DNA of 64,000 bases from NCBI RefSeq assembly GCF_037042905.1, contig NC_087251.1, positions 31,312,001-31,376,000 on the forward strand, read 5' to 3'. Of this stretch, positions 1 through 64,000 are shown one piece after another; the stretch's first letter is position 1, and every line of letters starts with the position of its first letter. The translations under genes and the position numbers were made by a program. Under the pieces are notes generated by a model. The model did not search any database. It saw nothing but the letters and a program-made list of their open reading frames with translations, and was not told the DNA's origin. This stretch comes from Lytechinus pictus. Its lineage: Eukaryota.

Positions 1-307
1 TATATCAGGCATCGACGGAATGAATATAAAAAAAGAATTCAATTAACAGCAGAGCCGCCAACCTCAACAAGAACATTTCAGTATTTTTAAAGTAGAAAAT
101 CATTATTATGGTGAGGAAATCAGTATTTTCAATGAAGTACCAAAGGAGAACAGATGAAACTTAAATCAGTATTTTGCATGAAACCATCAGTATTCTTCTC
201 ATTTTTGTTTATACTAAATACTGAAAATCAGTACTAGTTTGCAGGTCCGTAATAGCATTAACCAACATTAAAATAATACGAGCATAACAAGCATGAAAGT
301 GACTTAC

Positions 308-478
308 ATAAAGGCAAAATCACAATGTGTGATGTTGCTAGGATCACATGTGTTCAGAGCCTGAACTCCACTATGCTTCAATGACTTTGCTGCAGACAGA
401 CGCACGGTCTCACATTGGGAGGGGTCACTGCACTTTAGAACCAGGTCACACCAATGTGAGGTCATCTCTAGATTCATA
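308..478 (-). CDS. THADA: THADA-like coding exon 24 (not terminal)
   Basis: WCDLVLKCSDPSQCETVRLSAAKSL. It ends in a gtaagt donor, so the gene continues outside the window. Confidence 0.85.
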
Positions 479-3400
479 CTGACGGAGGGGGGGGGGAATA
501 GTAAACATGAGAACAAGCAATGTAAACCACATTTTCATTTTCTCATAATTTTAGCACATGTTTTAATTTTTTTCTTTTACATCTCTATTATTTGATTTAT
601 AAATACACATATATACATGATTTGAAAGTCCAAGGCCCAAATATGAACCTGTTTGAATACAATAATCATATTATAATCAAAAATGAAAGCAAAATAATTC
701 AAAATAAACTAGCATAATAATAATAATAATATACAATTCTTGTATAGCGCATATCCAGGGAAAAAATACTTTTTTTTTACAGGAGCCATTTTTCTCACTG
801 GTCACAAATTTATGGGAGCCATTTTTCAATTTCCAAGAGCCATTTTTTAATTTGCTAGAGCCATTTTTTAAATAACAAAAGGAAACATATCATTTGTAAT
901 TATTATCATTTTAGACATGTTAAATTTGAAGTATTGTTTGTTGTATTTTAATGTGCCATGCGTAATATTTCTTTATTTCTTTTACCAACAAAAGTAATGA
1001 TTGCAATAATGCCATTTGATTTAAAGGAGAATGAAACCTTTGGAACAAGATAGCTTGTGTGAAAACAGAAAAATCAAAGAAACAGATCAACGAAAGTTTG
1101 AGAAAAATCGGACAAATAATGAGATAGTTATGAGCATTTGAATATTGCGATCACTAATGCTATAGAGATCCTCAAATTGGCACTGTGACAAATATGTGTG
1201 ATGTCACTTGTGAACAACTCTCCCCATTACTTTAGTATATATTCCCCTTAAATTGCCTCTTTTATCACATCTATCAGTAGATCATGTGTTCTTTCTAGAG
1301 GAGGGCATGTAATACAGATTTTTGAAGAATAAATCATGGATAAAGAGTTTGTATCACCATAAGAAAAAGCAAAAAGAGACATTTGGAGGGTATTTTATAG
1401 TCCATCAAAGGAAAAGTTGTTCACATGTGACATCACACATCCTTGTCGCATTGCCAATTAGAGGATCTCCATAGCATTAGTGATTGCAATATTCAAATGC
1501 TCATAACTTTCTCTAATTTGTCTGATTTTTCTCAAACTTTCTTTGTTCTTATTCTTTGATTTTTCTGTTTTGACACAAGCCTACTTGTTCCAAAGGTTTC
1601 ATTTCCCTTTAATGTGCCATCTCTACTATTTTTTTTTACTAATAAAGGTAATGAATGATTTACTTAGATATATATTGCCATTTGTCTTTATTCAGTGCTA
1701 TTGTAGAAAAATCTGATTATCAAATTTTTAATGTGGCTGTGTGAGTGATCCTGAAACTTGAAAGAAGAGATAAAGAGAGGTTACTATACAACTGTAAAAT
1801 AATACATGAAAGGCTGGTATTCAATATGTTTTGTACAGTATCCAATAGAATAGAGTACACTTCTCATGGATTTTGATTAGTAAATAAGCATAATTTGGTA
1901 TGCAGTTTCCTTAGGAACAAATGCTTAATGCTCATAATAAATGAGGAACGAGGTATGCCTCATAGCTGAATGCTTTTTCACGTGACTAGAGCCTGAAAAG
2001 AACTGATCACCAAAGCTCACAACTACCCCTTTCCGATGGGGACCGGAGCGAGCAGCATACGCACGACAGGCCTGGCAGTAGACCAAAAGCTTTAGTCTCT
2101 GTATTTTGGTTGTTCTGCTGAACTTCGTTGGATCACTCACCAATACATAGACTGAAGACCTTGGAGGCCCATACGTACAGACAACGTATTAGCAGTAACG
2201 TTAGATCTAATATACAGAAACCCGATTTTCCGATCGTTTTTTTGTACATAAAATGTCACATTATGAAAAAGAAATTACATCCATATTTACGAAAAAATGT
2301 ATAAAATTCAGAAGTATCGTACCTTAGACCGCAGTTACCGCTAATTCCTTTCAATGATATCGAAACATCGTCATCTTCGATCCTTTCGTTGGTCAACGTA
2401 AGTTGCCATCTCGGATGACGTCATCATCCTCACAGACGTATTTACCAGTCGCTATATATCGCGATTTGTGCCGCTTCTTTGCGCTTGTAATCTACGTGCG
2501 TGCGTTCGGAACTTGTCACTCGCATTGATTCGCCAGGATATCGAAAATTCTAATCAGAAAGCCTTGATAAAAGCACACCTCATTGAACGTAGAGGGCAGC
2601 AATACACGGCTGCCATTTTTTCATCTACCGTACTAGTGCGCTCACTGCGCTGAGCTTTGTGAATGTGAATGGTACATTATGTGCACGTTATAACCCACGC
2701 ACGAAGGGAAGACAGCGGACGTATGGCTGAACTAGTTACTGTACACAAGATCACAGGAGCGATTTATTTTTTCCCGATCGCTCTCTCTATTGGGTTTGCA
2801 AGTGCGATTTCAAAGCTTACGAGAGCGAAAGCGCTCAGCGCTCCCGTGTATTTTTTTCGCTGCGCATATCACATTATGAATAATGTCTCTATGTGCTTCC
2901 AAAGGAATTGGATATTATTACCCCAGCTGTAGCTTGGTAGCCGTCATTACTCAGATTACAGCGCACACGCATTTCAAGGAATAAATTCCTGCCAGGTACC
3001 CATTCACCTCACCTGGGTTGAGTGCAGCACAACGTGGATGAATTACTTGCTGAAGGAAACTACCCCATTGCTGGGATTTTAACCCACGACCCTCTGTTTC
3101 AAAGTCCGGAGATTAATCCACTGGGCCACAACACTCCACACGATATAGCATAATATAGCATAATATGGTATAAGTTTAGGAGTGTACTGAGGTAGGCAAA
3201 TACACCAAAATACATCCAAACTAGAAACGTACATGAATCAAGATCGCCACAATTAAAAAAAAAAGTATAATAGCTAGGGAGAATTTACTATAGGTGGGGG
3301 CGGAGTGACGTCACATCTGCTTAACGATGACAGAACTGACCTTAGTGCGATGAAAACAAAGTATAAGAAACACAATGAAATAATGTCAGAAACAGCACTG

Positions 3401-6400
3401 AAAATTTCAGAAAGATTTGTAAACTTCCAGATAACGAAATGGGTAAACTCGATTATCATGACGTAAAGCGCAAAGTATGAATGCGATGTTTGTGTATATG
3501 CATTGTAGGCATGCCAAAACAGCAAGCTGCTGTACGGGTCGCTTGTGCATTGTTTTCATAGGCTGGTCAGTTGCTAGGGCTCGAGGTTACAAAAATGCGC
3601 AGATGTTTGCCCTGGCCTATAATTTGAATCAAGTAATTCATTGTAATATTGCAAGACTTATTTTCACAATCTATACATTGTATTACCAAGTACGCTTGTG
3701 ATTTATCACATCACATTTTCAAAGATAAAATAATAAAGTTATCTGTCGTTTCACTTACTTCTTGAAGTTATCTGAATTAAGCCGAAGAGCTATGCTCAAA
3801 GCTGGTAAGACTACAGCACAGAAACTCATCTCACGAATTTGAGTAGCTGTCATTCCCAACAGACATTCCAACAAAGGCTGTAAATCACATGCTGCTTTGG
3901 CATCAATATACTTGCTCAGTCCCACCCATAGATCAAGAGCAAGGGTAACACAGTTCATGCTATCCTCTTCAAGAAGTAGTTCCAGGACCTGGAATTGGCC
4001 GCTGGCTTGTGTCTCCATGCTGAGCTCTGCTGCGGATGTCATATTGTCAATCATGTACTTCAAGGCCAATTCCCTGACCTCTGATAGGTCATGGGTCAGA
4101 AGGATGTGGGTCAGGGATGAAAGGTTACTGATCTGGTCAGGAATGAACTCTGACATGGAGATGAAGGAAGCGGTCATTTCTTGTCCCAGATATGACAGCC
4201 CAACCTAAGAACAGACATATTAGGAAAAGTGTGGATTGGTTGAGATGCATCTTGATATGTTCATCAGATTCCAAAAAAAAAAAAGATTTTCCCAAAAAAA
4301 CAGATAAAATGTTCATATAAATTAATAAGAACAAGGTACGAACATTTGGATAGCCTTTCATACCAAATAATAACAATAAATGTGACTTGTAAGGCACCAC
4401 ATTCATTTGAACTCACATGCTCAATCAAGGCTCTGGAAATCTAGACGACACTTTGAAATTATATGATAATTAAATTTATTATGACATATTAATGTAGTTC
4501 TTCATTTATGTCTTAAGTTTCAGAAGAAAAAAAATGGTTTCCCAGGAGAAAAAATATAATTTCTGAGTCTTGTTTATTTTTTTTTAAGAAATAGATCACA
4601 AAAGGTACATATATATAGAAATAAAGATCTTTAATTAGATAATATATATACCTGGAATGAAGGCGAACTAGTAAAGAACTGCTCATGAATATTCATAGAC
4701 TTTACAATGAGTGATGTCACACAGTTGGGTTTGATAGGGAAAGCATTTTCCCACCAAAGGGTACAGATCTTCATGAATAGAGCCCTGGTGATAGGACAAG
4801 GGTTCCGGCTAGACCCTACCCAGAGGCGACTCATGAATTTATCTGTCAGTTCTTGAACCTTCTCCTCTTGCAGGCTGAGAAGATATATATGAAAACAAAG
4901 AAAACCCTTTAGTTTGAATTTAATAGAAATAAGGACAGTTGAAGAATATGCTCTGCGATTAAATGCACAATGATACTTTATGACATTATAAACAGCAACA
5001 TGTAAAGTCGCATATATCTATGATCATTGATTTTATGAAGTAGGGTCATATTGACTGATTGTGATAAGTGAGATGAATTGCTCAATCACTTTACTTTTTG
5101 AGGGAATAGATAATAATTATAATAGTGGATGGCATTAATTCATGAACAACCAGATATATTCCACACACTAGGGCCAATATTGCACTCATCTACGATTTAT
5201 GCAATATTCGTTGTAACTCTTTGACTATCTCTTGTAACCTATCTTGAGCCATTCATTGAAATATAATTATTGGATTTATTAACCAAGTCAATAATGATCT
5301 GATATGATAGGTTTACTTCAAGTACAACTTTACAGTTATGGATCATGAAAAGGTGAGGAATCATTCAAAATGATATGAAACTTCAAAACCTTATTCAAAT
5401 TAAAAAACTTATTTATATATTTTCTAGGCTTTAATAGGACTTTCAGTGTGGATCTAGATGTGTGTCATTGTTTTATCTCTGCACCCATGCATTGAAAGCT
5501 GAATGCAGGCTAGAGAATACTCACATACATCCAGATATAGGCTAGGTTTCCATTCATATACAAAAGTTGTGCCTTTTCTTTGATATTTTGAATTGCATTA
5601 TGTTATATTTTGTTTTATGTTATTGTTACAATTGAATCATTTCTATTGTCTTTTTGTATATTTATACTTCGTTCATTCGTAACTGTAAAGCGCATAGAGA
5701 ACTATACTAGTTATTATGCACTTAATAAATACCCTCTATTATCATTATTATTAAGCCATAAAAGATAAAAAGAAAATCACCTTTTCTTATTAATACATGA
5801 TGTGAGTAGCCTTTGAATCAATAGTAGGTTGCCATGGAGACGATTCTGACTTGCGATAAGGGAAGTACTTGATGGGGGAATGGTGTCTAACAGCTGGGCG
5901 GCCATGTTGGAGACTTCTTCATTTTGAGCCAACAGTGGTAGTATGGCCCTTGAAGCAAGGTCCCTTACCGAGTATACCGGGCTTGAGGCAAGGGAGCAGA
6001 TAGGTTCTATAAATTCCTCGAGCTCCCTGTATCGATAAACAGAGAAAATAAATAGAAAACATTGAAGAAATAATAATAATAATAATATTCCGCATTTATA
6101 TAGCACTTAACACATCGGAACGACGTCTCTAGGTGCTTTACAGATATATTATTACCCCGGTCATCGGATCCTTGCATGCCCGCATACAATGTATGCACCT
6201 TCTCCACTCACTGGGAGCATTCCAACAAGAGTTCCAAGACTCAATTGCTAGGCATACTACATAGGCTTTCGCATCCTACCGGGTACCCATTTAACACCTG
6301 AGTGGAGAGTGGCAAATTGTGGATTGACGCCTTGCCAAAGGATGCTAGGCCATGGTGAGATTCAAACACATGACCCTATGATTACAAGGCAAGTGTCAGA

Positions 6401-9400
6401 ACTGCTACACCATGGCGCTTCCACGGAATGGAAATGGAAATAAAGACCCATTTTCATGACATATTAAGGTAATCAAGATAACAAATTTTTGTTCTTACAA
6501 CCGTAATATATTTTACATTTCAGAGAAAAAAGAACCTTTCAATTAAGAGTTTTGAGACTATCAATTAAATTTAAAATAACAGATTCTCTACTGTAAAGAG
6601 TTCTGAAATATATTGTACCCGTAACTTCTAAAATTTTCTTAAATCCACTCATGACCAAAGTTTGAAGCAGTCAAACGTTTCTTTTAGTGATCACAAGAAT
6701 TAAGACACAACGAATGATCCAAAAATATAATGCCACCATCCACCACCTATTGGCGGCAGATGAATAAAAAGTATCTGTCTTTAGTCTTCCACTTGGTTAA
6801 AAACTAAATAATATTCTTCACTTTCAACAAAATGGATAGAACAGAACTCAGCATCAAGAAAAGGAATTCATATGTGGACAGTTCCCTAAAGTGTGTACAT
6901 GTATGTCCAGATTCCCTATATGTGAGAACTTTCTGAAATGATTTGTTTCTGTTTTGTGATTAAAACAAACATATTTAATGCTATCTAATCACCATGGCTT
7001 GAACTATTATAATATGAAGTAAACTGGATTAAAATGGAGTTAGGACATACAGAAATATTGATTATTTTTATGGAATTGCCTTATTGCATATATGCTAAAT
7101 ATCGCTGGGTCAAATAACAGATGAACAACTGTCTATGTACGTCAAAAATATATATACCCAATACAATAAGATGATTGAATAGACGAGTGTACTATTGTTT
7201 CTAATACTAATAATGGAACTTAAAAAAAACACATATCCACCATGCAGAGTGATTAATCACTGTTGTCAACAGCCAAGATGGCCATCCTGTGGCTCACAAG
7301 TACTCACGGAATAAATATTGTTGCCAGTGCGCCAATATGGGGATAGCTATTTACCTTTTCTGTCCCTCCGTGGTAATACCACTACCTAGCTTGGTCAGGA
7401 CAAGGAGCACAGGATGAAGGGTCGGAACGAGATGGAGCCTTCCTCCTTCAGGAGCACTGCTGGATCCACGCTGATGGAGTGCAGCAGCCTTCCTCACCTC
7501 CTGTAGGAGGTAGAGGCGGAGCCGCGGATATCGCTGGAAGAACTCTGAAGCAGAGAGAGTGTTGACCTGAGAATGTTCGTCCTGGACCTTCTTCTGTCCA
7601 AAGATCCGGGCAATCAACGATCCTGCGATTTAATCAACACAGAGTTCTTAATTATCACAAGTTTTTGTACAACAGAGAATTATTTCATGCATCTGCACAA
7701 AAGGAATAAAATTAAGGCTCCACATGCATGTGCACCCTACCTATAGTATATAGCATATTTTCTTATTCCACTGAAAGAATATTTCAGTATGTATGTGCAA
7801 AACCTATGATGCACAGAGATTCCTTGTTCCTTGGAGGTTTCTGATAACTACATGTATAAGTTTATCAGTTTTCCAGAGTAGAATTACTTATCATAATCAT
7901 TGCATAAAGATCTCATATGCACTGGCGAAGCCAAAACAATAAAAATACTCTGACAACAGAAAGCAAGTGACATCTTACCTGAAGATGTGGTTACATCTAA
8001 AAATATTGACTTTTTTTTTCAGGTAAAATTTAATTGAACATACTGGTGCTGCTGGTTAACCATAGTTTTGACGTTTCATCCAAGCAAATCAAATGTACAT
8101 TCTGCTCTTCTACAGGAAATGACTTTTTTTGTAATTTGTTTGCATTTTGTAAAAGAATGGCAAAATAATGACAATGATAAAAACAATAAGTGGAAAAATT
8201 CTTATTCTATCTTCACTGCTTGCAAATCAAGAGGTGAAAAGAAAACACACGGATGTACCCAACAACTGCATGCTCGAGTTTTGCACCATCCAGTTGCTAG
8301 ATGCAAACCCATCAATGGCTAGTTGGATAGCTTCTTCTGCGTATGGTAGTACTTCCCATGCAAGGGACGAGTTCACAAAGAGTGACTTCATGATATTCAA
8401 TGCATGGGACTGAGGCAGATCTTGCTTAGCATCAGGCTGAGTAGGAAGAGGTTGTTGGGCTATCTCCATGAGTTTGGTCATGACGTATTTCAGCAGGTGT
8501 CTCTGTACAAGAGAAAAAATAATGGGAGATAAAGAAAAACACAATGTACGGTTACCATATTGTTCTAAAGCTCATACCATCAAAACATAGACTTTCATAA
8601 CCTTCAGCGATTCCTAAAATCATACATCATCTTTTTTTTTGTGTTACCACTGTAATTATTATTATTTGAATTACTTTCTCTTATTTTTGTTGTCGCTTAT
8701 TCGTTTTATTTTGATATTTGTGGATTACTTGTTTTAAGTTTGTCTTCTGTGTCCGTCTCGAATTTTGTATAGAGTTGTATATATAGTTTGTTTATAATTA
8801 GTATTGAAACTAAGTTTAGGGGCTTGCCTTCTCTACAAGCTTTTGCTTTTCTTGGCAAGTCCCTCCGTTCATTTCTTGTTTCTTTTCATTGATAATATTA
8901 ATGCAACAAATTGTAGTTTTGTTTAATTGATATTCAACATTTGTTACGAAATTTCACTGATTTGTCTGTATTATCGATTATATTGAATATGTATTGTTAC
9001 TTTGATTATATTTTGAAAAAATTGTTGAACGGAAATAAAATCTAAATCTACATAGCAAATCCAGACAGTTACAGATAGTTAGCTTTTTCTAATTATTCTT
9101 TCATCTAACACTGAAATATCCGATCAATTCTTCCTCCCTCTGACCAAATACTGATACATGTCTAAACATTGTTTGCAATGGGTATTGCACTGCTAAACCA
9201 GTCAATACACTATTTCTTTGATATCATACCTTTTAAATGTAGTCTTATAATAACTACAGTGACTAATATTATCCTTCTAATCTTTATAAGGTTCATACGA
9301 TAATATCTGTCAAGATATTAAATGTTTATGGTAAGCTTTCTGTAATTTCTGTTTTTCAAAAGAGATCAAATGACCATCATCTGAAAAAAAACCCAAATTG

Positions 9401-12400
9401 TTTGATGAAAAGGTGTATTTATCAAGACAATCTGAATGTAAAAAGGCCTCTAGCACGAAATTCACTGTGTTCTATGTTCATTGCCCCTTTAACACTATAG
9501 GGGCAATGGTATCAAGCCTAATTGACTTACCTCTCTACCCCTGGGCTCAGCTACAATGATAGACTCTACCAATGGAGGCAAACCAGCACTCTTCTTGGTG
9601 TAAGATGTAGAGGAAGCTGTAGTGGTTATGACAGTCAAGACCAGGTCCAGGAGGGACTTGGGTATAGAGGCTATGTCTGAGTCTGGGCAAGATAACATGG
9701 CAGCACAAACCTTGAAGAATCCTATCTTGCATCCTTCCAAAGCTCCCTGTCAATCAGAAAAATTGTTTTATTATCAAAGAGGTTGAAATGTGATAAAAAA
9801 TAATAATACAGCAACATTGCCGATTTATTAGATCTTTAAATTCCAGGATGAACATGAATATTTTATATATTAACAGCTTTATGCTTTGACAATTATTTCA
9901 TATATAAATTTAGTAGTTTTACTAAGTTGCTATCTTACTTTATGACGGCACTTTGTGAGTATCTGCACAAGTGATTTGGACATAAGCTCGAACTGCTGCC
10001 TGTCTAGAAGCCTAGTCTGGTAAGCTCCAGAAGGGGAAGAAACTTCAGCAAGAGCACCCATGAGTAAACTAGATTCCTGAGGGGAACAAGTACATAAGAT
10101 GCAAATATTGTGTTACTTATAATCAAGAGAAATCTTGTGCACAGAACATAAAATCACGTAAATTAGCATTTTTAAAACATATAATTCATTTAAAATAAAC
10201 TCTCATTATTTCAACTATCATGGTCTAACCAACTTTAGTGACCACCTATATAGACTGACAATGTGTATGTAAAGATAATTTAGTTTGGTTTCCTTAAATA
10301 GATTTTCCCATTGAAACATGTCCAAAAAGACTGCTTTTCTTGTCTCCCTTGGGTGGTCTTCAAATATAGATTTCAATGGACTAAATTTCATTCCATCTGA
10401 AATTAAAGATTTGTAAGTGAGGGTAGAATGAACAAAAAGGTTGATGATTATGTGGAAATGCAAGAATTAGGTTATCAAAATAAACAAGAAATTATAAAAT
10501 ATTTCTTACAGCATTTTCTAAAATACTGCCTCCCGAAAGGAACAGTAAACTTCTTAACCAAGACAAATAAAGAAAGATGATACAGAATATCACAATCTAA
10601 GGAAAAATAAGGGAGGGAAGGAAGTGGAAATTAACTTTGAATTGTCTATCTATACTTCAAGCAATTCCATGATGAATGTCTACTCACCTTTAGAGTAAGC
10701 CAACAGCATGAGAGAATGAGTTGATGTTCCAGAGACAATGCTCCCGCTCCATCATCGTCATCTTCTGTTCCAAAGTCTGTCACCAGCTTCTCAATCTCCT
10801 CTCCCATCTTACCAAAGGATGGTGACAAGTGACTCAGTTCCCCATCCTTGGAAGCTGAAGAAGGCATCCCTGGTGCTCCCTCTCTCAATTCAGATCCTTT
10901 ATTGCTGGTAGGAGCGGTGTCCATCACTGTGTCAGGTTCATGGGTAGGAATGCTTACGTCTTGCCTGGCTGAAGAATTTTCATTCCCCGTTTCCATGGCT
11001 ACACTATCCGCCTCTTTTGTCTTTGCACCGACATCCTTTGCTACAAAATCTTGCAAGATTAATCCTTCATCTTTGCTCTCTGATTGCTTTGTCCTTCCTG
11101 CTAACAGATCAAGGATGAACATGATGATCTGATGTAGCATTGTGTTGAGTTCCTTAACGATAGCCTGCCATGTTTCAGGTTCATCGGTGACAAGCCGATG
11201 AAAGATTCTGGTGTCTTCTGTAAGGCACTTCCTTATTGCCATAATAATGCCTGAAAATAGTACAATTAAACAAATTGTGACTCAATACGCTTAAAAGACC
11301 ATATCATTCAAGCTTTCCAAGATTATTTGTTCTAATTTTCGTCATCAGGACACTGGTAAGCATATTTCAATTTTATGGAATTTCTACATCACACAATGTG
11401 CTAGGATGTGGATGAAAAAATAAGAATTCTAATTATCAGATAGACAAACAAAGAAGATGATAAAATAAGTATTTTATGAATACAGAAAATCAAATAAGTG
11501 TAGTGATATGCTTTTTGAGATATAACAATTCCATCCCCCCCCAAAAAAAAATAAACCCAAACCAAAAACAAACACCCACATTTCTCACTATAGTCCGCAA
11601 TAATGAACCTATTTAGTATCAACAAAATGATGTTGACTGAGAAGCCTTTTGTGTACTGTACACAAGAGTAACATTTAGACCACATATTTTCAAGCAGTGG
11701 TGGAGTGTGGCGTAGGAACTGGTAAGAAACAAAGGTAAAACATGGGGGAAAAAGTTTGATCTTCTAATAACCTGAAATTGAGGTTTGATGATCATTTTCA
11801 AAGGGAAAACAAAAACTTGGCTAAACTTGAACAGATGAACGTTGGTTGGAGCAAGCAGAAACAATTTTTTTTCTTCAGTCATGTACTGCAGAGAGATCTT
11901 CAAGACCAATTGATGATGAACTACAACTACACTCCAATAATCAAGATTTTTGGGGAAAAAAATTGAACTGTAATGGTTCTCCCATTCTTAGATGCATGTC
12001 AAGCAAGATTCTCACCATTTTTTGGATCAAAATACATTTGTGAATGGTGCTTTTCAAACATGAACTTCATCAATAACAAATACAAAAACAGAATAACAAA
12101 CATCCATTTGAGCAACGTTCTTTGTGTTGCCATTACATCACTCGTTTTCAAAGCCTGATTTTACAGCCCTAGCAAAATCGGGGAAATGTCACTCTAGTCA
12201 CTAGATCTGGTGCAGAACAGTCTGAACTAGAAGTATCACTGGTATGTTGTGAAAAGCCACTAATCATGTTTTTTTTTTAAATTATTTGTGTAGTACTGTT
12301 TTCTTCTATTGATATGAATTAGAACCCCTCTTGGCCATTTAAAAGGCATCATATTCTAAACCTTCAAGGGGCTCTGCCCCCTCAACCCCCCACCAGGGGC

Positions 12401-15400
12401 CTCATAAAAAGCTCTAGGACCCCCCGGCAATATTTCGCTCGTTCGCATGTTGGATAGTGGAGCCGTCCAGGGGACCGTTTCATGAAAGTTGTCAGCACTG
12501 ACAAGATGTCTTTCTCCGACAATTACCATAGTAACAGTCAGAGGCCAGAGCTTCTCAGCCAATCACAAGCAAGGATTTCACTTAAATAGTCAGCACTGAC
12601 AATTAAGTCAGTGCTGACAACTTTTATGAAACACCCCCTGATTCTCAGCAAGAAATGTGGAGTTTCAACAAAAGTAATTAAGGACTGAATTAGTCATTGC
12701 ATGAATATATTTGTAAGGACAGCTAATACAAAATATAAAACTAAAATAAAAGAGGTAAAAAAAATACAAATTTAGAAAAATACCATAGTAGTTTGGTGAA
12801 AAAGGGGCCGAGTAGTGTTGGGGGGAATTGCCCTTCAAGTGTGTCCCCCTCCCACCTTAAAAAAATAATAAAAAAATGTACACTCACCATGCATAGGTGT
12901 AAGAGCAGCTGCTCTGAGAATATTAATCTTTGCACATTTAACTTGATATCTCAGACTCTCCATCAAACTTAATACAAACTGGACAGGACTTTCAAGAGTG
13001 GATGATTTGGTGGCTTTGCCAGAGGTAGTTGACTTATTCTTAGATGGTTTGACGAGGTCATCTAAACCTTCTCTCTCAACAATTTGTCTGGAGAAAAAAA
13101 AATCACCAACGCAGCTTGATTGAAGAATCATCTTCTTTCTTACATATCAAATTTTTGTTATAAAAATCAATCCACACAAAATATTTGTTGTTTTGATGTA
13201 CATACCGTATACTGTATGTCAAGCTCTACATGTATTTTGTTTTGAATCTTAAAATGTTTTCTGTAAAATTACACTATCTCTCTCAGTTTGGAAGGCTGAA
13301 TATACAAAAATGTCATGGTGCTCACAAACGGCAAATCCCTGATAGTCTTGATAAACGAAAAGACATCTAGGCCTGTCTAGTTAGACTTAATGGGTCATGG
13401 TCTTGCACTGAACTAAACTTATGGGAAGCCCCAAAAACATCAAAATATTGTTTACACTGCATCTTTCCTATGTTTATTATGCCATGTCCCCTTTCTTTGA
13501 TACATAATGAAGAAAACTATTTTAGTTATTATTCTGAGACAGTTTTGATTGATAGGAGTATCAAACAAGCTGTTATGTGGAACCTGTACTGCAACCTGTA
13601 CTGCAAGTCACAAATGGCTATCCATAGTTAAACCACAGCTTTGAGCCATGACTTTAAACATGAATACGGACGGGTCATTGAATCATTTAACGATGTATTT
13701 CTAATACATCACGCACTTTACATAATTATCTTTTAAATCAAAGTTGGTTAAATACTGTTAAATACTCAAGTGATATATTAATTCTTTCTGAAGCATTTCT
13801 GACTGTTTGAAAAATCAATAACAAAATTCAGACATACAAAATTAAGCCCCAATTATTCTGCATATTTAAAAATCAGACAACTCACCTGTGGAAGGAGAGT
13901 TTGCAGAGCATAGCCCCGGCCTCACATTCATGGAATTTCGGACTACAGATGAGCTTCATGCCTTGGACCAGGATCTCTGATGGTCTAGACCAGGGATAGG
14001 CTGGTGATGAAGGGAGGGGCCACGGAAAGTACCCTATCAGTAGGTCGTAAGCAGACGACCGAATGTCATTGGAGGAATCCAACAGGCTGTTCACTAACAG
14101 AGATGCATTCCTAAAGTAAAAATAAGCAATGTCATAGAAACAATAAAATTAGTTTGAATAGGGATTCCACTAATTTCCTTCAGCAAGATATTCACTCACA
14201 CCATGCTTCACATGTTACAGGTTAGATAAATGGGAACCAAGAAGAAGAAATTTCTCAAAACCTGTCAGAACAGACATCGGTAGCCTAAATTAGCCGGGGG
14301 TAATATAGGAACGACTTAACAGGGTGGCTATGTGCATAATATGAATACTATCGGTACTACTATTATCATTATTAATCAGGAAATACTTTTCCTGGTATCT
14401 CATTGCAATTTGCTCAACATGATTTAAAGACTGCCACAAAAGAAGTATTTCGTGTAGCAAACTGTTACAAAGCACTGTACGGAACTTAGTTGAGATTTTT
14501 CTCTTATGACCAAGATGTTTATCAAATTTGGTATGCTAAATCATTCACTGTTCATGAAGAACTACATTTTTCATTTTCATTTTGAAAAGGATTGAACCTC
14601 CCTTTCATCAAACAAGAACCATACAAATCTAGTCTTTCACCATTGTCAGTTAAAGTTTTGGTACATCCCAGTATTGCAAATGTGAGATGTACCAGTCACA
14701 ATTTTTCAGAAACATTGAAGATACCTTCTCTTGACAATGTAATATAACACAACATTCCAAATTTTTATAAACTATTAAAATATGTAAAATATAATAAGAA
14801 TAATGATAAATTTACCTTTCAGAAAAGAGATCCACTTTACCGATATCCCGACTCCATGAAAGAAGTTTCTTGGATGCAGCTGTATTAAATAAAATTGAAA
14901 ATTCTGTCATATATTTATATTGCTTTGATGATTGACCTTTACATGTGTAAATCGAAGATAAATCACAGATGCTTTTTAAAAACATATTGCAAAATATATT
15001 ATGTATAATAAAAAATACAGACATTTCATACGATTAGAAATTTTCTTTCTAAAATTCCATCAACCAAGTTGCCAATTTCATAAACACAAAGCTTCTCACA
15101 AACATAAAAACTTGGTAGATCAAGCACAATAACTCAGGTTAATCCAAATGCCCAGAGTGAAAATCAAACAATACCTGAAAGTGCAGCACTGCTTGGATTA
15201 TTCAACTCGGTCTGTTTGCCATCAGATAGATTCTCATAGATGAGACGTAGGAGATCTAGTGAAGCCCTTTTCCTCTGGTAGCAAGCACCAGGGAAGAGGG
15301 AGAAGCTCTCCTCTAGGAGCCAGTCCATCAGGTCTACTGCTGACTGGAGATTGGTCTGGAGAGCTTTAGTTGCTGGTGACAACTCTTCAGTCCCACTGCA

Positions 15401-18400
15401 AATAAGTACACAATAAGAACAAAATGACTAAAGAAAACTATATCTATAATAACACAGACTCTGAAGAACCGAAAAGTGTTTATGCAAGATAATTTTAGTC
15501 ATCCTTGGCCCAATAAGAAAAAAAACAAACAAATAAGACTTGCAACATCTAAGCACATGGTTTGGGAGAACTGGCATTTTTACAAGTTGAAAGATGCATT
15601 GCGGGTACATTTCTAAAGGAAATCCAAGTAAATTACAATACATTACAGGCAATGGTAAGGACTTTATAACAAGTATTTCTAGCATTTTAAGAGAAAAAAA
15701 TATTTAAGTACGCAACAGATCAATTTCATGAAATAACTAACTCTTCTTTACGTCTGACCCCCATTTTTCACCATTCTTACTTTCCTTCATTAACTGGTCA
15801 TGACATGATAATTTGAAAGCAAAGCAACCTTTCATATGAACAAGAAAACAACAGGGCCCCATCTTAGAAAGAGTTGCGATTGATCCAATCGATCGCAACT
15901 ATGGATTGCCAGCAATGTCAACATCTATTATGCATGTTTGTTCAAAATATTTTCTAGCTATGATGTATATTCATGCATTCATCGTTGTCTTGAAAATTCA
16001 CTGTGCTTCTCTTTGTTTACAAAGGACATTGTGCACATTTCCTGTAGAAAAAATTATGACACTGATGGATTTCCATAGAGTTACGATTGATTGGATCAAT
16101 CGTAACTCTTTGTAAGGCGGGCCGAGATCATTTCACGTAGTAACCACATATTGAGGGTAGGACATACTGTTCAAGTTCAAGTTCAAGTTTATTCAAAACC
16201 AAAAACATCACATCATAATCAAAATAGATACACATACAACGTAAATGAGTACATGAACATACATCAATTAGATTATAGCATAGACGAATTGGTTTTAGGA
16301 CCCTACATACTAGATAGAATTGCCCAGGAGCAAGTTTCCCTATGTCGCCTGCTGATAATTGAAATCCACCTACCTGTCCACACTGCTTGCAGCAAAAGCC
16401 ATAGCAGAATTGATCTTCTTGAGCCAAGCAAGACTGCTGTCTCTCAGTCTAAAGATCAATGCCTTCATGCTGATCCTCAACTGATTTCTCAGTGAGGTAT
16501 CATCCGTGGTTAGGCAGTTCTTGACCAGGGTCTTCACGAGCCGGGTCTCATCTTCGTCAACAGGTTCAGCAGTTCTTGGTGAGTGGCATACCAGATAGAT
16601 AGTATCACCTCGGATGTCATCGTTATGATGGTGTGCTGCTTCTTCTAAGGTGGCTAAGTGATGTTGCTATCGAAAGAGGGGATGAAACAAACCAAAATCA
16701 TAAAAAATCATGATAATAATAATAATGTAAATTATACGGGAATGAGCACGTATCCACTCTGCAGAGAGCTCAAGACACTAATTGTTCAGCTCACAAGCAT
16801 TTCAAGGACTAAATATCAGGGATGCCAGTGGCAAAGGGTCCCAGGGCCTGAACTTTTTTGGATTGTAAATTATGCGTGCGAAGCGCACATGACGAGCGCG
16901 AAGCGCGAAGTCCCATTCAGCCGGGGTCCAGCTCTAGGGTTCTAAATGGTCTCTGATGCACTCTGAGCCTATTTTAGGGATCATTTTCCCAAAAATTTAG
17001 CTCAAGTTTTGGGCATTTTTTTATGTTGCAGAGCCTCAACTTACAATTAATTCATGAAAAATATTTATGTCTTGATGAAGTCTACAACTAAAGAACATAA
17101 TTAAACAATACATCGTGCTTTACCAGCGACATCGATTTTGCGAAAATAATCCGAGAGAAACGTTCCACTATTGTCTTTGTTCTCCAACCACTTCCACTGG
17201 AATTTGTTCTTGATTCCACTGTCTATTTGCTTAATGTTGGTTCCTCTTTCAACATCCATACTTGTTGAAAAATTGTGATTAAATCCACAATCGAAACGGA
17301 GAATCAGCTCAAAATAACAACGTGAATTGAACGGGAGCGCGAAAACACCGTGTACGGCCAGTGTAGGCATACTCATCGCGCAGCGAACGCATAGCCATGC
17401 AGCCCATGCCACTTATCACATTGCTATTACACTAGACCGTCGTTTTCTCAAAATTCAAAGTTACGTTCACAATCCATACACGTTATAATGTACGGCGATC
17501 AGTCAACACCAATCACATACATACAGTGCAGTCTAGCGTAATGCGACCATATACACACACACGCACAAAAAACCTTGATTAAAACTAGCGTTTAACTGAC
17601 CGGCTCGTACGAGTCTAATTCCATTATATCACAGGATTTTTTCTTGCACAATAGCTTAGGTACATATAACGGCCGTACGGAGCATAGACTTCTCATTGAA
17701 CGGCCGGATCTGGCCGTAGGCAGTTCTGTCCAGCCTGAGAAAACTCGACCAGCCGGAACTTAAGGTCGGAAAAATGAAAAAGCCGGAATTCCGGCTATAG
17801 CCGGAACTCTGGCATCCCTGTAAATATTATGTGGGTAGAGTACAGCATAATGTGGATGAATCTCTTGCCAAAGAATACTAACATGGCTTGGATAAGAACC
17901 CTAGACCTTCTAACTGAAAGGGGAGAGTCAGAGTCACTAGACCACAATGCCTCCACAAAAGTCTTTGAGATTAAATTGAAAAGAAAACCAGTCATTAATT
18001 AAAAAAAAAATTCACACTGTCCATCATAAATGTTTGACCCCCCATGCAGAGAGCATATAAGTAATTCACATTTGAATATGTAGCATTCCCACCTACTATA
18101 GCCACCTTTTTTTCCTTAGCTGATTAATCACTTGACAATTATAATCCTATTCACTTTCAAGGCCAATATAATCATATATCAATTTGAAAAATGCATTCAA
18201 AATATAATTTGGCAGAATACTCATTCTTCTTCAAATAAAGAACTCAAAATCACACAGAAAATAACAATCAAATAAGAATTTATCAAAGTACCGGTAAAAA
18301 AAAAAAATCATATTTCACGCTCCTTACCATCCACTCCTGCCCTTGTAGAATCTTGCAAGTTCTAGCTTGCTTGAGTAGGATGATCTTTCTATGAAGATTC

Positions 18401-21400
18401 CGTGCCTCTTGATCGTGACCACCTCTCATTATCACATTCACATCCAGCAACATAGGAAATGTTTCAGGAAATATTTTGAAGGTGGCTGGCAGCCAGGTAT
18501 TGGCAATGTTGTTCCTGACAAGTCTGAAGAGATGAAGGATGCAGAAAAGGTAATTTTACTACAAAAAATATCTGTAATCAGCACATATATCGATAATAGA
18601 TATCATCATCTTCATCAGATTTAACCAAGAGATAGATAAGCAAAACATTGAGAATATAATACTTTTAAAAATATTTTTTCATGATTATGATAGTCAGAGG
18701 TTTGCACACATTACACACTACACCAATAGGCAATCTGAGATATACAGAATCTTTAGAGCACCTAAATTGTAGTTGGCCTGTCTATTTTTTAGTCCTAAAA
18801 ACATTCAACACCCCCCTCTATTTTCAGGGTTTTCAGAATGACCAGTAATATTTAACAGGAAATATATCATATTTTGTGGGACCATCACTAATTGCTTGTT
18901 ATTAGATCTAAGAGTTTATGGTAATAATAATAAATTACACATATAAAATGATAAAAGAGCACTTGATTACAAAGATAAATCTGACAACACTTTCTAGTAC
19001 ATGTAGTTTATTTGACAGGTGATGTGCCAATCAAGTTTGGTCAATCAATGGCCTAGATACTTTTGCGGCTCAATTAATAGCAGAGTCTTGAGCGGTAAAA
19101 AGGGTTAATTCTAAATAAAGGACTACAGCACTGCAACAAAACAATAATGAATATTATTCAGAATAATGATAATAATGTTCACAAATTTCATTACGAGTAA
19201 GTGCAACCAAAATTAAAACGCTGAATCCATAAAAAGAAAGAAGTGAAATTGTTTAGTTCTTCATACTTACGCATTATTACTACAGAGGCCAGTAATAACA
19301 ACCTCTTGGAAATGTTTTGCCCAAATCTTTAATGCAGTCTCCTTGAATTCTTCCTTCCTTTCACCTTGGACCACAGCCGGGTCCTGGGCTAGCTCTGACT
19401 TTATCCCTGATATAAGTGTCTTATATGTCTCATTGGCTGCAAAGACTAGATGGTGTGTATCTAAGCAAGATAAGAGTTCCCTTGATAATCTTGGATGAAG
19501 GTCCAGGACAGCCGTAGCCCCTAGGTGAGGGATCAGGGTAGATAGAAGGGTGTAGCGACCTTTCAGATGAATGGGTGATCCTAGCAGTTCTTGGGCCAGG
19601 TATGTCAACAGCTGGTAATATGAAAAGGATTGAAGATTCAAGCTACTAATTAAAACTTAGAAATCTGAACTACAACATTTATCATCTTAAAGAATTCTTC
19701 ATTCATATCTCCATATATATAAAATTGTTGATTAGTAAATTGGAAAAACTATTAATTGCATGTTAAAAGAGTACATCTTTGTATCTATAATTTATCTGAT
19801 ACAAACACTGGTGATAATTGCTCTGTGGTAAAAATCCTACAATAACTTTTATTTTTCAATGACGGATATTTCACAGAAATTATTCTTTTTTTTAAGAGGA
19901 TAACACATGCTACTTCAAATCATACACTTACCTAAAACTCAACTGCACCATTTAACATAACCACTTAACAAGGAAATATTATTAAAGTATATATTGGCAA
20001 TTCCAACCCTCTTCATGTGTGACCTACCAGAAATTATTTTTAACTATTCGCTGGTTCTTGTGGAAATTTTTAATGTTCTAAAATGATCATTACTTGAGCA
20101 GCTCATTAAGTGGAGTATGAATGGCGAAAATGGGGTAAGACGATAACAATAACATCAATATAGAATTGCCAAATTGAAGATGAGAACAACGGTCAACGAT
20201 TTCTGCTACAACCTACCTGAGTATCAGAAGAGTTGAGGAGATGGCTTTCTGCTTTATAAGAGTCCAATAGAGAACTGAACAAAGCTCTGATCTGTTCTGG
20301 CACTCCATCTATGGGACTATGCCAATGTCTCCAGATACAGCTGAGGACTAGTTGAACCACATCAGAAGACCTTGTTAAGAACCTCTGGGCGTTGTTGTTC
20401 AGGAGGGACCGCAGATGCTGAAGGTGACGCTGGACACACTGAAGCCAGAGAGTGAACACTGGAGATTTGGAAAATGAAGAAATCATTGCAAATTATTAAC
20501 ACTTAGCACCTAGTACACATTTAATCCAACTAATAATTGGACAATAAACACTGGCGATGAATAAAGTAGCTGCCAGTTGTAAAATTGAAGAGATATCCCA
20601 TTGCAAACTACATTTAAAGGAGGAGATGAATGATCAATGACCTCACTATACCACTCACACACACTTACATATCTGCAATGATCTGCAGCAAATAAAGATG
20701 AAGATTTTTCTACAAAAATGATTACTCACACTGTATGGAGTGAAATTCAGGTGTATCTTGGCTGCTTAGGAGTTCTTGAGTAACGGTCAGGAGAGGTCCA
20801 ATTAAGAAGATTTGACCCTTTGTGGACAAAATGATACAGACAGTATAACAAATTTTATAAACAATGCCTATGACAATGACCCGTAGAGCAAAATCACAAA
20901 CAAATACTTAATTTGATACTTTGATACCAGTGAAATATAATTATGTAACAAGAATTGCCAAAGATGTTTAAAAGTCAGAAAAATAGAGGTACTGAAGGTA
21001 TTGAAGAAAAGGAACACATCTTGAAAATTTGATATCCTTTGATTAAGCAAATGAAAAAAAAATTGATGCAAGACACAATTCATCATACAAAAAAGCAACA
21101 CAATGCATTAAAAGGCAAACTCACTTCATTATCACCCTCCCCTGTGGGTATTCTCTCCAGAAGAATTTTGACATCTCCACATGTGATGAGACCGCGGGCA
21201 AGGCACAGAGCTCCAAACGCCTTCTCTGGTGGACTGAAATCCTGGAAAGGAGGGCCTACCAGTCTGTTGAAGAAGCCTAGATCTGAGTTGAAGTCCGTGA
21301 TTGACTGCGAGCTTCCTTTATTTAAAAAAGATTGGGTCAAGGATTAAAAAAAAAAATTGTTGTCAAGTGACCAGGCACCACAAAACCACCCAAACTATTT

Positions 21401-24400
21401 TCATGATCAATTTAAAGGTCAAGTCCACCCAAGAAAAATGTTGATTTAAATAAATAGAGAAAAATAAAACTAACACAACACTGAAAATTTCATCAATATT
21501 GGATGTAAAATAAGAAAGTTATGACATTTTAAAGTTTGGCTTATTTTTCACAAAACAGTGATATGCACAACTAGGTGAGTCAGTCGATGATGTCCATCAC
21601 TCACTGTTTCTTTTGTTTTTTATTGTTTGAATTATACAATATTTAATTTTTTACAAATGTGACAATAAGGACCAACTCGACTGAACCATATAGTATTAAA
21701 CAATGCTAATTCCACATGTTCGGGAGGAATTAATCATTGTTTTACTTGGCAATGAGGAGAAATTAGAATATTTCATATTTCATGTAATAAAATACAAAAG
21801 AAATAGTGAGTGGATGACGTCATCAGTCTCCTCATTTGCATACAGACCAGGATGTGCATATAACTGTTTTGTGAAATTAAGCGAAACTTTAAAATGTCAT
21901 AACTTTTTTATTTTACATTCGTTTTTGATGAAATTTTCAGTGTTATGTTTGTTGGATTTTCTCTTTTTATTCAAATCAACTTTTTGTTGGGGTGGACTTG
22001 TCCTTTAAATCACTTATGGGGTGTTTATTTTCAATTACTCCTATGTCTTGCAATTAATTGCAAATCTGTGATTGATTTGTAATCTGCTTCTCGAAACATG
22101 GAGTGTGATCTTATTTGCTACAATTAAACTTGATCTATCAGTTGTAAAATTGCAACCGAATATTTGCAATTGATTGCAAATATTTTCTTGAAACACCCCT
22201 TTAGAGAGATTATACACTTAAACATAATGACCCCCCCCCCCCAAAAAAAAAAGGGAAAAAAAGAATAGCAATTACTCCTAAATGTATACTTGGTTCAAGT
22301 TTGAAGTCAATCCTATAAATGGTTCCTTAATTATCATGAGAACGAAAAGGGAAAGACGGACAGGCAACCCAGAAACATAATCCTTACAGCAACAACCTAT
22401 GGTGGGCTGAGGCATGAAGATGTTTGACACCACAGAAAGTTTGAATTCAATCCATTAAATGGTTCCTTAGTTATCATGAAAATGAAAAGGGAAAGACGGA
22501 CAGGCAACCAGAAACATAATCCTTACAGCAACAACCTATGGTGGGCTGAGGCATGAAAATGTTTGACACCACAGAAAGTTTGAAGTCAATCCATTAAATG
22601 GTTCTTTAGTTATCATGAGAACGAAAAGGGAAAGACGGACAGGCAACCAGAAACATAATCCTTACAGCAACAACCTATGGTGGGCTGAGGCATGAAAATG
22701 TTTGACACCACAGGAATTTACTTATGGGATCTTGGGGATTATAGTTTGCCAATCTATTGAAGCACTCAGACTCATCCACCATTGTGCAACTTTAAGGTGA
22801 CAAAAGAAGGCTAGAATTCAATAGAAGGCTAAAAGTCAATAGAAAATCTATAAAAGGGTCATCAAATTATAGTGTTGGTAAAGTAATAAGGCACATCCTG
22901 TATATTGTTACTGACATGCCTGATCAATGCAAAGGCTTAACCATTTAAAATTTATGGGAGATCAAAGCAAATTAAATATTTTTGGTCTTCAGAAAAATTA
23001 AAAATACAATACAAAAAGGATAAAAAAGATGAGATTAAAATATCAGAATGGAACTCAATGACTGATGTCATACAGAACATTCATAACCGTAACTGCTGCA
23101 GAGATGTCTTGGAGACCTTGCTGCCTGACGGCCAAAAAAACAGAAAGACCAATAAGACATCTCCATCTTTGCAGTTTTTATTCGTCACAAAAACAATCAA
23201 AATATACAAAACATTCATTGCACTTCAAGTAAACAGAACATTGATACAAACTGTAAGTACATAAAAAATATCCTAAATAAATTATTCTGTACTGTAATTC
23301 AACTTGTACCCCAGTCTCGCCGACAGGACGATCCATAAACCAAAAAGAAAGGGAGTACGGTATTACCCGTTGGTCCACGATCGTCTTGGCGGCATCGCCG
23401 GGGTATAGCACAACCCCAAAAATATGAAATTCTCATGTATTTACATGAACGAACGTATGACATAAAAGAACACCACTACAACATGAACAGAGGATAAAAC
23501 AAACTCACAAAAAGACGATAAAAAAATACTAATCTACAGTGGTTACAATTTATGCGATGGGAAAATATTAATTTACGTTTTGCCATTTTACATTGAGTTT
23601 ATTAAGTTTGTTTTTCTTTTTTGCAACAATTTCCTCAGTAACTTTATAAGATAAAATATAATAATTAAATTGTCTCAAACTAAGGAGAGTTATTATTTTT
23701 TTTGCTGCGACTGACAAGTTAGAGACATTGCAGTGATGTCCCTGTAAGTGAGATATGGCTCAAGTTTCTAACAGACAAACAATATTACTATATATAGCTC
23801 ACCTTGGTGGAAGGAATGAAGAAGATTTATTGCCATGGAAACAGCATATTTAGGAGTGGGTGAGGAGTTGAAGAGCATTCCAACAGCACAACCAGACATT
23901 AAACCATTCTCTCTGGAAAATTTCTAACCATAAAATAGAAAAAAAAAGAAACACAAAATAGAAATTACAAATCCAACTGTTTCCTTCTGCAATTCATTCA
24001 TTTGAATACACAAGTAGAGGCAAGAAATCATTGGAGAGATTAATAACCTCTTTTACACATATATAATCAGGGGACACATACAAGGATGTAGTAAAGGCTG
24101 GCTTCAAGACCACATTTTGCCCCCCTTTGGCTTTGGCCGGGGGGGGGGGGGGGACACATGAACAAAGTCTATGAGAGATGGTTTTCTCCAGCTGCCTCCT
24201 GACTCTGAATTACCAGCCTCGACTACATCTCTGGACACGTAATATATCATATACATGCTGGCAGTTAAGAATTATTTGTTCAGACTAAAAATCAATTTGA
24301 TACAACTACCAGTAAGACTAACCTTACTACACATCATGATGACAAGATTCCCAACCAGACCCGACAGCTGGAATACCAAATCTCCTTCCTGTCCACTTCC

Positions 24401-27400
24401 AACCCTGTCTTGGGCACCATCAAGAATCCCACCAAGCTGCAGAGGGACAAGCTGGCACATCTGTAAGGCTAGTTTGGACAATGTTGAGCAGCATGCCGTC
24501 ACATCGGGGTGTAGGGCAGTCCCAGGGACATTGGATGAAACCTCTGCTATCAAGGATGTTGTCGTGCGGTTCATGGCGGCAAGGAATTGTGGGAAATGTT
24601 TTGCAAGTGGGCTATGTACTAATGGGCTCCCTTCTAGAAGGTTGGATACTGAATATGAAGAAAACATGGACATTTTGCATCAACAACCTCTCTCAAAATG
24701 GAAAAAATATTACTTTGTTGTACAATAAATACTATCTGTTTTTTTTGTATTAATTTCTCTAAAAAGAAAAGAAAAATTTATCAACAATTTTTATGTTATC
24801 ATCTAACTCATCAGTGAATTAAGCATGAGTTTTAAAGAGTATATACGAGCGCATTATAAGTTGCATAACTAGTAATATAAATCATCATTATTATCAGATT
24901 TAAAAAATACTCATAATAGAAAGAGAAAACTGAAAAAAAAGCCCAATAAGTTCTATTTACCTTTGGATGCTTGAATGTTCTTCATCAAGCCACCATTCTC
25001 TGAGACTAAAACCACAAATTGACAATCAATGACATCAGCTAACTTAGGACAAACTTCTGATAAAGCTTGAGCACCCTGTAAAAAAATATCAACAGTATGC
25101 AAAGATAGGCATACATAATTTTGATAATGCTACACAATACGACAAGAGGCGTTGAAGCTTTTATCCATTTATTTAAAGGTGGAATATGTCTCGTCCTTGT
25201 AAAGTCACACTTCTAACTTAGCCACCACCCTAACAGAGTAAGATAAGGTAGAAATATAAAAGGCTTATCATTTCTAGTTATTTTTCATATGGTAGGTGTT
25301 TTTGGTAAGGAAAACTTCACCCATTTTTCCCCTTTGATTTTTCTTTTTTTTTCTTTCACTAAAACCGTTATAATGTTTCAAGTCCAAAATAGATAAATAC
25401 CCCATCAAAAAATTCTAGAAAGAAGTTAGCCAACTTGAAGTTGATTTATCATAAATCAAAACCTGTTTATTCAAGAATGTACTTTTTTTTAAAGATGAGA
25501 AAAAATTCAGCTTGGATTCATAGCAATGAATCAAAATAAAATAATATAGATTCTGGTGTTTAACTCCTCTTACAATATCTCGACCCTGAAACCTAGAAGT
25601 TATGAAAAATTCTGAAAATTACATTAAACTGTAAATATATCAATCGTATCTGTTTTATCTTACACCACCTGACCTTATGCAGTTTCCTGACGAGCTTGAC
25701 ATCAATGGCTGCCTCAAAGAAGACCCAACAAAATCTTGATACTAAATCATCTAGAATACCCTGACTGGGTCTTTTGTTATTTGAGCTGTTCCGTGAAGCA
25801 GTACTTCCTGAAATTCCTTTTACAGCTTGTTGGGTTTTTGAAGTGATGCTGTCTGCAAGCACTTGCCATTGTTTGATATTTCTGTCATTCCTGAATATAA
25901 AAGGACAAGATCAAATATAGCCTACTTACTTTACTATCTTTATATAAAAAACTAATGTGTAATTTTGTGTATTATGACTTGAAGCAAGATTATCATGTGT
26001 TTTCATGGAGAATTTGACAACATTCAGACATAAAGTTTATGACCAGCAGACATTATGTAATGCTACTGGAAATTACTGTATGGTCAATCATTATCTCACT
26101 ATTCTCTGGCCCATCAGTTGCACACGGTGAAGCAGGCTTGGCCACAAAATTTCTGGGAGGAACACTGGCAGGGTTGGCAGTTTTTTTTAATTGTTTAAAA
26201 AAAATATTTTAATAATCTGATTTATTTGATTTAAATCAGATCATTTTAATTCAAATTTGATTTTTTTTTTTCTTAAACAAAATATTTTAAAACAATCTGT
26301 AAACACCCAAAATATAATCCTTTACCTGACATGAACTTTGAAATCATACATTTCACTACCCGTAAACTGGGGTGGGGTGACTTTGGACACAACAGGGAGG
26401 GGTATTGTTTCGTTTAATAGTAATGGTGGCGATAGTTACATTTATATAGCACTTCATATGTTGGTTTCTAAGCGCTATATAAATGTGACTATCACCACCA
26501 TTACTATGTTAAACGAAACAACACCCCTCTCTGTAGTGTCCAAAGTCACCCATGTGTCCAAAGTCACCCCAGTTTACGGGTCCTAAAATAATTCTTAGCT
26601 TTTTATTAACATAATTAAGTCAAGTCAAAATGGAATTAATAGAAAATATTAACATCATGAAGATGCTGAAAATTTCTGCTGTGTCTGCGTCCTCTGATGT
26701 AGGGAGCTCCTACTGACTGGTTCAATCCAAGTTGATGAACTGTCTTGGTACAGCTAATGCTGCATAGTTGGTGTTCCTATTCAAAGCTCTTAACATGAAA
26801 TGAAGATCAGTTTCTTTGAAAGCATTCCTTGACTCTGAGACTAACATTCTCCGAAGAGAAACATTTTTTTATTTTCAAGCCAAGGACTGAAGATCATATA
26901 TGTTAAAGACAAGTGGAACGCCTCTGGCAGTCTCGCCTGCATTACGCGATTTAATATAGCAGCAGTGCTAACTTTGAAAACTACTATAAAATAATCATTC
27001 ACAAAAACTCCATTCATATAATGACATAATACCACGTTCATTGACCATAAATGACATTTGAACGGTGACTTAAGACTTGTCAACTACATCCATGTCCACA
27101 TTTCAATCACTCTATCTATAAACTTTCAAAGTTATGATGGCAATTCAACAATTACCCCAACATGGCCTAAGTTTATTGACCTTAACTGACCTTTGACCTT
27201 GGTTTTGTGACCTGAAACTCACAGGGGATGTTCAGTGATACTTGATTACTCTTATATCCCAAGTTTTATGAACTAGATCCATAAACTTTCAGAGTTAGGA
27301 TGGTAATTTAACAAATACCCCCAACACGGCCAAAGTTCATTGACCTTTAATGACCTTTGACCATGGTCATGTGACCTGAAACTCGTACAGGATGTTCAGT

Positions 27401-30191
27401 GATACTTGATTACTCTTATGTCCAAGTTTTATGAACTAAATCCGTAAACTTTCAGAGTTAGGATGACCAATTTAACAAATACCCCCAACACGGCCAAAGT
27501 TCATTGACCTTAAATGACCATTGACCATGGTCATGTGACCTGAAACTCGCACATGATGTTTGCTAATACTTGATTAACCTTATGTCCAAGTTTCATGAAC
27601 TAGATCCATAAATTTTCAAAGTTATGATAGTAATTCAACAAATACCCCCAACTTGACCAAAGTTCATTGACCCTAAATGACCTTTGACCTTGGTCACGTG
27701 ACCTGAAACTCGAGCAGGATGTTCACTAATACTTGATTAACATTATGCCTAAGTTACACGAACTAGGTCCATATACTTTCTAAGTTATGATGTCATTTCA
27801 AAAACTTAACCTTCGGTTAAGATTTTGAAAATAATTCTCCCAACATGGTCAAAGTTCATTGACCCTAAATGACCTTTGACCTTGGTCATGTGACCTGAAA
27901 CTCAGGCAGGATGTTTAGTAATACTTGATTAACCTTATGTCCAAGTTTCATGAACTAGGTCCATATACTTTCTAAGTTATGATGTCATTTCAAAAACTTA
28001 ACCTTAGGTTAAGATTTGATGTTGACGCCGCCGCCGCCGTCGCAAAAGCGGCGCCTATAGTCTCGCTCTGCTATGCAGGCGAGACAAAAACTGCATTTAT
28101 TTTTTGCTTGTTTAAACCTCCTTTCTTCTTCGAACCATAGTTGGAACTCTTTTGACTGTTTCAAAGCACTGACTTGCAAAGCTCTGACCAATTGGGTAAG
28201 AAGTTGCAAGTTGATCTGAATGATTTCTTTTACAATAAACCTGAATTTGGCACTTCTTGACAATTTTGCTAAAAATGAGAAAAAAGGTTCTACAGCTACA
28301 ATACTAGAGAGTATGTATTTAAATACATTTAAAATAATATAATGTTGAAATAAAGGACCAGGGACAATGCAGGTTTTATGTATTATTGCACTCAATTCAA
28401 CACATTTACTGAGAAATTTACAAAAATAAATTCTCACTTTTGGCATAGGGCATTAAATGTATGGTTGTTGCCAAGATTTAGTGTCATTTACCTAGAGCAA
28501 GCAAACATATTTTTTTCGTGGATTACTGAACCTTTCTCAGTGTACCCGCTGAATGAAGCACAATCATGTACAGAAAGTCTGAACAGGCCTTGGTTCAAAC
28601 TCATCCTGGTAAAATTCTCTGATGGAATTCAACCTTATAAGTTCATGTTTTCTGTTTTTTTAATTCCTCTTTTTAAATTTTTTGTTCCGAAGTGCTATTG
28701 CTATGGATAGATATGAACAAATTGTTAGTGTTGGAGAGCAATATGTAGTAGTTCATGTGTATGATCAGAATAGACGAAGTGCCAATAACCCTTGACTTAC
28801 TCTTATATTTTCTTAAAAATTGTCCTCTAAAAACACTTTGGGATTTAGACATAAAGAAACAAGGACTTTCTTTACAAAGAAAAAGTTTACATGGAAAATT
28901 GTGTAAATCCACTTATTAAAGTGAAGTAGGGGTCTAAGTGTTAACAGCTTGTAGGCTACATGTACATCTTTGATTTTACAAGATTAACTTGATTTTATTT
29001 ACTTGATTTCAATTACTTTGAGTAGACATGAAGGGTTTATTCATGCTTGGATGATAAAAAGTTGATAAAATCTTTTTCTTTTTAGAGTAAACAACTGTAA
29101 CTGCCACAACAATAAAAAATCATCAATCGTGGAAGTGATTTAAATCAATGATTTTTTAAATCAGAGTGATTTAAATCATGATTTAAATCATGATTTAAAT
29201 CACGCTTTAAATCAACATGAATTTTATCAGCCAACCCTGTACACTGAGGGCATCTTGCATGAAGCTTTTGCCAGGCAAAAGAACAAAAAATCCGGCAAAC
29301 AAGATTATGCCTTTGCAATAACATACTGAAAAATGTTGGCAAAAATTGCCAGAGATTTTCTTCTAAGTATCAGGCCCTGGGTGTGCTATCCCCCGAGAAG
29401 TCTATGTTTTGGACATCTCCAATGCTATTCACAAAGTCTGGAGTCAGCAAGTATTAGTAAGTAGCAACTCCCCATGAAAGCTGATGCAAATCTTCCTTTA
29501 ATAATAAAAAATACTGTGTATGAATTTACCAAATAAATCAAATAAAAAATATTCCATGACTGCAACAATTAACAGACTTACAAACTCTGCTTTCCAATTA
29601 ATCACTAGAATCCTATACAAACTAAATTTATATTGCCTTTTTTCATTCATAATTTTGCTAACAATGCATCGTATCAACATAAGACAAATATCAACAAGAA
29701 CATATCTAACTTTTCAGGTAGGTATTTACATTCTCTATCATGTCTACAGAAAAAAAACATTTACATATAATAAAATGAGATAAATTGAATTCAATATTAA
29801 ATTGAATATTTTCCAATTAAAAAATAATGACATTAACTGACTTACATTGTTATTTGTTATGGCTAAAATGTAAGCAATTACATATCAAAATTCTAGATGA
29901 AAAGGGAGATGAAAAAAAGAAAATATATATATAAGAATTTCAACAGTAATGATATTGGCTGATGAGTAAAGACTGATAATACTGTCTAATACTTGAATAC
30001 ATCTTACATTATCAAGGAGTATTGACATGAGAATGAACAAGGCAACTAAACTTCTGTTGCTCCAATACCCACCTTTCAATCTTCTCTGCAAATTCTTTCA
30101 AACTTTGAAGAATTTCTTCCCAGCAAGAAGTTTTTCTAGCAGAGTTTTTTACAGACTTACTTCGGCTTTTAAATAGAGATAAATGAGCCAT
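308..30191 (-). CDS. THADA: THADA/Trm732-like HEAT/ARM-repeat protein (DUF2428 family), 24 coding exons in window, 3' end beyond left edge
   Basis: Spliced exons give family motifs in the expected order: HWHSPIDGV, LKGRYTLL, LFPGACYQRK, LRAAALTPMHG, CCWLTLKE, KCRHKGA, TKKSAGLP, PQSHALNIMKSLF, WMVQNSS, RIFGQKKVQDEHS, EFFQRYPRL, SPVYSVRDLASRA, QNRLHGNLL, RNPCPITRA. All junctions are GT-AG and phase-compatible. It may be a divergent paralogue rather than the orthologue. Confidence 0.92.
756..2862. mobile_element. Non-autonomous hAT-type DNA transposon inserted into a SINE
   Basis: Termini CAGGGAAAAAATAC / GTATTTTTTTCGCTG with a perfect 8-bp duplication CGCATATC (748-755, 2863-2870). Confidence 0.85.
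1025..1608. mobile_element. Kolobok-type palindromic MITE nested in the hAT element
   Basis: TTAA on both sides, AGG...CCT termini, inverted arms of about 200 bp. Confidence 0.8.
2863..3142 (-). mobile_element. tRNA-derived SINE (its 3' tail is displaced to about 715-755)
   Basis: A-box-like TGGCCCAGTGG, degenerate B box, body TGCTGCACTCAACCCAGGTG, (ATT)n tail. Confidence 0.75.
3759..4204 (-). CDS. THADA: THADA-like coding exon 23
   Basis: Open frame containing EVRELAL, donor gtaagt. Confidence 0.85.
4652..4874 (-). CDS. THADA: THADA-like coding exon 22
   Basis: LWVGSSRNPCPITRALF, phase 2 to 0. Confidence 0.85.
5781..6026 (-). CDS. THADA: THADA-like coding exon 21
   Basis: SPVYSVRDLASRAILP...QNRLHGNLL. 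Confidence 0.92.
6070..6425 (-). mobile_element. tRNA-derived SINE
   Basis: tRNA-like head, CAGGTGTTAAATGGGTACC core shared with the SINE at 2863, (ATT)n tail. Confidence 0.75.
7355..7622 (-). CDS. THADA: THADA-like coding exon 20
   Basis: LIARIFG...EFFQRYPRL...LHPVLLVLTKL. Confidence 0.92.
8259..8502 (-). CDS. THADA: THADA-like coding exon 19
   Basis: PQSHALNIMKSLF...GFASSNWMVQNSS. Confidence 0.92.
8600..9050 (+). mobile_element. LINE 3' UTR remnant
   Basis: T-rich tract, stem-loop with TACAAGCTTTTGCTTTT loop shared with other LINE tails here, AATAAA followed by (ATCTAA)n. Confidence 0.55.
9531..9746 (-). CDS. THADA: THADA-like coding exon 18
   Basis: GALEG...TKKSAGLPPLVESIIVAEP, donor gtaagt. 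Confidence 0.92.
9939..10076 (-). CDS. THADA: THADA-like coding exon 17
   Basis: ESSLLMG...ILTKCRHK, donor gtaaga. Confidence 0.9.
10688..11250 (-). CDS. THADA: THADA-like coding exon 16 (start of DUF2428 region)
   Basis: Within ORF 10646-11242, ending LILSCCWLTLK, donor gtgagt. Confidence 0.9.
11700..12200 (+). pseudogene. Decayed hAT (Charlie-like) transposase C-terminal dimerization region
   Basis: FGSKYICEWCFSNMNFINNKYKNRITNIHLSNVL resembles the hAT C-terminal motif. The frame is broken by frameshifts. Confidence 0.7.
12468..12640. mobile_element. Small Harbinger-type MITE
   Basis: Inverted termini GGG..GTTTCATGAAAGTTGTCAGCACTGAC flanked by CAG/CTG. A related element lies at about 35430-35621. 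Confidence 0.6.
12888..13087 (-). CDS. THADA: THADA-like coding exon 15
   Basis: NILRAAALTPMHG motif, donor gtgagt. Confidence 0.9.
13886..14110 (-). CDS. THADA: THADA-like coding exon 14
   Basis: LLDSSNDIRSSAYDLL...SPKFHECEAGA, donor gtgagt. Confidence 0.9.
14816..14879 (-). CDS. THADA: THADA-like coding exon 13
   Basis: Short exon ASKKLLSWSRDIGKVDLFSE. It is required for phase continuity. Confidence 0.8.
15175..15395 (-). CDS. THADA: THADA-like coding exon 12
   Basis: SLFPGACYQRKRASLDLL motif. Confidence 0.9.
15852..16126. mobile_element. MITE, Harbinger-like
   Basis: Inverted arms AAAGAGTTGCGATTGATCCAATC / GATTGGATCAATCGTAACTCTTT. Confidence 0.65.
16374..16666 (-). CDS. THADA: THADA-like coding exon 11
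   Basis: HNDDIRGDTIYLVCHSPRTAEP...RLRDSS. The phase-0 acceptor at 16667-16668 was chosen for frame. Confidence 0.85.
16817..17820 (-). mobile_element. Internally deleted hAT-like transposon splitting a degenerate SINE
   Basis: Perfect 12-bp TIR CAGGGATGCCAG, flanking direct repeat TAAATAT. It retains a transposase-like N-terminus (KNKFQWKWL...RKIDVAGKARC). SINE head at about 17830-17960 and tail at about 16710-16816. Confidence 0.75.
18328..18523 (-). CDS. THADA: THADA-like coding exon 10
   Basis: LVRNNIANTWLPATFK...QEWM, donor gtaagg. Confidence 0.85.
19271..19611 (-). CDS. THADA: THADA-like coding exon 9
   Basis: HLKGRYTLL motif, donor gtaagt. Confidence 0.9.
20217..20458 (-). CDS. THADA: THADA-like coding exon 8
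   Basis: IWRHWHSPIDGV motif, AG/GT bounded. Confidence 0.9.
20730..20817 (-). CDS. THADA: THADA-like coding exon 7
   Basis: GQIFLIGPLL...FHSIQ, donor gtgagt. It bridges phase 0 to 1. Confidence 0.8.
21125..21315 (-). CDS. THADA: THADA-like coding exon 6
   Basis: GALCLARGLI in ORF 21083-21340, donor gtgagt. Confidence 0.85.
21416..22004. mobile_element. Kolobok-type MITE
   Basis: TTAA-AGGTCAAGTCCACCC ... GGGTGGACTTGTCCT-TTAA. Confidence 0.8.
22297..22713. repeat. Tandem repeat, 3 x about 140 bp
   Basis: Three near-identical units starting at 22297, 22437 and 22576. Confidence 0.9.
23803..23923 (-). CDS. THADA: THADA-like coding exon 5
   Basis: KFSRENGLMSGCAVG...HSFHQ, donor gtgagc, phase-consistent. 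Confidence 0.8.
24323..24648 (-). CDS. THADA: THADA-like coding exon 4
   Basis: Within ORF 24272-24673. Acceptor tattcag, donor gttagt. Confidence 0.85.
24961..25075 (-). CDS. THADA: THADA-like coding exon 3
   Basis: tttttacag acceptor, GAQALSEVCPKL...IQASK, gtaaat donor. Confidence 0.8.
25674..25890 (-). CDS. THADA: THADA-like coding exon 2
   Basis: AG/GT bounded open frame NDRNIKQW...VRKLHK, phase 2 to 0. Confidence 0.8.
26359..26580. mobile_element. Small MITE (Tc1/mariner-like)
   Basis: Inverted termini CCCGTAAACTGGGGTG..ACTTTGGACAC / GTGTCCAAAGTCACCCCAGTTTACGGG. Confidence 0.65.
26909..28086 (-). mobile_element. Helentron-associated non-autonomous element (HINE/DINE-1-like) with central tandem array
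   Basis: Subterminal IR GTCTCGCCTGCAT (26930-26942, 28073-28085), adjacent short hairpin, (GGC)n tract, about 6 units of about 164-190 bp rich in TGACCTTTGACC, T-rich insertion site with no duplication. Confidence 0.75.
30073..30191 (-). CDS. THADA: THADA-like coding exon 1 (MAHLSLFKS...LKEFAEKIE)
   Basis: Acceptor at 30199-30200, ATG at 30191, donor GTGGGT. The phase-2 end joins the exon at 25890 in frame. Confidence 0.7.
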
Positions 30192-31029
30192 CTTGTACCT
30201 GGAGAATCAAAAGAAAAAATAAGAAACAATTAATAAGAATTTAATATCAAAGATATTATCTCATAGCATAGCGAGTCAGTGCAAACTAAAAATTTTAATT
30301 TGGATGACTCATGGATGATCATCCTTCATCAACATATCACTAGAAATGAAGCTATTAATACTAGTGTGAGGTTTAATTTCGACTAAGATGATTAGTTTAT
30401 TTGTAAACTACTATTGTATGACAAATTTTAATGATTCCGAAATGCTAGATTTTGTATAGGGCAGAGATGAACTACTTATGCATTGTGATGGTCCCCTACC
30501 TTAAAAATAACTTTGTTTTCAATTATCTTGCAAAGCAAGACAATTGGGAATTTGGGATTGACCTTTTAATGAATAATGTCACCATCAAAACCACACCATG
30601 ACCATTCACCACATGCCCATGCCTGGCTACAGCTCAATTTGTAACAAGCTTCCCCAGTAGGGCTATAATATACGTAGTCGCTTATCTTATACAGGTGCAC
30701 ACTGCAAAGCCTAACCTAGAGAGAGCGCCTGACCGCGAAGTGGGCCACGGGCGCTCATACTGGGTCATGCAATGCCCAGTGCAGTTCTCCTTTCATTGGC
30801 TTTGCATGTTTACTAGCCAGAATCGACTATTTTTGCCAAAGCCTTTTTTTATGATGTTTAATAGCTTCTTTCATTAGATGTTTATCTTTCTCCTTCATTT
30901 TATTTTATTCCTTTTCTTTTCTATTCTTTTTTTTCTCGTTACCTATCTAACGTTAGACTATCCCTTTTTTTTTTAAAAACAAGTTCACACCTAGTTACCA
31001 ATAATGCATATAGCATTTCCATTTATTTG

Positions 31030-31166
31030 AAAGCAGGATAAAAGAGCATTGTACATTAAATGCCTCGCTCACCTGCTCACGTACATAGCTGCCGCGGCCG
31101 GGGATCGAACCCCAGACTTTTTCATGTATTAAGCCAGGCGCCTTAGACCACTCGGCCACGGCACCT
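31030..31166 (-). mobile_element. tRNA-derived SINE head
   Basis: A box TGGCCGAGTGG and B box GGTTCGATCC. Acceptor, D and T arms pair but the anticodon arm does not. Confidence 0.7.
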
Positions 31167-31372
31167 CTTTCCTCTTTTCTTTTCCTTCTTTTTAATCTTG
31201 TTCTCTTTACCTATCTTTTCCTTTTTTATCATTTCGATTCTTTTTTCCTTTCCTTCTTTTAAATTTTGTTGTTTTCTTTTCTTTTCATTTTCTTCCCTTT
31301 TTCTCCTTCCTTTACAATTTTCTTTTTCCTTTTTTTCTTCAAAAAATAACAAAACTGGTCAGACATACTCAC

Positions 31373-31600
31373 TGGAATTAACTAATCGTAACCAGTTTCG
31401 TCAATGCTTCATCAATTCAACTTCTAACCGTTATAGCCATATAGGTTGGTCAAGCGCTGGTCTTCCAGGCGAGCTCCCGGATCCCGAATCCCATCCCATT
31501 GACTTTGTACACAAAACTAAAGGCTAAGCGAGCACAGCTCAGAGTCACGACGAGCGTATTTTATGCATGCATGTGTTTACACTTCGGAGTCCCAAACTTC
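31373..31600 (-). promoter_or_regulatory. Probable promoter and non-coding first exon of the THADA-like gene
   Basis: Unique, relatively CpG-rich patch ending in a minus-strand GTGAGT donor at 31367-31372. No ATG-initiated frame stays open to the donor. The next exon has an acceptor 7 nt before the ATG. Confidence 0.5.
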
Positions 31601-32403
31601 AATGCATGATATCACTACAGCAAACACAATCTTCTGATTGTCCTACAAATTACTTCCTTACGAATACGACAAGAAACAGGGCAGAAATTTAGTCGAAACT
31701 TTCCTTTCCGATAATCTTTCTTTTGCACCAGATCGTAGCTATGGAACGCTAGAAAAGTTACGCAATGTTAGCCAGCTTGTATATGGTACGCGAAAACAAT
31801 ACAATAAAACTTTGGTCACTCTAAAAAAAAAAAAAAAATACAAGAAGAGCCAGAGGCGTATCCAGGGGGCCGAAGCGGCTGCGGCTTCCCCGAAAGGCGA
31901 TGCAAACAAAAGAAGAAAAAGGAAAAGAAAAGAAAAGGGAATTAGGAGAATTAAAAAAAAAAAAAAAAAAAGGAGAAAAACTAACGAGAAGGGCGATTCC
32001 ATACGTGTCGGGACATTTTGGCTAGCCGAATTCTTGAGCAATAAAATAGTATTTTTTGTCAATGATAAAGCTATAGTGGGTAGTCATGTGAAAAACTAAT
32101 AACCAACACAAAAAATTGATCATGGGTAAAATATAGGTGAAAATGTTGTGTGTCGTACGGGACGCAGAAATGTCCCGTACGACTACACGCAACATTTTAA
32201 GCTCTAATTCACCTACGGACAACATATTTTTGTTGGTTGTCAGTTTTTTGCATGTCTACCCAGTAGTACTTTAATATTACCACAAAGCAAATTGAAGTTC
32301 TTCGTTTGTTTGGTCAGCAGGTTGAAAAATGTTGTGAAAATGGCTGATTTTTCTAGCATGGAATCGCCCAGAAGAGGAAATCAGCACTCAAGAAGGGCCT
32401 TAA

Positions 32404-32998
32404 AGGGGAATCCAACCCAAATAAAAACTTGTTTTTATAAGGAAAAGAAAAATCAGACAAGTTGATAGGTGAAAGTTTGAACAATATTGGACAAACAACA
32501 AGAAAGTTATGGATTTTTAAAAGTTGTATATATTGGTAATCACTATACACATGGAGACTTCAAATTGGCCACATATGGGATGTCATAGTGATGTAAGGCA
32601 AGGACTACTCTTCCATGTACTCCAATACATATTATGGCTAAAATTTCATTTTTCCCAAAACTTTTATTTCAAATTATATTTTTGTTTCATGAGGACATAA
32701 AACAATATACTACCTGGGTTATATTTAGATTACTGCCCCAGGGGAATGGGTACTTAGGAGAAAACCACAAATCCCTGATAATAAAGTACATGGCCTATGG
32801 GAAAGTTGTCCTTGCCCCTTGTCATAATTTACTTACACAGTTGCCAATTTGAAATCTACATAGTATTAGTGATCTCAATTTTAAAGCAGCTATAACTTTC
32901 TTATTGCTTGTCCGATTTCTTTCAAACTTTCACCATTCTGTTTAATTTATTTTTCTCCTTCCCAACACAACATTTTATGGCCAAGGCTGGACTCCCCT
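32404..32998. mobile_element. Kolobok-type MITE
   Basis: TTAA-AGGGGAATCCAACC ... GGCTGGACTCCCCT-TTAA. Confidence 0.75.
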
Positions 32999-33215
32999 TT
33001 AATTCAAATCAGTATGTCCAAATTTCTGCTCTCGCATTGTTTATTGGGTTAAGTTATAAAAAAAGGTGCGTAAATTTTCAATTTTTCACTGGATCGGAAT
33101 ATTAAACTCTTTCGGCTCGCACTTCGGGCTCGCATCATTTTAGGGTCTAAAAGTCTAAATCTAAAAAAAATATATAGATCAGCTCTTCGCACTCGCATGA
33201 ATAGTTAATTAGATA

Positions 33216-33597
33216 CAGTGGCATACCTAGGATTTTCCACAGGGGGGGGGGGGCAAAACCGTCCGCCAAAAAATTTAACAAGCAAAAAAAAATAATAATA
33301 AGTTCTTCAATCACATATGAAGGATTTCGTAACAGAAAAAATTTGACAAGCCAAAAAAAAAAGGTCTTCAATCAGAAATGAAGGATTTCGTACCAGAAAA
33401 AAATTTGACAAGTAAAAAAAAAGAAAAAAAAAAGCTCGTCAGGGGGGCAATAAAGGTCTTCAAGCTCGTCAGGGGGGGGGGCAAAAAGGTCTTTCAAGCT
33501 CGTCAGGGGGGCAGGGATACGTCCTTTGCACGGGGTTGTGGCTCGTCAGGGGGGGGGGGGCAGACTGCCCCCTCTGCCCCCCGTAGGTACGCTAGTG
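33216..33597. mobile_element. hAT-type MITE with G-tracts
   Basis: CAGTGGCATACCTA / TAGGTACGCTAGTG termini with a perfect 8-bp duplication ATTAGATA. Confidence 0.8.
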
Positions 33598-34896
33598 ATT
33601 AGATATCAATCTTACATGTTCATGAAAAAGATGCTTATATAAAATATCGGGCTTTCAGGTCAATAATTTGACGCTACACTTGATCCTTATATAGTTTGAT
33701 CAGATACACATCCTGATCAAAGTTACATTAAAGGATTGAATGTCCAGTTTTCAATATAGGGTAAAAAGATTAGCTCACGCTTCGTGCTCACATCACTTGT
33801 AGTAGTATACAATAAGTGCTTAAAATGTCCAGTAAAAAAGTCGGGGGGGGGGGGATGAGCTCGCGCATTGCTCCCTTGCTCTCACAGCGTTTATTTAAAT
33901 AAATCTATTTAAATATATATCCTATGCTGTCCATAAATACAAAAACTACTTAGAATGTCAAGTCAGAAAATTAAAAGAAATTAACTTGCGCTTCGATCGT
34001 GAGTTAGTTTCTTATTTTGTTCATGGTTACAAAACGTGCTAAAAATTGCCATATTATATTTCAGGTCGGAAAAGCAATAAGTTTCTGCTCGAATTCGCGC
34101 TCGCATTATTGGATTGGTGAAACATGTATCCTTTTCATGAGTCACTGCAAACAGTCAGCAGAAAATATCTAGCATTGTTGTTAAGTTGGATATGCATTTT
34201 TTTAGGATTACAAAATGTACCCACTATATTCGATTTTCATGTCAATATACATGAAATATCGATGTTTTTTGAGCCGTCGCGCTTCTTGCTCGCATTCTTT
34301 ATTTAGACTTTAAGATAATACAAAGCTAAGATGTATTACAATTTTTAAATCTTTAATTTAAGTTAGGAAAACTCCATCAAAAAACAACAAAATTCAGCTT
34401 TTAGCGGCCGATGTGGAAAATGTGGATGAAAATATTTTTTCGCCCTCCCATTGGTGAAATTAAGCTGAATCCGCCTCTGAAGAGCTTCTTTTTTTCAAGT
34501 TGATTGGTTGAAAGTAAAGTAATTGCAAAAATATGGTCTCTTTAGTTACTTAGTCACTCTGAAGTTAAGTTTGTAACTGATTTTCAAATTTTGACTCAAA
34601 TGCACTGACCTAATCCTGACTTTTTTCTTTTTTTCTTTTATTCAATTATACCACTCATTTTCTACTCAAATTTCAACCAGTTTTTAATCGTTGATGTCAT
34701 TGGCGTACATAGGGATTTAGGGGACCATGGACCCTCCCACCCCCCCAAAAAAAATCACGACTAAGAAAAAAAAAACGGAGAAAGAACAGAAAATTGAAAA
34801 GGGTGAATTATGAAATCATTTTTTTGAATATTGTATCAAAATCTGTCACAAAATTAGATTTTTGTATTGGAAAGGTAAAAAAAATTGCTTTTAGTA

Positions 34897-35018
<122 letters not shown>

Positions 35019-38000
35019 CTCTCTCTCAGCTCTTTATAAATTTTGCCCCATATAGTCTGTACCATTCATTTTTGTTTTGCTCATTACGCCAACTGTTTTT
35101 ATAAGACCCAATGTTTATAATAATTATCCTGCATTCAGCATGTATAGATCGATTATCCATCAACCAGGTGCGGACCCACGGGGGTGGGCAAGTATGATCT
35201 ACTTGTCCCCCTCCATCTTCAGAACAATTTTTTTTTTTTTAAAGAGGGTGACACAATTAAAGAGAGTGAAAATAAGGAGAAGGGAAGGGGAAATAAAATC
35301 ATCAGAGCTAGGGGAAGAAAGATTCCTTACGAAACGGGCCCTGCACCTCCTCCCCCATTAAAAAAAGCGAAATGAGGGGGGGGGGGGTGAAGGAGTCGGG
35401 GCCGAAACAACCTTCATGCGAGCTCATCATCTGGGGAGTGTTTCATGAAAGAAATGTCGGGTGTTTTATCCTATAAGTCCCGATTTATTCGACCATGGAG
35501 ATAACACAGACAGTTACCAAAGGTTAAGTAATAGTGATTCTCAGCCAACCAGAATCAAGGAGAGATGTCAGATTTGACAACTTAAATTGTCCGACAAAAA
35601 TGTTGATGAAACAATCCCCAGATACCAAGGAAAGAGAGAAGGAAAAGAGAAAGGGAATAAAGAGAGAACTTGAAGAGAGAAATAAGGAAAAAAAAATAGC
35701 CAAAAGAGAGAGCATGAAAAAACGAAATATCAGTTGTGATTTTTTTCTCCACAAAACAAAATTTGTGAATCTATGGAGCCTAAAAGGCAAATGTAAAAAT
35801 TTTATAGGCATATCAAAAGAGGGGATGGGCGAAGCGGCTATATTTATATACACAGCTCCCTATCGGCGGCATAGAAAATGGAAAGAGACGAGATAAACGG
35901 GAAAAACAAAAGAAAGTGAATGAAAGGATAAAGAAAAAAGCGGAAGAAAACATAAAGAAAAGGAGGGGAAAATTAAGACAAAAGGAGAAGGGGAAAAATT
36001 AGCAAATAGCAATCATTTCAGGTCATTATTCGCCCTAACATTGTCCGTATTATTAAATACATATCCTGTTTGATTGCAGTGCACTTAAAATTTCTCGTTT
36101 TCAAGTCAATAAAAAAATAACAAATTCGTTCGTGCTTTGCTTTGCTTTCACTGTTTCTTTTTAAGATACACATCATACACCACTGCAAACAAGTGCTTAA
36201 AATATCCCGTTTTCAAGTCAGAATATAACAAAAATTCATGCAAGCGCTTCGCGCTTATATTATATATATAACCCATGCAACAATTCGAAGAAAGTCCTTG
36301 TCATGATGTCCTAGAAATTTTTTTCATAATGATTTGATAATTTGTTCATTTGAACAGGGGCCGTTGAACTATAATGAAAGATTGGGGAGCAGGGGCGTAA
36401 CAAGGGTCGGTGCATGGCCAGAGGGGGCAAGAGCCAAACAATTTCCCGGTCATATCATTGAACAGGCAATGGCGTCATGAGGCAGAAATATGGTGATATG
36501 GTGTATCGGGCAAAAAATAAAAATGCGAGCGAGCAAAAATTTTGACATTTTTATTACAAAATCAAATTTTGTGATAGATTTTGACTTAATGTTAAAAAAG
36601 ATGATATCATATTTCACTCTTCTCTCTTTTTTTTTGTACGCCACGGTGAATAGGATTTTTGTTATAATTGTGCGCATCAGGGCGAAGCTCTGTATGCTCG
36701 AGGGGGCCCAGTATGGCATATGTGGCAAGAAGTAGCTTAATATAAGTCCCGAGCGAGCGAAGCGAGATGAAAAAATCACCTTTACATGATAATCCAACAT
36801 GAAGATAGATTTTGACGTGATATTTAAAAAAATATAATACACTTTTTCTTTGCTTTTCTTTCTTTCCTCATTTTTTTTTGGTTTGGTTGTAGAACTTTTG
36901 GGGGCCATGGTCCAAACTCATCCATACAACAGTGCTATGTGGGTGGGGTTCGGGGCGGAGCCCCGGAACCTCTTGATATTAAAGCCATGTTAAACCTTAC
37001 AGATGGCCGCTAATTTTAATCAAATTGCGTGTATAGCTTTCACACATAAATTCAATGCAGTTGTGTTCCGTATTCATCCAAATATTTTGAGGGGGAACAC
37101 CATAGCAAATGTGGGAAAATTTGTAAAAAGTCACCAGCGATCGAAGCGAGCCAGAAAGAATTTTTTTTTTTAAATGAAATTCTAATTCTAATTATGTGAT
37201 AGATTTTTACATCATAGCAAATATCATGCCATGTATTTTTTTCTTTCATCTCATTTCGCTACCTCCTTTATTTTCTTTTATTTCCCCTTTACTGTGGAAC
37301 AACCCCCCCCCCGGTACGCCAGTGCTTCAACGCAAAGTTTAATGCAGGAATGGTCCATACAGGGGCCGTTATATAGCCCTTTAAAGGTTACAGATGAAGA
37401 GCCCCCACTGCACAGGGTCTTGGACAGAGCCCCGGTAGCTTTGGAGATTTAACAAGTTTATAATAGACTTTCATACAACATTATGTTATATACCATCCAT
37501 CTTTCTTCCCGCTCGTTATCGTCAATCCTCGGCAGCCTGGTAGTTTTATCTGGCCCCTTTTTTTTATTTCCAATTTAGATTTTGGCTTATTCCATTCTAC
37601 CTTAATTTCCCGCTTTTGGTCATCTTAAATTTATTTTCCTGTCTTCATGCTAATATATTAGTATAACAGGGAGAGTTGTTCTTTCTCACTTGTTCTTCTT
37701 TCCTTCCTTTTCCCGTTTTATTTCCGTTTTCCCTTGTTATGTTTTTTCTTAGTTTTCTTTTCCCTTTCCCTTTCCTTTCCCCCTTTCTATTTCCTTTTCC
37801 CCTTTCCTCTTTTTTCCTTTCCTTTCCTTTTCCCTTTCTTTCTTTCTTTCTTCCCCCCCTTTTTTCCCCCCTTTTTTTTCCCCCCGGTGAACTCAGCCAG
37901 GGGGGGGGGGGGCAGCTTGCCCCCCTGCCCCCCGCCTGTTACCCCACTGTTGGGGAGAGGGCCAATGCAAAAAAAATAAGATGGTAAATTTTATTTTGAA

Positions 38001-41000
38001 AATGTGTGTGTGTGGGAGGGGGCTGAAGCCCCCAATTAGCTTACCGGTTTCGCGGCCCATATATTTATGCTTGGATATTCAGGAAATATTCTCTGCTAGG
38101 GTGTTATATTAAATTTGTGCTGAAGTATTACCCGTGGCCGCAGTATGCAGCATAAGGGGGAGGGGCAGGGGACAGTTTCCCCCACCCAGAGAGTTTGAAA
38201 ATTACTTTTTTTACTGAAAATTTTCACCAAATCAACCAAAATTGTGCATAAAATTTCACTTTAGAAAATACAAAAGAGTCCCAATGACGACCTCTGTCAC
38301 TTCGCTCCTCGCCTTTTACTTTCTTCAACATTAGTGTTTTACACGTGTGCCCCCCGGAAAAAATGTATGTGTATATTACATCATCTCGCCCACTAACTAA
38401 CTCAATAGAGTTATAGGTGGAATGATAGGTATATATACTTATACTTTTTCAAAATATATTGTTCCTTCTTTCTTTCTTCCTTTCTCTCTTTCTTTCCCCA
38501 TTTTCCCAACAACTTTAAAAGTAAAAAAAAAAAAATGGTCGGTCCCACTTGCTCCCTGTGACACCACCTATTCGTTCAGTGGCACCTTTTAAAACGACTT
38601 CTGCTCGCCTTAATCTTAAGACCCTTTCCTATCCGAGATCATAATAGAATGGTGCCCCAATGTAAGGTCATTTTGGCGTCCCCATTTTGTGCCCCTTATT
38701 TTAAGACCAATCTTGCGCCAACTGATTTTCCGGTCAATTTAAGGTATATCCTTTCTAAGTTCAACATCAATTCGACGCCCCAAAATAATATCCATTACTA
38801 AGAATAATTTGACGCCCCTATTTAAATTCAAATTCTAATTTTATGGTGCCCCTAACGTTAAGTCACATTGGTCAATACCAAATCAAATCATATGGTCAAT
38901 TCGACGCGGCTCCTAGAATATTTGCCCCCTTTTCATCTCCATTCTCGTTTTCTCTCGACCTCCCTTGGCGCCCTCTTTTCTCTTACCTGAGAGGCCATGT
39001 GCCATGGCCAGGAACACCCCCCACGGATACGTGCATGGCTACTTTTTCAAAAAAAATCTAGCTGATAAGTTTTATTTTTCAGAAACAATTAGGCCTATGA
39101 TATACAACACGCAAAAATTAATGTCCAGCTTTCAACTCTGATTGGTTCACTGTACAGCGGAAGGAGGGGGGGGGGGGGGGGTCGTTTTGTCAAAACTTCT
39201 ATTCTCGTCGATGCAGAGACCCGGTTGACTATGGGCGTAGAATGTGTCATCAGTTGCCTTCTCAAAAATCTGACAAGCAAGCAGCGGGCTAAAAAGAAAT
39301 ACTAACAATAATAATAATAAAAAAAAAACATATGAAGGGGAGGCGAGCCAATCGTTTGTAACCCTGCATGGACTTTTGGCCTGGATATAAAAGCGAAAAA
39401 AATACAGTAACTGAGATATATACTTAGGCTGGCTCTATTTACCAAATACGGCAGGCTTGACTTTCAGGGGAGGATCCAGCTCCCGCCAGTAGGGGGGGGG
39501 GGGCCTGAAAAATTTTTCACCCATATTCTCCCCGATCGGCTGCTCAAATTTGATTTTTGTTTGTTTCTTTGAAGGGGTTGTCCCAGTGGCGTAATGAGCA
39601 AAAAATTTTGAGGGGGTTCGATACGGCGTATCGCATAAAATTAATAAGAACCTAAACAGGATGCCTATGTAACAAGATAAATACTGCGAGCGCGAAGCGC
39701 GAGCAGTAATTTTTAATATGGGTTCTGGCTTGATTGGAAAGGGGTCTGTTAAGGACGTTTTGCAGTTAGCCATTAAGACAATGCATATTTCAACTATTAA
39801 ATAATGCGAGCACGAAGCGCGACTTGAAATCTTTTTGACATTCCGACCTATAAAATTGACATTCTAAGCACTTTTGGTAACCATTAACGGTATAGGTATA
39901 AAACCAAACAATTGATGTGAGCGCGAAGCACGTGTGGAAAAATTGAGATTTCAGACCTAAAAGTGGGACACTCTATTCATGTTTTGTAAATCTTGAAGAA
40001 GGATGGGTAATTTGGTATCTTCTTATATTAATAATGCGAGCGCAAAGCGCGAGCAATTTTTTTTTGATATTCTGATCTGAAACTGGATAATTTTAGCACG
40101 TTTTGAATAAAGATCAAGCTACGTAACGCAATAAACATGTGTGCGCGTGTTTGAGAGTTAGATAGAATCTGGGCATTCTGAATACATTTCATTTTTTATC
40201 ATGAAAATCAATAATGCGAGCGCGAAGCGCGAGCGGAAAATACTTGATATACCGGAATGAAAAGGATGAATTTAAGCACTATCTAAAGCACTGTGTAGGG
40301 AACTTGTGAAGTAGATGTATATAGATATCACTTAATAAATGATGCGAGGGCGAAACGTGAGCTGATATTTTTGTTATCATTTTCAATTCAATTCTTTATT
40401 CCATTTCCATTAAAAACATAATACAAAGCACGGGCGGAAATCCCAGGGGGACGCGTCCCCCTACCATTTTGGAAAGGGGGGACATAATATTTAATGTCCC
40501 CCCTACTATTTGTGGTCTTTTATTATGGAAAAAAATATATAGTTAAAAATCGAAATTATACACATGTATCCTCGAATTTCGAAATATATATAAACAGATA
40601 GTTTTTGTTAAGAACTTGGATAGGAAAAGAAAAGGCATACCGGCCCGACTATTCTCGAACTCGCATCTAGCCCTATATGCCAGCCAAAGAGTGATGACAT
40701 TGATGACATCGATGGCCATTGTCAATTTCATAACTAATAAAAATGACGAAAAAAAATCGCCCCTGGAAACTTATAAGTAAATTTAGTGTATAGATGGTAG
40801 ACGAGAATGTTCCATACCCCGTAAAAACATACTTTTGTTAAACCAATTCATTTTCCCTTTATTCCAAATTTACTTAGAATATAAGAATATTTTCATTGTT
40901 CGCGTACTCAGTAAAAAGAATAGTTTTCATGAGTTATGATTTATCCTTCGCAGTTAATTTTAACTATGTTTAATCCCCAAAATTTGTTTTTAATTAACGA

Positions 41001-44000
41001 GACTTTTATATTCCATTTTTACCAAAAATCCCTGCCGTACGTGGGAGGGGTTATCATAGGTAGATCCATGGGGCGAAGCGGCGGCCCGCCCCCTTTTGGC
41101 GGCGCAAACTAGGAAGGTGAGGAGAAAAATAAGAAGAAAGATAGGACGAGGAAGAAAATTAAACGATGGAAGGGGATGGGGATAATTGGAAAAAAAGACA
41201 ACTTTCAGGTCATTGTATAAAAATAAAAAATTCGCTCGCGCTTTGCTTTAATACACAGCCATCTCTTTATTTCAAAACGTGCTTAAATTTTTTTCACTTT
41301 TTAGATCGAAATATATAAAATCAAATCATTTATTTAGGAAGATATCCATCGTTTTCATAATTTTGTAGGTTTAAATCTTTAAAAAGAATTAGCTCGCGCT
41401 TTGCGCTCGCATTGTTTATTGAGATAAACTGCTTGTTCTTTATTTCAAAAGTGCTTGAAAGATCTAGTTTTCAGATCAGAATATAAATAAAATTCATTTC
41501 GCGCTTCGCGCTCGCATCAGTAATAATATGGTTGAGTCAGATACTATCCTGTTTATTGCTATAATAAGGTGAAAAGAAGATGACTTTTTCGGTCGGAAAA
41601 TAACAAAAAAACAGGATACGCTTCGCGCTCACATCAATTAAAATTTAGTTAGATAGCTACCCTGTCCCTGATTTCAAAATATGCTACACTGTTAGAAATT
41701 GCCGTAATTTTACGGACAAAATTTAACAGAAATCGTCCGTAAACGATAAAATACGGAATAAAATTGTAAATTTACGGATTTCTACAGAAAATCCGTAAAA
41801 ATTACATAATAATCAGGTAAATGATCAAATTTACAGACGTTTTCTGTAATTGTACAGAAGATCATTATTGAAAGGAGACGTTTACGATACATCTTGTAAA
41901 TTTACTGTAAAGTAGATGTAAGTTTACGGATAAGATTTAACAGATTAATTTGTATTACGTGTAAAGTGCAATTTCTACGGAAAAATTTGTAAAATTTACT
42001 GAAAAATCAGGTTAATGATACATTTTCTGACGTTGTCCGTACCCTGATAGCAGAAACTGGTAAAAATGACGTCATAATTACGTCAGTTTAACGACGAGTG
42101 TCACGTCATTTTGACGTCGTAACATGACGTCTTATTGACGGGATCTTGCACCCGCGAATAACGTCATTATGACGTCGTATATTGACGTCATTATGACGTC
42201 TCCAAGATTGACTACGACGTCTTAATGACGTCTTTGCAACGTTTTTACAACGTTTTCCTGACCAGTATCAAGGGTCAGCTTGACGTCGTGTATTGACGTG
42301 ATTATGACGTCTTCGAGAGTCGACTACGACGTCGTAATGACGTCCGTGCAACCTATTCCTGACCGGTTTTAGACGTCATATTGATGTAATTATGACGTCT
42401 TTAAAAGTCAACTACGACGTCTTAATGACAACTTTGTAACCTATTCCTGACCAGTTTCAGACGTCATATTGCTGTAATTATGACGTCTTTATAAGTCAAC
42501 TACGACGTCTGAATGACGACTTTGAAACATATTGCTGACTAGTAATAGACGTCATATTGACGTCGCATATTGAAATGAATATGACGTCTTTTGGAGTCAA
42601 CTATGGTATTTTAACGTATTCTGACGTGATGACATAAACATTTAAATTAAATTCTACATGTAATGTACACACACCACTTCAAAGACCTTGTCATTGAGGA
42701 TTATCTATTGTTGGTGAATACTGAGGTGGTCTGACAATGTCCAGCATTCCCAGTAACAATATAATGATCCTCCATGCCAGGGCTTGCATAACTCGACTCA
42801 GTCTCAAGAACATGACCCCCCCCCCCCCCAGAAAAAGAATATATACAAAAATGGAAAACGAAATCAAATACAAGTACGCATTTCAATTAGGAAATCATGA
42901 CAAATATTCTATTAATAAATAAAAGTTGCATAACATGATATTACCAGCAAAAAAAAAAGAAAAGAAAAAGTTTAAAAACTCTAAATAGATTTTAAAAAAA
43001 ACACTTTTCTATGAAAATGCAGTATTAGGGTCAAAGGAATGAAATAATTACAATGTTTGTTATACCAATACATAGATACACATTAATACATAACAGAGGC
43101 ATTATGAATAATAATGATCTCGAAGAATATAGCTTTTTTGTTGAAATTGTAATTAAATCTACCTTCAACTTTAGAGAACTATGTAATGTAGGTAAAAATA
43201 TACTGTATGTAAAAAAAAAATACCATGATTTCAGGATTTATGGAAGCTTGCATTTGGGTGAAAGAATCATACATGTACATTAATTCTTATGAAAAGTTTG
43301 TGATTGTACATGTATTACATTATCACTTAGGGGTAAATGCAGCAAACAAATATTTCTTGAGAAAGTCTTTTAAATTAAGGTTAATTGTCAAAATATTGTA
43401 CATGATCTAGATCTGGTACATTAATGTAAACTTGTTTCTTTGTAAAATCATGAATTTTGAACTTAAAATCAATAATTCTGATGATCACTAACACAGAAAA
43501 ACATATGTGAGACAGGACAGTGTATTATAATTGATTTGAAAAATACCTGACATTTGATAGATTTACATGCTTATTTTGCTCATTTCTCAGCAATTACGCA
43601 TTTTCTCCTGAGCTATTTGGCACGTATCTGTTACATACAAACACTTTGCTAGTAATTTTATTTGATTATGTTCGAACTCATTTGAAGATTGTTACTACAA
43701 CTGGTAATTTATCTTTAAAGGGGTACTTGTATATGATTCGGGCTCAACAATTATATCTATGATAAATAAAGTAATTTTTACCATGCAAAATAGTGAAAAT
43801 TTTATCAAAATCAGATAAAAAATAATTACAAAAATATTGGTCATTAACACATGCAAGTAGATAAGTTTATGATATCATGCCCACATTTTTATTGTTCTGT
43901 TACCAGATGAAATAATATTTCATGTGTGTAATAAGTATGTCTTCCAATCCCATGTAGCAAAAAAACCTTCCAGCAATAATCAATACAGGTAAGTCACATC

Positions 44001-44339
44001 AATGCAGTTTACAATCCAATTTAAATACACAATTTCATATATACAAAATAATACGTTTGGGATACATGTACGTGTACGTCTGTATGACATCATCAGCCTG
44101 CTACTTGCACATGCTTAGAGGTCTTTCACCAAAATAATGCAGAGCTTAGAATGCCATACATTACTTTATTACCCCTTGTCCTATTTTGATGAATTTTTCA
44201 GTTTTTGTTAAAAAGTAATCAAAGGCCATATCCATGGTTACCCTTATGCTTGACCTCAATGCCTGTTCTCTTTTACACAACACATTATTTGTGAGATACA
44301 AAGCACTTTCAGATGCCATCCTAGTCAGCACATGAGATT

Positions 44340-44900
44340 AAAAAAAATTAAATTACCAGGCAGTGACAGTGTTGTTCCAAGTCCAGAGCAAAGATGATCA
44401 GGAATGTGGTAGGTCTTCTCAAAGTATATTGATCCAAGGTTGTTGAAAATTGGAGGAGAGGGTGGAGCTAATTCCATGGCCTTGGAGCAGTAGTGGAGAA
44501 AGTTGCATCACCAGTAGCTAATTTGTAGGTGCATCGTAGACTAAGGATCACAAAAATAAAAAGGCAAGTGCGCCTAGAATGAAAATGACGCACAAGGCAT
44601 TCCTTTTAATACATGTAATCTGGACCCCTGTCATTGACTTTGAAAATCAGTAGACGGACACTGATGTTTATGTATATCCTTTCCTTGACTTGCAGCCAGC
44701 GAAGTGGGCGTATGGCAAATGGCACAATAGATGCAGCATTCTGTACTATCTGCAGTCGGTCCAGATCACCCTAATTCAAGCACGAAGAGCTACAATAGTC
44801 AAGTTTAGATTGCGCTAAACCACGGACTGCTGTGCGGCAAGTAGGGGTATACAAGGCACTTCCCATTGGCCTTTATTCTTCCAATCTGTTCGATGTTATA
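44340..44900 (-). mobile_element. Highly decayed L2-like LINE 3' fragment
   Basis: Broken frames give SKLDYCSS, RLQIVQNAA, LRWLQVKERI and GDATFSTTAPR.WN. Confidence 0.65.
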
Positions 44901-45384
44901 CTGGTAGGGAGCAGGTTCCAATAGCGCTATAAAAGGTGTTACGAAACCAGATGACTGGGTACACTTACAGCATCTGCAAAAAAAAAAAACAGAAGAGAAA
45001 CATAAAAACCTTTCCTACAATAACTACTTAATATTCATTAGAAACTAAATAGTTTCAATATCAATTTGCAAACTTTTTAAAAAATGATTCCAAAACAATG
45101 TGGGGTGCGTTACATATTTTATACAGTACTTCAAATATTAACATGTAAAGTCAAGTTGGGGGAGGGGGGGGGGCTTGATGCCCTCAAGATCTACACCTCC
45201 AAACCATCTCTGTAAAGGGAAGGAAATTTTAGAGTAAATTTGTTTGAAAAAAAAAATTTTAATTCATGCTTTTTTATTTGTTTTAAATGGTTATGGGATA
45301 ATTCCATCAGTTTGAATAAGAAATTACAAGTTGCCAATTTCACATAACCAAGATCAATTCTGATGTAATCATAAATGCACATGT

Positions 45385-46093
45385 TAAAAGACTCGGGGGG
45401 CTGATTCAGCCCCCCCCCCTCAACATATTTCGCGATAAATCCGCCGCTCAAATTTTTTTGACCGTGTCGCTTGCTGACTTTTTACTTTCAACTCTCGTGC
45501 AACTTTTGAGACCAAAATTGTGACCCCCGGGTACGTGTTTCCGAAATTACGCAACATTTTGTAAGTGCATGCAGACCCAAAATTATTGAAAAACGTGAAT
45601 TTGTGTACAAATTCAATGCAAATAGTGTTTTTAGCCAAAATTCATAAATGTATCATTATTTTTCCTTTCACTGCTTAAAAGTTAAAATCAATTAATTTTA
45701 TCTTGTTTATGGTAAAAATAAAGTCCCCGACAATTTCCATTGAAAAAACACTAAAAAACAAAAAGTCGTAAAACAAAGAATAGAATACATAAGAAAATAA
45801 ATGTTTTTTTGAAATTTTTGAAAAATAAAAATTGATCAGATGCCTTTCTAGAGTATGTGAAACAAAAATTAGCATTTTAGGGGTATTATTTTATTAATTA
45901 GAGCCAACTTAATGAGCAGTGAGATTTTTCGCAGAATTTGATATTATAGTTTTGTAGATAATGAATGCCATGGGTAACGAGCATGCCAATTTTCGTCGCG
46001 ATCGCCAGCCAAAATCATAAGGGGGGGGGGGCTGAATCAGCCCCCCCCCCAGTCTTCTTAGGTGTCGAAATAGCCCAGTCCATTTAGGGTTAA
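45385..46093. mobile_element. MITE with TTAA flanks and G/C-tract subterminal palindromes
   Basis: GGGGGGCTGA(T/A)TCAGCCCCCC at both ends, right end AGGG-TTAA. The left end appears truncated. Confidence 0.55.
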
Positions 46094-46429
46094 GAATTTT
46101 TTATATTTAGAATACAAAGGCTTACAAATCGGAAAAATTAAATGTTTGCCCAAAAATTATTGAGGGAAAAGTGGATTTTCTAGGGAAATCCATCTTTGTG
46201 TACAAAGTTCTACAGTCAACAGAGACTTGTCTAGGCTCCATGAATGAAAATACAATGTAAAAATGATAAAATAGCATCACAGAGTCCTCTTAGTACAGTT
46301 AGGACCATTGACAGATATAAGGTGCCCCAAGATTGCGCACATCCGAATCTGTGCGATTCTGATAATAGAAGATGCGCAACGACTCAAAACAAAAAATAAA
46401 CTTTACACCTGAAATAGCCTACTGTACTG

Positions 46430-46612
46430 ACTTACCTACTGCCTGATGCCGCTTGGCACGTAGGGCAACAACGAAGGACCTCCACTCCTGGCGGCCGGCG
46501 GTTCTGGGCCTTCTGGAAACTCCCCCGGGCTAGGTCATATTCACTGACTTCATCTCCTCCTCAAGTGTGATGCCAGGACAGGGAGTTTTGGTTCTCCCTC
46601 TCTTTCCCCTGA
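46430..46612 (-). mobile_element. RTE-like LINE 3' end fragment
   Basis: Reads ...EEEMKSVNMT...RQEWRSFVVALRAKRHQ followed by a GTAAGT-type tail, typical of RTE-like C-termini. Confidence 0.65.
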
Positions 46613-47198
46613 AATGTCATAAACAGATCTATTCATCAAAAATCTGACTCAAAATGGTGGGAAAATAATGAATTTAGGGCATTGCCAAGAGTTCCATATG
46701 CACCCCCACTGATATTGAAAATAAAAACACGAAGAAGGATCAGAATAATATATATCGAGCCCATCAGCCCAATATAGAACATATATGATGGGGAAGTGGA
46801 AATACATACTAAAATATGGCTTTATTCCGTCAAATTTTGAGCATGTATAGAGTGTGTGTAATTGTCCATAGACTAAGACATCGGTTTATTTAGTCAGTAA
46901 AGGGTCTGAGTCAAGTCTAGTTGAACTATCGGCTATCTCGCTAGCATAGCAGACTGCAGTTGACTACAGATAAAACGAGGTGAGTTCAAGTTCCAACTAA
47001 GGAAGGTGCCAACATAACGATAACGGTACAAAAAAAAAATTATTGAAAAATCTGAACGAAACGGAATTAATTCTCAACAATCTTTTCATTCTTTTGTTAT
47101 TTTTGGTCATGTTGGTGGGGGGGGGGGGAGGGGTGCATTGGATATGGAACTCTTTCCAGGGCATTTCATGTGACGGCCTCAAAATGCAGCCTCGGTGC

Positions 47199-47308
47199 TA
47201 CCTCGAGCTAAGTTCGTGCAGGCTCCACTCCACTTCACTACCGCTACGAGTGTAGTGTAGCAGCAGTAGTGAAGTGGAGTGGAGCCTGCACGATCTTCGC
47301 TCGAGGTA
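47199..47308. mobile_element. 110-bp MITE with 9-bp duplication (Mutator-like)
   Basis: About 48-bp TIR TACCTCGAGC..AGTTCGTGCAGGCTCCACTCCACTTCACTAC. CCTCGGTGC on both flanks. Confidence 0.9.
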
Positions 47309-50123
47309 CCTCGGTGCTTGCTTTCTTATCAAAATCTTCACACCGTGTGTAACAGGCCTGTGCAAAGTGAATGAGTGCGCAGACATCACACATCGGGCAC
47401 TGCCGCTGCCACTACCACTAATCATTTTGTTCAATCTGAAAATGACCATGACTGGCCAAGTTTTTTTCCAAGAAAATCAATTATTTCTCTCATTTTTTAA
47501 TGAGACTTTTTGCATACTTACTCATAAGAATACAAGGAACATCATCAATTGAAAGATTTTGTAAAATAAAAGGAAATTCACGTTAATTCTGAACTCAAAT
47601 CGTTAGATGTGCAGACTTGGGGTTGGCGATCACCAGCCGGCCGCCAGTGCAGTGGTCCACAGCAGCGAGCGGGCGCTCGGGCCGGGGCGAGCCGGCGGTA
47701 CCAGGATGGGATTGCCAGCGTCATGTCATTTTCAGTGACGAAGCTAGCTGCAAGCCGCGGCATTTCACAAAATACGAAAATAAAATAATAGAAAATGGTT
47801 ATCTAACTTACTGTTTAGCCTACTGCAAATGTCTTCGAAGTCGTTGTCCATATCTGACCCGTATTCTTTAAAAGAATTATTAACGGCCTTCTTCGTCGCA
47901 CTTCTCGATCGAGCTCAATAAACTGCAACTCCAACAACGCAACGGAATTCTTTTCAAATGTTGGCGGTAAGTGCGCATGCACAAGCCTGTCGCCGCGCCG
48001 CCCCCCCCCCTCGGCGAATTTTTATAGGGGTTGAGCTGAGGGGGGTCTAACACCGCGAGTAAGAAAAAAGTTTTTAAAATAGATATACAAACTTCTTTGG
48101 CATAAGAAGCTTCTTCTTCTTCTTCTTGTTTGGTTATGGTTGGCAACCAGTCAAAATGATATTTTTGCCACTGCTTTTGTAGCTTTTTTTTTAAGATTAT
48201 ATAATTTCCTATTTTTTTTGCATGTACTATTTTACTTTTTTTTCTTCTTCTTTTTCCTTTTTTAAAGAGAAAACATGCAGCCTCGCTAATAACATGGCAA
48301 GGTTGAAAAAATAGCAAAATAAAATTGTAAATTTCTTGTTGATTGGCAAATAATTGATGTCATAATCACGTCGTAATTTGGTCAAATGAAAACGCAAATT
48401 TCCTCGTCGTTGATTGGTAAATAAATGATGTCATAATCACGTCCTAATGTGGTCATATAAAAATGCAAATTTACTTGTCGTAGATTGGTCAGTAAATGAC
48501 GTCACAATCACGTCATAATCTGGTCATACAAAAATGCAAAATAAAGTTGTCGTTCAAAGTCGTCAAAATGACGTCGTAACGACGTTGTCCAAATATACTA
48601 TGACGAGATTTACTAGTTTCTGACCAGAAAATGACGTCATCACGACCGTGTCTGCTATCAGGGTAATTGTAGTGAAGATCATTCTTGAAAGGAGACGTTT
48701 AGTGGTTTACGGTACAAATCTTTGTAAATTTACTAGAAAGTAGCTGTAAGTTTACGGACAAGATTGAACAGATTAATTTGTAATACGTGTAAAGTGCAAT
48801 TTCTACGGAAAATTTGTAAAAATTACATAAAAATCAGGTAAATGATCAATTTTACAAACGTTTTGATCCGTATAATTGTACAGAAGATCATTATTGAAAG
48901 GAGACGTTTACAGTACATCTTGTAAATTTACTGTAAAGTAGATGTAAGTTTACGGACAACGTCAGAAAATTTATCATTAACCTGATTTTTCTGTAAATTT
49001 TACAAATTTCCGTAGAAATTCCACTTTACACATATTACAAATAAATCTGTTTATCTTATCCGTAAACTTGAAAGGAGATATTTAGTGGTTTACTGTACAA
49101 ATCTTTGTAAATTTACTAGAAAGTAGCTGTAAATTTACGGTCAAGATTTAACAGATAAAGTGCAATTTCTACGGAAACTTTGTAGAATTTACAGAAAAAT
49201 CAGGTTAATGATAAATTTACTGACGTTGTCCGTAATTGTAGTGAAGATCATTATTGAAAGGAGACGTTTACGATACATCTTGTAAATTTACTGTAAAGTA
49301 GATGTAAGTTTATGGACAAGATTTAACAGATTAATTTGTAATATGTGTAAAGTGCAATTTCTTCGGAAAATTTGTAAAATTTACAGAAAAATCAGGTTAT
49401 ATATGGTAAATTTACTGACGTAAGGAGACGTTTACGATACATCTTTGTAAATTTACTGTAAAGTAGATGTAAGTTTACACGATTTAACAGATTAATTCGT
49501 AATATGTGCAAAGTGCAATTTCTACGGAAACTTTGTAAAATTTACAGAAAAATCAAGTTAATGATAAGTTTTCTTTTTCGAGCATGCGCACTTGAGAAGT
49601 TTGTGAAAAGCCCGCGAAGCAAAGAGAATTTTCCTTGATGTCTTGGATGTGTCAAGTGATCTTCTTGATCAGAAATTCGTAAGTATTTTGCTTTGAATTC
49701 GTAAAAGAAATTTCTGCTATGCTTCTCTGGAATATATTGATACGTTTTATGCAGTTATATGAAATTAATAGTGTTGGTTTTCATGATTACGAACAAGGTT
49801 TTGGCATTGACAAGTCCAGACGATGCAATGTATCGTCGCGTACGCGCTGCTACAGTCCCATTGGTGCATTTGAGTGTTGGATATTTTGACACTGTGGTTG
49901 AACGAATTGAATCGAAGGTGCGAAGCCGTGGGCCAAGCTTGTTTTATGAGCTTCACAAGGATATTTATATTTTGATGCCATTTATATATTCATTTGTATC
50001 TTCATTTGTAAATGTCAAGATGAAAATATAAACCTCAAAATATTAAATTTGTGCAATTAAACTTATTTAAAGGGGTGGATTAGGCCTAGATTAGATCTAA
50101 ATCAAATCAATGTCAATGTCAAT

Positions 50124-51035
50124 GGGTGATTTCAAGTACGGTGTTGAAATCTGGTGTTGGTGTTGTGACAACACCGTACTTGAAATCAGGCTGGTGTTGG
50201 GATTGACCTCGGAAAATATGACGTATTTCCGGCAGTTCGTGTTGAATGTCGTCTGCTGAACCCAGCACTGCGGCTGGTGTTGACGATCTACATGTACGTG
50301 CAATTTCCCCATTCACCAACACCAACCCCCAAGGATTGGGAAAATCATGGTTTCAAGTTCGGTGTTGGTGTTGGCAATCTCAAGCTCGTGAACAGGCGGC
50401 AAACACGATGAAACATCCCCGTAAAATTAGCTTTTACAGTTAAGATGAGCTAGTACTAGTACTAGTAGTAGAACAAATCATTTGAGCTGTAGGGGCCTAT
50501 ATATTTTGATAAAGAATAATGTTCACTCTTTCGAATTCTTGAATTAATTAAAACATTGGTAGGATGGGGGGTTGGGTGTCCGGACACGTAACAGAAATGA
50601 AGCCTTGTTTTTATCTCAGGAATAAACCAAAAATATAGGTTGAATAGTTTTTTTTCACCATCAATATTTGTTCTTTATAATATTTTCTTATATTCTGTGC
50701 TAAAAAGAATTAAAGACATTGCTTGTAAACTTTTCAAAATTGAGAGTAAAAGTCATGTGTCCGGACACCCAACCCGTCCGGACACACAACCACTGGGTAT
50801 ACATGTATTCTGTACGATGAGAATTTAATGCATTTCTTTCCGATTTCATTTTCGTCGTCGAGACTTCTCGCGTGAAGTTGAGATGATTTAGCAGCGCAGC
50901 GCAGAGGCGTGACGTCATGTGCTATCGATAACGCAATTGGTATCATTCCTCTGAACCCAGTCCCAGCTCGGTGTTGGAGCTCGGTTCAGCGGCCTTTTTA
51001 CGCTCTCAACACCAACACCGAACTTGAAATCACCC
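50124..51035. mobile_element. 912-bp non-autonomous element with GGG termini and 3-bp AAT duplication (PIF/Harbinger-related)
   Basis: TIR GGGTGATTTCAAGT.CGGTGTTG, AAT at 50121-50123 and 51036-51038, internal GGTGTTG repeats. Confidence 0.8.
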
Positions 51036-51065
51036 AATGTCAACTACAGTTAGTTAGATCTAGTA

Positions 51066-51588
51066 TACCTCGAGCGAAGTTCGTGCAGGCTCCACTCCAC
51101 TTCACTACCGCTACACTACACTCCACCTACCCAAACTTCGGGACGGTGATCTCGATCGGATATTCCGAGTGACAAAGGTGGGGTGGCCGATGGAAATGTT
51201 ATTTATTGTAAAAATCATAACAAAAAATATAAAGAGAAAGAAAAATGGCTTAATTTCTTACTCTTCACCCGTATTTCACTCCGTGTCCATCCTCTGGTTA
51301 TCCTCTAAATTGTTGATTTTGAGCCAGTATCTATTTCCTCACACGTCACTATTCATGGCCGATTTAAAAACATCGCATGCGATCGGTCGCAGGTCAAACA
51401 GCATAAATATTTATATTATTATTGGATGGTTCAGAAAATACCAAAAATATTCTACGAGTATGGGAAAATGTTTTTTTTCCTCATTTTATTTTTTTCTATA
51501 TTTTTTACAATAAATAACATTTCCATCCCACCTTTGTCACTAGCGGTAGTGAAGTGGAGTGGATCCTGCACGAACTTCGCTCGAGGTA
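51066..51588. mobile_element. 523-bp MITE with 9-bp duplication, same family as 47199
   Basis: Same TIR, GATCTAGTA on both flanks, a second internal inverted repeat at 51169-51540. Confidence 0.9.
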
Positions 51589-51700
51589 GATCTAGTAATG
51601 ACTTAGTGCTGGCTAGCGACCGACGGGTTTCCATTCTCAGCCATTCACTGATAATTCAGTTAAGACAGTGTGTTCCATGTGTGTATGTGTGATGCGAAGC

Positions 51701-51794
51701 TACCTCAGCTCAAGCGATGTAGACGACCTTGTTGGAGCGTACAGTGTAGCGGTAGTGAAGTGGAGTGGAGCCTGCACGAACATCGCTTTAGGTA
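51701..51794. mobile_element. 94-bp asymmetric MITE with 9-bp duplication, same family
   Basis: Right TIR is intact, the left end is TACCT plus diverged sequence. ATGCGAAGC on both flanks. Confidence 0.8.
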
Positions 51795-52715
51795 ATGCGA
51801 AGCGTGCTGTACATGTGTCCTCTGGACGTGTGGGCATTGGTTTAGTGACAGTGTGCATGTGATTGTGAAGGGTTGAAGCCCGGGTTGAAGTTTCTTACAG
51901 CTCTGTGGGTTTATCTATAATTAAATGATTCTCTTTTCAAGCTTAAATTTTTATAATGATGATTGCTACATTCCAATTATTTGATTAAATTGTTTGTTTT
52001 AGAACAGGTCTTTTATTTTGTCCTCAGTCTATTTCTCCCATTACATATCAATTAAAGAGAGTCTTCACTTGTGTTTCATTAAATTATTATACAATGTCCA
52101 CTGTAATGAAAATGGAAACATGCCGGTCAAATGAAAGTGCAATATAAGTGGAAACATGCTGGTCTATTGACTATATGTTGACCATATAGTAGAAACCAAA
52201 ATTTGTTCTCAGCTGTAATTATTCTTCTATGGGAACTTGCTTCTCATAGATCAAATAAAATTTCCGAAGACCCCATATAATTTTGTACTATTTGGTGCAT
52301 TTAAAGAGGAGAAAGAAATGCTTTTTTTTTTCAATTTGCCTAAATTGCATTTAAAAATATACGTTTCTTTTGCTTTCGGCACAGGCCAATTTTTAGAGGC
52401 TGAAATATTAAAGAGTTGATTACTTAAATTTCGTTCTAAAATCTTTTTCATATCACTTGCAAATAGAGAAAATATAGCGCCCCCCCCAAAAAAAACTTTA
52501 ATTTTTAAAGGCATCTCGCACAAATGATTACAATGTTTTTGTTTTATTTATCATTCACTATGAGATCTGTATAAAGTGATAAACCAATGAATTATTTTTA
52601 TATGTATATGTTTCCAATTATTTGCCTACCGGTATTTATTAAAAAATAATGTTTGTGTTGTTATTTGACAATTGTTTCACAGAATTACGTCGTCGGTTGA
52701 CATCTACCTATACCC

Positions 52716-55700
52716 ATGGATTATCTCCATCACCTTCACAACCTTGAATTGCTAAGAGAGGTATGATTGATAAATTTGGTTTACATTGTTTTAATTTGTT
52801 TAAAAGTATTATTGAAATGATTTGATGAGATAACAAAAATGAAAACTTGAAATAACATTTTGAATGTAATTTTTGTTAATCTTGGGAAGACAATTAAGAT
52901 TGCAGTTATTATGTTGGTAGATGTGTAATCAAATCTACATGCACATGTTCACTGTTTGGAACGTTTATAAAGATCACAAAATAAAAGAATTAAAAATAAT
53001 ATTCAACTCTTCTGCATACATGTACAGCTACCTTTGCCAAGACCACGTCGTGGGCTACGGGATGCTAGAAATCCATCGGAATCGTACGAGGATGGGCCAT
53101 TTCAAGATCGGTATCGACTGTCAAAAGAAACCGTCATTTACATCATCAACATGCTGGAAGCCGAATTGAAGAGGGACACACAGAGGAATGATCCACTTCC
53201 CGTTTATTTGCAGGTGTTGACGGCTCTCCGTTTTCATGCAGTGGGTGAGTAATTGAATTAAATGATTATTGAATGTTTCTGGGCACTGTTAAATCTATTT
53301 GACTGAGGTTGTTTCTATTAATTTTAGGACTCCAGACAAAGTTGATGATGATGACAATATCTAGAAATCAGAGAGGGATCACATAAGTAAGAGTATCATT
53401 TAAGCAAACAGTCAAGTACCTATGAATTGCATGCTTAAAAATTCCAAAACTACCACAGCAGGAGTGAAGCTCTGCTGTTTCTGCTGTTAGAACTGTTATG
53501 TCAGGTTAGAGTTATAAATTTGTCATTAACCCTAAATTGGCAGATCACCCCCACCCCCCCCCCCCGAAACTTGGCTGTGTTGCGATGAAAAGCTATGAAA
53601 TTTGGCACATAGATAACAACTCGAGATGAACATACACACAAAAAACTAGAGCTGCAATCGTATCAGAACAATGTGCATGCATTGACGCCTGTGATTTTAT
53701 GGAGGGCAAGAAACAGAAGGAGATAAAGAGAAAACTCCTGAGGATATACATTTTCAAAATATTAAGAGGGCGCTATTTTTATAGGCAATGGTCACTGATG
53801 CGTAAAAAAAACATTTTGCATATGAGGGATGATGCCATTAGCAAACCCTAAAAAAGTGATACCAAGATAAATGGAAACAAGGAAGTGATGGCCATTTTAC
53901 TGTTTTCCAACTTTTTAATAGAGAGCGCTATTTCTTAAAGGTAATGGTCACTGATGTGCGTTAAAAAACATGGATTATGAGGGATGATGCCATAAGCATA
54001 CCCTGAAAATATGAGACCGAAATAAATGAAAACTAGGAACTTATCGTCATGGCCATTATAATATTTCTTTAGTTTGCAATAGAGGGCGCTATTTTTGAAG
54101 ATAATGGTCATTGATGTGTGAAATGAAAAAAAAAACAATTGAATTTGGACTATCATAAGTCAACCCTGAAAATATGAAACTGAAATAAATGAAAACAAGT
54201 AAGTGATGGCCATTTTACTATTTTTGCAATAGAGGGCGCTATTTCTAAAGGTAATGGTCACTGATGCGTAAAAACAGATGAATACGGAAGCATGTTCCCA
54301 AATCAGACCAAAATGAATAAAAACAAGGAAGTTACGGCCATTTTATGATTTTCCTACTTTACATTTCAATAAATATTAATTTTTTAAATGTAGACTATTT
54401 CGGATTTGAATTAAGGGCATGAAGACGGCATTTTCAAGGACAAGTCATATTTTCATATGAAGAGCAACTCTTAAACAATCTACAGCAATTTGTTAGAAGT
54501 GTGTAGCATGCAGGATAAGAGAGTAAGGATGGGATTAGGAATAGTATGCAAATGGACTAGAAATTTACAAAATGGCGCCTGGATGGTCATGCATTGCCCC
54601 TGTCCGTCCGCCCCCCCCCCCCACTTGGTTTCCGCGCAATAAGTAAAAAAATATGTAATGGATAAAAAAAAATTGGTGTGTAGGTATAGGACACCAAAAT
54701 ACAGGCTCAGTTCGAATTCGGAGTCCGCAGGTCAAAGGTCACAGCTCATTAGATATGCGAGTTGGTTTCCACATGATTATCATAAGTTCCAAATGAATAT
54801 TTAGAAATGTTTTTTTATTTGAATTATAATCATGTGAATGATCACACATAGACATCTACTATGTATGGGAAATACCATGTATGTTGTGCGCCATGTTATA
54901 TAGTGGTACACTTTGGGGGTACTGACCAATTTTTTTGAACTTTTATCAATAGATGTGCAAAAACATCAAGGTAAAAAGTCAAAAGCACGGGGCAGAAAAT
55001 AAACATTATTCAATAGCTGTTTTTTAAGTCAGTACTGCTGCTATATCGAATCGCGTATGATGGCGACACTGCAAGAGGCCTTCCACTTGTTAAAATGAAT
55101 TGCAGAAAATTGTCTGATATTTGTAAAAGATGAATATTCTTATGAAATATGTGCTTAATTTTTTTTATCATCAGAAGTATCATCTGTATGTGTAATGAAA
55201 TGTTTTAAAATTACCTCGAAACAATGACCTATCAACCATATGGTTTGTTTGATTTTACAGGATCATTTCAAAAGATGCATGGTGATGAGGCAGCAATATC
55301 ACAGTCATCAATGTGTCGAATCATCAAAGATGTGTCAGAAGCTATAGCAAGAAGGAAAAGGCAATACATGAAGTTTCCTTCGACAAGAGAAGAAGTTGAA
55401 GCAACTCAGCGACAGTTCTTCCAGTACTGCAGATTTCCAGGAGTGATAGGTGCAATTGATGGGACACATGTCTACATCAGGAGCCCTGGTGGGGATCAGG
55501 CAATATACTTCCTCAACAGGAAGAATAGATACTCGATCAATGTTCAGGTTAGATTAATTATACCCTTTCTTAGGCCCTTTTCACAATTAGTGCTGAGACT
55601 GCTTGCAACCTTTGTGATTGTGTGCGACATATATTGTGATCAAATGATTGCAATTGCTAATACAAGCAAATGTGAAAGCCACTTAAATTACTATAACTAG

Positions 55701-56193
55701 AACAATGTACTATTTTGTATAAAGTTTGGCCAAAAAAAAGAATGTGACATTAATTTTCTTTCCTAGGATTTCCTATCACTTCAGTTTCATTTATAGTAAT
55801 TATTCGATTCGTATTTGATTGGGCAATTTTTAAAATGAGTAGTTAATTCTGTAGCATATATATATATATTTTTTTTGTGCAAGTACTGAGCAATTGAAGC
55901 AGTGGAAGGGTGGGGTGATTGTTGGATAAATCAACCTAACATGGAAAGCACACCAATAATTTTTATGTGCATGCATGTTAAAATTGCATTCCAAATATGT
56001 GATAAACTTGCAAAACTCAATTGTTGTGTGCTCCCATTGGATGTCCCAAAGAAAATTGAAAATTAAGTGCCCAGAACGATATAGAGACAGTTATGAATGT
56101 AAGATTTGATATTCCTCTTTTGTCTTCTGCTAGGTTGTTTGTGATCAGGCTGAGAAAATAACAAGCATCGTTGCCAGATGGCCTGGCAGCACA
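52716..56193 (+). pseudogene. Spliced PIF/Harbinger-type (HARBI1-like, DDE_Tnp_4) transposase, 3'-truncated. Exons 52716-52760, 53028-53244, 55261-55547, 56134-about 56193
   Basis: FQDRYRLSKET, LQVLTALRFHAVGSFQ, ISQSSMCRII, FPGVIGAIDGTHV, NRKNRYSINVQVVCD, VARWPGST. About 203 codons are open across three GT-AG introns. The second Asp and the Glu motifs were not found downstream. Confidence 0.88.
53527..55091. repeat. Composite intronic repeat: about 145-bp tandem units plus a HINE-like 3' end
   Basis: AGAGGGCGCTATTT...GGTCACTGATG repeated about 4 times (53766-54270). The end GAGGCCTTCCACTTGT matches the end of the element at 26909. Confidence 0.55.
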
Positions 56194-56300
56194 CCTAACT
56201 CCGCAACCGTAAGTCACTTTTCAACCAAACTTGGATGGTAGATGTACTTAGGCGACCTGCATATTATGCTGCAGTCGGAGGTCACATGGTAAGGTCAAAG

Positions 56301-56870
56301 TGTTCAAAGTTTTTGTAGAAATGTACCAAACCCGACGGTGCTCTCACTCCATGATGTGTCACTGCATCGTAGCAATCCAGTCGGATTTGAAATGGTCTAC
56401 ACACGTTGAATATATGGTCAAGAGCGCAAATAGTCGTTTATATGTTCTTCGCACTTTGAAATATCATAGTCTGTAATTTCAGGACCTTATAGTTGTATAT
56501 ACTAGTTTCGTGAGACCAGTTGTTGAATATGCTGTACCTGTATGGTCAGGAGCACTAACAAAACAACAAGTACAAGTCATCGAACGTATTCAGAAACGTG
56601 CCCTTAGAATCATTTTTGGAGCAGCATATTCTTCATATGAGCATGCTTTACTCCAGTCAGAACTGATGTCTCTTGAAGATAGATGGATCAAACTCTTTGT
56701 CTTGCGTTTGCGAAGTCTATGCAAATCCCCACGTCTAAACTGTATCACCTTCTACCTCAAAATAGGACTTGTCAATATCAGACTAGAAGCTTGGCCGGAA
56801 CAGTAGAGATGCGATGTCGAACTTCACGATATAGAAATAGCCCCTTGCCCTCGTTGATTCGGCACCTTAA
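56301..56870 (+). mobile_element. 5'-truncated CR1/L2-group LINE ORF2 C-terminus, inserted in a HINE-like repeat (about 56190-56300 and 58505-58680)
   Basis: SDLKWSTHVEY...RPVVEYAVPVW...IERIQKRALRII...CRTSRYRNS, with a stop and a frameshift. (GAATT)n tails at about 58025-58040 and 58490-58504. Confidence 0.85.
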
Positions 56871-56871
56871 A

Positions 56872-57265
56872 GAGAAATTCCAGTAGTTGCAGTAAACACT
56901 GATTTCATGAGAAAGTCTGTAAAACAAGGCTTAATTGTCAGTATATCATCGAGGATCTAGATCTGGTACAGTTACATAAACTGAACTTTGTGAAATCTTG
57001 AAATCTACGCTGAAAAATGTTCAGGCTGAAGATCCCCAACACAGATAAGCGCACGTGGGACAGTGTATAATTATTGCTTCGAATGTCGGGCCCGACGCTC
57101 TACCCGAATCCTGTGCTTATTTGCTGATTTCTCAGCAATTACACAATTTCTTCCAGAATCCTTTGGCACATATGTTTTATTTATACAAACAGACACTTTG
57201 GTGGTCATTTCATTGGATTCTGTACGAACTCATTTTGATATCGTTACCAAAACTAGCATTTACCT
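56872..57265. mobile_element. Kolobok-type MITE interrupting the LINE
   Basis: TTAA flanks, AG...CT termini. A related decayed copy lies at about 43330-43718. Confidence 0.6.
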
Positions 57266-59999
57266 TTAACTCTAAAAGAATTGATTACAAGGAGTAGTTT
57301 TTTTTGTGTATATATCTTCCCCTATCGTTACATGTATAATAATATCAAACTACGAATGGCTGAGAATTAAAGAACTCATCATTCATTGGACTCTCAAAAT
57401 GTGATATCATTAAGAGATTGTTTTTTATAAAATGCAGATTACATACTAATTCTAATGTTGAGTTCTCTTTATGTTGGCGAACTCAAGTTTCATTTCATTT
57501 CATTTTACTTTGTTAATCAAAATATTTTTCTTTCATATGAGCAATTATTCACTGATATCTAGTCGTAAACTTAATATCTGAATTGAAGTCATAAAAATTG
57601 CCAAAATATGTATTATTGCAGCATATTAGATTATCGTTTTTTCCCAAAGTAATGTAATTCAGAATTTAATATGTAAATGTGTTTATTAATTTCTCTTTGT
57701 ATATATGTTTAATCGTTTTATGATTTCTGTATACAGTGAATACTGAATCATTTATTTTTATTATTATTTATTTATGTTTATTTGTTTATTTTTTATTCAT
57801 TTTATATATATTGTTTATTTCTTAATTTTATCTTATTTTTTATTCATAAAATTTACTTATAAAAGGGGGCCTTCACCCTACAAGCTCTGCTTTTTAGTTG
57901 GTCTCCTTCCCTTTCGATTTCATGGTATTATTGTATTATAAAAAAATGATTTAAATGTTATATTTTGTTATAATGTATATTGAACTATCATTGTAAATGT
58001 AAAAAGATTGAAAGAGAAAATAATTGAATTGAATTGAATTGCTTCTTCACCCTTTTCTCTCTGTTTCCCTTCCACCATCAATTTCTTCTCTTCTCTCTCT
58101 CTCTCTCTGCCTCTCTTCTATAATAAGTAATAATATCCAAGTCCTTTGGAAGCGCATAGAGACATTATTCATAATTGTGATATGCGCTATACAAGAACTG
58201 TTTATTATTATTATTCTCTCTTCCACTATTTCTATTCCTTTCTGCTTTCCAATTCATTTCCTCTATCCACTCATATTTACATGTATTTTGAATATTTTTC
58301 AATTTTTTTTATTGATCAGTGAGTATCAATTTAAATTTATTTATGATATACTTTGTTACATATGTCTATATTGAAATTTGTTCGTAGTACTATAAGTTTT
58401 TTTACCTTGTTATTGATGATTTTGTTTGAAATGTAAATTTTCGCAATTCGGCTTTTGCCGCAAAGAAAGGATTTTTAATAAACCATTTTGAATTGAATTG
58501 AATTTACAGGTCAACATTAAAGTTTATGTGCAAGGCTCTATGACAAGTGTTATTCCATCCCAGTCATTTCACAATGAAGTTTCAATACAATTATGTTGTG
58601 TGCCCTCGCAAATCACGATATTTCTGGTTATTTTCATGAGTGGGCGAGACACAATCACTGTTGCCATGTTTTATTCTAGAAATAGTAAGCTTAGTATGAA
58701 AAAAATTATTGAAAAAAGCTGGCCCGATTTGTCCAGGTCAGAAAAGGGCAACACAATTTTTGTTCAGGCCTTAAGTGAATGCATTCATACAATCTACCAT
58801 GTGTTTGGGAGTACATGTTTAAATAGCAAATCAGCGTTCCTATTGTAAGGTATCTACTGATTAAAAAATATCTGTAAAAAATTTAAGAATTCTGTAAACT
58901 TGTTTTTTTACGGAAATGTGTAAATTTACATGGGAATTTTGTAAAAGTACGGTAATTTTACGGAAAAGGAATCCGTAAAATTACGGATTAAAAAAAAAAA
59001 TTCCGGCAGCAAAATTTCCGGACAAATTTTTTTTTTCCGTTAATTATTTATACGGAATCATGTTAATTCACGTAAATTTTCTGTAAAATTTCCGTAAATA
59101 ATATCCATATTTTACATGGGAATTTGTAAAAGTACGGTAATTTTACGGATTCCTTTTCCGTAAAATTACGGACAAAAAAAAAAATTCCGGCAGCAAAATT
59201 TCCGGACAATTATTTTTTTTCCGTTAATTATTTATACGGAAACATGTTAATTCACGTAAATTTTCTGTAAAATTTCCGTACATAAAATCCGTATTTTACA
59301 TGGGAATTTTGTAAAAGTACGGTAATTTTACGGAAAAGGAATCCGTAAAATTACGGACAAAAAAAAAAAATTCCGGCAGCAAAATTTCCGGACAAATTTT
59401 TTTTTTCCGTTAATTATTTATACGGAATCATGTTAATTTATGTAAATTTTCTGTAAAGTTTCCGTAAATAAAGTCCGTATTTTCAAGAATTGTAATTTAC
59501 GGAATCTTGTATATTTTACAGAACTTTTCCATAAATTACCACTTTCTGTAAATTTACGGAAAAAAAAAAAAAGTCCGGAAATTCTGCTGCCGGACTTTTT
59601 CCGTTAAAAAACGGAAATTTTTCTAACAGTGTAATGATACCAATTTTTAGGCCGGAAATGACATATCTTCAGCACACACTTCGTGCTCGAATCTAATATT
59701 GTTTAGTAGAATTCCTATCCTGTTCATGATTTGAAAAAGTGTTACGATTGTCCAGTTTTTAGGTTGCAAAATCAAAAACTCTCAGCTCGCGCTTCGCGCT
59801 CGCATTATTTATTGAGGCCTTTCATCTTTAGTCAGGAATACCTCCCCTCTTCGAAATGTATGTATATATATATATATATACATGTATGTGTGTGTGTGTG
59901 ATGGTGTGTGTGTGTTTGAATTAGTAACTCTGTAGACCATAAAAAACGGAAAACTCAATTGTGTCCCCCCTGCCTTTAAGGAGAGATTTCCGCCCATGG

Positions 60000-61190
60000 T
60001 ACAAAGTAATACAAATCCAATACAATTTTACAGACGAGCATTCTTACTTCGTAAAACAAAAAACAGTATAATATTGAGCATAAATGGAAATTGAGGGGGG
60101 TCCACTAAAAAGCAAAGCTTGTAAAGTGTGGATCCCCCTTGGAAATGAAGAAAATATAATCGACTTATTCATATATGCGTTTATATACAGGAAAGAAAAA
60201 AGAGAAGAAATAAAAAGGTCGAAATCATATTGATGTAAACATAATTACAGAACAAATGCAAAGCTATTCACACAAAGAGGTCTTCGCTGTGAAGGATATG
60301 TTGCGCAATAGAAAGAAGAAAAAAGCAGAAAGAGAGAGAGGGAATGACAAGACATAGAAGACAACACAAAACAAGAGACAGGACAGTACAAGACAAGATA
60401 ACATAATAAGTAAAAAAATAAAAATAAAAGGAGGAAAAGTCAGAATGGGGAAGGGCTGACCACAAACCAGCTTGATCTGGTGAAGTAACAAAAGATGATA
60501 TAACTGGACGATAAAATATGAAAAAAGATAAAACAATAAAAATGAAAAATGTAAGGATGATAATCAAGATAATGAAGTGTTAGTTCTTTTGCGAAGAATT
60601 ATATGAATGAAGCAGGATAAGTTTGAGTTTACGTTTGAATGAATTCAAAGAGACACACTGTCTTAAACATTATTAGATAGGGAGTTCCAGAATTTAGGAC
60701 CGTTGAATAGGAATGTATTTTTTGCCAGTAAAGTTTTGTAAAGTGGTGTATGAAGTTCGTCAGAGTGTCTCGTGTTGCAGTTATGATAAAATTGATTTTT
60801 AGGGAACATGGCATCAAAAATATGGGGAAGTGCATTATTATTATAATTATACATGAAGTGCCCTAACTGTAGTAAATACAGGTCTTTGACTTTCAACAGT
60901 TTACTTTCTACAAAAAGTAGGTCCGTATGAGAACGGAAAGCTGAACTATAAATAATACGAAGTGCTTTCTTTTGCAAAAGTAACAATTTATCTAATAAAT
61001 ATTGATGGGTATTACCCCAAATAATAATCCCGTAGTTTAAATAAGGAAAAATTAAGGATGAGTAAAGCATGATTAATGATGTGGAGGGAATGCAAAGTTT
61101 TAGCCTATTAATAATACCTATATTTCGTGAAATTATTTTGGATATATTTTCAATATGATTTTTCCAAGAAAGTTTACTGTCAACTGTTAT
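60000..61190 (-). mobile_element. 5'-truncated L2/CR1-group LINE (ORF2 C-terminus 60663-61190 plus 3' UTR)
   Basis: DSKLSWKNHI...LYSSLIFPYLNYGIIIWG...LQKKALRII...GPKFWNSL. Confidence 0.88.
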
Positions 61191-62321
61191 TGACCTATAT
61201 GACCTGGACATTCTAGGCCTGGGCCTAAGGAAATTTTGTCATCATAAGAAAATGATGACTATCTTCCTATTCCTCTTCCTAATATAATAGCGCGATATGA
61301 AACTTGTCGATATTCCTTTCTGAAAAAGGGACAATTTAGTTATTAGGAATTCATGAAAATTTTATTATCATATCTATGAATGTAATAAGCCTAATGAGTG
61401 AGTAAAATTTGTTGACATTGAGGCCTGAAAACTTGATATTTTAAGCACTTTTGTAATCATGAATAGGCTTTATGAGTTAATATATTTTCAACAATAATGC
61501 GAGCGCAAATCGCGAGACGAAATTTTTGATAAACTGTCATAAAAGGGGGCTTTTAAGTAGTTTGTTATAGAATTGATATATCAAGAATCTTAACAAAGAC
61601 AATATGTAGGCCTTCTTGGCAAATCAAAATAAAATGCGAGCGCACACCGAAAAAAGCTGCAAATGATATTCACACGATAAAACGGACATTTTATAGAGCA
61701 CTTTAAAAAAAAATCAATTTGTAAATCATGAATATGCTTTGTATATTGACTTCAAAACTTGATGTTTTAAGCTACATATCAGCCTATTGAGCAAGATATG
61801 TATCTCATAGAACAGGCTATTCAATTCAATTCAATTCAATTTATTTTTCATTCTTCAACATAATATAAATAATTACATGATAAATCAATTCAATTTAAAT
61901 AAAAGCATGAACAAATTCTACATTGAATAAATAATATACATATTCAATAAGTGATTCAAATATAAATTAACATGCATGTCAAATTTAAATCAATATAATC
62001 AAATATAATTAAATCAATATAATCATATATCATGAGAAGAATGGAGGGGTCCACTGAAAAGCAAAGCTTGTAAAATGTGAACCCCTCAAAAAGTTAGGAT
62101 AGAAAGAATATTGAAATCTTAGTAAAACAGCTGGGGTAATATAATAATATCCAAGTCCTTTGGAAGCGCATAGAGACCCCGGGATAGAGACATTATTCAT
62201 AATATTGTGATATGCGCTATACAAGAACTGTTTATTATTATTATTATTATTTTCAGGCTCTTTTTGGAGATTAATCTTCGATGGAAACGCACATTGACAA
62301 AGTACACAAATACTCTCTATA

Positions 62322-63281
62322 CAGTGCGTATAAAAAATCGGGACAGTTTTGAAAAGTCTGTAAAAAAATTGTTTCATAATATTATATCTATATTTTGATG
62401 TTAATAGATGCTCTGAGACCTTATGTGAAACAAATTATGTTATGGTACCTATATAAAAGACATGAATCCTATTTTCAAGGGGTTATTGAATCCTTCACCA
62501 AGTTTAATTATGTGCTTGACAGGACAAACAGGAGAGGGTTCATGTCTTTCAATGGCAATGGTGTATTGAGTCAATTTTGAAGGGGCAGATCGGGTAAAAT
62601 GTATTAAAAAGTTGTGAAGCGAGCAAGCAAAAATTTCCACTTTTTATTAAAATATCAAATTTTGTGATTTTATAATATTCAGAAAATAATATCATATTTC
62701 CCTTTTTATGTTTTCTGTTATTTTCCTTTTCACTTTTTTTTCTTGTTCATGATTTTTTTTATTTGGGGGCGGGGGGGGGGGGAGTAACCCGAGCCCCCAC
62801 CCATCAGTATGCCACTGTTCAAAGGCATCATAACCTTTGTAGCACACAATGAAAGGATTTGAAAAAAACACGCTCTCCCATACTTCGGTTAAAAAAAATT
62901 GTTCTTGCCTAATAAAGGAATATTCAAAGCTAAAAGAGAACATATTAAAAAGAAACAACAACAACAGAAATATTCAAGCAGATAAGTAGATTTAGAAATC
63001 AATTTTCACCGAATAATTCGAAAATTATGGCAAAGATAATGAATAGGTTAAGAGGATATATGCTGATTAGCAAGAAGTCTGACCATCATTTTATGCCATT
63101 TTGGCGCAAGCCTCCTTTTTAACCCCAGACAAAAACATTCCGTGTTCGCTGAAGCATGAACGAAACTAAATTATTTTAATGGCATTTGAAGGATAAGACT
63201 TCAGAGCACCTATTGACACTAAAATATAGAGATAAAAATTATAGACTTTTCAAATCTGTCCCGTTTTTTTTATACGCACTG
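62322..63281. mobile_element. Tc1/mariner-type non-autonomous element
   Basis: TA-CAGTGCGTATAAAAAA..GGGACAG.TTTGAAAAGTCT inverted termini followed by TA. Confidence 0.85.
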
Positions 63282-64000
63282 TATAGGCCTACCCCCGCTC
63301 TCCCAAAAGTGATTTGTTTTAACATGCACCGATTTCCCGGCAAACACATATAGGCCTATTTCTCTCATTATTGTTGTTAAAATAAAAAAAAATTCTTCTC
63401 AGCTTAAAGAGTTAATATTCATAAATATACTCAACACTCTCCATGCAGTGCCTCCGTATTGATAGGGCCAATGACAGGTTTTGAGCTATTGAGCTCCTGT
63501 TATACTACAAAGTCCATTTGCGCATTTTCACGGTAACTGACGTTACAAGGCACAATTTTACAGGGGCGGAAATCTCTCCCAAAAGGTAGGGGGGACACAG
63601 GGGCGGATCCAGCCTTCGCCAATAGGGGGGGGGGCGGAAATTTGTTTCAGCCAAATTTTCCCCGATCAGCAGCTCGAAGATGAGTTTTGTTTGTTTCTTT
63701 GAAGGGGTAGTCCTCATTAGTCACTTCTTAGCTTTATTCTTATACATTAATATATAATATCATCATCCTTATTCCATGTATTTATATGATTCGAGCGCGA
63801 AGCGCGAGCTAATTTTTTTGGAATTTTTTTGTATTTTTTCATAAAATTTGAACTGATTCTGGGCAATGTTTATCCTGAAAAAGATGTGTATGCAACTTAA
63901 TAATTACTACAAACGCAAAGCGCGAACAGAAATGAACTGATGGAAAAGATACCTGTTAAAGTAGCATTTAACAATCAAATAATGCGAGCGCGAAGGGCGA

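Follow-up and report, generated by a model that had tools for sequence, protein, structure and literature searches.

Composition of the element

The window, a 64,000-nucleotide stretch of DNA from Lytechinus pictus, contains one copy of E1, a young sea-urchin transposon family; the parts of this copy are collected in Table 1. Its shell combines the features of CACTA/EnSpm elements: CAC..GTG termini with a short TIR, a 2-bp TSD, and subterminal repeat arrays. Inside this shell lie a truncated Harbinger-type transposase gene, a degenerate LINE piece and a separate nested element, E2.

Table 1. Features of the E1 copy in the window, in window coordinates
Feature	Position	Strand	Remark
Left TSD, TA	41685..41686	.	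2-bp TSD in 31 of 34 paired copies
Left TIR, CACTGTTAGAAA, of the EnSpm-type shell (E1)	41687..41698	+	Common to the 32.6-kb transposase-coding relative
Left subterminal array, first part	41687..42041	+	96% identity to the transposase-coding relative
E2, separate non-coding CCC-ended element nested in the left array, TIR CCCTGATAGCAGA	42042..48663	.	TA duplication at 42040-42041 and 48664-48665
Left subterminal array, second part	48664..49571	+	Whole array about 1.24 kb if uninterrupted
Captured Harbinger segment, first part, with a subterminal/promoter motif and a probable non-coding first exon	49572..49678	+	Donor TIR lost
Harbinger fragment exon, ATG at 52716	52683..52760	+	Joint 52758-53026 in RNA reads
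Harbinger fragment exon, N-terminal region	53028..53244	+	Joint 53243-55260 in RNA reads
Harbinger fragment exon, first catalytic D (AIDGTH)	55261..55547	+	
Last, truncated Harbinger exon	56134..56241	+	Homology to near 56193 (ARWPGST), then repeat and stop
2.2-kb insert within a GGTCAAAGGTCA-type repeat unit, with the 3' part of a degenerate LINE reverse transcriptase and a tail of GAATT type	56299..58507	+	Common to young copies
Return to the sequence of the transposase-coding relative	58502..58801	+	98% identity; right junction in shared interspersed repeat
Right subterminal array, 186-bp unit x3	58925..59619	+	97% identity to the transposase-coding relative
Right TIR (TTTCTAACAGTG)	59620..59631	-	
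Right TSD, TA	59632..59633	.	

The sequence-only reading had described an 18-kb transposon with a CACTG-type TIR pair, a TA duplication and long subterminal arrays. The TIR pair is real, the left repeat beginning at 41687 and its reverse complement running to 59631, and arrays were found at both ends. Each end has at least 40 scored copies in the genome, so the pairing is not due to chance; the left TIR of most copies is CACTGTTAAAAA, with one mismatch to the right TIR. The length, on the other hand, belongs to this copy and not to the family, which measures about 11 kb: the window copy extends over 17,945 bp because the unrelated E2 sits in its left array. Ten other copies, each of 11.0-13.3 kb, align colinearly with it through most of its interior at 97-99%, and each has its own 2-bp duplication. 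TA flanks both ends of the window copy, but across the family the TSD can be any 2 bp, with TA preferred. Matching duplications were found in 31 of 34 paired ends (23 TA, four TG and one each of TT, CA, CG and AA) and were missing in the other three, a count that left out one-ended copies such as C22:79855, C38, C28 and C5:55403212. An empty site was demonstrated for one insertion with a TG duplication. Two E1 copies on C23 have common flanks and are probably a single insertion that was duplicated.

E2 is 6.6 kb long and private to the window copy, its site being empty in all ten other E1 copies compared. Genome-wide, each of its ends was scored in at least 40 copies, and seven of the eight other E2 copies having both ends show a 2-bp TSD. 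A search of E2 for a transposase remnant found none.

A dead Harbinger half as cargo

The spliced Harbinger-type transposase seen in the sequence is present as a gene at 52716-56238 with four coding exons, but it does not encode a whole enzyme. The exons translate exactly to a public 218-aa protein, P0121, annotated as 'putative nuclease HARBI1 [Lytechinus pictus]', which carries PF13359; single short exons of the stump matched no family in a Pfam search. Compared with a 350-aa relative, the protein breaks off behind residue ~203, and it has neither the second D (LGDSGY) nor the E (IERTFG). The sequence-only reading had asked whether intact transposase copies always lie between these TIRs. None does: a genome search for complete Harbinger genes flanked by CACTG ends was negative, and the E-bearing exon was within an E1 copy in none of its 55 genomic hits. 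Four partner-gene queries matched no E1 copy and the element holds no GGCC-type TIR pair, in agreement with the earlier failure to see a Myb/SANT partner or separate Harbinger TIRs. The reverse-transcriptase fragment at 56252-56806, which we take to be of LINE origin from the likeness of its motifs (Pfam gave no match), means that the Harbinger gene is not the only enzyme remnant, as had been thought.

An apparent promoter and first exon had been placed directly behind the left array. The motif GTGGTTTAA..GCGCATGCGC is indeed found there; an older copy has retained it too, and families with GGCC ends have it 150-220 bp from their TIR. The exon itself we only infer, since its splice is absent from the RNA reads. 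These reads come from three raw-read runs with the same species label, of which about 6% was read, and they are not assignable to the window copy. Splicing of the fragment is represented by two reads per joint in one run and one further read pair in another, which corresponds to very low expression. Among the listed records that contain the stretch, none is entered as RNA, which counts neither for nor against expression.

The Harbinger exon is present in 33 of 35 paired E1 copies, and 12 genomic copies have an identical exon-4 translation. The fragment decays neutrally. Among distinct changes between copies, 24 of 98 are synonymous against 26.3 expected (p=0.65). This count covers 18-22 records per exon, from which duplicates had been removed by their flanks alone, and each change was tallied once per site and base against the majority, no tree being used; six stop changes and many indels are found as well.

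Where did this cargo come from? Its nearest whole relatives are ordinary two-gene Harbingers with GGCC ends, the closest families having 78-82% protein identity; one of them, family B, has GGCCC TIRs, a 3-bp TSD (CTT, AAA) and a Myb gene. The phylogeny proposed with the sequence-only reading could be realised in part: in a quick tree of 33 homologues the cargo nests among the GGCC-ended families B, D and G, the named subgroups ISL2EU, Spy, Nuwa, Pangu and PHISTA having no labelled references in it. By homology to HARBI1-type transposases of GGCC-ended two-gene elements, the cargo is of PIF/Harbinger origin. The genome search for an intact donor closer than family B gave none. Two decayed Harbinger relics (C5:24.80 Mb and C31:0.507 Mb) have neither end type and no E exon, and the locus at C7:11.6 Mb, considered as a closer donor, was rejected as a family-B derivative.

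A CMC-type transposase between the same ends

A CMC transposase had been suggested as something to look for in other copies, and two long ones do encode it. These two of the 35 paired copies, 32.6 and 40.3 kb in size, lack the cargo and have the same ends, TA and a CMC/EnSpm-type ORF. In the 32.6-kb relative (G000, C5:56191176-56223748) the ORF is intact and comprises 907 aa, while it is frameshifted or stopped in three other near-identical copies. It contains D373, D466, C487xxC490, H698xxxH702 and E722, each of which at least 95% of 84 homologues share, with the C(2)C and H(3-4)H motifs lying between D2 and E; the putative catalytic roles of these residues were assigned by alignment.

Pfam Transposase_21 did not match the ORF directly, but 12 of 55 homologues match it at E<=0.05, the best at 1.3e-4, below the curated cut-off. 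A profile of the ORF aligns along the catalytic core to five of five Transposase_21 ORFs of the genome, compared with none of five Harbinger controls. In the Atlas, the ORF lies next to clusters of Transposase_21 and Plavaka, at 0.91-0.94. For the predicted model (pLDDT 88.9) the top structural match is RAG1 (Z 20.4, 468 aligned, rmsd 5.2), followed by Transib. When the CMC alignment was searched against the sequences of solved structures, only zinc fingers stood among the 60 of 93 matches listed, and a Pfam search of the relative's second-gene exon gave no family. The fold match stems from the model. The ORF is classed as a CMC/EnSpm-type transposase with a predicted RAG1/Transib fold.

This enzyme likely moves E1 in trans, as suggested by the 96-97% identity of the ends of the window copy and the 32.6-kb relative and by the clustering of left ends, of which 11 of the 40 listed lie within 0.82 Mb around that relative. 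The ORF is near silent in the three RNA runs, again with about 6% read. The genome has many other CMC ORFs, at 28-51% identity to this one, so another enzyme could be the mover. A search for CMC remnants in the window, E2 and 11 copies with cargo found none.

Comparison with known systems

Animal CACTA/EnSpm elements are reported with a 2-bp TSD (PMC1636069, PMC13189230). Zebrafish EnSpm-N49/N49B (PMC13189230) and SmTRC1 (PMC1636069), of the TRC/CMC-EnSpm type, are there described with CAC..GTG (or CCC) ends, a short TIR and a 2-bp TSD as in E1, the zebrafish TSD being CA (PMC13189230). Non-autonomous animal elements are likewise said to have subterminal repeats, no transposase of their own and an autonomous relative with a near-identical TIR (PMC13189230, PMC1636069). 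E1 differs by the 5' half of a foreign-superfamily transposase inside it, its CACTG ends and the 11-40 kb size of its elements. The CMCT clade including ESTA (PMC12730594) has CA..TG termini and 2-5 bp TSDs like E1, and, like the ORF of the relative, C(2)C and H(3-4)H between D2 and E and a RAG1-like fold. ESTA is given a TA TSD in that text (PMC12730594), while eight of the 31 matching E1 TSDs are other dinucleotides. Passive gene transfer between DNA-transposon superfamilies is documented in the same source (PMC12730594); there a TET/JBP gene is transferred, whereas E1 has an animal host and received a dead transposase half (PMC12730594).

PIF/Harbinger (PHIS) elements are homologous to the cargo, which has 81-82% aa identity to family B in the best exon, and the donor-like families agree with the description in PMC4482050 in their G-starting TIRs, 3-bp TSDs and Myb/SANT second gene (PMC4482050). 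E1 has no A/G-starting Harbinger TIR, no 3-bp TWA TSD, no Myb gene and no complete DDE; the family B duplications are 3 bp long as in PIF/Harbinger, yet not TWA. The literature search brought up no account of the E1 family, nor of Harbinger cargo inside a CACTA shell in sea urchins.

Weighing the alternatives

That the two ends in the window stem from two different elements, or are paired by chance around unrelated inserts, might be suggested by the several nested inserts within this copy and by the three pairs elsewhere without matching TSD, but the ten colinear copies, each with its own duplication, refute it, and we give this reading practically no credence. The sequence-only reading had itself left two options. 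In one, E1 would be an unrecognised lineage in which a Harbinger-fold enzyme recognises CACTG ends and makes TA duplications. The closest precedent is PHISTA of rust fungi, PHIS elements which share with E1 the TA duplication, a Harbinger-class gene and the lack of a Myb partner, but are described with whole transposases in place of a stump and variable TSD (PMC12730594). The near-universal exon, spliced in RNA, and the predominance of TA would fit such a lineage. However, no copy has a complete DDE (the E exon is in none, and young copies also lack D2), the fragment decays neutrally, the TSD is not restricted to TA, the closest whole relatives have GGCC ends and 3-bp TSDs, and the long copies hold a CMC-type ORF between the same ends. 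Together this makes the first option very improbable. The other option, capture of a foreign transposase gene by an EnSpm-like shell, is supported by the truncation, the neutral decay and the CMC ORF in the same-ended relatives.

A variant accepts the CMC-moved shell but regards the 218-aa stump, or its RNA, as a useful passenger that favours spread, for example as a dominant-negative or silencing trigger against active family B. The numbers invite this thought: 33 cargo copies stand against two paired copies and four ORF copies of the coding version, promoter-side sequence and splice sites are kept with a few spliced reads, and exon 4 is translated identically in the 12 copies mentioned. Yet the changes between copies, stops and indels included, fit neutrality, expression is very low, and shorter non-autonomous derivatives are commonly more numerous than their masters. 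We consider a benefit of this kind unlikely, and equally so the related conclusion that the transcribed dead stump, as protein or RNA, suppresses intact family B, with one superfamily spreading the repressor of another. Very probably, E1 is a non-autonomous animal En/Spm (CMC/CMCT) member with a captured dead Harbinger half, likely moved in trans by the 907-aa transposase.

A possible history of E1

In the proposed history, the ancestor of the shell would have lost its two-gene interior and received in its place the 5' portion of a Harbinger with GGCC ends. The left junction would lie in the shell array just inside the Harbinger TIR and the right one in a repeat common to both partners, positions that suggest either recombination or repair with template switching. 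The second D may later have been lost in a microhomology deletion, after which the LINE piece would have inserted; the cargo-bearing version would then have amplified to about 30 copies, with the insertion of E2 into the window copy as the last step. The observations that had been named as speaking for a simple nested insertion were in fact made: whole relatives of the transposase are GGCC-ended with 3-bp duplications and a Myb partner, and cargo-free CACTG elements exist. The insertion was not into the window copy, though; the cargo was probably captured once in an ancestor and amplified along with the shell to about 33 copies.

Implications

The dead Harbinger half and the likely En/Spm mover point to one thing: ordinary capture and amplification, and no new hybrid transposon. 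This removes an apparent superfamily hybrid, which is of modest importance, and exposes a trap, as automated tools would call about 30 copies Harbinger although their ends and likely enzyme are En/Spm. The coding relative, the older copy with D2 and the younger ones without it form a well-preserved capture series. With one intact CMC transposase and matching young substrates now located in a model sea urchin, activity could be tested.

Ends, copies and target sites

Since each end of the CACTG-ended family E1 returned at least 40 scored copies at 93–100% identity in a search of the 812-Mb genome, E1 is a real and young family, and no description of it was found in the literature searched. In the window, which spans C7:31312001-31376000, CACTGTTAGAAA runs from 41687 and its reverse complement up to 59631, with TA adjoining each and subterminal arrays at both ends, which confirms the termini proposed by the sequence-only reading. 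The 18-kb transposon described there is likewise a genuine bounded element, but its length is private to the window copy, because ten other copies fetched whole (11.0–13.3 kb) are colinear with it except for the stretch occupied by E2, a separate CCC-ended element; the copy on contig C6 measures 12,836 bp.

E2 duplicated TA on insertion, as seen from the empty site in another E1 copy. It belongs to a young, non-coding family with GACGTC-rich arrays and copies of 6.5–14.5 kb, whose two ends each have at least 40 scored copies in the genome. Nine were fetched, and 2-bp duplications flank seven of the eight other copies with both ends found. No transposase remnant was detected within E2.

Other repeats accompany these elements. 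E1 is inserted in an array of GCGAGCGCGAAGCGCGAG units, likely another repeat family, and small palindromic, MITE-like inserts with CCTCGAGCGAAGTTCGTGCAGG arms occur in both E2 and E1. Tandem arrays elsewhere in the window have units of 139 bp and 164–192 bp; the array of longer units looks like a relative of the GGTCAAAGGTCA-type repeat found at the right junction of E1, a repeat abundant in RNA.

Features of the window and of the coding relative
Feature	Position	Remarks
E2	42042-48663	6,622 bp; TIR CCCTGATAGCAGA; separate element inside E1
Coding exons of the Harbinger-type gene	52716-52760, 53028-53244, 55261-55547, 56134-56241	translate exactly to the 218-aa product P0121
Blocks shared by window E1 and coding relative	41687-42041, 48663-49571, 58502-58801, 58925-59631	96%, 89%, 98%, 97%
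LINE 3' fragment	56299-58507	degenerate; GAATT-type tail
GCGAGCGCGAAGCGCGAG units	39677-41686, 59632-59811, 61490-64000	
Palindromic inserts	47183-47324, 51064-51600, 51740-51795	CCTCGAGCGAAGTTCGTGCAGG arms
Tandem arrays	22297-22713, 27114-28017	139 bp and 164-192 bp units
Coding relative	C5:56191176-56223748	32.6 kb
Second stump-free interval	C5:43934438-43974731	40.3 kb
C-terminal domain of the 907-aa model	L072:4253-6976 (C5:56.205 Mb)	residues 764-897
Second-gene exons	L073:901-1686 (C5:56.212 Mb)	

A matching 2-bp duplication was present in 31 of the 34 E1 copies with both ends read (window copy 1/1, then batches of 10/10, 2/3, 3/3 and 15/17). The TA reported earlier holds for the window copy and is the commonest dinucleotide (23 of 31), but the other eight comprise four TG and one each of TT, CA, CG and AA; the target duplication of E1 is thus 2 bp with a TA bias. 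Where one copy sits in an intron of another, the window sequence has a single TG, an empty site. In this length E1 resembles the animal CACTA-like elements with CCC ends and 2-bp direct repeats of PMC1636069 and the zebrafish CMC-EnSpm element of PMC13189230, described with a CACTC TIR, a CA duplication and an autonomous partner of near-identical TIR.

A truncated Harbinger-type gene as cargo

The gene taken for a spliced PIF/Harbinger transposase is indeed Harbinger-type and spliced in RNA, but it is a stump without the second and third catalytic residues. Compared with the 350-aa relative P0126, its product, identical to a public protein labelled Lytechinus pictus, keeps the first D (AIDGTH, 152), loses homology near residue 203 and lacks LGDSGY (229) and IERTFG (266). 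In an older E1 form (C22:79855, C38) the exon is preserved as far as LLGDS, and homology ends in the following intron; the degenerate LINE 3' fragment is found in young copies and absent from this form. Spliced transcription of the family is low: one run gave two reads across each of two joints, a second run one further pair, and a third none.

Intact transposase copies between E1 ends, which the sequence-only reading had proposed looking for, did not appear: the exon with the first D lies inside 33 of 35 paired E1 intervals, and the E-bearing exon, with 55 matches in the genome, inside none of the 35. Comparison of 18–22 copies for each exon gave 98 distinct changes, of which 24 are synonymous, against 26.3 expected under neutrality (p=0.65), and six are stops; indels occur in 17 exon records. 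The Harbinger cargo of E1 is truncated and decays neutrally.

A CMC-type enzyme between the same ends

Two of the 35 paired intervals have the termini of E1 and TA duplications and lack the stump, as the alternative of a simple nested insertion had anticipated. In the shorter, the coding relative, a 907-aa ORF is intact and exons of a second gene are present; this element shares only its ends with the window copy. A CMC-class ORF lies between E1-type ends, answering the earlier question whether any copy carries such a transposase. Four near-identical copies of the ORF exist, the other three frameshifted or with stops, and ORF expression is nearly nil in the three RNA runs. Eleven of the 40 listed E1 left ends fall within C5:55.37-56.19 Mb, around two ORF copies and nested in each other. 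The dense nest at C5:55.3-56.23 Mb, where several copies are inserted in each other and in a second copy that carries the ORF, is suggestive of local hopping from the master.

Of 8000 candidates, 795 are homologous to the ORF at E<=0.001, and no entry among the 120 listed bears the name transposase. In an alignment of 84 sequences, conservation reaches 95% or more at D373, D466, C487xxC490, H698xxxH702 and E722, the arrangement of C(2)C and H(3-4)H motifs that PMC12730594 gives for the CMC/CMCT clade. The ORF itself has no direct match to Transposase_21, which 12 of 55 homologues reach at E<=0.05; its profile aligns over the core to five of five Transposase_21 ORFs taken from the genome (E 1.6e-6 to 2.6e-3 for 1000 sequences) and to none of five Harbinger controls. 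Among 997 chains pre-ranked by Foldseek, the folds closest to the predicted model (mean pLDDT 88.9) are RAG1 (Z 20.4, rmsd 5.2, 468 aligned), ProtoRAG and Transib. The predicted C-terminal domain resembles DNMT1 BAH1 (Z 9–9.7, about 110 residues) and is possibly a chromatin-reading module. The second-gene exons have no Pfam match; the gene is probably a TnpA-like helper.

Origin and classification

Where did the stump come from? A quick ML tree built from 33 homologues places it within a clade of sea-urchin sequences (support 100), with the GGCC-ended Harbinger families G, D and B on either side; its branch is longer than that of its S. purpuratus sister. Its nearest whole relatives (82, 79 and 78% in the first-D exon) contain the missing exons and start with GGCCCGAATTCACAAA or GGCCGGTATTCTCAAA. 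Family B is probably active, with eight near-identical, intron-rich, two-gene copies of 16–17 kb (L055-L056 and L109 at C9:17.047-17.064 Mb, plus seven loci); typical Harbingers are much smaller. Two of its copies covered end to end (16.4 and 17.2 kb) run from GGCCC to GGGCC, with 3-bp duplications AAA and CTT and a Myb-like gene near the right end on the opposite strand (query ORF = PF13873). The ordinary Harbinger ends that a nested insertion predicts for relatives are thus found in family B as GGCC-type TIRs with a Myb-like partner, but the duplication is 3 bp and not TWA, the one departure of family B from PIF/Harbinger as defined in PMC4482050.

In families B and G a GTGGTTTAA..GCGCATGCGC motif lies 150–220 bp inside the TIR. 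Because the older E1 form keeps this motif directly after the array of the shell (the E1 ends with their subterminal arrays), capture removed the left TIR of the donor; this loss accounts for both earlier observations, the missing Harbinger TIR pair and the apparent promoter abutting the left array. The right junction of the Harbinger segment sits in a repeat unit common to the donor intron and the coding relative. The interior swap would have arisen once, by repair or recombination; a Harbinger inserted in the shell whose two ends were then lost to flanking deletions, or half of one copied in, would give the identical product. Loss of the second D by short-homology deletion may then have been followed by LINE insertion, amplification and the arrival of E2 in the window copy.

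Of the two readings offered from sequence, an En/Spm-like shell with a captured foreign gene stands; a Harbinger enzyme serving CACTG/TA ends does not, given the stump and the CMC ORF between such ends. E1 as a whole Harbinger element was also rejected, as it fails the Harbinger tests. Maize TnpD/TnpA is the model for a transposase plus an array-binding second protein; by analogy, the CMC transposase would move E1 in trans and the second protein of the coding relative would bind its arrays. The features tested place E1 among the non-autonomous En/Spm (CMC) elements of animals. PMC12730594 describes TA-duplicating groups, PHISTA among PHIS and ESTA among CMCT, and the passage of genes between transposon superfamilies; on that account, neither the ends of E1 nor its gene capture is new in kind.
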